In this document: in pieces, positions 1 through 35,087 of the stretch
Layout: the number at the start of each line of letters is the position of its first letter
Position numbering within the stretch: the first letter of the stretch is position 1
Virus record (IMG/VR): IMGVR_UViG_3300037484_000473
Span: 1 to 35,087 of that record
Strand: one strand, 5' to 3'
From: a virus
DNA length: 35,087 nt
Notes under the pieces: generated by a model
What the model saw: only the letters and a program-made list of their open reading frames with translations
Told to the model about the DNA's origin: nothing
Database searches by the model: none
Position numbers and translations under genes: made by a program

Positions 1-127
1 CTATCTCGTCAGCCTTGGCAACGAGCTTCCTGAAGGCTGATCCAGCCGCACTGAAGCCAACGCCCAACCCACCACCGAGAAGGGCACCAAAGCCGATCCC
101 CTGTAGTAGTTGCTCGGCGGTAGCCCC
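1..127. repeat. Terminal direct repeat copy 1 (identical to 34961..35087); assembly overlap or terminal redundancy
   Basis: Base-by-base comparison shows 127/127 identity with the last 127 bases of the window. Confidence 0.95.
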
Positions 128-790
128 TTCAGTCTGCCCGGCGGCTCTAACCTGTCCCTCAACCTGGGCGGCTCCGTAGATACCACCCTCAACGGCCGTG
201 GCCGCACCGGTACCGAGAGCACCGGCAGCTACCTTGCCGAGGCCGGCACGGCCGAGAGCCGTAGCCATTCCCTTGCCGGCTGCTGTGGTGACGCCACCCG
301 TAGCGAGACCAGCTAGGACATTGCCGGTGAGTTCACCTGCACCGAAGGTGTTCGGGTTGATTTCCCTGAGCTGCTTGGTTCGTTCTTCGTAGGCTTTTTC
401 AGCCGCAATGTCTCCACCAACTACGCCAGCAACCTGGGCGGGTAGTCCCCGACCAGTATCGAGGACATCGACACCAGTGACGGCTTTGCCCAACTCCATT
501 GCTGCCCGATTGACGGGAAGGTATTGGGTGAGTTTGGACCCAATTTGAGCAACATCTCCTAGAGCCTCAGCACCACCACGAGCAAAGCTCTCTGCTTGGG
601 CACCAAGTGTCGAGTTGGTTGCTTCAATATCCTGCTTGGTGACGTCTTGCTCGGTGACCTCTCGGAATTGTTTGCCGTTGAGGCCAACATTCAGAAGGTG
701 CTCGGCCGCCTTGGGATCAACTTCGACAAGTTGACCTTGAGGATCGCGAAGGATTCGGCTTCCGTTACGGTAGACGCCAGGATCGGGCAT
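1..790 (-). CDS. N-terminal part (263 codons) of a junction-spanning 954-aa virion/ejection-like protein; continues at 34960..32886
   Basis: The ATG at 790..788 overlaps the TAA stop of the upstream gene (TAATG). My hand translation is stop-free down to base 2 and is in frame, through the 127-bp overlap, with ORF 32886..35027. The ORF is not in the supplied track because it lacks a stop inside this end of the window. Confidence 0.8.
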   Translation of the reverse strand, partial: MPDPGVYRNGSRILRDPQGQLVEVDPKAAEHLLNVGLNGKQFREVTEQDVTKQDIEATNSTLGAQAESFARGGAEALGDVAQIGSKLTQYLPVNRAAMELGKAVTGVDVLDTGRGLPAQVAGVVGGDIAAEKAYEERTKQLREINPNTFGAGELTGNVLAGLATGGVTTAAGKGMATALGRAGLGKVAAGALGTGAATAVEGGIYGAAQVEGQVRAAGQTEGATAEQLLQGIGFGALLGGGLGVGFSAAGSAFRKLVAKADEI

Positions 791-2703
791 TACTCCGTCA
801 CCGTCCCTCTGTAGGTGCCTTTGATTCCAGCCTTCGAGGCTGCAGAGTCTTCACGAATCTGGTTACTGGCTTCGTCGTACCGGCGAGAAGCAGCCGGGCC
901 AGCACCCGCACGGAATGACCTTTCCTTGGCCTCCAAAGCGTTAGAGAAGTCCACCATTGCTTGGGCAAATTGATCCTCGCCAGCGAGGTAAGCCTGACCA
1001 AGCGCCTCAGCATGTCTTGCTGCTTCCTTCTCGGAGAATGCAGCTCCGGAGGCTTCTTTGATCTTGCCCGTGAGAACCTCCATGGTCTGGCTTCTGATTC
1101 GGGCACCGTCCTTGGATAAATATGATGCCGCCAACTGGTTGAGAGACTCGCCGAAGACAAGTCCAGCAGGGGTTAGCTGCAACAACTTGTAGCCGGCTCC
1201 TACACCTGGAATATCCCCATGCTGAGCATGACCAACCTTGTCCTGGGTGATCCCACTCATGGAGAGGATATTGTCGACCTGAGAGCGTAGCTGGGCGACC
1301 TCGGATAGATTCTTGCCAAGATGCTCCTGAAGCTGGCCGCCCTCTTTGCCGGGGAGATCACCAGTGATCTCGCCCCTCGTCTTGAGGTTTTCGAGTTGTT
1401 TACCCTCAGTGTTGGCTTGGTTGCTTTCGAGCTTGTCCGCAGCTTCCCACCCCTTGAGGCTTTCGGCATCGGACTTGCGAGCCAGTCCACCTCTGGTAGC
1501 TGCCTTCGGGGACACCATGGCGGCTGATGTAGCTACAGACGTCTGCCCCTGAGATTCGCTCCAACGTTGCTCTCGAACCTTGGCTTGCTCGGCTAGTAGT
1601 TTCTGGTTTGCAGCGTCAGCATTGGACTTGGCAACGGCTGTGCCTATTTCCGAAGCGGTAGCCGTGTTCTTGGCCATGATGACCGAGAGTTGTTGATCCT
1701 TCAGGGCTGCCTTGCCCGCTTGGATCGACCCGAACTGCTGAGATAGTCGGCTAAGGGCGTTGTCTACCCTGCCCTTGCTGGTTTGAATGTCGTGCTCTTG
1801 GGCTCGGATGTCTGCGTCCATCCGATGCATGAGGGAGTCCATGACCGAGTTGTCACGGCCTTGAGTGGCGTAGCCCTTGAGTCCAGCAGCAATGGCAAGG
1901 CCAAGGCTCTGGAAGATGCTCATGTTCTTGAAGACTCGATTTGGATCAATCTCACGAGCGGCAACGGCCTTGGCCTCATCGTCCAGGTCGGCTTGTTTGC
2001 TGTTGAAGTCGGCTTCCCTCGCCTGTTGCTCGGCCAGTCTCTGTTGGTAGAGATTGCTGACCTCCGAAGCTTCAAGCCTGTCAGCTTGAAGCTTGGCACT
2101 AGCCTGCAGCATATTGCCTTCGGCTTGCATTTCTAGGGCTTTTTGCTCCTTTTCTTGGGCATCTCGGAGCATTTCAGGATCGTAGGCCCTGGCAGATGCA
2201 GTCTGGACCGTCTGACTAACAGGCACTGGGCTTCTACGAGCGGCTTCCTTGACGGGATCGAAGGCAGCTCTACCAGCTACAACCTTGTAGGGGCTTCGTA
2301 GACGGGCGATCTCTTGCTGGCGAGGATCTAGAGGTGCTTGGGGAGCTTGGTACCCACCTACGAAGTCACCACCGGATTGAACCATGGTTGGCCTCGGTGC
2401 TTGCTGGGGAGCTTGCCCAATAGGCTGGGGAGCGAAGTCACTCACTTCCTGAGGTGCTACCGGTGGGGCTCCCCACTTCGATGAGAATTCCTCAGGATTT
2501 GATGGCCCTACCGAAGCCATCGGTGCTGGTGATGCTCCAACACTAGGATCCACGCTCATGTTCTGAGCGGTTGCGCCGGAGTTCTGAAGCTGTAGCTGAG
2601 GGGGTAGCTTCTCCCGAGGGACGGTCATGCTCGTGCCGTCTTCGAACGTGGCCTTGACTGCACCAGGGGAACCAAGGATGTCTTCGACTTTGGTGATTTG
2701 CAT
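790..2703 (-). CDS. 637-aa Q/A/E-rich coiled-coil virion protein; ejection/internal-protein candidate by position
   Basis: This is a long ORF in the late operon, 3 nt downstream of the preceding stop. Its composition is low-complexity and helical. It occupies the position of the P22 ejection proteins. Confidence 0.6.
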   Translation of the reverse strand: MQITKVEDILGSPGAVKATFEDGTSMTVPREKLPPQLQLQNSGATAQNMSVDPSVGASPAPMASVGPSNPEEFSSKWGAPPVAPQEVSDFAPQPIGQAPQQAPRPTMVQSGGDFVGGYQAPQAPLDPRQQEIARLRSPYKVVAGRAAFDPVKEAARRSPVPVSQTVQTASARAYDPEMLRDAQEKEQKALEMQAEGNMLQASAKLQADRLEASEVSNLYQQRLAEQQAREADFNSKQADLDDEAKAVAAREIDPNRVFKNMSIFQSLGLAIAAGLKGYATQGRDNSVMDSLMHRMDADIRAQEHDIQTSKGRVDNALSRLSQQFGSIQAGKAALKDQQLSVIMAKNTATASEIGTAVAKSNADAANQKLLAEQAKVREQRWSESQGQTSVATSAAMVSPKAATRGGLARKSDAESLKGWEAADKLESNQANTEGKQLENLKTRGEITGDLPGKEGGQLQEHLGKNLSEVAQLRSQVDNILSMSGITQDKVGHAQHGDIPGVGAGYKLLQLTPAGLVFGESLNQLAASYLSKDGARIRSQTMEVLTGKIKEASGAAFSEKEAARHAEALGQAYLAGEDQFAQAMVDFSNALEAKERSFRAGAGPAASRRYDEASNQIREDSAASKAGIKGTYRGTVTE

Positions 2704-2706
2704 GAC

Positions 2707-4440
2707 TTACCCCTGCATCCTTCGGAGTTCATCAAGAGCATCTAACCTGTGGGCTAGCTCTCCAATGGCCGCTGTGTTCTGCATCGTTAGCCGACCGGTA
2801 TCGATCCGCCTCTTGCCATCTGGGCCTTTCGAAACCACGGAACGACCTGCAGGAGTTTTCTCCAGATCCTGAGCCATGACACCGTATTGACGGCCCGATG
2901 TGCCACCAGGAGCCTCAGAGTCTCGATACTCGTACGAGTAACCAGGAGCCTTGGCGGCCATCCGCAGAGCTTCGTAGGAGTCCAGAGCCTCGTAAGAGTC
3001 TATAGACTTCTTGGCTCTGCGATCCGAGAGCATCGACAACGCGCCGATACCAGAACCAAGGAGTCCGGTTATGCTGCTATCGTTCTCTGCATCACTCTGT
3101 TGGTTTGCTTTTGAGACTTCAGTGTCAGCTTTAAGCTTCGCTTCGGCCAGGTCAGATCGGCGGGAAGCTTCGTTCTCACCTATTCCAAGGGCTGCCTGGT
3201 CGTATGCTGATTGCTGCCCAATACCTGCCTGGTATCCGGACATTTGTTGCCCGACCCCAGCCTGGTAGGCTGTTAATTGTTGCTGTTGGCCGGTCTGCTG
3301 AATACCAGCGCCGGAATTGAGAGCACTAAGGTATTGATCGTAGCCAGTGGACGTTTGCGTGGCTGCCGCCTGCTGACCCGTCATAGCCTGCCCGATGTAG
3401 CCTTGACGTGCCGTTTCAGTTGAAGCTTGTGCTGCTGTGGTCGCCCCGTACTGGCTCCCGTATTGACCAGCCGCAGCTTCCGTTGCGGCTAGTTTCTGCT
3501 GGTCAATACCTTGGGCATATTGCCCGTAGGATTGGGCTGCCTGAAGGTCCGTTGCAGCACCAGTTAGACGGTTCCCCTCAGCCGCAGAGGCTAGGTCACC
3601 GGAGGATCCGAGGGCTGATAACTGCTGACCCCTCCAATTGGCTGCCTCGCTAGCTCGAAGTGTAGCCATCTCCCCTGCAGTCTTTTGTCCAAGGTCAGCC
3701 GCCTGGAATTGGGCCTGGCGCATGGCACCAGCATTGGCCCCGGCACCTCTCCCAGAACGGGCGAGGGCTATCTGAGAGGCTACGTTGGAGTCCTGAGCCT
3801 GTAAGAGCTGAGCCTCAGCGGCACTGGGTCCTGGACCTTGTGCCGCGTACTGCCTGAGGGCGTCATAACTCGATTGCTGCTGACCATTGTCTTGGCCAGA
3901 GCTGAAGTTCGAAAGCTTGTTGAGGGCTGTATTTGTGTCAGCACTCGGGGAGTATGCATTGAGCTGGTCGGCGGACACCCTCCACCGATCTAGTGCTGAA
4001 GCGTCCCCGAACTCGTCTAACGTGTTCGCCCTGCTCTCAGCTCCCGTGTAGAGGTCGGTCGCATTCCTCGCCTGTGAGGACCCGCTAGTGAGGGCACCTA
4101 CACCAGCATTACTAAGTCCTTGGGCCGCTACATTCGCACTTCCAGCACTAGATTCGCCAAGCTTTGCCAGGGTGTTGTACTGATCGGTGCCTACACCCAA
4201 GAGGGTCTGGTATTGATTGGTTCCACGATCCGTTAGGCTTTGCTGGGCCTCCTGTTGTGCCTTGAGGCTTCCACCGTAGGCGTAGTCGGTGACGTCATAC
4301 GTGCCAGCGGTGGCAACCTGCCCTCGGAAAGGATCAGTGAGCCACTCCATGTCCTTGTCACGGCTGGCCTCAACTCCTGCCGCAGCTCGTTCCTTCTGGT
4401 ACTCTTCCTCTGGGGTGGTGTCCTTGTATTGCGTAGGCAT
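2707..4440 (-). CDS. 577-aa tail needle/fibre-like protein with C-terminal intramolecular-chaperone autoproteolysis domain (peptidase S74)
   Basis: The C-terminal 106 aa (about 2710..3027) begin LSDRRAKKSI. They contain Y.YEYR...G....GVMAQDLEK.P..V.....G...ID...L......AIGEL, matching the S-D-x-R-x-K-x-x-I S74 signature. The remainder is Q/A/G-rich and predicted helical. Confidence 0.75.
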   Translation of the reverse strand: MPTQYKDTTPEEEYQKERAAAGVEASRDKDMEWLTDPFRGQVATAGTYDVTDYAYGGSLKAQQEAQQSLTDRGTNQYQTLLGVGTDQYNTLAKLGESSAGSANVAAQGLSNAGVGALTSGSSQARNATDLYTGAESRANTLDEFGDASALDRWRVSADQLNAYSPSADTNTALNKLSNFSSGQDNGQQQSSYDALRQYAAQGPGPSAAEAQLLQAQDSNVASQIALARSGRGAGANAGAMRQAQFQAADLGQKTAGEMATLRASEAANWRGQQLSALGSSGDLASAAEGNRLTGAATDLQAAQSYGQYAQGIDQQKLAATEAAAGQYGSQYGATTAAQASTETARQGYIGQAMTGQQAAATQTSTGYDQYLSALNSGAGIQQTGQQQQLTAYQAGVGQQMSGYQAGIGQQSAYDQAALGIGENEASRRSDLAEAKLKADTEVSKANQQSDAENDSSITGLLGSGIGALSMLSDRRAKKSIDSYEALDSYEALRMAAKAPGYSYEYRDSEAPGGTSGRQYGVMAQDLEKTPAGRSVVSKGPDGKRRIDTGRLTMQNTAAIGELAHRLDALDELRRMQG

Positions 4441-7400
4441 TACGTACCTCTATTAGATCCGCCGGCATATCGAATGCTGCCTCGAACCTTGGGGGATTGT
4501 TCGAGTTCTAGTTCGATACCGAGCACATAGTTGGCAATGTTGGCGTAAACGCCCGTAGGAACATCGGACCAAGTGAGTCTCACTTGGTTGCACTTCTGAC
4601 GAGCTGGACAGAACTCCTCGTCAAGGAACCTGGTAGTAAGGGTCGTAAGGCTCAGGGCGTAGGATCGGGACTCATCCGGTAGTTGGTCGTTGCGAAGCCC
4701 GTCGAACCAAAAGTGCATCTTTGCTGGTAGAAACCGGGTGGTCACCTCATCAACCTCAGTATGAACCTTGACCCAAGCCCTCTTTATTCTACCGTGGACC
4801 AAATCGATGTCGTTGGTCGTGATCCCCATGAACCTCGTCTTACTGCCCCTGTCGAGGTAGGTATTTGAGTCGGACCTACGACAGCAGCGAGATCCTACAG
4901 GGGTGGGGTCTAGGGTGACAAATACTGGTCCCACATAATCGCCTACATGGATGGTGCCTACGCTGATCCGTGTCTTTCCAAGGTCGGAAGTAGACACTTC
5001 CTCGCGCCAAGCCCCAAATTCCAATTGGTATACCCATGAGCGACTGAGGTGGTCAACGAACCACACTTCGTTGGCAAACTTGTCATATACGGCACCAATT
5101 ACCCAGTAAGTTGGGTCGCTAGTGTCGCCATCCCCTGCCTGATATCCGTTGACGTTCGTCGGAGCACAACCGATAGAATCTCGGATTGCTTGTGACCTAT
5201 CCTGCACCTGGAGACTACCTCTCTGGATGCAGTAGATCCGGGCATTCGATGCCTGGAACATGAGACCCTCAGGGGTCTCTACGACGGATCTCCAGGACCT
5301 GGCCCCAACACCTGAGGGTAATAGGAGCACATCCCCAAAGGTACCTGACCCAAAGCTATCGGGACCGGCGCCATTGAAGGCCCAAATGGCGTTAGCCGAG
5401 AAGATGAGCCACATCTGATCCATCGCAGCCACGGCCGTAACATCCTCAGGCACATCCACATAGAATGCCGCATTGGCCGGGAATGAGAGCCCTTCTCCAG
5501 GGAAGAACAGATTCGAAAGTTGTGCCCTTCTCGCGTTTTCTAGTCCGCCAACGATAACTCGGTTGAAGCCAGCCCAAATGCAACGGCATGGAGGACAGCC
5601 CCACCAGTCAAGCATGCCGCTGTTCCCCCCATTTTGCCCTTGTGTATACAGGATCTCATTTGCAGTGATGGCCGTGTCTAGAGTCACATCATTGTATATG
5701 TCATATAGAAGCTGGCCCCCCGGCGTAGGGATACCATTGGGGGTCACCAGATAGAATACGGAGCCCGCATTAGTTGTTCGATAGATTTCAGTGATGGTGC
5801 CCGGTAGCAAGTCAGTGTAACCACCGGTCTGGGTGGTGTTGATCTGACGGTTTTCCCAGGGATCATCCATAATCGCAACATTGAAGGAGCCGCTACTACT
5901 GGAGGTGACACTGGTAGGCTCGCTGACAGCACTACGCATCAGGTTACCAACCGAATCAAACCACTTGCGGACTACGCAATAGAGATAGGTACCTGCCGGA
6001 ATAGATCCAGTCACGTTCTCTGAAACCAAGGGTTTTCTAGCCGTGTACTGGCTGCCGGTCATCTCCGCCTTGGTCCCGAATTGGGAGGGCAGGGCCGTAG
6101 CGAATAGGGTCACGCCATTGGCATTCGCCTGTTGAAGAACGTCAGGGAGTGCGGTACCGGTTGCCGTCTCTAGTGCGGCTCCATCCCCTTGTGTAACTAG
6201 GTACACCTTGGTGTGAGTCGTGGTAGCTGCGTCTCTCATCGCAACCATTGCAGCAAGCCATCCAGATCGACCTCGAATGCCGGTCTCAGTTCGGACGAGG
6301 GCGTTGGTGCCTCCTACGAGAGTTTCGATTGGTACCGGTGCGGGCTCGGCTGCCCGAAAGGCCATACCTACGAGACGAGGATAGTTCTTGTCCTGATGAA
6401 TGTGGTTGCACTCGTACTTTCGGGTGCTCTCGGCTAGGCAAACCGCCGCTCGGAGACTGCGCCCCGAAGTCATGTACCCCCAGCAACGACCCTTAGCTAG
6501 CTGCGATCCGAGTTCACTCTCGGTAGGTACTACTACTGGTTTGGTGGCAGGAATGGCCCCAAAAAAGTCAAAGCCAGCTATATTTTTGGCTACTACGCCA
6601 CCAGTTGAAAGCATCTGCACCAACATGCCTTGAACCGAAGGAAATCCTGCGGTGTCATACGGCCTGTCGTAGATGACGACCATTGCCCCTTCTGAGTATG
6701 ATGTCCACGCTGCATTACCCCAAGCCGTAACCTTGGCTTGCCACGGTGTGTTGGTTCCAGCTTCTGTAAGAGCGTAATAGCTAGCCCAAAATGATGTGGC
6801 TGCGGATGTTACTGTGACGCCTGAATCAGTGATAGTGGCAACCAGCTTGTACCAGTATACGTCGTCGACACGCCAAATGACGTAGGTTCTCCCCACGGTA
6901 ATCGTAGAGCAAATGGATAAGCCCAGAGTGCCAGAATCCGGCGTAACCCCTGCAAATGTTCCAGTAAGATTGATTGACCAATCGGAGGGATCAACCCAAA
7001 AGTATTCAGCATTAGGCCCACACACCAAGATTCTATCCTGTACGGAATCATAGGCAGCATCTATCTGCATGCCAGGCGAGTAGGTAAGGGTGTCAAAAGA
7101 GCAGGGTAGCTTGAGTTCGAGGGCACATGTTGTGCGATTGAACTCGTAGATCCCAATACTCTGAAGGCCGTACCACATACACACGTATTTTCCCGCTGCC
7201 ATGGGATATCGAGGTGATCCGGCGGTATCAGGTACGCCGTAGACAACAGAGCCTCTAGCTTTGACTTGTAGATCAGCACCCGAGACCAAAGCCCAATGCA
7301 CTTCAGAGTCGTAACCGAATCCTCCAACCCCATGCTGCAGCAGAGCGGCATCAGCAAAAACGAGGAAGTCACCATCACCTAGATCAGCAACACCAGGCTG

Positions 7401-7853
7401 GCCATAGGTATACATCGCATCACCGAAGATTAGGTCAACCCTCGGAGCCTCATCGATCTCGATGGTCTGCGAGTTCTCCTCCACCTGGCGTTGCCAGATT
7501 TCATCCTCAAGGGCAAATACGGGGACGCCTGTTATTGCCGCCTTACGCTGCTTGTCTACAACTATTGAAGTGTTGTTGGCAGTCACTCCATAGGCGAGCG
7601 GGGCTCTAAGTGAGCCTGAATTCGTGGCCGTCGGAAGGGCGACAGCGCCAGGAGTCTTGGCAATCCGTCCGGGCGCATCTAGGCGAGCATTGACCAGCCG
7701 AGCTACCCTCGGAGGACCGCCGTGCTCGTCGGGCAACTGAGAGAATCCGTTTAGATTGACGGGGATCCTAGCCAATGCGATGCCAACCCTCTCCCGAGGA
7801 AATCCAGATCCTCGTCCTGTAGGTGAGTGGGGTGGATGATGCTGCCCCGTCAA
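4440..7853 (-). CDS. Large (1111-1137 aa) tail structural protein; tail hub/nozzle candidate by position
   Basis: This is the longest ORF and has a TAATG junction with the next gene. The track start (TTG 7853) overlaps the upstream gene by 86 nt. An alternative TTG at 7775 follows GGGAGAGGG and overlaps the upstream stop by only a few nt. Confidence 0.6.
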   Translation of the reverse strand: MTGQHHPPHSPTGRGSGFPRERVGIALARIPVNLNGFSQLPDEHGGPPRVARLVNARLDAPGRIAKTPGAVALPTATNSGSLRAPLAYGVTANNTSIVVDKQRKAAITGVPVFALEDEIWQRQVEENSQTIEIDEAPRVDLIFGDAMYTYGQPGVADLGDGDFLVFADAALLQHGVGGFGYDSEVHWALVSGADLQVKARGSVVYGVPDTAGSPRYPMAAGKYVCMWYGLQSIGIYEFNRTTCALELKLPCSFDTLTYSPGMQIDAAYDSVQDRILVCGPNAEYFWVDPSDWSINLTGTFAGVTPDSGTLGLSICSTITVGRTYVIWRVDDVYWYKLVATITDSGVTVTSAATSFWASYYALTEAGTNTPWQAKVTAWGNAAWTSYSEGAMVVIYDRPYDTAGFPSVQGMLVQMLSTGGVVAKNIAGFDFFGAIPATKPVVVPTESELGSQLAKGRCWGYMTSGRSLRAAVCLAESTRKYECNHIHQDKNYPRLVGMAFRAAEPAPVPIETLVGGTNALVRTETGIRGRSGWLAAMVAMRDAATTTHTKVYLVTQGDGAALETATGTALPDVLQQANANGVTLFATALPSQFGTKAEMTGSQYTARKPLVSENVTGSIPAGTYLYCVVRKWFDSVGNLMRSAVSEPTSVTSSSSGSFNVAIMDDPWENRQINTTQTGGYTDLLPGTITEIYRTTNAGSVFYLVTPNGIPTPGGQLLYDIYNDVTLDTAITANEILYTQGQNGGNSGMLDWWGCPPCRCIWAGFNRVIVGGLENARRAQLSNLFFPGEGLSFPANAAFYVDVPEDVTAVAAMDQMWLIFSANAIWAFNGAGPDSFGSGTFGDVLLLPSGVGARSWRSVVETPEGLMFQASNARIYCIQRGSLQVQDRSQAIRDSIGCAPTNVNGYQAGDGDTSDPTYWVIGAVYDKFANEVWFVDHLSRSWVYQLEFGAWREEVSTSDLGKTRISVGTIHVGDYVGPVFVTLDPTPVGSRCCRRSDSNTYLDRGSKTRFMGITTNDIDLVHGRIKRAWVKVHTEVDEVTTRFLPAKMHFWFDGLRNDQLPDESRSYALSLTTLTTRFLDEEFCPARQKCNQVRLTWSDVPTGVYANIANYVLGIELELEQSPKVRGSIRYAGGSNRGT

Positions 7854-8232
7854 TTAGGCCCGACATTGGCTGTACTGTGATTGTGTAAGGCGCTGCGGTA
7901 ATAACTGCGATTTCTGCCCCTCGGTTCGCTATAGACGGCGCCGGAAAGAGGATCGTACAGTCCCCCTTTACAATGACTAGATCCCAAAGCTGTGCCTGGT
8001 AGTTGGTTGAAGTCGTGACTGGGTTCCAAGCAGGCTTTGAACCCTTAGCTAGGGCATCTACTGCATCGGAGGCATTTTTCTCAGTGTCAATGAGGGCCTG
8101 CTTGGCGGCTAACCCCAGGGCGTTGATTGCCTCACCTAGCGTCCGCTTCTCAGGGTCACCTGAGAACTGGCGGATCACTCCCTCAAGGCCGGGCCAAGCA
8201 CCTCTACGGCGCATCTTCGTTGGAATGGCCAT
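7768..8232 (-). CDS. 154-aa hypothetical virion-module protein
   Basis: ORF in the late operon; its start overlaps the upstream stop (TAATG). Confidence 0.65.
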   Translation of the reverse strand: MAIPTKMRRRGAWPGLEGVIRQFSGDPEKRTLGEAINALGLAAKQALIDTEKNASDAVDALAKGSKPAWNPVTTSTNYQAQLWDLVIVKGDCTILFPAPSIANRGAEIAVITAAPYTITVQPMSGLIDGAASSTPLTYRTRIWISSGEGWHRIG

Positions 8233-8951
8233 TAGCGATGCCTCCGGCGAACGTCTACCCTTCGAGCCGGGGCTGGATCTCGCCTCTTGGCCCTCTTGGA
8301 TAGGTCCTTGTAGACCGTGTCTCGTTCGAGCAATCGAGCCTGGTAGAGGGCCACGTCATCGTCCCTCTGGGCCAAGACAACACCTACATGAGCCACCACG
8401 TACTCTAGGAGGCCCATGTCCGAGAAAAGACGATCCGCTACCGTGTCAAGGTCGACCCAAGCCTTCAACCCGAGGATCCTGAAAGATCTGGCAGCGTCCA
8501 ATGGAGGGGTGATCAGGATCCTCTGACCCTGCCCCGTAACGGTTACACCGCCGGTTTCGCCATCGAGGCCAACGAGGGCCCAAGCCTGAGGGACGCCCAC
8601 CGTGCTGTCGTCCGTGTCCGTGAGGGCGTCCATGAGGTGGGAATGCCTCAGGGGGATCCACGAGGAGCCCACCTTGCAGTGAACCTCGTGGACTATCTCG
8701 AATGACCCGAAAGTAGCGGCCGTCAGTATGGTTCCAGGGTAGCCAGTGGTTCTCCCTGTGACGGTCTGGGTTGCCTCCGTAGAGGAAACGAACAGCAGCG
8801 AGCCATCGGACGTTAGCCTGTCTCTCAGGTCACGGTAGGCATCATTGATAAGACGAAACAGGTTCGTCTGAGGATGACGGCTCGTGAACCCTTCGATATC
8901 ATATTTGAACCTGATGTCAGATTCAATCTCGGCCAACGTCCGGTAGCTCAT
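8232..8951 (-). CDS. 239-aa head-tail adaptor candidate (position only)
   Basis: The ORF lies 3 nt after the preceding stop, between the coat and the large tail protein. It has a basic C-terminal tail (RRDPAPARRVDVRRRHR). Confidence 0.5.
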   Translation of the reverse strand: MSYRTLAEIESDIRFKYDIEGFTSRHPQTNLFRLINDAYRDLRDRLTSDGSLLFVSSTEATQTVTGRTTGYPGTILTAATFGSFEIVHEVHCKVGSSWIPLRHSHLMDALTDTDDSTVGVPQAWALVGLDGETGGVTVTGQGQRILITPPLDAARSFRILGLKAWVDLDTVADRLFSDMGLLEYVVAHVGVVLAQRDDDVALYQARLLERDTVYKDLSKRAKRRDPAPARRVDVRRRHR

Positions 8952-8954
8952 TGG

Positions 8955-9206
8955 TTAGTACTCCCCACAGAGCTGGATCGCCCGGTGGAATGCCTTGGCT
9001 GCGTCTTCGTCTGACTCAGCCGTTCGAAACTCGGTCACGGCTTCGACGAGCCCTGGAGGTAGCTCCTCTTCGGTTTCCTCTTCGGAGTTGTCGTCGTCCA
9101 TGTCCATGGAGTCACCCATCGGATCCTTCTCGGATTCGGAGCCTTTAGGTCCCTTTCCCAAGAGGATGCCGATGGTGAGGCCCTTACCCTTTTTGCCGGG
9201 CATCAT
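8955..9206 (-). CDS. 83-aa strongly acidic small protein
   Basis: ORF in the operon with a D/E-rich core (DSMDMDDDNSEEETEEE). Confidence 0.55.
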   Translation of the reverse strand: MMPGKKGKGLTIGILLGKGPKGSESEKDPMGDSMDMDDDNSEEETEEELPPGLVEAVTEFRTAESDEDAAKAFHRAIQLCGEY

Positions 9207-9210
9207 GGGC

Positions 9211-9591
9211 TTAGCGCTCCACGGTGATGGTCAACTGGACCACGTCACCCGAGGCAGGATCTGTTACGGCCGCAGCATTCGTACCCGCGAGGGTGTTGAA
9301 GGTTGCCGTCCCCGCTGTGGCATCCTGGGCCACGACGATGGCACCTACCACTGTACGAGCTGGTGACACCAAGGTGATCTGGATCCACACCCGCTTACCC
9401 TTCGGGTAGGTCAAGGCGTAGAGACCAGTGGACGTGCGAGCAATGGTGACTCCTGGATCGTCGGAGTTGCCGGAAGCAAAGGTGGGAGCACCAGTGCTGC
9501 CGATACTGATCGACTCTCTGAAGGTTACGACGTCCCGCACGGAAGAAGCCCGGTTTGGGCTGCAATTTGCTTGGTTAGCGTGAGTAGACAT
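9211..9591 (-). CDS. 126-aa beta-rich protein following coat; decoration/head-completion candidate
   Basis: The ATG at 9591 is preceded by GGAGAGG. The track start at 9636 is a TTG only 18 nt after the coat stop. Confidence 0.5.
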   Translation of the reverse strand: MSTHANQANCSPNRASSVRDVVTFRESISIGSTGAPTFASGNSDDPGVTIARTSTGLYALTYPKGKRVWIQITLVSPARTVVGAIVVAQDATAGTATFNTLAGTNAAAVTDPASGDVVQLTITVER

Positions 9592-9653
9592 AAGGATTTG
9601 TCCTCTCCGTTGAGGGCTGCTCCATTGCTGAAGCAACCCTCAACGAGTGCGGG

Positions 9654-10922
9654 TTAGGCGCTGGTGCAGCGACCCATCTTGCCTGGGATACCTACCGTGA
9701 CTGGGTATGCCGTGAGACGGAACTCGTAGTCATTCGTCGTGGCCTTCCTCAACATTTGGAGTCCGTCGCCCGATACGACTGCCGGGAATGCCTCGGGGGT
9801 GTGGATCGAGATAGAGTCCTTGCTCAGGCCAAGAACCGCACCTATGGGAACGTAACGGTCTGAGTAGATGCTGATGAGCTTCCCACCGGCTGCTACCTTG
9901 ATCGTCTCGTAACCGAAAGCTGCATCCTTACCCAAAGCGTCACGAACGCCTCTGGTTTCGAGAGCGTCGGCAACGTCCTGCCACTTCTCAGGATTCAAGA
10001 AAATGGCTTCTGGGGCACCAAAACCACGGGAAGCCATCCTCGTCACGAGTCGCTTGATCCGAGACTCGGTAGAGAGTCCAGCTACCTCTGCCGTAGTGAG
10101 ACGAATACCACTGAGGGCAGTGATATTCGCGGTTCTGTTGACGCCATTGAACAGCGTCGCAGACGGATCACTAGCTGGGCACCAATCACCTATGCCGTCG
10201 ATGACCACAGTCGCACCAGATCCACCGAAGTCTCCATACCGGAAGGCGAAGGGAGACGTACCGGTCCAAGAGGCTGGGTCACCAGCAGTCGTAGAATCCG
10301 TTGCCGAAACCGTGAACGTTCCAGCATTCGGGTTGACCGCGAAGACGTATCCAATCGAACCAGATCCAAGCAGTGTGTGACCACTGGACGAGCCATCGTC
10401 ATCCGATGCCTGGATCAACATTCCGGGCTGGAAGTTGACGATGTCCTCGGGATTGGTGAGAGTGCAAACACCAGTCGAAATCGTGAAACCACCCAAGCAA
10501 CGAGACTTGCTACCCGCTAGGTAGGTGCTGAATACCTGGCTCCAGGCGATGTAGAGGTTATCGATTTCGAGCTTCTTGGCCTCGAAATAGGATCCATTGT
10601 CGCTGGCGCTGAGCTTCAGTTCCTTGTCGGCGAGGGTAACTGCGGCGGAATAATCGCCGTAGGTGCAGGACCACTTTTTGGCCTGCGTTGATCCACCGGT
10701 TGCAGCAGCAGCAACCTGAGCATTGGCCAGAGTGCCAGAGAGGCCCTGAGGGGTGCCGTAGATGACTGGTGCGATCAGTGTGTCACCGGAGGCCGCAACC
10801 GATCCGGTCTTCTTGGTCACGTACCCGAGAAGAGGAAAGTCCTTGTAGAGAAGTGTTTGAACTCGATCCTTGTTGCCGTAGTTTTCTTTGAGAAATGCGT
10901 CGAAAGTAACTAGAGAAGACAT
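9654..10922 (-). CDS. Major capsid (coat) protein, P22-coat-like
   Basis: A 422-aa ORF directly after the scaffold-like gene. Its size, central insertion-like segment and C-terminal ...VGIPGK... resemble the P22 gp5 end ...VGLPGQTA (from memory). Confidence 0.7.
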   Translation of the reverse strand: MSSLVTFDAFLKENYGNKDRVQTLLYKDFPLLGYVTKKTGSVAASGDTLIAPVIYGTPQGLSGTLANAQVAAAATGGSTQAKKWSCTYGDYSAAVTLADKELKLSASDNGSYFEAKKLEIDNLYIAWSQVFSTYLAGSKSRCLGGFTISTGVCTLTNPEDIVNFQPGMLIQASDDDGSSSGHTLLGSGSIGYVFAVNPNAGTFTVSATDSTTAGDPASWTGTSPFAFRYGDFGGSGATVVIDGIGDWCPASDPSATLFNGVNRTANITALSGIRLTTAEVAGLSTESRIKRLVTRMASRGFGAPEAIFLNPEKWQDVADALETRGVRDALGKDAAFGYETIKVAAGGKLISIYSDRYVPIGAVLGLSKDSISIHTPEAFPAVVSGDGLQMLRKATTNDYEFRLTAYPVTVGIPGKMGRCTSA

Positions 10923-10946
10923 AAATCACCCGCAATTGGGTGACTG

Positions 10947-12086
10947 TTACTCAGCGTTAAGCCTCGCTTGTGCAGCCTCACGAGCCCAGATCTTCTTGTA
11001 CTTCGCAAGAAGCTCTTCCTCGCTCAGATCACTAGCTGGCTTTTCGGGAGTTGCAGCCGCCCTCACCGGAGAAACACCCTTTGGTGATCTCGGTTTCTCA
11101 GGCGATTTCCCTGCCCGGTTGGTGATCAGAGGCGATGTCCCTGCCTCGACGGTAGACACGGTAGACACGCTACCGGACGGCCCAAACACCTCGGACCAAG
11201 AGAGATGGGCCTCTCTGATGGTCTGCATGACTCTAGATGCAGCCTCGTCCGGAGAAAGCTCGACTCCCTCCGTCCTATAGGCGTGCATCTGAGCGTTGAA
11301 AACGGTTCGCTTGAAGTCCGGCCTCTTGCTGGCCTTTGCGATGATCCGATCATCGGACTCTTCGAGTGCTGCTTGGAGTGTATCTATGTAGCGTGCCTCT
11401 TGCTGTGCCTGCTCACGTTGGGCGGCTGCCTTCTGAGCGGCCTCTTGTGCCTGCTTCTCGGCCTGCTCCTTGGCTTCGAGCTTGTGCTTGAGCTTGAAAA
11501 GCTCTGGGTCCGAAGCAAGCTTCTGCTTCATGGCTCGATCAGAAATGTTCTCCAGCGACTCACCGAAGGCAGCCTCGATTGCACCGACTACGTCGCCGTC
11601 ATCCCAGGCTCTCTTGGCCTTGGAGAGGCCGTCGTAATCCTTGAGGACGGCTTGGATCTTCTGCTGGACGGCAGATTCTCTGGCCGTGACTTGCTTGTCT
11701 CTAGCTTCGAGCTTGTCCTTCTCGGCCTTCTGCATTCGCCTGAACTTGGCAAACCTATCGCTCGGCACCTTCGTACCATCGACTTCGATCCCTAAGGCTT
11801 CGAGAACTTCCTTGTATTGACCGTTCTTGGCTAGTTTCTGGAGATTCCTAACGTCGGGTAAAGGTGCCTCTTCCTTGCTCTTCTTGGCTTCTACGTGCTC
11901 TTCGTCGGTAGACTTTTCGGAATTCTCGGAGGCAGTTTCGACCGTGTCATCATCGTCAACCGTGGCACCCATACGTTGTAGGAATGACGCAACCGAGTTC
12001 TCCGGAGGGGAGAACCCGGGAGTCTCGGCTAGGCCCTTGAAGGGGGCTTCTACCGCTGGGGCTGGGGAGGCTACGACGTCGGGCAT
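10947..12086 (-). CDS. Scaffolding protein candidate
   Basis: 379 aa, highly charged K/E/A/Q coiled-coil composition. It lies between portal and coat and has a TAATG overlap with the portal stop. Confidence 0.6.
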   Translation of the reverse strand: MPDVVASPAPAVEAPFKGLAETPGFSPPENSVASFLQRMGATVDDDDTVETASENSEKSTDEEHVEAKKSKEEAPLPDVRNLQKLAKNGQYKEVLEALGIEVDGTKVPSDRFAKFRRMQKAEKDKLEARDKQVTARESAVQQKIQAVLKDYDGLSKAKRAWDDGDVVGAIEAAFGESLENISDRAMKQKLASDPELFKLKHKLEAKEQAEKQAQEAAQKAAAQREQAQQEARYIDTLQAALEESDDRIIAKASKRPDFKRTVFNAQMHAYRTEGVELSPDEAASRVMQTIREAHLSWSEVFGPSGSVSTVSTVEAGTSPLITNRAGKSPEKPRSPKGVSPVRAAATPEKPASDLSEEELLAKYKKIWAREAAQARLNAE

Positions 12087-13993
12087 TAAGCTGCTACTCC
12101 TGGGGGTGCCATTGAAGGGGCTCCCATTGGGGCTGGAGGTGCCTGGGGAGGTGCTTGGAGCTGGGCTAGCCGCGCTTGCTTCTTTTGGATCTCAGAGTCG
12201 GCAAGCTCGATCCACCTCAAAAACAAGTCCTTGATCTCATCTGGGGCCGAGTCCAACTCTGCCTGCAAGTAGGCGTCAGCAACTTGGGTCAAGGCATCTT
12301 CAAGCTTCATCCACCTGATAGGTGCCTTGAACAAGTCCTGACCGTCTTGGGTCTTACCCGTGGCTAGTTCGTCTGGTGAGGCATCGAGCCATTGCTCGAT
12401 GTAGCTCTCGATGACGTTCCGTTGCCGGCTAACTCGGTCCAACTCACCAGGTAGATCGTAGTAAGTTTGAATTGCAATGAGGGCGTCTTGGCTTAGCTGA
12501 CCCGCTCCGAACATCTCAGTGGCTGTCTGCAACCTGTCGGCTGGTGTTCCTTTGATTGACGGGGCACTGGCGATCTGGATGACGAACATGTCGTCAGCCA
12601 AGTCAACGTTGGCCCACTTTATCGACTTGAGGAACCCACTTCCGGGCCATTTCACCGCGAAATCAGGGTCATCCTCGGCTAGCTCACGGACACTGGCGAT
12701 GTCATGCCGGGCAATCTCAACGTAGAGGCTTTGGTAGGCTTTCCAGGCTACTGAGAACCGCTCGCTTTGGAGGTCGGCTAGAGTCCTGATGGCACTGTTG
12801 GCGGTCACTCCTGGTTGTTTGACCGCCGTGGCACTCATCTGGTTGATGCCGCTCAGCTCGTACTCGGCCCCCTTGAGCAAGTTAAGGTAAGCTATGTGCT
12901 CGGAGCCGAAGGGAGCAGGCGAAGAGTAGTTGGGGGGTGAGTTGCCGCTGTACTTGATGACACTGGCGTCTTCATTGGTGATCAAGTCACCTGAGACTTC
13001 ACAGGAGTCATTGACGTAACAAATCCCCATCGAGGTGAGCCGAACCGTGCGGCTTATCCTCCCGAGAACATCGTTCATTTCATCGTCAATAGTGGCGATT
13101 TCCTCAATCAACGACGTGCCGTGCCAACCCTGGAACTCCCGATCCCAACGTATGATAGCGAAGGGGAAAGTGTCCCTCTCCCAGGTGTCCTCGATCAATA
13201 TCCCGCCGTCGAACGCAAGCACGTGCTTCCCTGGGCTGTCTGGCCCTAGAGGGAGGCTCCACCACTCATAGACTCGAATCGTATCTACTACTCGTTGGCT
13301 GCCGACGTAGCTCGATATTGTTGAGCCGTAGAGCGTGTCGTCATCACTGTCACCAGTAGGGGCGACATCCAGATCACCTGCTGACTCAGGGAAGATAGCC
13401 TTGAGAGTGTTACGTGGGACGCTGTAGACGTGCCACAGGTTCGTGGGTGCCCCGTACTTGGCGTCTTGGGCATCCACGAGCAGTTCCCACGGGAAAACAC
13501 GCTCATGTATGACACGACCAGCGTCGGTGTCCGACCAGATTTTCACAGCACCCAAGCCACAGACAGCAGCGTCCCTGAAGGCGAAGCATCCTAGTTCCCA
13601 AATGTCCGCGTAGGGTTCTTGTCTGGTTGACCAGAGCCCCGTAACGAAGGCATCGAGCTTGGGTCCCTTCCTTCGGGTGGACCAGTCTGCATTGCTGGCC
13701 ACGAAGGAAACCTTGGGCTGTTGGGCTCCAGCTATCTTGGCTGTTGCAGTGCTGACGAGAGAGCGTGCGAGGTTCCAACGGACTTGGATCTCATCGTCCG
13801 TAGTGAGTCCACCACTGTTCCTATACGCTTCGGGTGACAGTGAGCTGAGCCGCTTGCCTTCGTATCGACTGATGCACGACAGCATCCGGGTTCGGCGGGT
13901 GCTGTCGTCCTTCCAGAGGCCCCGACCAATGGACACAACACTGCTCGCCAGCTCGGCGCCAGTTTGGGTTGTCCAATCGACCACGTTAGGCAC
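12086..13993 (-). CDS. Portal protein candidate
   Basis: A 635-aa ORF immediately downstream of TerL and upstream of scaffold; size and position are typical of a portal. It has a GTG start. Confidence 0.7.
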   Translation of the reverse strand: MPNVVDWTTQTGAELASSVVSIGRGLWKDDSTRRTRMLSCISRYEGKRLSSLSPEAYRNSGGLTTDDEIQVRWNLARSLVSTATAKIAGAQQPKVSFVASNADWSTRRKGPKLDAFVTGLWSTRQEPYADIWELGCFAFRDAAVCGLGAVKIWSDTDAGRVIHERVFPWELLVDAQDAKYGAPTNLWHVYSVPRNTLKAIFPESAGDLDVAPTGDSDDDTLYGSTISSYVGSQRVVDTIRVYEWWSLPLGPDSPGKHVLAFDGGILIEDTWERDTFPFAIIRWDREFQGWHGTSLIEEIATIDDEMNDVLGRISRTVRLTSMGICYVNDSCEVSGDLITNEDASVIKYSGNSPPNYSSPAPFGSEHIAYLNLLKGAEYELSGINQMSATAVKQPGVTANSAIRTLADLQSERFSVAWKAYQSLYVEIARHDIASVRELAEDDPDFAVKWPGSGFLKSIKWANVDLADDMFVIQIASAPSIKGTPADRLQTATEMFGAGQLSQDALIAIQTYYDLPGELDRVSRQRNVIESYIEQWLDASPDELATGKTQDGQDLFKAPIRWMKLEDALTQVADAYLQAELDSAPDEIKDLFLRWIELADSEIQKKQARLAQLQAPPQAPPAPMGAPSMAPPGVAA

Positions 13994-14052
13994 GTGTTAC
14001 GAATGGCTCCATTCGTGGCACGACGCAAGGAATATTTATCGGTCGGCCTACA

Positions 14053-15486
14053 CTAGGCGACACGAGGCAACTTACGGGACTTGCTTAATTTTCTAGCTCT
14101 GGCGAATGCTTCGGCCTTGAGGCGGGTTGCCTCTTGGTTTTGCCATTCGGGGGAGCCTACAGCTGGGAGCTCGTGCTCGGCCTTGTAGTTCGGTCGCATG
14201 GCCAAGATGCAATATCGGGCTGCATCGGCCTCGTGGTCGGGGTATCCCGTCTGGTGGTGAGTGCGATCATCATCCCAGGGGAGCTGCGACCATTCATACG
14301 TGAGGCTTCGGCAAGCAGGCTGATGAACCTTGATAGATCCGCTCCGTAACAACCCGTTGAAGAACGCCACCTGCCCCTGCACACTCAATTGTGGGCCAGT
14401 CTTGGCCGATTCAACATAAAGGTTGAATCTATCGGCCCATTCCTTTGTGAAGGCTCGGCCTTGCCCACCCGTATCAGCGACAACACGACAACCGGGATAG
14501 CGGTGCCTCCACTCCATCAGCCTTCCGTAGGAGCTGGAAGGGCCTAGGTCGGTCCAGGATTGGCTCTCTACGATGTGAAGGTCGGGATGACCCAAGAGGT
14601 ACGCCCCTACTACGAACGCCGTGGCATCATCAACACCTAGGTCGATGCCAATGATGTAACGCCACTCCCCGAGAGTGAGGTCAATCTCGCCATTGACCTG
14701 GTTTATTGTCGGATCGTAGGCGTAGACAAGTGCATCCGTGTCCTTGACCCATTGCCCCAAGTACTCCCGGAGGTATCTCGGGGAGGTGTCGTTCATCCCA
14801 AGCTCGACTTGGCGCCGTCGGAGCCATGCCGCTGCATTCGGCAAGAACGGATTATCTAGGCACGTCCAGTGGTAGGTGACCCACTTTTGAAGTTCATTGC
14901 TGCCGGTGGTTACATCATGGAAGTAGCCCGCAGGCGTGGCTCCTGGTGTGCCCGTAAGGGCCAACCAGCCGTCGAGGTCCATCAATGCTGGCTCTAGGAC
15001 GTCCTCGCAGAGGTATTGTAGGTGGGACCGCATGCTGTCGGCCTCATCGACAGCGGCGCCGCAGTACCTGAATCCCCTGAACTTCTCGGCCTCGCTCTTA
15101 TTCTTACAACCGGCTACCCAAAGCCTGTGGCCATTTGGGAACTCCCAATAGATTTGACCATTGCGCGAGGTTTGCCGAGGCTGCCACCCTATTGCCCTTC
15201 CAAGGACTCTGAAGGCTTGCCCGATGATCTCGTTGGCTGTGGCCGCAGAGATAGCAATGAAGACGCTTGTCTCCCCGGGATTTCTGATCGCAGTGATCAG
15301 GAACCTACCTGCTATCCCGTGAGACTTGCCACTGCGACGGCCGCAATGGGCTGCGATCCTACGGGCTAAATCATAGGCAAAAGCTCGTTGCTTCGGGTGA
15401 AGGGCAGCCAGCACCCGCTTCACAGCCTTGTCGCGAGTCAGTAGCTCTACGAGGATGGCTCGTTCGTGAGCCGTGAGGGGGTTCAC
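14053..15486 (-). CDS. terL: Terminase large subunit
   Basis: Motifs seen are Walker A CGRRSGKS, Walker B AAVDEAD, coupling motif LTGTPG, and nuclease acidic motifs IGIDLGVDDA and VADTGGQG. Confidence 0.9.
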   Translation of the reverse strand: MNPLTAHERAILVELLTRDKAVKRVLAALHPKQRAFAYDLARRIAAHCGRRSGKSHGIAGRFLITAIRNPGETSVFIAISAATANEIIGQAFRVLGRAIGWQPRQTSRNGQIYWEFPNGHRLWVAGCKNKSEAEKFRGFRYCGAAVDEADSMRSHLQYLCEDVLEPALMDLDGWLALTGTPGATPAGYFHDVTTGSNELQKWVTYHWTCLDNPFLPNAAAWLRRRQVELGMNDTSPRYLREYLGQWVKDTDALVYAYDPTINQVNGEIDLTLGEWRYIIGIDLGVDDATAFVVGAYLLGHPDLHIVESQSWTDLGPSSSYGRLMEWRHRYPGCRVVADTGGQGRAFTKEWADRFNLYVESAKTGPQLSVQGQVAFFNGLLRSGSIKVHQPACRSLTYEWSQLPWDDDRTHHQTGYPDHEADAARYCILAMRPNYKAEHELPAVGSPEWQNQEATRLKAEAFARARKLSKSRKLPRVA

Positions 15487-15704
15487 TTAGCCTTAGGTTG
15501 CTTCGCTTCGGGCTGGGGCTCGTCTATCTCTGTGCGTGCCGTGTCCCAGGAGTTGATCAGGGTGATCGACACTTTGCCTCTTGCGGGCTTGCCTTTGGCT
15601 AAAATGACCCCGCTAGGGAGCAACTCAAGAGCATCGTACCCTTGGAGGTCCAGGACCTGAGGGCTGTGAGTTCCAGGACGTGCGGTTACTGATTGGAGTT
15701 TCAT
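15483..15704 (-). CDS. 73-aa hypothetical protein between terS-like and terL
   Basis: The ORF has a GTGA overlap with the terL start. Confidence 0.5.
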   Translation of the reverse strand: MKLQSVTARPGTHSPQVLDLQGYDALELLPSGVILAKGKPARGKVSITLINSWDTARTEIDEPQPEAKQPKAK

Positions 15705-15727
15705 AGTTGGTGGGGGCTTTCTGAGCC

Positions 15728-16342
15728 CTAGTTGGGCTCTCCTGGTGGAGGTGTTGAGGGACTTGCGCCTAGCCCTCTAGTGGCCTCACGGAGCTCGGTG
15801 TCACTGAGGTTGGAGACGGTGATGTCTGTAGCTCTGGGAGGAGCCTTGGCGTTGGACTCGGAGAGCTGGATCTCTAGGCGTCTCCACGTCGAGGCAACGG
15901 TCGAGAGTGTTTCAACGATCGACTGTGAAACGAACCTTGCGTCAGCTAGCTTCTCGGGCCGCAGGCTCTTGATTGAGCGACGAAGGAACGCAACGCCCTC
16001 GGCAATAGCCGGTTCGCATTGCTCGATCCAATTCAGAACCTGGTGATCCGCCTGTTGTTGGATCTCTTCGGTCAGGAGCTCTTTCCGAGAAGGCGGTGGT
16101 GAGGGCTCCGGTGGTGAGGGCAGCTCCGGTGGTGATTCCTCGAGATTCCTCGTGCGAATTCGATAGGCGGTGCGAAAGGAGATCCCATGCTTTTTCGCTA
16201 CCGCTCGGACCGACACACCTGGCACAGCCAAATCCGTAAGGATTGCGAGATCATCTCGAGGATCACACTTCAGCTTACGCTTCCGCTTTGGCACTCTTTG
16301 GCACAGTGTGGCACAGGCTGTGCCGCCATGCAATCCAAACAC
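15728..16342 (-). CDS. HTH DNA-binding protein; small terminase candidate
   Basis: It has an N-proximal HTH (VSVRAVAKKHGISFRTAYRIR) followed by a helical region, and lies just upstream of terL. The start is uncertain (GTG 16342 or an internal GTG). The 5' end is built from TTGGCAC repeats. Confidence 0.45.
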   Translation of the reverse strand: MFGLHGGTACATLCQRVPKRKRKLKCDPRDDLAILTDLAVPGVSVRAVAKKHGISFRTAYRIRTRNLEESPPELPSPPEPSPPPSRKELLTEEIQQQADHQVLNWIEQCEPAIAEGVAFLRRSIKSLRPEKLADARFVSQSIVETLSTVASTWRRLEIQLSESNAKAPPRATDITVSNLSDTELREATRGLGASPSTPPPGEPN

Positions 16343-16361
16343 TTGGCACAGTTTGGCACAC
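16287..16361. promoter_or_regulatory. Five copies of (T)TTGGCAC(A) (minus strand TGTGCCAA) plus a GGCACAG-g-CTGTGCC dyad
   Basis: Copies are at 16287, 16297, 16307, 16342 and 16352; the dyad is at 16311..16325. The cluster overlaps the 5' end and leader of the terS-like gene. Confidence 0.6.
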
Positions 16362-16365
16362 TGGA

Positions 16366-16394
16366 ATTATCAAAAACCCGGCTCGAATAACCAA
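16366..16394 (-). promoter_or_regulatory. Possible sigma70-type promoter (TTGGTT-17 nt-GATAAT on the minus strand)
   Basis: The plus strand reads attatc at 16366..16371 and aaccaa at 16389..16394 with a 17-nt spacer. The match to the -35 consensus is weak. Confidence 0.25.
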
Positions 16395-16443
16395 CCTTGA
16401 CCCACTATAACCAAGCTTGACCAAGCATAAGGCAGGATAAGCC

Positions 16444-16956
16444 TTAGTGCCTCAAGACCACCGGTCCCAGCGAAGCTAGGACCCTCGTCGATAGGTCGCC
16501 CACCCCATCCACGAGCAACGAGACGATGGTGTGCCTGATGACTGCGTTGAGGTGGTCAGCGGTGCTTTCTAGTTCGATCATTCTCCGGTCAATCTGAGTC
16601 TGGAGGTTTCTCACCTCACGACTGCCTGGCAGGTACAGCTGGGCCAGGAGCACGTAAGTGTCCGCCATCTCATCCCTCCGCCCGAGGAGAACAATAGGCC
16701 AAGTCTCATCCACGTAAGCCCAGGGCCTGGACCTGGGAGGGTTATCTCGTCTCCATGCTTCAGCGTGTCTTATTCGCTCTTGGAGGCGTGGATCGAACTG
16801 AGATCGCTCTATACGATCTACACCACGAAACATCGGCCCGCCGAAGAAGGCCAATTGATCTTCCGTCGAGGGTGAAGGCTTAGCCTTCCTTGGTGGCGTT
16901 GGTGCCCACCCTCTCAACCGCATCAAGTCATTTAGGGACTCAGCCAATTCTCCCAT
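16444..16956 (-). CDS. 170-aa hypothetical protein
   Basis: ORF in the leftward unit with no recognisable motif. Confidence 0.65.
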   Translation of the reverse strand: MGELAESLNDLMRLRGWAPTPPRKAKPSPSTEDQLAFFGGPMFRGVDRIERSQFDPRLQERIRHAEAWRRDNPPRSRPWAYVDETWPIVLLGRRDEMADTYVLLAQLYLPGSREVRNLQTQIDRRMIELESTADHLNAVIRHTIVSLLVDGVGDLSTRVLASLGPVVLRH

Positions 16957-17044
16957 AAATCACCTAGAAGTAAGCAACGCCCCCACCCCATGGCGTCGAA
17001 GAGATGGATATTCCCGGCGCGGAAGGGTGAGAGCGTTGGGAGGG

Positions 17045-17230
17045 TTAGTCTTTGGCAGCTGGCTCGGGAACTCGAAAGACAATGAGCCAAGGGCAGAGCT
17101 GTGCGATTGTAGCCTTGACATTTTCTATGAGAGTCGGCGTACAGCCCATCTCACTATCAGGCTGCTTCGCCAGGCTCTCAAAGAGATCACGTAGATCGAT
17201 CAGTTCTTTTCGGGTTCGGGAGTAGGTCAC
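17045..17230 (-). CDS. 61-aa hypothetical protein
   Basis: GTGA overlap with the upstream ORF (translational coupling). Confidence 0.5.
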   Translation of the reverse strand: MTYSRTRKELIDLRDLFESLAKQPDSEMGCTPTLIENVKATIAQLCPWLIVFRVPEPAAKD

Positions 17231-17439
17231 GTTGTCTCCTTTGCAGGCTGGATCGCCTGCAGTGCTGCTGAGATGCTGATGTTGCCTTCGATGGCATCGG
17301 CGACGAGGGTGGCCTCGTATTGCCCTGTGAGGTGCCTGTATCGGTGGGCGGCCCTCTCGGTGGCTTCAAGCTCTCGGTCGCTCTGAGATGGCGATTTGGG
17401 GCCGGAAAGGGTGGTTATAAGCCGTGCGATGATGCTCAT
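17227..17439 (-). CDS. 70-aa hypothetical protein
   Basis: ATGA overlap with the upstream ORF. Confidence 0.5.
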   Translation of the reverse strand: MSIIARLITTLSGPKSPSQSDRELEATERAAHRYRHLTGQYEATLVADAIEGNISISAALQAIQPAKETT

Positions 17440-17690
17440 GCTGTGATCCTCTGGGCTTCGAGCTTGCGTATCGACACATATCTCTGGGCCTCGACCCTAT
17501 ACATGATCAGACGATCTATCATGCGACCGAGGATTATTACCTCAGGCTCCGTTGGATATTTTTTCTCTAGGAGGGCGGCAAATTCCACAATTTCTCTGAT
17601 ATCCTTGCGAAAGAGGAGACTTTTGTCGCCGTAGATCTGATCGAGCTCCGCTCGAATACCCGGCACAAATGCCATGAGGTCATCACACAT
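17436..17690 (-). CDS. 84-aa hypothetical protein, first ORF of the leftward late unit
   Basis: This is the first ORF after the 765-bp gene-free hub and is coupled to the downstream ORFs. Confidence 0.55.
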   Translation of the reverse strand: MCDDLMAFVPGIRAELDQIYGDKSLLFRKDIREIVEFAALLEKKYPTEPEVIILGRMIDRLIMYRVEAQRYVSIRKLEAQRITA

Positions 17691-17744
17691 GGGGGTCCAT
17701 CTCCATCCGCACCGTAGTTCTCCAACTCGAAGTCTTAGCGAACG

Positions 17745-17772
17745 CCCTGGTGGGAGTGTCAGCCCACCAGGG
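17745..17772. other. Perfect hairpin CCCTGGTGGG-8 nt-CCCACCAGGG
   Basis: 10-bp arms at 17745..17754 and 17763..17772. Confidence 0.85.
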
Positions 17773-17877
17773 CACTCAGCCAGTCAGATACCCAAGACAG
17801 GAGAACACACAATGCGAGTACTAGTGTCCTCTACGCCCTCGAACCGGTCAACAACTTCTTGGTGTTAGTTGAGCTGT

Positions 17878-17897
17878 GGGATTTTCTCAAAAATCCC
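17878..17897. other. Perfect hairpin GGGATTTT-ctca-AAAATCCC
   Basis: 8-bp arms at 17878..17885 and 17890..17897. Confidence 0.8.
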
Positions 17898-17910
17898 GGC
17901 GAGGTAAGCG

Positions 17911-17970
17911 GGGATGAACAACAATGAGGTGGGATGAGTGACAATGAGACGGGATGAGCGGGTTAGAGCC
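17911..17970. repeat. About 2.5 tandem copies of a 20-bp unit GGGATGAnnnACAATGAGnn
   Basis: The units are gggatgaacaacaatgaggt, gggatgagtgacaatgagac and gggatgagcg(ggttagagcc). Confidence 0.8.
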
Positions 17971-17995
17971 AGTTGCGAAGGAAAGCTTCGCAACT
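17971..17995. other. Perfect hairpin AGTTGCGAAG-gaaag-CTTCGCAACT
   Basis: 10-bp arms at 17971..17980 and 17986..17995. Confidence 0.85.
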
Positions 17996-18003
17996 CCCTG
18001 AGG

Positions 18004-18148
18004 TACTTGGGGATGTTTAGGGATACTTGGGTGTACTTGGGGATGAATGGGGATACTCAGGGATAGATAGGTACCTTTGGGGATGTTTGGGTGTACTTGG
18101 GGATGTTTGGGGATAGATAGGTATACTTGGGGATGATTGGGTGTAGAC
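18004..18148 (+). repeat. Array of 14 G-tract units phased at about 10 bp (TTGGGGATG / TTGGGTGTAC / AGGGATA variants)
   Basis: G-runs start at 18009, 18020, 18029, 18039, 18049, 18060, 18070, 18079, 18089, 18099, 18109, 18120, 18129 and 18139. Confidence 0.85.
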
Positions 18149-18149
18149 C

Positions 18150-18205
18150 AACCTGTGCATTTGGCTCACAGGTTGAACCTGTCGGAGTTTCCGACAGGTT
18201 CAACC
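18150..18205. promoter_or_regulatory. Two adjacent dyads built from four AACCTGT half-sites (8-bp and 16-bp arms), overlapping by 4 nt
   Basis: Dyad 1 is AACCTGTG (18150..18157) with CACAGGTT (18167..18174). Dyad 2 is GGTTGAACCTGTCGGA (18171..18186) with TCCGACAGGTTCAACC (18190..18205). Confidence 0.8.
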
Positions 18206-18213
18206 ATTTCCTT

Positions 18214-18234
18214 CACGGCGGAACTACCGCCGTG
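18214..18234. other. Perfect hairpin CACGGCGG-aacta-CCGCCGTG
   Basis: 8-bp arms read directly from the sequence. Confidence 0.8.
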
Positions 18235-18243
18235 TATATACAC
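18232..18243. promoter_or_regulatory. 12-bp perfect palindrome GTGTATATACAC (copy 1 of 2)
   Basis: The identical 12-mer recurs at 22849..22860; both copies are intergenic. Confidence 0.7.
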
Positions 18244-18270
18244 AAATCCCCCACTTCCCTCGATGAAACC

Positions 18271-18287
18271 AATAGCCACGGTGGCTA
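18271..18287. other. Palindrome ATAGCCAC-g-GTGGCTAT
   Basis: 8-bp arms around a single central base. Confidence 0.75.
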
Positions 18288-18554
18288 TCACGGGAACGCT
18301 CGGGGATTTGGGTTTCCCACCACCCTGGAGGGGGCAGAAAGCCCAGAGAATCACGAAATCCCCACCGTGGGATCAGGGGGATCCCACCCATCTCCACGGC
18401 ACATCTTCCGCAACTAGGGTGCCAGGCATATCGGACGGGAATTGTCAAATCGGGCTTGAGTTGCGAGCTTGGGCAGGGCGGTGGAATACCTAGCAGGTCC
18501 AATGGCCGCCTACATGTTGGCACTATGCCACCGGTATGGGCCGGTGGTGATCAA

Positions 18555-18770
18555 ATGACCTGGAACAACCTCCCCCAAATCCTCACGGCTATCGGAACCG
18601 TTCTGGGCGCGATCTTCCTGCTCATTAGGTGGCTTCTCAAGTGGAGGAGTGACTACGACCGAGACGTTTGGAAAAGGTCGCAGGACCTTTGTCAGATCCA
18701 ATCGGCCGAACTAGAGAGGCTGCGGCAGGTTTCCGGGTTGCCCAAGGTGCCACTGGATCCCCCGGCATAG
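18555..18770 (+). CDS. 71-aa single-pass membrane protein (MTWNNLPQILTAIGTVLGAIFLLIRWLLKW...)
   Basis: An internal ATG of ORF 18456..18770 gives an N-terminal TM helix. A 7-bp-stem hairpin CCACCGG/CCGGTGG lies just upstream. The start is uncertain (18456, 18525 or 18555). Confidence 0.5.
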   Translation: MTWNNLPQILTAIGTVLGAIFLLIRWLLKWRSDYDRDVWKRSQDLCQIQSAELERLRQVSGLPKVPLDPPA

Positions 18771-18812
18771 GCGTCTATTGACGCCCATGAGCCGGAGTGA
18801 TGGGCTGGGAGG

Positions 18813-19040
18813 ATGCCTACAAACTCAGGACCCGTAGTCAATTGGCTGAGAGAGCACAACCTAGCGATGTGCCGTTGCGGTAGCGACAAGTACAATATTG
18901 GACAATTGGCGGCCCTAGTCGCCCTGAAGGGAGCTCGACCAGACATTGACGGGCCTATTACTAGGGTAGTCCCGATTGTCTGCGAAGCCTGTGGCGAGAT
19001 ACGGCTGTACTCCACTGAGGTGCTGAAGCTCTACACCTAG
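18813..19040 (+). CDS. 75-aa zinc-ribbon-like protein (CRC ... CEAC)
   Basis: The ORF carries paired cysteine motifs and converges on the DUF4145-like gene. Confidence 0.5.
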   Translation: MPTNSGPVVNWLREHNLAMCRCGSDKYNIGQLAALVALKGARPDIDGPITRVVPIVCEACGEIRLYSTEVLKLYT

Positions 19041-19047
19041 GAGGAGC

Positions 19048-19063
19048 GTGTCGTTGTCGACAC
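19048..19063. terminator. Short hairpin GTGTCG-ttgt-CGACAC between convergent genes
   Basis: A 6-bp stem lies between the 19040 (+) and 19063 (-) gene ends. There is no clear U-tract. Confidence 0.3.
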
Positions 19064-19665
19064 TATCCATTGGGGCGTGATGGTCTTTCCTTAACTGCCT
19101 TTGCAAGACCCTCTATGACAGCAACCGTAAGCTTCACAGCAGCGTCAATTTCGTCGTCCGCAACCTCATCCAGAAAATCATCTTTTGGATGGGCACCATA
19201 GACGTTTGCGAAAACTCGAATGTTGTGGGCTTGGCCCGCCTGTATGGCGGTCATAATCCCCCGTTCTTTAAGCACCCCTATCTTTTTGGCCAGCGTGTCG
19301 GAAGGGCCTCCCACCTCGTTGGTTGCTCGCTCTAGGGCGCGACGGAGCATAACCGTAGCCGCACGGGAACACCCAGCATTTGCCGCACGAATACCTTCCT
19401 TGAGATCCTTACCTATTTCGGGAGATACGGATCGGAGAGCACTAACGGGCACAACAAACCTGTCGACGGGGTCAACCGTCTTCAATCCTCCCATCATATC
19501 GAATGTAATACTATGTGTGAATTTGCAGGCCGGGCATCTCCAAAGATGAGGCCCATCTATCCACCATTTGGGGGCCTCATGAAAACCGTAGCATCCGTGG
19601 CACTGGATATCTGTCATCTCTAACCAATCCTTCGCTACTGCTTCCCGCAACCATGTTTGGATCAT
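19063..19665 (-). CDS. 200-aa protein with an N-terminal zinc ribbon (CHGC...CPAC) and a C-terminal DUF4145-like domain
   Basis: The C-terminal pattern is A..C.RAATVMLRRALE......G....LAKKI..L...G.......H.IR..AN.YGAHP, followed by DEIDAAVKL. This matches my memory of the DUF4145 pattern. Confidence 0.6.
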   Translation of the reverse strand: MIQTWLREAVAKDWLEMTDIQCHGCYGFHEAPKWWIDGPHLWRCPACKFTHSITFDMMGGLKTVDPVDRFVVPVSALRSVSPEIGKDLKEGIRAANAGCSRAATVMLRRALERATNEVGGPSDTLAKKIGVLKERGIMTAIQAGQAHNIRVFANVYGAHPKDDFLDEVADDEIDAAVKLTVAVIEGLAKAVKERPSRPNG

Positions 19666-19865
19666 CGATAATAGGGACCGACAACGAGCACGATGCTCGA
19701 TTCTACCTTTGTGGTATCCAAGTAGATCAGCTCCTTGATCCGGTAGCGTTCGGGATGGGCTTCACCTTTAATCTCGACGGACTCTCCAATCCGAGGGACA
19801 CACGGAAGGTTGATCGTGGCGATGGGGGCGCCTCCTTGCTCGACGATGGCTTGAATTATTTCCAT
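19662..19865 (-). CDS. 67-aa hypothetical protein coupled (ATGA) to the DUF4145-like gene
   Basis: The ORF has a 4-nt overlap with the downstream start. Confidence 0.5.
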   Translation of the reverse strand: MEIIQAIVEQGGAPIATINLPCVPRIGESVEIKGEAHPERYRIKELIYLDTTKVESSIVLVVGPYYR

Positions 19866-20064
19866 CGCCGGAGGGTAGACCCTACGGTTGCTAGTGTCCT
19901 ATTGCTTCCGCTCTAGTGCCCAGAGCAGGCTAGTTGTTCGGTAACGTAGGCCCGTTCCAGAATAATCAACCAGGAGGCCGGCGCTTCGCCGGGGCGGGCA
20001 GTCACCCCTCCGGCTGTTTCTCATTTGACCTTCCGGTCCTTCAGCCAAGAGGGTGGTTTTTATG

Positions 20065-20175
20065 TGTGAGAAACCCCGGCTCTCTCTCTCTTCTCTTTAA
20101 CCGTTTTTTCACGACTCTGAGTCCGTGAGAAAGACAGATGTAGTTAAGAGAGTAAGAGATCCGGGGTTTCTCACA
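20065..20175. other. 111-nt extended imperfect hairpin (15-bp perfect outer stem, CT-tract/AG-tract middle, apical stem-loop)
   Basis: TGTGAGAAACCCCGG (20065..20079) pairs with CCGGGGTTTCTCACA (20161..20175). Inside, ctctctctctcttctcttt opposes aagagagtaagagat. The apex is cacgac-tctga-gtccgtg. Confidence 0.75.
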
Positions 20176-20179
20176 GCTC

Positions 20180-21661
20180 TCACACTCCATCGAGGAGTGT
20201 TCTGAACTCCTCTTCGGATGGATTGGTCATACCATCCTCGTGGCCAGTGTAAGAGATCTTACGGCTTGGGAAGGTCACGCTGGCCTCAAAGTCGGAGAAT
20301 GGACCTCCCTCTCTGTTCTTCAGGCAAGTGATCCGGGTTCGGTTTCGGGCCCGCAGATCATCATCGATCCAAGACGTGGTCACGTAGTCGGAGCTACGCT
20401 CGGCCTCATTGGCATTTGACAAATGAGCCAAGGTCAACCGTCCACCCTCTTTGCTGGCCGTCCGTGACCCTTCTCGATTGATTTGGTGCAAGATGAGCAC
20501 TGGAACACCTGCCCCTCCTGCGAAGCCTAGGGCGGCCTGTTTTGCGTCCACAAAGACCGAGTTGGCCGAAGCCAGAGGGTCGTTCCGGAACTGCGTCGCA
20601 GGCTTCACTAGGCCGGAATGATCGATAACAACCAACCCAAGCGGGTCTCTGCGGTTGATCGCCTCTGCTTGCACCATGATCTCCGCTATTCCTACCTTCT
20701 TGGGCGGGGACCAAACCGTCAGGGTCCCCTTTGCACTGGCCTCAGCGTCTCGCGCAACCTCGGCCAGGTAAGCCTCGTCTTGGGGGTTGAGCTTGCCCTC
20801 CCGGACCTGCCCGTAGTTCAAACCAGGTCGGCCCCATTTTTCAAAATTGGAAGCTGAGTGAATAACGTAGAGACTTCTGCGAATTTGCTCGATGGTCATC
20901 TCGAGAGAGACATAGAGAACGCCACGGCCATCGATCATGGTCGTGTAGTACGCGACGTTGGCCGCTAACGTGCTTTTTAGATGACCAGTGAAGGCGGCAT
21001 GGGTCCACATCTCTCCGGGCCTCACACCTGAGAAGCAGTCATCGATAGGGCCTAGCCCACAACGAAGCCCCAAAGGGCGAGCCTTGGCTTCGTTGTAGTC
21101 GTTGATGACCGCGGCCGAATCATTCCAGATTTTCGAGCGTGCTTTTGAATCATCCTGAAGTAGGTCGGAGAAGCCTTGAGTAACATACTTTAAGGCATCT
21201 TCAGGGCCTTTGAAGTTGATCGTCCTATTTCCAAGCTTCTTGGTGATCCCAGATTCGACGATTTTCTTGCCTGCCTCCATGAGGCTGATGGCCGTCACCT
21301 TGCGTTGGCTTTCGATCTCCGCGGTTAGGTAGTGCTTGAAGGGATTCACAGCATGGAAGTGGCACGAGGAAATATCCCCGAGCTTGTCCACTGTTGTCAT
21401 ACCGTCCACACCTACCCGCTCGAAGTAGTTTCGGATTATGTCCGCAGTGGGTGGCTCATCAGTCTCATCGACGTACTCGCGTACGAACCCGGCTATTTTG
21501 CTGCAATCAGGATTGAGGAAGACATACTTACCGCTTCTAACGGCCTCAACAAGCCGAAGGGTATTAGCTAGTAAGTCCTGCTTGGGCTCATCCCCATGGC
21601 GAATTACGCTACGTAGCAGCGTGTTAGGGTTCGATCCATCCGTGGCCCAGGTGGCTGCCAT
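20180..21661 (-). CDS. dnaB: DnaB-family replicative helicase
   Basis: Motifs seen are YVSLEM (H1a), VVIDHSGL (Walker B) and LHQINREG with LSNANEAERSSDYV (DnaB C-terminal motifs). The P-loop position reads AAFTGHLKST. Confidence 0.85.
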   Translation of the reverse strand: MAATWATDGSNPNTLLRSVIRHGDEPKQDLLANTLRLVEAVRSGKYVFLNPDCSKIAGFVREYVDETDEPPTADIIRNYFERVGVDGMTTVDKLGDISSCHFHAVNPFKHYLTAEIESQRKVTAISLMEAGKKIVESGITKKLGNRTINFKGPEDALKYVTQGFSDLLQDDSKARSKIWNDSAAVINDYNEAKARPLGLRCGLGPIDDCFSGVRPGEMWTHAAFTGHLKSTLAANVAYYTTMIDGRGVLYVSLEMTIEQIRRSLYVIHSASNFEKWGRPGLNYGQVREGKLNPQDEAYLAEVARDAEASAKGTLTVWSPPKKVGIAEIMVQAEAINRRDPLGLVVIDHSGLVKPATQFRNDPLASANSVFVDAKQAALGFAGGAGVPVLILHQINREGSRTASKEGGRLTLAHLSNANEAERSSDYVTTSWIDDDLRARNRTRITCLKNREGGPFSDFEASVTFPSRKISYTGHEDGMTNPSEEEFRTLLDGV

Positions 21662-22329
21662 TAGGCACCCGCCTTTCCTGCCGCGGCTAGGTCAACAAAC
21701 CTAGGATCGTCTTCCGCGGGAACGAGATTGATCCGTGGCCAGTCCTTGATTCTCTCGGCAGTATCCGCTGACCAAGAGGCATGCCCACCTTTGAACGGTT
21801 TGCTGGGGGTCTCTACGAGCCAAGTAGGAATCGAGGCGTCATCGGCCATCGACATGACCTCGTAGAGAGCGGGGGCATTCGTGCCATGAGGGCTGGCCTG
21901 ACCAAGCCTAATGACTACCAGCGCCTGGTCCTGGACTAGATCGGTATGCCTCATGGCCTTGCCATCGGCGAAGTACATCGATCGGATCGCCAAGTCATTG
22001 GTCGCCAGAAGTGGCCACTCGTTCGAAAAAACCGTTCTATCCCTCAACGACTCTACAACCACGCAGCAAGCCAAATGGTGCATGAGTTGGGGCCACTCGG
22101 CACGGATGACCATGTTCTCTGCCTTCGCTCGGCCCTCAGATACTAGAGGGCTAGCCTTGGCTGCTACGTACTTGGGGATCTCTACCCGCTCGAACAGCTT
22201 TCCATATTTCGCAAAGCTTTGCTGTACTCGGATGCGAAGCTCTTGGATTTGAACGCAAGGGCAAGTTCGACCCCCATTTACGAAGCCAGATCCGAAGCAC
22301 TTCGGGCAATCAATCTCTGGGGAGATCAT
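21661..22329 (-). CDS. 222-aa zinc-ribbon protein (CPKCFGSG...CPC); helicase-loader role possible from position only
   Basis: The ATG at 22329 makes an ATGA overlap with the upstream stop, and there is a TAATG overlap with the helicase start. No Walker motifs were seen. Confidence 0.45.
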   Translation of the reverse strand: MISPEIDCPKCFGSGFVNGGRTCPCVQIQELRIRVQQSFAKYGKLFERVEIPKYVAAKASPLVSEGRAKAENMVIRAEWPQLMHHLACCVVVESLRDRTVFSNEWPLLATNDLAIRSMYFADGKAMRHTDLVQDQALVVIRLGQASPHGTNAPALYEVMSMADDASIPTWLVETPSKPFKGGHASWSADTAERIKDWPRINLVPAEDDPRFVDLAAAGKAGA

Positions 22330-22769
22330 AGCGCCACCACCTTCCGGGCTTCGCGCCAAGCTTGCATGTATTTCCGATGCTCTTCCTTGTGCGAGGCCCG
22401 ATATTCCGCTTGATATTTCTCCTGGTAGGCTTTGACTTTTGCTCGTTGGAACGGATTTTGAAGTCGTTGGCTCTGGTGCCGCCTATCCCTTTCACGTCCC
22501 ATCAAGTAGACATAGTGATAGAGGTCCGTTGCTTCGGTCTTGGCTTCACGTGCAAGCCTCCAGATCTCCTTGATCTGGTCCGATGTGAACCGCTCCTTGA
22601 TCTTCGCGAAGGCTGCCTGAGCCTTAGAATAATGGCTATCGTCCTTGATTCCACTGAGGACGGCCATTCGGATTTGTTCGAGGCACAGCGTGAGAAACGA
22701 CGTCAAGTCGAGGCCACGGTCGTCAACGTTGCGCTCAGCTGCAGCAACAGCTATACTCTCTGTTAACAT
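22326..22769 (-). CDS. 147-aa hypothetical protein with a basic C-terminal half
   Basis: The ORF has GGAG 5 nt upstream of its ATG. Confidence 0.6.
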   Translation of the reverse strand: MLTESIAVAAAERNVDDRGLDLTSFLTLCLEQIRMAVLSGIKDDSHYSKAQAAFAKIKERFTSDQIKEIWRLAREAKTEATDLYHYVYLMGRERDRRHQSQRLQNPFQRAKVKAYQEKYQAEYRASHKEEHRKYMQAWREARKVVAL

Positions 22770-22780
22770 ATAGTCTCCAA

Positions 22781-22815
22781 TTGGCCCACGTACTTTTCCG
22801 GGTAGCGTGGGCCAA
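22781..22815 (-). promoter_or_regulatory. Hairpin TTGGCCCACG-15 nt-CGTGGGCCAA abutting the SD of the 22769 gene
   Basis: 10-bp perfect arms are at 22781..22790 and 22806..22815. The SD (GGAG, plus-strand ctcc at 22775..22778) lies 2 nt from the stem base. Confidence 0.6.
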
Positions 22816-22848
22816 ACTAATTTGAACTTGGATATCCTAGCACGACTT

Positions 22849-22860
22849 GTGTATATACAC
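22849..22860. promoter_or_regulatory. 12-bp perfect palindrome GTGTATATACAC (copy 2 of 2)
   Basis: Identical to 18232..18243; intergenic, 80 nt upstream of the ATG at 22769. Confidence 0.7.
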
Positions 22861-22875
22861 TGTGCTAAATAACGA

Positions 22876-23238
22876 CTAGCCGATCGAATCCATTAGCTCT
22901 CGCCAAGTGTCGTCTATGTTGGGGTCGTACTCGGCTACCACCCCAACATCTTGTGGTGGGTCATCAGGGACATCAGCCTTTGAAGTTCGCTTTTCGAAGA
23001 ATCCTCGAAGTGAAGGCTCTTGTTCCTCGATCAATCGAACATAAAATGGGCAATGATTATTGTTCAGCGCCCACTTTTCCCCGGGTTTTCGGCTGATCAT
23101 GCGCCGGAACCTGATGGTCTCCCAAAGCACACGGAAGCTACAATGGCGATGGCCAGCTGCTTTGACCTTGCGAGCAAGGGCTACGATTGTCTCGTAGATG
23201 TCGGGATTTGCGGCATGAAATGCCATGAAAGCATGCAC
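22876..23238 (-). CDS. 120-aa hypothetical early protein
   Basis: The ORF has GGAGG 10 nt upstream of its ATG. Confidence 0.65.
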   Translation of the reverse strand: MHAFMAFHAANPDIYETIVALARKVKAAGHRHCSFRVLWETIRFRRMISRKPGEKWALNNNHCPFYVRLIEEQEPSLRGFFEKRTSKADVPDDPPQDVGVVAEYDPNIDDTWRELMDSIG

Positions 23239-23320
23239 GATGTACCTCCAGGAAACTGAGAAGGGTGTACATCTACATTTGCCTCCATTGCGGCCGAGGC
23301 TAGTGGCCTGATGTCGCTAG

Positions 23321-23653
23321 CTACTCGTCGAGGATCATGATCGCATCGTCGGCCGTGCCGCCCCATTCGTAGCGTAGCCCGACCATTTTGATAGCATTTG
23401 CCGCTATTTCACCGATTGAAACATCTGGAGTGAAATAGACTGCACCGTCATTTTGCTGCACTGTGTACACAGATCCTCGCACTTTCCGGCCTTTTTCGGC
23501 TAGTAGTCGATCTGAGCGATCCTCCAGCTGACAACACGCACATGTACAGCAGCATGCGTAGCGGTAGTGGGCGAGGATATTTTGCCGGCGAACCGTATCG
23601 AACGCTAGCAGGAGTTTTGCTTTCGTTGGTTCGGAAAAGCGTTTAAAGGGCAT
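23321..23653 (-). CDS. 110-aa protein with cysteine cluster YACCCTCACCQ
   Basis: The ORF is preceded by GAAGGAGAAG and has six Cys within 9 residues. Confidence 0.6.
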   Translation of the reverse strand: MPFKRFSEPTKAKLLLAFDTVRRQNILAHYRYACCCTCACCQLEDRSDRLLAEKGRKVRGSVYTVQQNDGAVYFTPDVSIGEIAANAIKMVGLRYEWGGTADDAIMILDE

Positions 23654-23670
23654 TGTGTGTGTCTTCTCCT

Positions 23671-23901
23671 TCAGCTTGCTGCCAGCAAATCCAACAACCC
23701 CACGACCTCACCCGCAATCTTTCGATCGTTAACGTCGGGTTTTCTGCCGAAATAGGCTTCAAAACGCTTGAAAAGTCGTTCTTGCCGGGTAGGCGCGGTG
23801 AGCTCAACTGTCACGGCATCAGTAACAGTGAGGGTGTCTCCGGAGTCATGCCGGCAGTAGCTGTGTTCTATGTTCGTGGTGATTTTATCAGTTGCGATCA
23901 T
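23671..23901 (-). CDS. 76-aa hypothetical protein
   Basis: An internal ATG of ORF 23671..23964 is preceded by AAGGAG. This start avoids overlap with the upstream gene. Confidence 0.55.
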   Translation of the reverse strand: MIATDKITTNIEHSYCRHDSGDTLTVTDAVTVELTAPTRQERLFKRFEAYFGRKPDVNDRKIAGEVVGLLDLLAAS

Positions 23902-23918
23902 TGCGATTTCTCCTTGTC

Positions 23919-24341
23919 TTACGCGATAATCCCTGCTTTTTGAGCTTCTTCGGTGGTAAAACACTCGCCGCTGATCAACTGGTCCAACGACAAACCCTCG
24001 CTTTCCTCGGGGATTTCCTCGGCTTTTGCCGTCGGCTCGTCGAGGTCATCGGGCAAGTCAGCCAGAAACCTTGCGAATTGATCCTCGTTGGGGGGTTCTG
24101 GTGTGGGTGCCGGTACTGTTGGTGGGGCTGGGGGAGCGGCACGGCTAGCCTCAGCCAGCTCCAGCAGCCACACCTCGAGCCTAGGCAGGCTCCAGCGTAG
24201 CCTACCGCCCTTTCCCGCGGGTCTGCCGACCCTATAACATGGACATCCAGGCTCTCTAGCTAGACGCTGTAGATAGTCCTCGCTGATTCCCAGCGTCTTG
24301 GACACCGTGACTGTGTTTACACATTTCTCCACACCTGACAT
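23919..24341 (-). CDS. 140-aa excisionase/MerR-family HTH DNA-binding protein with an acidic, proline-rich tail; first gene of the early leftward unit (Cro-like position)
   Basis: The HTH segment is VTVSKTLGISEDYLQRLAREPGCPCYRVGRP...LRWSLPRLEVWL. AAAGGAA lies upstream of the ATG. The gene is divergent from the int unit. Confidence 0.65.
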   Translation of the reverse strand: MSGVEKCVNTVTVSKTLGISEDYLQRLAREPGCPCYRVGRPAGKGGRLRWSLPRLEVWLLELAEASRAAPPAPPTVPAPTPEPPNEDQFARFLADLPDDLDEPTAKAEEIPEESEGLSLDQLISGECFTTEEAQKAGIIA

Positions 24342-24485
24342 ATCGACATTCCTTTCGGAGTATCGGACCAGAGTGGGATGCAGAGCTGTACCACGTACCT
24401 GTTAGGCCGGTCATCGATCCATCTCAGTGGCTGCCGGCGTGTCCTACGCGGTACATACTGACTTATGGCTCCTCTTAGTGCCATC

Positions 24486-24518
24486 ACTATTTGACATAGC
24501 CAATCAAATTGCAATAAA
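24486..24518. promoter_or_regulatory. Candidate overlapping divergent promoters in the switch region
   Basis: On the plus strand, TTGACA (24491..24496) is followed by 16 nt and AATAAA (24513..24518). On the minus strand, TTGCAA (24509..24514) is followed by 17 nt and AATAGT (24486..24491). The -10 boxes are weak. Confidence 0.3.
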
Positions 24519-24738
24519 CACCGAGAAAACGGTTCTTGCACCCACAGAATTGAACAGATTTCTGTGCAAAAAGGCCGGGCCGACAGTGTAGGTGTTGTGG
24601 TTTTGGGTGTTGGCCATCGGGGTTTTGAAAAAGTTAAGGGCAATTCTCATGGGTCAGCGCGGACCGGGGTCACCCTTCATACCCCGTTCTAGGTGGGTAT
24701 ATGTCGGCTTATGTGGGGTTTAGTCGTACCCAACAAGG

Positions 24739-25227
24739 GTGGTTGGCGCCGGTTCGGTGGATCCCCCGGCGAAATGGAGCAACGTCGATAGCGTGGCAGA
24801 CGACCTTCCGAGATGGATTCGGATTCAGCAGCTTAAGGATCGTGCTCTTGCAGATCATTTGGAGCGTCAATACGCCGCTCCAAAAGAGGTCGACTCGACT
24901 TCGTTGACCAAGGCGCAACTTGCCAAGGCACTCGGGGTGTCGTCGTCGACGGTTTCAACGTGGCTGCGTGAGGGGATCCCCTGCCTTCGGCGGGGCAATG
25001 TTGTTCGATTTGATCTGGAGCAAGTTAAGCAATGGGCAGGCACGCAAGCGGGTGGAAACTCCGTCTCAGCACCGGCAGCAAAACCTACTCGGTTAGGTTC
25101 TGGTCGGCGAAGGAACAACGCCAAGTCGAGCTCAGCACAGGCGAGCAAGACCCTGATCGAGCTGCGGAGAGAGCTGCGGTCCTCTACTCGGACCACGTCC
25201 AAGGGCGCCTTAAAGACCGGCAAATAA
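24739..25227 (+). CDS. Excisionase-family HTH protein (Xis or regulator candidate); 3' end overlaps int by 196 nt
   Basis: The HTH segment is LTKAQLAKALGVSSSTVSTWLREGIPCLRRGNVVRFDLEQVKQW. There is no in-frame ATG; candidate starts are TTG 24739 or GTG 24793. Confidence 0.55.
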   Translation: MVGAGSVDPPAKWSNVDSVADDLPRWIRIQQLKDRALADHLERQYAAPKEVDSTSLTKAQLAKALGVSSSTVSTWLREGIPCLRRGNVVRFDLEQVKQWAGTQAGGNSVSAPAAKPTRLGSGRRRNNAKSSSAQASKTLIELRRELRSSTRTTSKGALKTGK

Positions 25228-26102
25228 AGCAAGCTGGAACACCAGCGGCCATGGAAGATGCCGCGGTGAAGTGGATCGAAGCTTCAAGGGGGTTGATCGC
25301 AGACAACACGCTAACCACCTATGCCCAGTACTTCTCTAGCCACCTGGTGGACGCCTTCCCTTCCCTGCTTGATGTCACTCCTTCATCGGTCAAGGAATAC
25401 ATCACCAAGAGGTTGGCAGTCGTTCGAGCCCAAAGCGTCCGGAAGGAGTTGTCGGCACTCCGTGGGGTGACGGCTTGGGCTGCTGAGACCGGCTTGATTG
25501 CAGAGCAGCCTTTGATCCCAGGGATCGCCAAGAAGGTTCAGGGGACAGCCTGGTCGAAGAAACGACGTTCGAAGGCTGGACGACTTGAGGTTGAAGAAAT
25601 CGAAGCCTTCTTGGCGGCGCTACCTGTCACGGTAGCCAAGATTGGGTTCGTCCAAGCGAGGTTCGTACTTCAATACGAGATGGCATTGAGGCCCTCGCTC
25701 GTAGACCGCTTATCTGCCCCTGAGCATTGGTACCCCGGGAGCAAATACCTAACCCTCGATGCCAGTTCAATGAAGGCCAGAACCGAGTCCGAGAAGCTAC
25801 TCACCCATCGAGCCAAGCAAGCTCTAGAGGATTCATACCGCGGCCCAGGGCTGATCTACGGGTGCCATGACTACCGCTTGGTAGTTGCCGAGGCGGCCCT
25901 GGTCCTCCCTCCGGAGAAGGCTGCCACCTTCACAACCGCTCACTTGCGGTCAGCCGGACTGACTCACCTGGTTGACCAAGGGGCCAGTTTGGCCGAGGTG
26001 CAGGCCCATGCTGACCACAAATTGGCCAGTACGACTGACCGTTATTTGAGGTCCTCAAAGAAGTCCCTGGAAGCGTTTCTCGTCCGTCGTGGACGGGCAT
26101 AA
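25032..26102 (+). CDS. int: Tyrosine recombinase (phage integrase)
   Basis: The N-terminus reads GRHASGWKLRL..SKTYSVRF. The catalytic region contains ALRPS, HDYR, TAHLRSAGLTHL and HADHKLASTTDRYL (R...H-x-x-R...H...Y). Confidence 0.85.
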   Translation: MGRHASGWKLRLSTGSKTYSVRFWSAKEQRQVELSTGEQDPDRAAERAAVLYSDHVQGRLKDRQIKQAGTPAAMEDAAVKWIEASRGLIADNTLTTYAQYFSSHLVDAFPSLLDVTPSSVKEYITKRLAVVRAQSVRKELSALRGVTAWAAETGLIAEQPLIPGIAKKVQGTAWSKKRRSKAGRLEVEEIEAFLAALPVTVAKIGFVQARFVLQYEMALRPSLVDRLSAPEHWYPGSKYLTLDASSMKARTESEKLLTHRAKQALEDSYRGPGLIYGCHDYRLVVAEAALVLPPEKAATFTTAHLRSAGLTHLVDQGASLAEVQAHADHKLASTTDRYLRSSKKSLEAFLVRRGRA

Positions 26103-26445
26103 CAGGGAGGGTAGTAGGGAGCCACCACCTAACTATCGGAATTTAGACAATAAAAAACGCTAGATCAGTGAACCTGAATCTAGCGCGTCTGCCAGTTCCG
26201 CCATCTTCGCAGTGAATGATTTCCGGCACTTACCGTCTCAATCGGTCTAGGGAGGGTCTCGGAAGGTGTGCCAAATAGCAGGGAGGGTTTTCCGAAACAG
26301 GGAGGGTCTCCCTAGTATCCCTGGGAGGCTCCAGACAGGTTCTAGTGCCTCTTCGGGGCGGCCTTTAAAGCACCCCTCGGGTGGACGGTCAAGGGGCTCC
26401 CCTTCGTTGCAGCGCCTTAAAAGGATGTAGGGAGGCTCTCCCTAG
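26103..26445. promoter_or_regulatory. att-like region with five AGGGAGG sites, two of them full dyads (AGGGAG-N3-CTCCCT)
   Basis: Sites are at 26103..26112, 26248..26260, 26279..26290, 26298..26312 (dyad) and 26428..26445 (dyad TAGGGAG-gct-CTCCCTA). Confidence 0.55.
26151..26185 (-). terminator. Rho-independent terminator oriented for leftward transcription
   Basis: The minus strand reads CGCTAGAT-t-CAG-gttca-CTG-ATCTAGCG followed by TTTTTTATT. Confidence 0.6.
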
Positions 26446-26575
26446 AAGACCCCTCACCTCCTCCCAGACATCCACCATAGAAAATGGAGCCACTTCACCG
26501 ACTTGCGCCGGACCGGCTAGCCTATCTTCTATGGAGTTATCCCGCAGATCCCGTATGTTAGGGGCACTCCGGAGA

Positions 26576-26602
26576 ACTCCATTTGACGGCTCGAAATGGA
26601 GT
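26576..26602. promoter_or_regulatory. Dyad ACTCCATTT-9 nt-AAATGGAGT upstream of the Cys-rich peptide gene
   Basis: 9-bp perfect arms are at 26576..26584 and 26594..26602. The AAATGGAG core recurs at 24772, 26482 and 27366. Confidence 0.6.
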
Positions 26603-26642
26603 CTGCAGGCTAATGTTTATTAGTCTGAAGGAGACTCACCCA

Positions 26643-26816
26643 ATGCTCAAAGTGTCAATTGCCGCGTTACTCATCAGCCTCACCACCGCTGAAGCTCCCC
26701 CAACCGCACAACCCCAAGGCTGGGGTTCATGCTGGGAGGTTAAGCCGATCTGCATCCAGGGGGCTCCCATCTGCATGTGCGATCAACGCAACAAGTGCTT
26801 TTGGGCTTGTCGTTGA
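26643..26816 (+). CDS. 57-aa secreted six-cysteine mini-protein (18-aa signal peptide plus 39-aa mature peptide)
   Basis: AAGGAG lies 8 nt upstream of the ATG. The signal peptide is MLKVSIAALLISLTTAEA and the mature part is PPTAQPQGWGSCWEVKPICIQGAPICMCDQRNKCFWACR. An alternative in-frame ATG is at 26613. Confidence 0.6.
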   Translation: MLKVSIAALLISLTTAEAPPTAQPQGWGSCWEVKPICIQGAPICMCDQRNKCFWACR

Positions 26817-26826
26817 GGGGGACGCC

Positions 26827-27009
26827 ATGTCGAGCCAAGAAATCCCGGCCCACAAGGGAGACGATGAAATCCTCCAGAAGCTGCAGGAGCAGCTCAGCCT
26901 AGAGGACTGGACGAAGCTTCGTCGGGGGCTAGCCCTCTTAGAAGATGAGGAGCCGACCACCAAACGTTCCAGCGCCCTCACGGTCAGGCACCACAAGGAG
27001 AGCCCGTAA
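26827..27009 (+). CDS. 60-aa acidic hypothetical protein
   Basis: The ATG is preceded by GAGGGGGA, 10 nt after the preceding stop. Confidence 0.45.
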   Translation: MSSQEIPAHKGDDEILQKLQEQLSLEDWTKLRRGLALLEDEEPTTKRSSALTVRHHKESP

Positions 27010-27134
27010 TGTACTGGTGGATCTCGCTAGCACTGTGTTTCGTGGTTCCGCCGGTAGGGATCTTCCTCCTGATTATCCCTTTCGTTCTCAACTTTCTGGG
27101 GATAGCGGCATGGCTCCACTACGCCAAGAAGTAG
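27009..27134 (+). CDS. 41-aa hydrophobic membrane peptide (MYWWISLALCFVVPPVGIFLLIIPFVLNFLGIAAWLHYAKK)
   Basis: It has a TAATG overlap with the preceding ORF. It falls below the ORF-track size cutoff and was translated by hand. Confidence 0.45.
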   Translation: MYWWISLALCFVVPPVGIFLLIIPFVLNFLGIAAWLHYAKK

Positions 27135-27364
27135 GATTCTGCTGCATTTGCGGCCAGGTGATCCCCAAGACCGATCTCGTCCAACTGCCACGGAGGGAGC
27201 GTGCTCGGCTGTACGTAGCTCGTTCCTTCGGATGGTTTGCACATGTCGGCTGTAGGGCCGCTCTAACCCGAACCCTGGCCCCCTACCTCGCCAGATTCCC
27301 GACAATCCGGGCGGACAATCAGGTCGTCGATGGGGTCCTGGGGCTTGAGCCCACCCCTTTTTAG
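27110..27364 (+). CDS. 84-aa hypothetical protein with CCICG and HVGC motifs
   Basis: This uses an internal ATG of ORF 26945..27364 and overlaps the 41-aa ORF by 25 nt. Confidence 0.4.
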   Translation: MAPLRQEVGFCCICGQVIPKTDLVQLPRRERARLYVARSFGWFAHVGCRAALTRTLAPYLARFPTIRADNQVVDGVLGLEPTPF

Positions 27365-27449
27365 AAAATGGAGTAAGCTTTCTTAGTTTTCATATCCCCG
27401 CAATTGTTGCGCCAGGGACATAAGGTAGGTAATTTTGGCCGCGAAGAAG

Positions 27450-27632
27450 ATGCCCCGAGTACCCCCCAAAGCCGACTCAACGGCCATGAATTTCTTCTTG
27501 CCGGCCAAGCTGCACGCCAAGATCAAAGCAGCTGCAGCCCTGAGGCTGATGTCCATGCAGGACCTAGTGATTGAGATCCTCGCCCGAGAGATCGACAAGG
27601 AACTTGCTTCAGCGGTGAAGAAGTCCAGCTGA
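27450..27632 (+). CDS. Ribbon-helix-helix (Arc/MetJ/CopG-type) DNA-binding protein
   Basis: MNFFLPAKLHAKIKAAAALRLMSMQDLVIEILAREI fits the beta-strand/helix/helix RHH pattern. Possible starts are at 27435, 27450 or 27486. Confidence 0.55.
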   Translation: MPRVPPKADSTAMNFFLPAKLHAKIKAAAALRLMSMQDLVIEILAREIDKELASAVKKSS

Positions 27633-27642
27633 GCCCAAATAG

Positions 27643-27680
27643 CCTCAAGGCCCACAACCTAGAGGAAGGGGGCCTTGAGG
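27643..27680. terminator. Hairpin CCTCAAGGCCC-16 nt-GGGCCTTGAGG between convergent units
   Basis: An 11-bp perfect stem lies 11 nt after the RHH stop. There is no strong U-tract. Confidence 0.4.
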
Positions 27681-27886
27681 GGTGCAGTGAACATCCAATC
27701 CAAACTCACCAAGATAGACGGACCGATCCCAGGGGGGTCCTTAGCCCAAATCGACGACCTACAGTAGAGCCCCTTTGACTACCTGTCGTTTAGGATCCAC
27801 CGCCCACGGCTCACGTATGGAGAGCGAAGCCGGGGGCGGCTTCATGGGTAGTTACGGCCAAGGCAGCTTGCTTCTTTAGGTGGACC

Positions 27887-28663
27887 CTACACCGTAAGCA
27901 TCTCCTCTACCCGCCTGTCCTCAATAGCAGCCTTCCTTCGCAAGGGCTGATCGCTTTTGAACATCCAGCCCTTGGCCTCTTGGATCTGCCTGTACGTGTC
28001 TGCAATCCGTTGAACTTCCGGGTCATCCGAGAGTGTTAGCTTGTTGATCGCTTTCTTCGAAGCGATCAGGACCGAAGGCTGGCAGATTTTCAACTCCTCG
28101 GCGGTATGACTGAAGCTACCGTTATACCAATAAAGCACGAGCATGGCTGCGACACTTACTCTCGGTGGTTGGCTATTACGGTCCGTCTTGCGTGGCTTGT
28201 TTCGGCTGCGACGTGGCTTTGAGATCACAATCCGGTTCGCTTCTCCGAGGGCTTTCGTAAGCTTCTCGGTTAGCTCTTCTCGAGTGTATTGAGGCCGAGA
28301 GGCCACGAACTTTAGCCGCCTTAATGCCTTCTGAAAATGAAATGATGTTCCAGCTTGGGAGAGACCAAGGATCTCTACCATCTGGAATTGCCTCAGCCCA
28401 CCGAGAGCCATGCGAAGCATGTCGGCATCGGTATCAGGGAGCTGGGAAAGAAGGCTCTCGAACGACTGCGTGGGTGACTCGGGCTCTAGCTTATCGGTCT
28501 CAAGATCATCGACGTAAGGGATCCCTTTAGCTCGCAGAAGAGCTGGATCCAAAGGCGTTATGAACGGTCGCCAAGGCATCTTGGATCTTACACCCTCGCG
28601 AGCGTATGTGCAGACCGAAACTCGTGTACCTCGCAGATGCCTTGTGTTCTCCTGAGAGGTCAT
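27887..28663 (-). CDS. 258-aa DNA-binding protein with a sigma-70 region-4/LuxR-like HTH and a second C-terminal HTH
   Basis: DADMLRMALGGLRQFQMVEILGLSQAGTSFHFQKALRRLK fits the region 4.2 pattern. A second HTH-like segment is SHTAEELKICQPSVLIASKKAINKL. The gene has a TAATG overlap with the upstream gene. Confidence 0.5.
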   Translation of the reverse strand: MTSQENTRHLRGTRVSVCTYAREGVRSKMPWRPFITPLDPALLRAKGIPYVDDLETDKLEPESPTQSFESLLSQLPDTDADMLRMALGGLRQFQMVEILGLSQAGTSFHFQKALRRLKFVASRPQYTREELTEKLTKALGEANRIVISKPRRSRNKPRKTDRNSQPPRVSVAAMLVLYWYNGSFSHTAEELKICQPSVLIASKKAINKLTLSDDPEVQRIADTYRQIQEAKGWMFKSDQPLRRKAAIEDRRVEEMLTV

Positions 28664-28962
28664 TAAGTCGCAGGGAATTCACTTGGATCAACCACGAAGC
28701 TAACGTCCCCTGTCGTGCCCACGTAGGCACCCGTGCCAACGTACCTATACGTCCAAGTGCCAGCCGTGGCGAGGTCGATCCGGTACGTGTAGTTGCCGGT
28801 GGAAGTCCTGGTGACTGTGCCCGGATAGGTGTACTCCACTGGCGTTGCGGCCCCAGGGATCAGAAGCTGAAGGGTCACCTCGGTCGGGTCTACAGCAACA
28901 CCGGCAACGGTAGTGAAGGCTCCGGTTACGTCTATCTGACTGTCTATTGGGTAGTTGCTCAT
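28663..28962 (-). CDS. 99-aa beta-sandwich-like small structural protein
   Basis: It shows the T/Y/G-rich pattern ...YTYPGTVTRTSTGNYTYRIDLATAGTWTYRYVGTG... and has an ATGA overlap with the upstream gene. Confidence 0.6.
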   Translation of the reverse strand: MSNYPIDSQIDVTGAFTTVAGVAVDPTEVTLQLLIPGAATPVEYTYPGTVTRTSTGNYTYRIDLATAGTWTYRYVGTGAYVGTTGDVSFVVDPSEFPAT

Positions 28963-29330
28963 GCTGCCTCCACGAGGGTGATTTCTTCGGTAGTTGTGCT
29001 GACGAGGACGACGTATGTGGTACCGCTGGTGACCACGGTGACGATGATGACATCGGTAGTCACATCGACATGACGCTCAATAGCCCTCGCTAGCCCAGCT
29101 TCGGTCTGCTTGCTGTGAGCCTCAGCGATCAAGCCAAGGATAGGATGCTGAGCCAAGCTAGCTTCGGTCTGCTTCGCATGAGCCTCTGCTACCGTGCCAA
29201 TGAGGGTTCGGAGAGCTGTTCCGGCTTCCGTTTGCTTGGTATGAGCCTCAGCAATAGCCGCAGAACGAGCTACTAGATTTGGTTCTAGCGTCGATAGCGG
29301 CAGTTCTGAGAGTGATTTCCAGGAGAGCAT
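28959..29330 (-). CDS. 123-aa protein with three 21-aa tandem repeats (AEAHxKQTEA) and a beta-rich C-terminus
   Basis: Repeats lie at residues 26-39, 47-60 and 68-81 (nt 29088..29255). Confidence 0.65.
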   Translation of the reverse strand: MLSWKSLSELPLSTLEPNLVARSAAIAEAHTKQTEAGTALRTLIGTVAEAHAKQTEASLAQHPILGLIAEAHSKQTEAGLARAIERHVDVTTDVIIVTVVTSGTTYVVLVSTTTEEITLVEAA

Positions 29331-29332
29331 GA

Positions 29333-30541
29333 CTATACCGTGAGGCTGGTAGTTCCACCTGTGGTGGTGCTGTTTGCTGTCGGACCAGCATATGTCTCAG
29401 TGTTGGAGCCTAGGATCGTGAGGCTGCAGACACCGCCGTACCCACCTATGCTGTCACCACCAGCAGTGTTGCCCGCCCCACCGACAGATCGCAGCAAGCT
29501 AGCAGCGGACGATCCGGCTATGCCACCCGCAATCAAGACGACTGCACCACCACCACCTCCTCCACCAGAACCAGTACTGTTGGCCCCGGCACCACCTGCA
29601 CCACCTGTGGACACGATAGAGCCAGCGGCATTGCCTGAGGCTCTCGTAAGCGTCCTACATGCGACAAAGATCCCCGGACCACCCTCTCCTCCACCAGAGC
29701 CAGCATAGTAGTCAGGGTCGTTGATCGGGATAGATGCTCCACCTCCACCTCCTCCACCTGATAGATGAAGCGCTCCGTATAGGGCATGGATTTGGTGATA
29801 GGGAAATGCTCCAACATTACCGCCCAATCCTCCTCTGGAATAATTCCACATCCCTCCTGATCCACCACGACCACCCCAACCCGAAGAATCTGACCCAGAC
29901 TCACCATTCCAAGCAATTCTACCGGGTTCACTAGTAACCTGGGAACCACTGGCACCACTACCACCCTTCGATGCCCGGGTAGATCCATATCCACCTAACC
30001 CACCAAACGTTTCCGAATTGTTGCTTCCTGCCGCACCAGTGACATAGATCCGTGAAGCACTCGTTGCACCCGATAGATCTAGAGTCCCTGCACAGTAGAT
30101 CCGATAGCCTGCGGTGTTGATCGCACCGGCCGTAATGGTCAAGTGCCGATAATGCATATCCCTGGTCAGGGTTGTGGTTCCGGACGTGACCGACAAATCA
30201 CCATCGGAACCATCACCAAAAGGCAATGCTACCGCCTGGGCTGAGAACGCCGGGAAATCGAGGAAGACGTCCTTCACACCCGAAGCAAAGCTCACCAGAG
30301 AACCGCTGTTCGAACTGGCAAAGACAACCTCACGGGTCAACGTGGACGTAGTAGCCAGGGTCCCGTAGCCGACTTCCCATGCACTCCCGTCCTGCATGGC
30401 GATCACGTAGTAGACGGAGTTTCCTGTAGTGATCGCACTCGTGAACGTCCGACACCCCGTAGCAGCGCCGGCAAGGGTGACGGTACCCGTGCCCGTGGTG
30501 CTCGTGGTTTCTCTGATTCTATCGGCGAATTGGTGGGACAT
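29333..30541 (-). CDS. 402-aa glycine-rich tail fibre-like protein
   Basis: The N-terminus reads ..RIRETTSTTGTGTVTLAGAATG...WEVGYGTL...LTREVVFASSNSG, which is like a conserved phage fibre N-domain (from memory). The C-terminal two thirds are GGxGG-rich and include two G7 runs. Confidence 0.6.
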   Translation of the reverse strand: MSHQFADRIRETTSTTGTGTVTLAGAATGCRTFTSAITTGNSVYYVIAMQDGSAWEVGYGTLATTSTLTREVVFASSNSGSLVSFASGVKDVFLDFPAFSAQAVALPFGDGSDGDLSVTSGTTTLTRDMHYRHLTITAGAINTAGYRIYCAGTLDLSGATSASRIYVTGAAGSNNSETFGGLGGYGSTRASKGGSGASGSQVTSEPGRIAWNGESGSDSSGWGGRGGSGGMWNYSRGGLGGNVGAFPYHQIHALYGALHLSGGGGGGGASIPINDPDYYAGSGGGEGGPGIFVACRTLTRASGNAAGSIVSTGGAGGAGANSTGSGGGGGGGAVVLIAGGIAGSSAASLLRSVGGAGNTAGGDSIGGYGGVCSLTILGSNTETYAGPTANSTTTGGTTSLTV

Positions 30542-30552
30542 CGTCTAACCCC

Positions 30553-30939
30553 TTATGCTGGGTGGGTATGCGTCCAACTGGTGATTGAGATGGCTTGACC
30601 AGCCACGATTGACGTAGCGTCTACGATCATGTCCGCACCTGAACCGCTGAGGCCGATTGTGCCTTCCCACACCTGAGTAAATGTCCCGGAACGGTCAAAG
30701 ACTCGGTACTTGGACATCGTTCCGGGGGTGATGCAGGTTGCTGTGAGTGGCAGTCCAGCGGCTGTAGCTACACCCGTGGAAGCCGCACCAAAGGAAGGGT
30801 TGGGCAGGTAGATCAGCACGAGGATGTTGTAGACGCTGTCATCCAACTCCAACCAAGCTGGTGAAGCACCGACGTCAACCAAGTCGACGACAGCGTTGCA
30901 AGCAGCGTTTCTAGGGGCAGTTTCAAGTGTTACGGCCAT
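30553..30939 (-). CDS. 128-aa fibre-module protein, paralogue B
   Basis: It shares RNAACNAVVDLVDVG and GTIG.SGSGADMIVD.TSI..GQ.ISITSWTHT.PA with the adjacent gene. Confidence 0.7.
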   Translation of the reverse strand: MAVTLETAPRNAACNAVVDLVDVGASPAWLELDDSVYNILVLIYLPNPSFGAASTGVATAAGLPLTATCITPGTMSKYRVFDRSGTFTQVWEGTIGLSGSGADMIVDATSIVAGQAISITSWTHTHPA

Positions 30940-30948
30940 GGTAGATCC

Positions 30949-31326
30949 TTAGGCGGGTTGGGTATGGGTCCAGCTGGTGATTGAGATGACCTGACCAAAC
31001 GCTATCGACGTAGAGTCCACAATCATATCGGCACCGGAACCAGCGATCCCGATGGTCCCTTGCCACATTTTGACACCGTCATGGTCATACACTGAGTACG
31101 TAGTCAGTGTCCCCGCATTCAAGGCTTGCCCCGTGAGAGGTAGAGTGCTTGCTGTGGCTATGCCGGTAGAGGACGCCCCAAAAGCAGGGTTTGGTAGATC
31201 TATTGTTATCGGAGGAGAGACACCGGACAGCAATATTGCTGCTGGTTGTGCCGATCCAACATCGACTAGGTCAACAACAGCATTGCAGGCAGCATTTCGG
31301 GCAGCTGTGGTGAGAATAAGACCCAT
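30949..31326 (-). CDS. 125-aa fibre-module protein, paralogue A
   Basis: This is a tandem duplicate of 30553..30939. Confidence 0.7.
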   Translation of the reverse strand: MGLILTTAARNAACNAVVDLVDVGSAQPAAILLSGVSPPITIDLPNPAFGASSTGIATASTLPLTGQALNAGTLTTYSVYDHDGVKMWQGTIGIAGSGADMIVDSTSIAFGQVISITSWTHTQPA

Positions 31327-31328
31327 GA

Positions 31329-31475
31329 TTACTTCCCTCCGTCGAAGGGCTTTGGTTGCACTTCGTGGATTTGAGCAGTGATAGGTGGCAGCTTCCTCCC
31401 GTCACGAAGGTGTAGAGGCTTGAGCATCTCTGCTGCAGCCTCAGGGTAGAGCCTGTTGAGTTCTTCTTGGGTCAC
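31329..31475 (-). CDS. 48-aa hypothetical peptide (GTG start)
   Basis: It has a GTGA overlap with the upstream stop. The longer track ORF 31329..31568 would overlap the upstream gene by 97 nt. Confidence 0.3.
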   Translation of the reverse strand: MTQEELNRLYPEAAAEMLKPLHLRDGRKLPPITAQIHEVQPKPFDGGK

Positions 31476-31849
31476 GGTATTAGCCCCGCTAGCTGCCACA
31501 CAATGACAGCGGCTGATGCTGCAAGTGCGATGATTACCACTGGCCATGCCGGGCCACGGAATCGCCAATCCTTGGGGCCCTTCACTTCAACCGTATCCGG
31601 TGGTGTTGAGGGCTGCGAAGCCGAGGATACCTTGAGTCCACGGTCCACCAAGAGCCTCCGCACCTCGTGGATGGTCATCTCTTGATTGGCCTCAATACGT
31701 GCCATTTGCTCACGCATTAGGCCCATGTCCACAGCTAGAGCCTGTAAGCCCTCGCAAAGAAAAGGGCTTGGACACCTACTGGGTGGGAGGGTGTCCCCCT
31801 GGTCAATGTCATGGAGCGTGGCTCCATTGATCCCGTTAGAGCCGGGCAT
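31472..31849 (-). CDS. 125-aa protein with a central helical region and a C-terminal TM anchor (AWPVVIIALAASAAVIVWQLAGLIP)
   Basis: The ATG at 31849 makes a TAATG overlap with the upstream stop. Confidence 0.55.
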   Translation of the reverse strand: MPGSNGINGATLHDIDQGDTLPPSRCPSPFLCEGLQALAVDMGLMREQMARIEANQEMTIHEVRRLLVDRGLKVSSASQPSTPPDTVEVKGPKDWRFRGPAWPVVIIALAASAAVIVWQLAGLIP

Positions 31850-32532
31850 TAGATTGCTCCGAGGAGAGTGAACCGCTTGCACCACCATTCGGCAGTGCAA
31901 GAGCAAGCCACCCCGGTTGGCCTCGTTGCTTTGATCTCGAAACCACCCGTAGAAGGTGCGACCGTCATCGTCGCACCTGATAGCCCTGCAGGTAGACGTG
32001 TGAGATCCCTCGCAAGGGTGCCCTTAAGGGTAACCGTAGCCACCGATGTGGGGCTGGTAGCGATGTACAGATCCGTATTGAAGTCCATCGAGCCAACATT
32101 GGTTGGATCGGCCGTCTGCCAGATCACTACCGTGGTCTTCAGGGTGGCGTGGTAGCGGGAGCTAGCTGCTAACCCACTGATGAGAGAGCCATAGAGCACC
32201 GTCTCAGCGTTGGTCGGTAGCGTGATACCTTCGGCATACTCACCGAAGTAGGCTCGCATGATCCCATTCGTAATGTCGAACCCCGAATAGACGGTCATAC
32301 CTTTGATTGCATACTTGGCTCCGCCCCACGTCTGAACCACTACGCCGTCGGGCTGCCAGGCCACGGGAGTAAGCGAGCCACTTGAGGTGATCGCGTTGTT
32401 GGCGGCATCGTCAACGGGCACGGCCACGTAGCAATAGTTCTCCGACTCGACCCAAACCTTGGTTCCGATGGGGGCATTGAGGGTGGCTAGCTCGGTGGTG
32501 GATGGGATTCTGTTGTCGGCTGGGACGTTCAT
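31849..32532 (-). CDS. 227-aa hypothetical structural protein
   Basis: ORF in the late operon with no recognisable motif. Confidence 0.65.
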   Translation of the reverse strand: MNVPADNRIPSTTELATLNAPIGTKVWVESENYCYVAVPVDDAANNAITSSGSLTPVAWQPDGVVVQTWGGAKYAIKGMTVYSGFDITNGIMRAYFGEYAEGITLPTNAETVLYGSLISGLAASSRYHATLKTTVVIWQTADPTNVGSMDFNTDLYIATSPTSVATVTLKGTLARDLTRLPAGLSGATMTVAPSTGGFEIKATRPTGVACSCTAEWWCKRFTLLGAI

Positions 32533-32574
32533 GATTTACCTCAAAAGGAAGGGTTAGAAGGGACTAAGAGGCCC

Positions 32575-32871
32575 TTACCAAAGAACCGATACGCCTTGAG
32601 CCGTTGACGTGGCCGCTAGTGAAGTCGCTTGGATCTCGTGAATACCAACGGGTAGGGTCAATGTCTGACTGTTGCCGTCCAGGTCAGTGAGGACCAGGGT
32701 TCCAGCAGTGCCGATGGTGATCTTACGACATGCCAGAGCGAACCCATGGTTGGTGTCGTCACCTGGGGCAGCCGCTAGAATGTCGTAAAGGGCCGGGGTG
32801 GTGGTCCAAGCTGAGCGGTAGTAGCGGCTTGAACCAGTGTTCTTGTTTTCTCTTCCAATACGGTTTGCCAT
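32575..32871 (-). CDS. 98-aa small beta-rich virion-module protein
   Basis: ORF in the late operon. It shows the pattern KITIGTAGTLVLTDLDGNSQTLTLPVGIHEIQATSLAATSTA. Confidence 0.6.
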   Translation of the reverse strand: MANRIGRENKNTGSSRYYRSAWTTTPALYDILAAAPGDDTNHGFALACRKITIGTAGTLVLTDLDGNSQTLTLPVGIHEIQATSLAATSTAQGVSVLW

Positions 32872-32885
32872 AAGTCATCAATCCT

Positions 32886-35087
32886 CTATGCAGAAGGCCA
32901 GTTTTCCTGGGGCAATTTGGCCGAAGCCACTAGGTTGGGAGCCTTGCGGCTCTTCGGTGCCGTAGGTGCTTTCGGTTGCTTGAGTTGAAGCTGGGTGATC
33001 CGATCTGAAACTTTCGGACTGAACGCAGGCTCGCCAGCACCACCGAGGTCAAGGAGAAGATCGAGTTGTTGCCGAGTGTTGATCGGGATGCGTCCACCCC
33101 TCTTGGCTACTTCGATGATTGCGTCTTGAACACTCGCTCGAATGGCTTGGTACGTCTCATGGTGTACAACCTTGAGGGCTTCTATTTGGTCGGGCGTAGC
33201 GATCCCCCGTTGAAGGTCCTCTAGGACGGTCATGGGCCGCTCTACTGCTGCCCATATACGGGCAAACCGAGCCATTTCAACCTTTGAAACCACGCTCTTG
33301 CGACCGGGCATCAACTCGGTTGGATCTAGAGTTCCGGACGGTGCCTTCGAAGCCAGGAACTGGATGGCGTTGGAAGTCTTTTCTACCAAGGCGCCAGCAA
33401 GTCCTGGGTTGATGTTCGATAGCCCGCCAGTGACCTTGGCGACATTGTCAATGAGGCTGTCAGGGTCTTGTTGAGCCCGGATCAACTGGTTTGACCTTCT
33501 CTCATAGGCTGACTCAAGGTCCTTATCGCGGCCCATGAACAACGAGACCGAGGCTGGTACGGCAACCTTCTGGACGGTCTTGGCTACTGGTTCTACTGCC
33601 TTGGCAACCTTGGCGGCTTTCTCAGCGATGCCGAAGCCAGCCGAGGATTTGACCCAATTGCCCGCCTTTCCAGACATCTTGACACCAAGGCGATTGGCTA
33701 GGCTTGAGATCTGATCTGCTGCTGCAATGGCTGAACCCGGCTTTGCCAGCATTCCGAAGGCACCCATGACGGCACCCATGGGGCCAGCCTGGATGGCACC
33801 CGTGACCGCACCAATGGAACGTCCGATGATTCCGCCACCAAGAGGGCTTGCCAAGGAAGAGACGTCCTTCTCGGCCTTCATGACGTCATCGATCCGATTG
33901 GCTATCGATATCGTCTTGTCAATCTTCTGGAGTTCCGATTGAACCTGCTTGTACGCCTTGCGGGCCGTCTCTAGGTGGACTCGCTGTGCCTCGTCTAGTG
34001 GGTGGTATTCCGCTATCGTGTCAATCAGGTCCTGGGCCGCACTGATATGGTTTCTTACGGCCTCTTGGGCGGTCTGACCTCGCGAGGTTCCGATCCCCTC
34101 AATCCAGGATTGGACCTTCGAAGTGTCGGGCGAATAGCGTACCCTTCCGTCAGCCCATTCCGTATGTCCCGTAGAGGCATTGATGTTCTTGGCGTAGGCG
34201 TCACCCTCATCAAGGAATGGCTTCCAACGGCGGTTGATTTCACGTTGAGACTCGCCGGCACGGCCCCAAAGCTTCGTATCTTCGAGGGATACCCGCAAAG
34301 GCTCCTGGAGGGACTGCTCCATCTTTTGGTTGAGTTCCCTGGCAACCTCAATGACGGAACCATCGGTGCTTCTCTGGGCGGTATTCTTGAAGGCGGTTTG
34401 AACCCTTTGGGCCTCACGCTTGATCTCATCCCCTACGATGAAGACGTCGGCTGCATCCCGATGTTCCCCACCCTTGAGGGTATCGAGCTTGTTGTTGACG
34501 TAGTGGACGAACCGGCCCATCCGCTTCTGAATTGAGGCTAGTCCAGGATCGTCCTTAGGTATGGATTCAAGAATGTCGTTGGCCGTGGTCATTGCTGACC
34601 GGAGCTGAGACGTACCCGTACGGACAGCTTCTACTTGGTCAACACCGGCTAACATTGGTTCAATGCCGGCTCGCTTTGCGGGCATTTGCCGGACATTGAC
34701 CGAGATTGAATCGATAGCCTCGTCTAGCTTGTCGAGGGCCTCCGTCATCTTTGGGACGGCTGCCTCAACGTTGGCTTGGCGATTCTTCCAGAGGCTTCTT
34801 GCCTCTACTGCGGCCTCACCCATGTTGTGGGCGCCGGCTTGTTGGAGCGTCACGTAGTCAGCACCCGTGAGATTCGATTGGATCCTTGCCAAAGGGTCTT
34901 CGGATGCCCCCATAGCGGCCTTCCCTGCACCTTCCGGAGCTACTACTCCCGGAGGTGGGGCTATCTCGTCAGCCTTGGCAACGAGCTTCCTGAAGGCTGA
35001 TCCAGCCGCACTGAAGCCAACGCCCAACCCACCACCGAGAAGGGCACCAAAGCCGATCCCCTGTAGTAGTTGCTCGGCGGTAGCCCC
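32886..35087 (-). CDS. C-terminal part of the junction-spanning 954-aa virion/ejection-like protein (34961..35087 duplicates 1..127)
   Basis: The frame is open to the right edge of the window. The track start at 35027 is an internal TTG. The protein has Gly/Ala-rich hydrophobic segments (IIGRSIGAVTGAIQAGPMGAVMGAFGMLA). Confidence 0.8.
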   Translation of the reverse strand, partial: GATAEQLLQGIGFGALLGGGLGVGFSAAGSAFRKLVAKADEIAPPPGVVAPEGAGKAAMGASEDPLARIQSNLTGADYVTLQQAGAHNMGEAAVEARSLWKNRQANVEAAVPKMTEALDKLDEAIDSISVNVRQMPAKRAGIEPMLAGVDQVEAVRTGTSQLRSAMTTANDILESIPKDDPGLASIQKRMGRFVHYVNNKLDTLKGGEHRDAADVFIVGDEIKREAQRVQTAFKNTAQRSTDGSVIEVARELNQKMEQSLQEPLRVSLEDTKLWGRAGESQREINRRWKPFLDEGDAYAKNINASTGHTEWADGRVRYSPDTSKVQSWIEGIGTSRGQTAQEAVRNHISAAQDLIDTIAEYHPLDEAQRVHLETARKAYKQVQSELQKIDKTISIANRIDDVMKAEKDVSSLASPLGGGIIGRSIGAVTGAIQAGPMGAVMGAFGMLAKPGSAIAAADQISSLANRLGVKMSGKAGNWVKSSAGFGIAEKAAKVAKAVEPVAKTVQKVAVPASVSLFMGRDKDLESAYERRSNQLIRAQQDPDSLIDNVAKVTGGLSNINPGLAGALVEKTSNAIQFLASKAPSGTLDPTELMPGRKSVVSKVEMARFARIWAAVERPMTVLEDLQRGIATPDQIEALKVVHHETYQAIRASVQDAIIEVAKRGGRIPINTRQQLDLLLDLGGAGEPAFSPKVSDRITQLQLKQPKAPTAPKSRKAPNLVASAKLPQENWPSA
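34961..35087. repeat. Terminal direct repeat copy 2 (identical to 1..127)
   Basis: Base-by-base comparison shows 127/127 identity with bases 1..127. Confidence 0.95.

Follow-up and report, generated by a model that had tools for sequence, protein, structure and literature searches.

In the plasmid partition centromeres and omega-type operator arrays bound by ribbon-helix-helix proteins (ParR-parC of R1/pSK41, ParG-parH and the omega heptads), contiguous direct repeats of 7-11 bp in helical register nucleate a superhelical complex of protein and DNA. BldC/Xis-type proteins, MerR-like winged-helix (HTH_17) proteins that include Gp36 of mycobacteriophage D29, occupy short direct repeats of one orientation and variable number, with one protomer on each, and assemble on them cooperatively in head-to-tail fashion to affect transcription (PMC5859096, PMC12266134). 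For BldC, one protomer occupies each 9-bp direct repeat, and filaments assemble head to tail over differing repeat numbers (PMC5859096); D29 Gp36 binds direct repeats and represses transcription (PMC12266134). Known sites of this type hold 2-4 repeats, rarely more, and are AT-rich or of a GCGGC type. The late activators Ltr and RinA require 2-4 direct repeats, and in the Ltr/RinA/ArpU superfamily and TP901-1 Alt the direct repeats stand upstream of the promoter for terS and the morphogenesis genes (PMC3753634), directly between the activator gene and terS. Plasmid and phage iterons (lambda ori, P1, P4 type I) are tandem or clustered non-coding repeats, usually with a unit of about 17-22 bp and spaced in whole helical turns, that lie near replication genes and are accompanied by neighbouring inverted repeats. 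At the RNA level, RhoTermPredict searches for rut sites as a C-rich, G-poor stretch of at least 78 nt with a pause hairpin within 150 nt (PMC6407284); each Rho subunit contacts 5 nt, with 4-5-nt linkers between contacts, and prefers A and C (reviewed in PMC12360218), which gives a pitch of 9-10 nt.

The window analysed here is the whole 35,087-nucleotide stretch of IMG/VR record IMGVR_UViG_3300037484_000473, and comprises the complete, circular genome of a temperate phage (~34,960 bp, assembled with a 127-bp overlap) that encodes an integrase and has an attP-like region. A phased array of G-rich repeats lies within the longest non-coding stretch of this genome. The first-pass annotation had recognized the stretch as the largest free of genes and had placed it at 17691-18455; its right end is more likely 18554 (864 bp in total) because a conserved downstream gene starts at ATG 18555. 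ORFs crossing the stretch gave zero PHROG matches. A proline-rich peptide from the minus-strand ORFs 18017-18169 and 18057-18203 was considered and rejected, the primary period of the repeats being 10, which is not a multiple of 3, and no family match being obtained. This control region is flanked on one side by the early/replication and accessory genes and on the other by the leftward late operon, in which the genes for proteins of 84, 70 and 170 aa are followed by terS and terL, with portal in the same operon. The nearest genes to the right of the array (18555-18770 and 18813-19040) are directed away from it. No tRNA genes or Rfam families were found. The features of the region and the genes referred to below are as follows.

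15728-16342: TerS, an HTH_23 protein
17744-17773, minus strand: leader hairpin (11-bp stem), downstream of the promoter and ahead of the start codon at 17690
17823-17851, minus strand: predicted promoter of the leftward operon, TTGACC-N17-GACACT (TTGACC-N17-GACAAT in the relative L321)
17878-17897: palindrome GGGATTTT-CTCA-AAAATCCC, centred ~71 bp upstream of the predicted leftward-promoter start
17911-17957, plus strand: three further GGGATGA copies (17911, 17931, 17951) at an exact 20-bp spacing, in a register one base off that of the main array
17971-17995: perfect hairpin with a 10-bp stem and a 5-nt loop (AGTTGCGAAG / CTTCGCAACT), separating the 20-bp-spaced copies from the main array
18004-18143, plus strand: main array of 14 contiguous 10-bp direct repeats, consensus TACTTGGGGA, core TTGGGKAT, zero indels
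18149-18205: four alternating AACCTGT/ACAGGTT copies forming nested palindromes
18240-18313: GGGGATTT sites in opposite orientations, an inverted pair whose arms ACACAAATCCCC / GGGGATTTGGGT are separated by 50 nt
18358-18392: GAAATCCCCACC ... GGGATCAGGGGGATCCCACC, further GGGAT/ATCCC copies in both orientations
20180-21661: DnaB-like helicase
21661-22359: putative zinc-finger loader
23919-24341: 140-aa protein with a weak HTH_17 match (E = 0.06)

The motif core of the 10-base head-to-tail copies is TTGGGGAT. With position 18004 as the start of a 10-bp register, the 14 units carry 31 mismatches to the consensus in 140 positions and no indels, a substitution level of ~22 % that is distributed as 0 to 8 changes at each of the ten positions. 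Runs of three or more Gs start at 18009, 18020, 18029, 18039, 18049, 18060, 18079, 18089, 18099, 18109, 18129 and 18139 (n = 12), and the two remaining units, with G-runs beginning at 18070 and 18120, contain GG only. All of the G-run starts given in the first-pass annotation were reproduced, as was their confinement to the plus strand, 12 of the runs having at least three Gs; no C3+ runs occur within 17999-18247. The higher-order repeats that it had quoted were likewise recovered (GGGTGTACTTGGGGATG at 18029 and 18089, GGATAGATAGGTA at 18061 and 18111), and 50- and 60-bp higher-order duplications are present inside the array, which was called by TRF at periods of 10, 20, 30 and 50. A consistent 20-bp alternation of odd and even units was not found.

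The phasing of G3+ runs on the plus strand is far beyond chance: the longest phased chain contains 12 runs in the real sequence, compared with a maximum of 6 in shuffled sequence (200 dinucleotide shuffles of the whole window and 2000 of the array itself). Fourier power of G is 7.0 at a period of 10.0 and 1.0 at 10.5, with a genome 99th percentile of 1.07. The sites had been described as lying on one face of the duplex, which does not hold for B-DNA of 10.5 bp per turn, where a spacing of 10.0 bp drifts by ~17 degrees per unit and ~240 degrees over the array. Conservation extends beyond the G runs. Positions G7 and G8 are retained in 14/14 units, T1 and T5 in 13/14, and T4 and A10 in 11/14, so that T1, T4, T5 and A10 are conserved to the same degree as the G runs, and positions 2 and 3 are nearly free (0.74 and 0.16 bits of information).

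Related motifs are enriched in the flanks outside the array, where GGGAT was found 11 times against 1.74 expected (P = 2e-6), GGGGAT 5 times against 0.59 expected, and GGGATTT 5 times against 0.11 expected (P = 1e-7). These flank copies are found in either orientation and include a palindrome and inverted pairs. The flank sites are of the GGGGATTT type and the array units of the GGGGATG/A type. To the right of the array, the AACCTGT/ACAGGTT palindromes include a perfect 16-bp stem (18171-18205) with a terminator-like score on the plus strand. A sponge RNA of the CsrB/Rsm type was considered on account of this hairpin and 12 GGAU motifs, but it was rejected, with no rightward promoter found and no Rfam match at E values of up to 10.

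The closest relative, and the only close syntenic one with DNA, is L321, with identities of 81 % for TerL, 61 % for DnaB and 64 % for the putative loader; its TerS is only 40 % identical, making this the most diverged packaging protein, and the 147-aa protein is 45 % identical. Conserved between the two phages are the -35 and -10 elements of the leftward promoter, GCATTGTGTGTTC, the leader hairpin, which is retained in L321 via compensatory changes, and the ribosome-binding region. The promoter spacer sequence differs, and conservation stops exactly upstream of the -35 element. The palindrome half AGAAAATCCCAC is also found in L321 (7935-7954). The array is located 150-330 bp upstream of the conserved promoter. 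Conservation in related phages had been proposed as a check by the first-pass annotation, and its outcome is negative: in L321, the best syntenic relative, neither the array nor a GGGAT cluster is present, and the entire early region is free of other iterated stretches. The array is accessory and not a core part of the switch, because it is absent from this sole close syntenic relative.

More distant phages related through TerL have short motifs of their own in the non-coding DNA that precedes the late operon. These are GTCCCAC and GGTTGTGCA in L002 and L004/L006, present as tandem copies 9-12 bp apart together with inverted copies, and the same-position arrays of L002 and L004 are not G-rich; two other TerL relatives (P0006 and P0008) have too little upstream sequence for comparison. 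Zero matches were obtained in a blastn search of positions 17000-19500 against 50,697 phage records and in a comparison of the array region with plasmids. Nothing was found in IMG/VR with TerL peptide patterns or with the conserved leader pattern GAACACACAATGC...TGTCCTC, the homologue search with the 70-aa neighbour protein returned a self-match only, and exact look-up of the 84-aa protein and TerL gave no record. An unrelated gut-phage family has a phased G-run array of the same polarity 0.5-1.5 kb downstream of dnaB, adjoining an iteron-rich, AT-rich region, with linkers that are invariant between subclades whose flanks are unalignable. In a Verrucomicrobia genome, a phased G-run array of the same polarity lies downstream of a tRNA-Phe gene.

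We give close to an even chance, and tentative preference, to the reading that the array is a phased set of sites for one sequence-specific DNA-binding protein that polymerizes head to tail into a regulatory or insulating complex. The ~14 adjacent sites would form a platform at the DNA level, with the protein reading the 7-8-bp core TTGGGKAT and adding a protomer every 10 bp as it polymerizes head to tail, in a manner similar to BldC/Xis-type winged-helix and ParR/omega-type ribbon-helix-helix proteins on direct repeats of their own. The array and the dyad-type GGGAT(TT) sites that flank it may organize a large nucleoprotein complex within the 864-bp control region, and the most likely job of this complex would be to control or insulate the conserved promoter at 17823-17851 and a divergent promoter of the small rightward genes. 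We infer protein binding, filament formation and transcriptional output alike. The reading is favoured by the exact period of 10.0 over 140 bp with 31 substitutions and zero indels, by a conservation pattern that resembles a recognition core plus spacer and not G runs alone, by the flank enrichment of GGGAT-type motifs and the palindrome near -71 of the promoter, and by the position of the conserved promoter and leader ~150 bp from the array end. The tandem and inverted motifs that L002 and L004/L006 carry ahead of the late operon, the precedents of BldC, D29 Gp36 and the Ltr/RinA activators, and the lack of coding evidence from the crossing ORFs point the same way. A nucleoprotein switch was among the proposals of the first-pass annotation and is the best supported of them, given the conserved non-G positions, the flank motifs and the promoter palindrome, although the binding protein was not found. 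Fourteen sites are unusually many, and at 190-330 bp upstream of a promoter lie unusually far away, for a promoter regulator; the array is not conserved in L321; that one protein reads both the flank and the array types of site is an assumption; and recent duplication of 50 and 60 bp, instead of selection, could partly mimic position-specific conservation.

The search for a binding protein (Pfam, PHROGs and PADLOC, ~45 ORFs) returned almost nothing, nearly all of the phage proteins being orphans. The sole excisionase/BldC-like hint is the weak HTH_17 match of the 140-aa protein. For the adjacent 84-aa and 75-aa proteins, single-sequence modelling with AlphaFold2 yielded low confidence (pLDDT 64 and 52), and Foldseek with the 84-aa model returned nothing at E values under 2.6. 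A CxxCxGxG zinc finger characterizes the unannotated family of the 232-aa protein encoded upstream of DnaB, for which neither Pfam nor PDB gave a match. Of the described systems, the BldC/Xis type is matched in the ~9-10-bp direct repeats of one orientation, and cooperative head-to-tail binding with a transcriptional outcome would be putative here; the locus differs in having 14 contiguous G-rich repeats and no confident HTH_17 protein. With 14 x 10 bp the array also falls within the 7-11 bp of the contiguous ParR/omega-type repeats. No partition motor (ParM, ParA or TubZ) or ribbon-helix-helix adaptor was detected with Pfam in the scanned ORFs, and a phage with an integrase and an attP-like region, as here, would not be expected to need a centromere. 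The Ltr arrangement is fitted by a separate repeat cluster at terS, but not by the G-rich array, and no Ltr homologue was detected in the phage. This cluster comprises TTGGCAC x6-7 at 16220-16365 and four 10-bp ACCMA units at 16387-16430, the latter being the repeats that fit, and has a positional counterpart in L321. One protein for both the array and the terS-proximal repeats is not supported, since the array position-weight matrix does not pick out the latter.

Among the alternatives, a replication origin is unlikely, though no other iterated cluster lies near the replication module and strong hairpins adjoin the array. The repeats would then be iterons, or an accessory element for initiator assembly and loading of the DnaB-like helicase, and unwinding or loading would take place at the neighbouring palindromes and GTGTATATACAC. 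The repeat-rich non-coding regions that immediately follow the primase/helicase genes in L006 and L002, an additional (TA)15 tract in L004/L006, and the dnaB-linked position and polarity of the gut-phage arrays agree with such a role. It was among the proposals of the first-pass annotation and is weakened by L321, which shares the helicase module yet lacks the array or any iterated early region. The 10-bp unit, without a 20-bp alternation, also contrasts with the 17-22 bp usual for iterons, no clear AT-rich unwinding element is present, and still no initiator is recognized, as that annotation had stated. None of the lowest-GC 40-bp windows of the genome overlaps the array, the nearest (17853-17895) lying ~110 bp to its left within the non-coding stretch, and the AT-rich palindrome GTGTATATACAC, at 12 bp, falls short of an unwinding element. 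A DnaA-box cluster was rejected because the best units (reverse complement CTATCCCCA or GTATCCCCA) match TTATCCACA at 7/9 positions and, in the direct reading, every unit has CCCA for CACA; repeats inside the putative initiator gene (AGATCAAGGAG x2) were also set aside, not being conserved in L321. Less probable again is an idealized Rho-loading track written in DNA, in which any leftward transcript arriving from the early or accessory genes would carry 14 UCCCCAA motifs at a 10-nt pitch, matching the 9-10-nt spacing of the six primary RNA-binding sites on the Rho ring, so that Rho loads and terminates before the late-operon promoter and the late genes are insulated; UCCCCAA plus a 3-nt linker fits the pitch given by 5-nt contacts and 4-5-nt linkers. 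Minus-strand RNA of the array reaches a C/G ratio of 7.4 in 78 nt, the genome maximum on either strand, and the second minus-strand window (C/G 3.6) is the adjacent 17898-17975. The array part of this RNA is predicted to be almost unpaired, with C runs every 9-11 nt, and the perfect 10-bp hairpin at 17971-17995 follows within 150 nt downstream, as in the C-rich, G-poor, unstructured stretch plus pause hairpin of rut sites (PMC6407284, PMC12360218). Such a track would account for the strict strand asymmetry with no phage-encoded binding protein needed, and the shared polarity of the gut-phage and Verrucomicrobia arrays, downstream of dnaB and tRNA-Phe, is consistent with it. Against it, the right-side genes are oriented away from the array, and promoter prediction gave no leftward candidate from 18150 to 18555. 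Leftward read-through from the early operon may enter the array. Natural rut sites are degenerate, exact tandem repeats not being among their known requirements, the GGGAT(TT) flank copies in opposite orientation would be unexplained, the invariant linkers of the gut-phage arrays imply sequence-specific reading and not mere C-richness, and Rho is presupposed in the host.

We regard a pac or cosB site as improbable. On this view a TerS oligomer, seated on the phased sites, would have the DNA wrapped around it and would direct packaging towards the late operon; the array does head the leftward operon containing terS, terL and portal, its one-directional repeats provide polarity, and the divergence of TerS from L321 (against 81 % for TerL) parallels the absence of the array there. 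However, 1.66 kb of sequence with three to four genes separates the array from terS, which lies downstream, and a packaging site, as suggested in the first-pass annotation, is made less likely by the different phased repeat cluster, with its L321 counterpart, at terS itself; the circular assembly, with its overlap, carries no information on physical genome ends. There is an equally low probability of a selectively neutral minisatellite that slippage or unequal exchange would have generated within a variable, accessory part of the genome. Absence from L321 and the recent expansion seen in the 50- and 60-bp duplications speak for this origin of the repeats, and zero indels despite 22 % substitution, the uneven spread of substitutions over the ten positions and the enrichment of related motifs in unique flanks speak against it. 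Tandem plus-strand quadruplexes as the functional structure, in DNA or in a rightward RNA, are very improbable; they might block polymerase, stabilize an R-loop or recruit a G4-binding protein. The G3+N1-7 pattern noted previously is present at 18009-18062 and 18079-18112 but is not continuous, because two GG-only units interrupt it, and G4Hunter, which had been suggested as a check, gave a maximum of 1.68 in 25-nt windows, above the usual 1.2-1.5 thresholds, but a mean of 1.12 over the array. Just one further canonical motif occurs elsewhere in the genome, and the G runs are strictly strand-asymmetric. The loops, however, are all 6-7 nt long, a length that gives the least stable G4 topologies. 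With quadruplex energies in ViennaRNA (RNA parameters; a model only), the predicted minimum-energy fold was identical with or without G4 and contained no quadruplex. Two of the units have GG only, conservation is as strong at non-G positions as at the outer Gs, and G-richness is not shared by the positionally equivalent arrays of L002 and L004; on this modelling and comparison a G-quadruplex is a formal possibility that is not favoured. Bent DNA, also proposed earlier, is not supported: there are no A-tracts, and a wedge model gave an end-to-end/contour ratio of 0.960, at the 40th percentile of a genome with a median of 0.966.

If a protein does coat the array, the locus would be among the longest natural head-to-tail operator arrays in phage (140 bp at an exact 10.0-bp spacing), and a compact model for filament-forming proteins that switch or insulate late genes. 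The array could also be used as bait to give an orphan protein a function, because this phage lineage has almost no annotated proteins. Should the Rho-loading reading be true, phages would encode repeat-built Rho-loading sites, the long-elusive sequence rules of rut would become directly testable, and the gut-phage dnaB and Verrucomicrobia tRNA arrays would be further examples of the same device. Phased G-run arrays beside helicase genes in unrelated phages suggest a broader, undescribed class of element. A scan of genome and viral contigs with the pattern TGGGGATNNNTGGGGAT gave mostly chance single matches, and also surfaced, in three contigs that encode no homologue of any window protein (L182, L209 and L218), unrelated GGGGAT arrays.

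The array at 18004-18143 on the plus strand consists of 14 contiguous direct repeat units, each exactly 10 bp long with no insertions or deletions, and the units depart from the consensus TACTTGGGGA at 31 of 140 positions. The coordinates of the G runs listed in the first-pass annotation were all correct when re-read in the sequence. The phased chain comprises 12 runs of three or more G, compared with a maximum of 6 both in 200 dinucleotide shuffles of the genome and in 2000 shuffles of the array itself. G periodicity in the array reaches a power of 7.0 at period 10.0 and only 1.0 at period 10.5; the 99th percentile across the genome is 1.07. The proposal that all sites face one side of the duplex is not borne out, as a 10.0-bp spacing on DNA of 10.5 bp per turn drifts by about 17 degrees per unit, so that proteins arrayed on it would trace a superhelix unless the DNA were overwound. 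Conservation within the unit depends on position, with G7 and G8 invariant, T1 and T5 each kept in 13 of the 14 units, T4 and A10 each kept in 11, and positions 2 and 3 almost free, which defines a core, TTGGGKAT, and a 2-3-bp spacer. This combination has the look of a protein recognition site, unlike a quadruplex, which would place constraint on the G runs alone. That the array is a neutral minisatellite is very unlikely.

The termini of the window (1-127 and 34961-35087) are direct repeats of 127 bp, the mark of a circular assembly, and the window, which derives from a JGI metagenome, is consequently a complete genome (about 34,960 bp); the contig ends are uninformative on where the phage DNA physically begins and stops. 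The phage is tailed and temperate, with the following recognizable genes:

12086-13993, portal
14053-15486, large terminase (TerL)
15728-16342, HTH_23 protein in the small-terminase (TerS) position
minus strand, a long morphogenesis operon
20180-21661, DnaB-like helicase
25032-26102, tyrosine integrase

Nearly all other proteins were orphans in family searches, the best match to TerL in the phage collection is only 24% identical, and no DNA-level likeness to the array region was found among phage records or plasmids. The array lies in the largest gene-free stretch of the genome, as previously described, but this more likely extends over 17691-18554 than over 17691-18455; ORFs crossing it had no family match. 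The gene downstream more likely starts at the ATG at 18555, from which point it shares 82% DNA identity with a gene of L321, the closest syntenic relative with DNA. The array lies in the middle of about 520 bp of structured DNA, with these flanking elements:

17878-17897, left of the array, palindrome GGGATTTT-CTCA-AAAATCCC
17911, 17931 and 17951, left, three GGGATGA copies at exact 20-bp spacing
17971-17995, left, perfect 10-bp hairpin
18149-18205, right of the array, four alternating AACCTGT/ACAGGTT copies in nested form (three overlapping palindromes)
18171-18205, perfect 16-bp stem within these palindromes
right, 12-bp AT palindrome
up to 18392, right, further GGGGATTT/AAATCCCC copies in both orientations

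With the array left out, the flanks contain 11 copies of GGGAT (1.74 expected), 5 of GGGGAT (0.59 expected) and 5 of GGGATTT (0.11 expected, P ~1e-7). The AACCTGT palindromes could be the operator of a second protein, a terminator of rightward transcripts or a cruciform-prone site.

TerL relatives from metagenomes (L001-L007, 50-65% identity) have structural genes in common with the window and carry unrelated genes upstream of the terminase. L321, reached via the helicase, is the sole close syntenic relative with DNA, sharing TerL (81% identity), TerS (40%), DnaB (61%), the 232-aa protein upstream of DnaB (64%) and proteins of 73 aa (73%), 70 aa (77%) and 120 aa (82%). Positions 8444-8591 of L321 align with 17688-17831 of the window, and the minus-strand elements in window 17690-17851 (L321 8444-8600) include TTGACC, which is kept, an unconserved 17-bp spacer and GACACT (GACAAT in L321). 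GCATTGTGTGTTC and GTATCTGAC are conserved 3' of the -10, a leader hairpin at 17744-17773 is maintained by compensatory changes (GCCCTGGTGGG/CCCACCAGGGC versus GGCTGGGAGGGG/CCCCTCCCAGCC), and the ribosome-binding and start region is identical. The aligned segment is read as the putative promoter and 5' leader of the leftward operon (84 aa, 70 aa, 170 aa, terS, terL), common to both genomes although the first downstream gene differs. The centre of the palindrome is about 71 bp upstream of the predicted transcription start. Conservation ends exactly upstream of the -35, where L321 has a 133-aa ORF and the window the repeat region, and the palindrome half AGAAAATCCCAC is present in L321 beyond the far side of that ORF; the array is consequently an accessory insertion in a variable slot adjoining a conserved promoter. 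No array, GGGAT cluster or other iterated stretch was found in L321, i.e. the array is not conserved in the closest relative. Two of the TerL relatives (L004/L006) and a third (L002) have motifs of their own, GGTTGTGCA and GTCCCAC respectively, in the non-coding region between the primase/helicase genes and the late operon, each in 2-3 tandem copies at intervals of 9-12 bp and in inverted copies as well, and L004/L006 additionally carry a (TA)15 tract. A lineage-specific short repeated motif in the slot is therefore the recurrent architecture, and G-richness is not.

Phased G arrays also occur elsewhere. A human-gut phage family, with contigs of about 55-59 kb at most loci, keeps a 7-run array, TTAGGGGGATTATAGGGGGTAATAGGGGTTGTAGGGGAAAGAGGGGGA, and a second block, CTTTGGAGATAGAGGGTTGTAGGGGGAAAGAACC (L325 1418-1479, L329 2632-2703, L362 3115-3176, L440 7118-7189 and about 25 more IMG/VR loci). 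Both blocks are invariant across two subclades in which DnaB is 50% identical and the flanks are unalignable. The array is 0.5-1.5 kb downstream of dnaB with its G strand antisense to that gene, and in L329 it adjoins a non-coding stretch of about 1.1 kb that carries AT-rich tracts and at least 12 copies of ATAGTCG. Phased GGGAT-type arrays in DNA unrelated to the window were found at L182 7078-7378 (an AT-rich core flanked by two inverted sets, each of seven TGGGGATTGT units, inside a longer inverted repeat), L209 3231-3485 (six GGGGATGTAT and two copies standing apart, in a Verrucomicrobia genome, downstream of a tRNA-Phe on the minus strand) and L367 9192-9382 (22 GGGATATGA, 9-bp period); none of these three loci encodes homologues of window proteins.

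Of the structures suggested in the first-pass annotation, the canonical tandem quadruplex pattern is present in two blocks, but no loop is shorter than 6 or longer than 7 nt, and GG is all that two of the units contain. G4Hunter gave a peak of 1.68 and a mean of 1.12 over the array, no G4 appeared in its best fold (ViennaRNA with quadruplex energies), and it is extremely unlikely that a quadruplex itself is the functional element. Bent DNA was not supported, since A-tracts are absent and, in what is only a rough test, a wedge model gave a path whose straightness matches the genome median. A replication origin, also proposed earlier, draws on the adjoining hairpins and on the position beside replication genes, in this lineage and in the gut-phage family; it is weakened by L321, which retains the helicase module without any array, by the 10-bp unit and by the absence of an AT-rich unwinding element. 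As before, no initiator was recognised, and an origin is considered unlikely.

The array might instead be a repeat-built Rho-loading track read leftward. In that direction no other 78-nt window of the genome is as C-rich and G-poor (C/G 7.4), the RNA of the array is predicted to be largely unpaired and a hairpin comes no more than 150 nt after it, a layout used for predicting Rho-dependent terminators (PMC6407284). The 10-nt pitch also fits the 5 bound and 4-5 linker nucleotides per Rho subunit, A and C being preferred (PMC12360218). The genes closest to the array on its upstream side are directed away from it, however, no leftward promoter was predicted there, and flank sites in the opposite orientation are left unexplained, making this track distinctly improbable. 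The packaging or recognition site proposed earlier has a slim chance, because a different phased cluster lies at terS itself (16220-16430), with a counterpart in L321. It comprises six to seven TTGGCAC copies in the 5' end of terS, spaced partly at 10 bp, and, in the interval separating terS from the 170-aa gene, four 10-bp ACCMA units (2 x 20 bp); a TGGCA palindrome and a CCCA array phased at 10 bp occupy the same position in L321 (9410-9560). As a set of Ltr/RinA-type activator repeats or as a pac site, the terS cluster is a better candidate than the G-rich array.

The array is tentatively interpreted as a DNA-level series of sites, about 14 in number, that a single sequence-specific protein would occupy head to tail, forming with the dyad sites near both array ends a regulatory or insulating nucleoprotein complex. 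Such a complex is favoured by the position of the array between the conserved leftward promoter and small rightward genes, with dyad sites near both ends. Plasmid ParR and omega arrays operate in a similar manner. Documented precedents are BldC, with one protomer per 9-bp direct repeat and filaments on variable repeat numbers (PMC5859096), the phage D29 repressor Gp36, a binder of direct repeats (PMC12266134), and the Ltr/RinA late activators, which require 2-4 direct repeats (PMC3753634). Tandem protein-binding repeats are an already known kind of element, and this array is unusual in its length (14 units), exact 10.0-bp register, G-rich core and location in an orphan phage. Candidate binders are the window proteins absent from L321, together with a 140-aa protein:

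17436-17690, 84 aa, absent from L321
18813-19040, 75 aa, zinc-finger-like, absent from L321
19662-19865, 67 aa, absent from L321
140-aa protein, weak HTH_17 match

Structure prediction gave no usable models for the 84-aa and 75-aa proteins.

The slot that separates the early from the late operon resembles an accessory (moron) region. A DUF4145 protein (19063-19665) has an N-terminal zinc-ribbon-like motif of CxxC pairs and a weak match (E = 4.6e-4) to the single-gene anti-phage system PD-T7-4. Just 3' of the integrase gene, five copies of (C)AGGGAGGGT at 26095-26310 resemble integrase arm-type sites of an attP region, and the sole other canonical quadruplex motif of the genome (26095-26119) is in this stretch. 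A 27-nt inverted repeat (20065-20175; 89% complementary, arms 57 nt apart) with a CT-rich tract lies in the 314 bp of non-coding DNA that immediately follow the DnaB-like gene. The 232-aa protein (21661-22359), which overlaps the start of the DnaB-like gene and matched nothing in Pfam or the PDB, is probably a helicase loader; its unannotated family has 94 representatives at E <= 0.001, with a conserved C-terminal domain and, at the N terminus, a common CxxCxGxG...CxC zinc finger.

Follow-up and report, generated by a model that had tools for sequence, protein, structure and literature searches.

ORF1, a 57-codon gene beside the putative attachment site of a temperate phage, belongs to a previously unnamed and unannotated family of exported six-cysteine mini-proteins that, on the sequence evidence, comprises about 42 sequence clusters and is found in uncultured phages only. 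An apparent orphan ORF has become a defined family, with a ~30-residue core, six invariant cysteines, a confident predicted fold and no annotation in the libraries searched. Sequence comparison showed that genes of this family move between phages without ORF2, ORF3 and ORF4, the open frames that follow ORF1 in the genome analyzed here. The reading that we favor, and hold with moderate confidence, is that ORF1 is a self-contained phage accessory gene (‘moron’) of a phage-restricted family of very small exported proteins acting at the envelope of the producing cell. Few parts of phage genomes are as poorly understood as small exported proteins, and in this case the comparative context corrects a tempting interpretation of the cassette as a toxin/immunity pair.

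The window, the whole stretch of DNA that was analyzed (35,087 nt; IMG/VR record IMGVR_UViG_3300037484_000473), is a complete temperate phage genome: it encodes a portal protein, a large terminase and an integrase, and its ends overlap by 127 bp. ORF1 is att-proximal and lies on the strand opposite the lytic and late genes, as had been described. The region contains the following features:

26099–26445, plus strand: CAGGGAGGGT and AGGGAGGNTCTCCCTAG repeats, candidate integrase arm-type sites flanking the core (repeat families D1 and D2, inverted repeat I3)
26172–26214, minus strand: tRNA-Leu(CAG)-like 5' half, probable attP core, ~430 nt upstream of ORF1
26450–26642, plus strand: conserved upstream regulatory region of the cassette, with three AAATGGAG sites and one TATGGAGT site
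26643–26816, plus strand: ORF1, 57-aa precursor of a predicted exported six-cysteine mini-protein (signal peptide approximately residues 1–16 or 1–18; conserved core residues 28–57)
26827–27009, plus strand: ORF2, 60-aa acidic, hydrophilic protein (pI 5.5) with no family matches
27009–27134, plus strand: ORF3, predicted 41-aa hydrophobic membrane micro-protein (GRAVY 1.5) with C-terminal HYAKK
27109–27364, plus strand: ORF4, putative gene, 84-codon open frame with CxxC...HxxC
27362–27373, plus strand: TAGAAAATGGAG, exact second copy of the 12-mer at 26478–26489, upstream of the RHH gene (repeat family D7)
27435 (TTG) or 27450 (ATG) to 27632, plus strand: ribbon-helix-helix (RHH)-like small regulator gene, 61–65 aa, followed by a hairpin at 27643–27680 (inverted repeat I1)

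The preliminary description had reported a 57-aa ORF with a strong AAGGAG, a six-cysteine spacing and a Sec signal peptide, and these features stand. The AAGGAG (26628–26633) is located 9 nt 5' of the ATG, and the mature part of the product contains six cysteines spaced C-x6-C-x6-C-x-C-x5-C-x3-C. The codon log-likelihood is weak (−0.10 per codon), the frame still being the best of three, and dN/dS is 0.17 against a 93%-identical metagenomic relative. Gene calls in the public assemblies searched do not include the exact ORF1 product. An AxA-type cleavage site is present, as claimed, but the exact mature N-terminus is uncertain because the proposed cleavage between AEA and PP puts a proline at +1, which is disfavored by signal peptidase I; cleavage between TTA and EA is an alternative. 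The mature peptide is weakly basic (pI ~7.9), and its core is predicted to adopt a compact fold: AlphaFold2 assigned a pLDDT of ~90 to residues 30–57, in a model that contains a two-stranded β-hairpin only (residues 42–46/52–56). The first cysteine, C30, lies 13 polar, proline-rich residues beyond the hydrophobic region and fits a loose PROSITE-style lipobox pattern formally only; the ORF1 product of the window lacks the lipobox cysteine directly after the hydrophobic region that marks a lipoprotein (Lgt/LspA substrate).

Homologues of ORF1 were found as 35 representatives at E<1e-3 among 1.84 billion proteins, with a best E of 2e-11; the closest ORF1 relative has an E of 1.7e-30, a profile search added more members, and an IMG/VR viral contig yielded another one. 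Two long repeat proteins in the hit list, P0009 and P0031, were rejected as short-motif or low-complexity matches. The ORF1 product can be aligned end to end with 33 relatives, and it has every invariant column. The family signature consists of an N-terminal signal peptide and a ~30-residue core, G-x-C-x(6-7)-C-x(6-8)-C-x-C-x5-C-x-W-x-C, ending 1–7 residues past the last cysteine (a single residue past it in 32 of the 42 sequences). The cysteine spacing holds in all 42, at 6 (7 in two members), 6–8, 1, 5 and 3 residues; G28, C30, P35, C37, C44, C46, C52 and C56 are invariant, and W54 nearly so. A basic N-terminus and a hydrophobic stretch precede the core in every member, a family-wide pattern that reads as Sec-type. 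Five of the 42 relatives have a seventh cysteine, placed in a lipobox where the hydrophobic region ends; these calls are pattern matches, not trained-tool predictions, and they would imply a membrane-tethered form in which the six core cysteines are left for disulfides. The carriers seem to have a broad host range, with a GC content of 51–69% at the family loci, and the strong conservation of the core across them argues for a conserved target.

The preliminary description recognized no known family, and database searches agreed. ORF1 to ORF4 matched nothing in Pfam, PHROGs, NCBIfam or PADLOC; for ORF1, the Pfam search (including Enterotoxin_ST) and the NCBIfam search were read at E<=1, and PADLOC gave no defense-model match at E<=0.1 for ORF1 to ORF4 or the RHH protein. 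A profile search of ORF1 against PDB sequences reached a best E of 0.46, and Foldseek against PDB and BFVD returned nothing below E=1.6. The weak top matches of fold and sequence are Kazal/follistatin-type modules and a Bowman–Birk-like cyclic inhibitor, none of them significant (all E>0.4), and no similarity of ORF1 to any characterized exclusion protein was found. Likewise, a tblastn search of 50,697 deposited phage genomes with ORF1, ORF4 and a consensus-like relative as queries gave nothing significant, and blastn of the region gave no match among deposited phages. Single-query scans of IMG/VR gave no relatives of ORF1, the integrase, a 258-aa neighbor, ORF4 or the RHH protein, a metagenome scan re-found only the contig L001, and literature searches returned no description of such a six-cysteine family.

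ORF1 is followed, as initially noted, by a 60-aa acidic ORF and a 41-aa hydrophobic ORF coupled to it by TAATG. Both have homologues in L001 and L002, two contigs that are 93% identical to this stretch. ORF2 (dN/dS 0.14, codon log-likelihood +0.22) shows zero amino-acid substitutions relative to L001 despite seven substituted nucleotides, including a TCG>AGC serine swap, and the two proteins, separated by an in-frame 3-nt insertion, are 98% identical. ORF3 is preceded by an AAGGAG and overlaps ORF2 through TAATG, an arrangement of translational coupling; its hydrophobic window spans residues 1–39, its four substitutions relative to L001 are all conservative hydrophobic changes, and gene callers predicted it in both L001 and L002. 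With a dN/dS of 0.30 here and of 3.47 in the alternative frame that overlaps it, selection acts on the ORF3 frame. Substitutions relative to L001 and L002 are mostly synonymous or conservative in all three frames; by this comparison ORF1 to ORF3 are real genes, conserved in relatives under purifying selection. The 84-aa cysteine-containing ORF is present as an open frame at 27109–27364, but its status as a gene is unverified because its codon statistics are poor (log-likelihood −0.36 per codon and GC3 0.51, compared with +0.08 to +0.35 and 0.72–0.75 for ORF2, ORF3 and the RHH gene) and no homologues or family matches were found for it. The L001 and L002 contigs end at window position 27128, so the comparison with relatives stops short of ORF4.

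Family contexts were examined at L004 to L011, L014 and L015. The contigs of relatives carry terminase, portal, capsid and integrase genes, and every long member-bearing contig looks like phage. One family relative adjoins cellular-looking genes. In L014, an unrelated temperate phage with no other detectable protein in common with the window, the family member is again directly beside attP, with a tmRNA 3' fragment 110–170 nt upstream of the peptide gene. Elsewhere the gene directly follows that of the large terminase (L006–L009) or lies among early or DNA-metabolism genes (L005, L010 and L015). Lysogenic conversion had been proposed at first; the family is not specifically a lysogenic-conversion function, because many members lie in late or early lytic gene blocks. 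The cassette itself is variable: ORF1 to ORF3 are kept together in L001 and L002, but homologues of ORF2, ORF3 and ORF4 are absent from all other family loci examined as DNA (~9 distinct). A conserved bacteriocin/immunity pair, as the layout had initially suggested, is therefore unsupported, and ORF3 is, by the same comparison, not a family-wide immunity protein. Small membrane proteins do occur near family genes, among them a 71-aa protein coupled directly downstream of the peptide gene in L014 and a C-terminally anchored 106-aa protein immediately upstream in L004. They are mutually unrelated, absent from L005, L006 and L007–L009, and about as frequent as expected for phage small genes, the expected rate being a rough estimate.

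The function that we infer for the family begins with export. The ORF1 precursor would be translocated by Sec and cleaved by signal peptidase I, and the six cysteines would be oxidized to three disulfides in the periplasm or extracytoplasmic space (‘periplasmic’ is an assumption here). The product would be a rigid mini-protein of ~4.5 kDa (41-residue form) that acts on the envelope of the producing cell. The five lipobox relatives suggest that the protein works on the envelope of the cell that makes it, perhaps in exclusion, and not as a diffusible toxin. More tentatively, and by analogy with known exclusion proteins, the product could bind a conserved envelope component and block superinfection, or otherwise modify the envelope, in both lysogeny and lytic growth. 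ORF3 would be a separate small inner-membrane protein that perhaps contributes to exclusion as a second factor or acts as a local partner. A small membrane protein lies downstream in two temperate phages (ORF3 and the coupled 71-aa protein of L014), which may reflect a local two-component function. The apparently lytic locations, behind the large terminase gene or among early genes, would suit exclusion, and equally an enzyme inhibitor, a lysis regulator or a lysis-released factor.

T4 Sp, P1 Sim, T5 Llp and phi80/N15 Cor are small phage exclusion or receptor-masking proteins that carry a signal or lipoprotein signal peptide and act in the producer's periplasm or outer membrane; proteins of this type are produced during lysogeny or early in the lytic cycle, in many cases from a single accessory gene. 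The lipobox of the five ORF1 relatives recalls Llp and Cor, whereas ORF1 is much smaller than any of these proteins (~30-residue core), has six invariant cysteines and shares no sequence or fold similarity with them. The E. coli enterotoxins STa and STb are Sec-dependent precursors of very small peptides, borne on mobile elements and oxidized in the periplasm, STa having six cysteines and three disulfides; both are exported onward to animal cells. The likeness of ORF1 is that of a small Sec-type, cysteine-rich precursor on a mobile element, but its cysteine spacing differs, it has no pro-region and no Pfam match at E<=1, and nothing indicates action on animal cells. With inhibitor cystine knots the core has in common six cysteines in ~30 residues and a C-terminal β-hairpin, but its last two loop lengths (5 and 3) fall outside the cystine-knot consensus. 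Knottins are defined by knotted disulfides (I-IV, II-V, III-VI) and a sheet of three strands; the model of ORF1 contains the two-stranded hairpin only. Foldseek returned no knottin among 14 PDB matches at E<=10, so the knottin- or conotoxin-like resemblance noted at first was not borne out by the fold search. For SCIFF/ranthipeptides (six cysteines in forty-five residues), no NCBIfam match at E<=1 and no radical SAM maturase gene in the window were found; SCIFF precursors have no signal peptide, whereas ORF1 has a predicted one. Microbiome surveys have catalogued uncharacterized families of small secreted or transmembrane proteins (bioRxiv 10.1101/494179; PMC11364881). What these catalogues have in common with the ORF1 family is short ORFs, many predicted to be secreted, known from comparative metagenomics only and with no function attached in either case.

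An improbable alternative is that ORF1 encodes a bacteriocin or toxin of the defensin or knottin type, exported by Sec and set free by lysogens or upon lysis, with ORF3 as its membrane immunity protein. Disulfide-rich, Sec-dependent bacteriocins and enterotoxins exist, and the ORF1 product is likewise small and exported and probably forms three disulfides; ORF1 to ORF3 are shared as a 93%-identical block by two phages, and the membrane proteins adjoining the peptide genes of L014 and L004 would suit such a pairing. The mutual unrelatedness of these membrane proteins and their absence from L005, L006 and L007–L009 speak against it, as does the restriction of ORF3 homologues to L001 and L002. 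ORF2 separates ORF1 from ORF3, and ORF3 is coupled to ORF2, not to ORF1. The weakly basic mature peptide also counts against a toxin, and the lipid-anchored look of five relatives is ill-suited to a diffusible one. With bacteriocins of the laterosporulin, actifensin and enterocin P type, ORF1 has in common small size, export and predicted disulfides, with a small membrane protein nearby here and in L014. However, the ORF1 family has no conserved immunity partner, no transporter or processing genes and no sequence or fold match to them, and it occurs in phages, not in bacteriocin loci. The leader is of the Sec type used by some bacteriocins, and the window contains no ABC transporter or protease genes, nor regulator genes typical of bacteriocin loci. 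A broader version, similarly doubtful, would make the family a new class of phage extracellular effector: a periplasm-folded, disulfide-locked mini-protein, released from lysogens or at lysis, that acts on other cells (as a defensin-like antimicrobial, an anti-grazer toxin or a phage-to-phage signal) while a locally recruited membrane protein (ORF3, or the 71-aa protein in L014) protects the producer.

It is unlikely, if less so, that the ORF1 product inhibits or modulates an enzyme of the host or the phage in the periplasm, with a protease, a peptidoglycan hydrolase, a holin partner and a lysis-timing factor as candidate targets; it would then serve the infection cycle of the phage and not exclusion. 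Rigid mini-proteins rich in disulfides are a typical form of enzyme inhibitor, the non-significant top matches are to inhibitor-like modules, many members lie within lytic blocks, and no lysis genes were recognized anywhere in the complete genome. Yet every structural or sequence match has E>0.4, the gene is att-proximal and opposite the late-gene strand in both temperate phages, and no endolysin-like neighbor was found at any family locus. A lysis cassette with ORF3 as holin was set aside, the lack of recognized lysis genes genome-wide notwithstanding, because there is no endolysin in the vicinity and the cassette and the late genes are on opposite strands. Finally, the cysteine pattern and the hydrophobic 41-codon frame might be accidents of composition in an att-adjacent non-coding spacer. 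The weak codon statistics of ORF1, the non-coding look of ORF4 and the absence of the exact ORF1 product from public gene calls would agree with this, but the family E values down to 2e-11, cysteines invariant across phages of 51–69% GC, dN/dS of 0.14–0.30 in the proposed frames versus 3.47 in the alternative, and strong Shine–Dalgarno sequences before both ORF1 and ORF3 make it extremely improbable; it is rejected for ORF1 to ORF3, and a chance origin is possible for ORF4 only. Exclusion, enzyme inhibition and toxicity are thus the candidate functions, and direct functional testing is feasible because the protein is tiny, probably very stable and easy to synthesize. If the favored envelope-directed protein does bind a conserved target across hosts of 51–69% GC, it may point to a strategy common among phages or provide a useful scaffold for ligands.

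The 93% nucleotide identity to L001 begins sharply at 26450, next to integrases that are only 59% identical; from this boundary, the regulatory region, ORF1, ORF2 and ORF3 appear to have been acquired as a mobile mosaic block. Upstream, the putative attP core matches tRNA-Leu genes annotated in 5425 of 5426 E. coli genomes, with 88% identity over 43 nt, and is the only part of the integrase-to-ORF1 spacer conserved in L001; the repeat region at 26099–26445 cannot be aligned with that contig. ARAGORN found no complete tRNA at the attP-like site. Once the phage has integrated, the truncated tRNA would end at a hairpin with a T-run (~26143–26175, minus strand). The block lies directly inside the P' arm of attP, and in the prophage it would therefore be the first set of genes beside the reconstituted tRNA-Leu.

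The regulatory region at 26450–26642 is ~96% identical to L001 and L002, compared with a dS of 0.16 in the adjacent genes, and includes the inverted pair ACTCCATTT-N9-AAATGGAGT. No sigma-70 consensus promoter was found in the upstream region, the 5' leader RNA folds no better than shuffles (z −1.1), and Rfam gave nothing in 25900–27900. The RHH regulator gene named in the preliminary description exists as an ORF whose product has RHH-like matches, but all of them are sub-threshold: FitA-like, HicB and ParD in Pfam (E 0.008–0.05) and Arc-like and HicB-like in PHROGs (E range overall 0.001–0.05), with no PDB sequence match. The strand-helix-helix pattern is visible by eye, and the codon log-likelihood of the gene is +0.35. 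The AAATGGAG motif occurs in five copies in the window versus 1.06 expected, a count reached in 0 of 100 shuffles. The shared sites suggest common regulation of the cassette, the RHH gene and the xis/int region by a single DNA-binding protein, which is possibly the RHH protein itself.

The cassette consists of four plus-strand frames, followed by a small ribbon-helix-helix-like (RHH) regulator gene. Reading of the sequence bears out this cluster and its layout as first described:

26643–26816, plus strand: ORF1, 57 aa, with AAGGAG 9 nt before the ATG
26827–27009, plus strand: ORF2, 60 aa, pI 5.5
27009–27134, plus strand: ORF3, 41 aa, GRAVY 1.5, joined to ORF2 by a TAATG overlap and with its own AAGGAG
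27109–27364, plus strand: ORF4, an 84-codon frame
27435/27450–27632, plus strand: RHH gene, with sub-threshold matches to several ribbon-helix-helix families

ORF1 displays the cysteine spacing C-x6-C-x6-C-x-C-x5-C-x3-C, exactly as claimed in the preliminary description. The signal peptide reported there also stands, with a caveat on the AEA|PP cleavage: proline at +1 disfavours cleavage by signal peptidase I, and TTA|EA, which would leave a 41-residue product of ~4.6 kDa, is at least as likely. A HMMER scan of 1.84 billion representatives with ORF1 returned 35 matches at E<1e-3; with further members from a profile search and one more from an IMG/VR viral contig, the family set comprises 42 sequences of 48–97 aa. 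All 42 proceed from a basic N-terminus through a hydrophobic stretch and a short polar linker to the core, and share a cysteine spacing of 6 (7 in two members)/6–8/1/5/3. Positions G28, C30, P35, C37, C44, C46, C52 and C56 are invariant, W54 is nearly so, and the last cysteine lies one residue from the C-terminal end in 32 members. AlphaFold2, given the family alignment, modeled residues 30–57 at a pLDDT of ~90, with a β-hairpin at 42–46/52–56. A signal peptide in every member, together with invariant cysteines in an even number, suggests export followed by oxidative folding as a rigid mini-protein.

The preliminary description recognised no known family, and ORF1 indeed has no match in Pfam, NCBIfam, PHROGs or PADLOC; its family has none among PDB sequences. 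The suggested knottin resemblance gained no support from a Foldseek search with the predicted ORF1 structure, which gave no significant match in the PDB or BFVD. No member occurs in 50,697 deposited phage genomes; the family's clusters hold one or two sequences each, all of metagenome or MAG origin, under names that say nothing beyond ‘hypothetical protein’. The family is previously undescribed, although small exported accessory proteins of phages are already known as a general kind.

Two metagenomic contigs, L001 and L002, match window positions 26450–27128 at 93% nucleotide identity, whereas their integrase is only 59% identical to that of the window and the att arms are unalignable; because of this disparity, the block is read as a mosaic module whose left edge falls sharply at 26450. 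Conservation in relatives, checked against L001, holds for ORF1–ORF3, with Nei–Gojobori dN/dS estimates (window versus L001) of 0.14–0.30. ORF1 (0.17) retains all six cysteines; ORF2 (0.14) has zero amino-acid substitutions, one serine codon having changed from TCG to AGC, and a 3-nt insertion that keeps the frame; ORF3 (0.30) has four conservative hydrophobic changes; and a 139-codon frame overlapping ORF3 gives 3.47, with radical changes. On this codon-level comparison ORF1, ORF2 and ORF3 are judged to be real genes, ORF2 encoding an acidic protein and ORF3 a membrane micro-protein local to this module. ORF4 is not established as a gene. Its codon log-likelihood is -0.36 per codon and its GC3 0.51, against +0.08 to +0.35 and 0.72–0.75 for ORF2, ORF3 and the RHH gene; no relative was found by tblastn of 50,697 phage records or in an IMG/VR scan, and the L001 and L002 contigs end before it.

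The 193-nt leader of ORF1 is ~96% identical to L001/L002, exceeding the conservation of synonymous sites (dS 0.16). AAATGGAG has five copies in the genome, against 1.06 expected (0 of 100 shuffles reach five); each lies in a regulatory spacer of the plus-strand island, and three of them are in this leader:

24772: start of the xis/int region
26482, 26577 (minus strand) and 26594: ORF1 leader
27366: before the RHH gene

The leader copies are all kept in L001/L002, and a 12-mer, TAGAAAATGGAG, has two exact copies, at 26478 and 27362. AAATGGAG looks like a candidate operator or promoter element common to the xis/int region, the cassette and the RHH gene. Neither a sigma-70 consensus promoter nor a significant RNA fold was detected in the cassette leader.

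The window's first 127 bases (1–127) are identical to its last 127 (34961–35087); because of this exact overlap, it is a complete phage genome of ~34,960 bp, circularly assembled or terminally redundant. Plus-strand genes are confined to one island, and the attachment region lies within it:

Minus strand: portal, large terminase and DnaB-like helicase
24739–27632, plus strand: HTH/excisionase-like gene, tyrosine integrase, cassette and RHH gene
26214–26172, minus strand: 5′ half of a tRNA-Leu(CAG)-like sequence, directly after the integrase

Annotated tRNA-Leu genes of 5425 out of 5426 E. coli genomes match this half at 88% identity over 43 nt. A hairpin and T-run TTTTTTATT come after it (whole stretch 26143–26214, minus strand), and to its right lie CAGGGAGGGT repeats, which extend to 26445. 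The tRNA half and the repeats together make up the probable attP region. L001 has an equivalent tRNA stretch, whose anticodon loop, read by eye, is TTGAGGT. Phages usually carry the 3′ part of a tRNA gene, not the 5′ half; with the 5′ half on the phage, the rebuilt tRNA would take its upstream region from the phage, so that the host promoter would drive a truncated tRNA ending at the phage terminator. On integration, the cassette would come to lie foremost among the prophage genes at the end with the rebuilt tRNA. Since L013, an IMG/VR contig whose integrase is 49% identical to that of the window, carries different cargo downstream, the site beside the integrase is a variable cargo slot.

Every long contig carrying a family member looks like phage, in several settings:

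L006 and L007–L009: directly after the large terminase, before the portal
L005, L010 and L015: within groups of small early or DNA-metabolism genes
L004: where the coding strand switches, adjoining tail-fibre-like genes
L014: in an unrelated temperate phage, within the island that follows the integrase
P0037 contig: adjoining cellular-looking genes

Apart from the family member, L014 has no detectable protein in common with the window. A tmRNA 3′ fragment (7834–7900, minus strand; Rfam RF00023, E=2.8e-6) precedes its family gene by 110–170 nt, so that here too the gene adjoins attP.

The earlier interpretation holds in part: an accessory gene for an exported, cysteine-rich product in a cargo site close to att is supported, and a conserved toxin/immunity pair or a knottin is not. 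Small membrane proteins do occur near some family genes: in L014 (8001–8404) the six-cysteine gene overlaps one for a 71-aa protein whose N-terminal part holds a membrane segment, in L004 a C-terminally anchored 106-aa protein lies upstream, and in L010 a 44-aa membrane peptide lies three genes away. These neighbours are mutually unrelated and absent from L005, L006 and L007–L009, and by rough estimate their frequency is that expected for phage small genes; by tblastn, ORF2, ORF3 and ORF4 have no match at family loci other than L001/L002. Moreover, a seventh cysteine ends the hydrophobic region within a lipobox (pattern match) in five relatives (P0015, P0018, P0024, P0030 and P0032). It would tether the same six-cysteine core to a membrane, which is unsuited to a diffusible toxin and fits a factor acting on the producer's own envelope; a toxin/immunity pair is a minority reading.

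Among carriers of 51–69% GC the core shows strong conservation, which suggests a conserved target. Together with the lipobox tether and the placement in lytic as well as lysogeny-adjacent modules, a trait shared with the known exclusion proteins T4 Sp/Imm, P1 Sim, T5 Llp and phi80 Cor, this argues, with modest confidence, for an accessory factor that acts on the envelope, most probably in an exclusion-like role. Its chief rival is a periplasmic factor that inhibits an enzyme or modulates lysis. The family has a sharp definition and lends itself to experiment.

Elsewhere in the genome, portal, capsid and terminase are 25–30% identical to those of SU10-like metagenomic phages, and neither Pfam nor PHROGs identified a holin, endolysin or spanin among the window ORFs scanned. 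The excisionase-like HTH_17 ORF (24739–25227) overlaps the integrase ORF (25032–26102) by 196 nt as listed, and one of the pair probably has a misassigned start. Further features are:

2707–4440, minus strand: tail-fibre-like protein whose C-terminus is a Peptidase_S74 intramolecular chaperone domain (E=8e-9)
19063–19665, minus strand: 200-aa DUF4145 protein (E=5e-10) with a weak PADLOC match to PD-T7-4 (E=4.6e-4), possibly a phage-borne defence or anti-defence gene
23321–23653, minus strand: DUF6891-domain protein (E=4e-8) of 110 aa, from the early region
27887–28663, minus strand: 258-aa gene convergent with the cassette, weakly like sigma-70 region 4 and ECF sigma factors
30553–30939 and 30949–31326, minus strand: tandem paralogues, both PHROG 3758 virion structural protein (E ~1e-13 to 1e-14)

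One family sequence, P0016 (185 aa), is called as a sigma70_r4-like protein fused to the six-cysteine peptide; this link with the sigma-like gene at 27887–28663 may be coincidence or gene-calling read-through.
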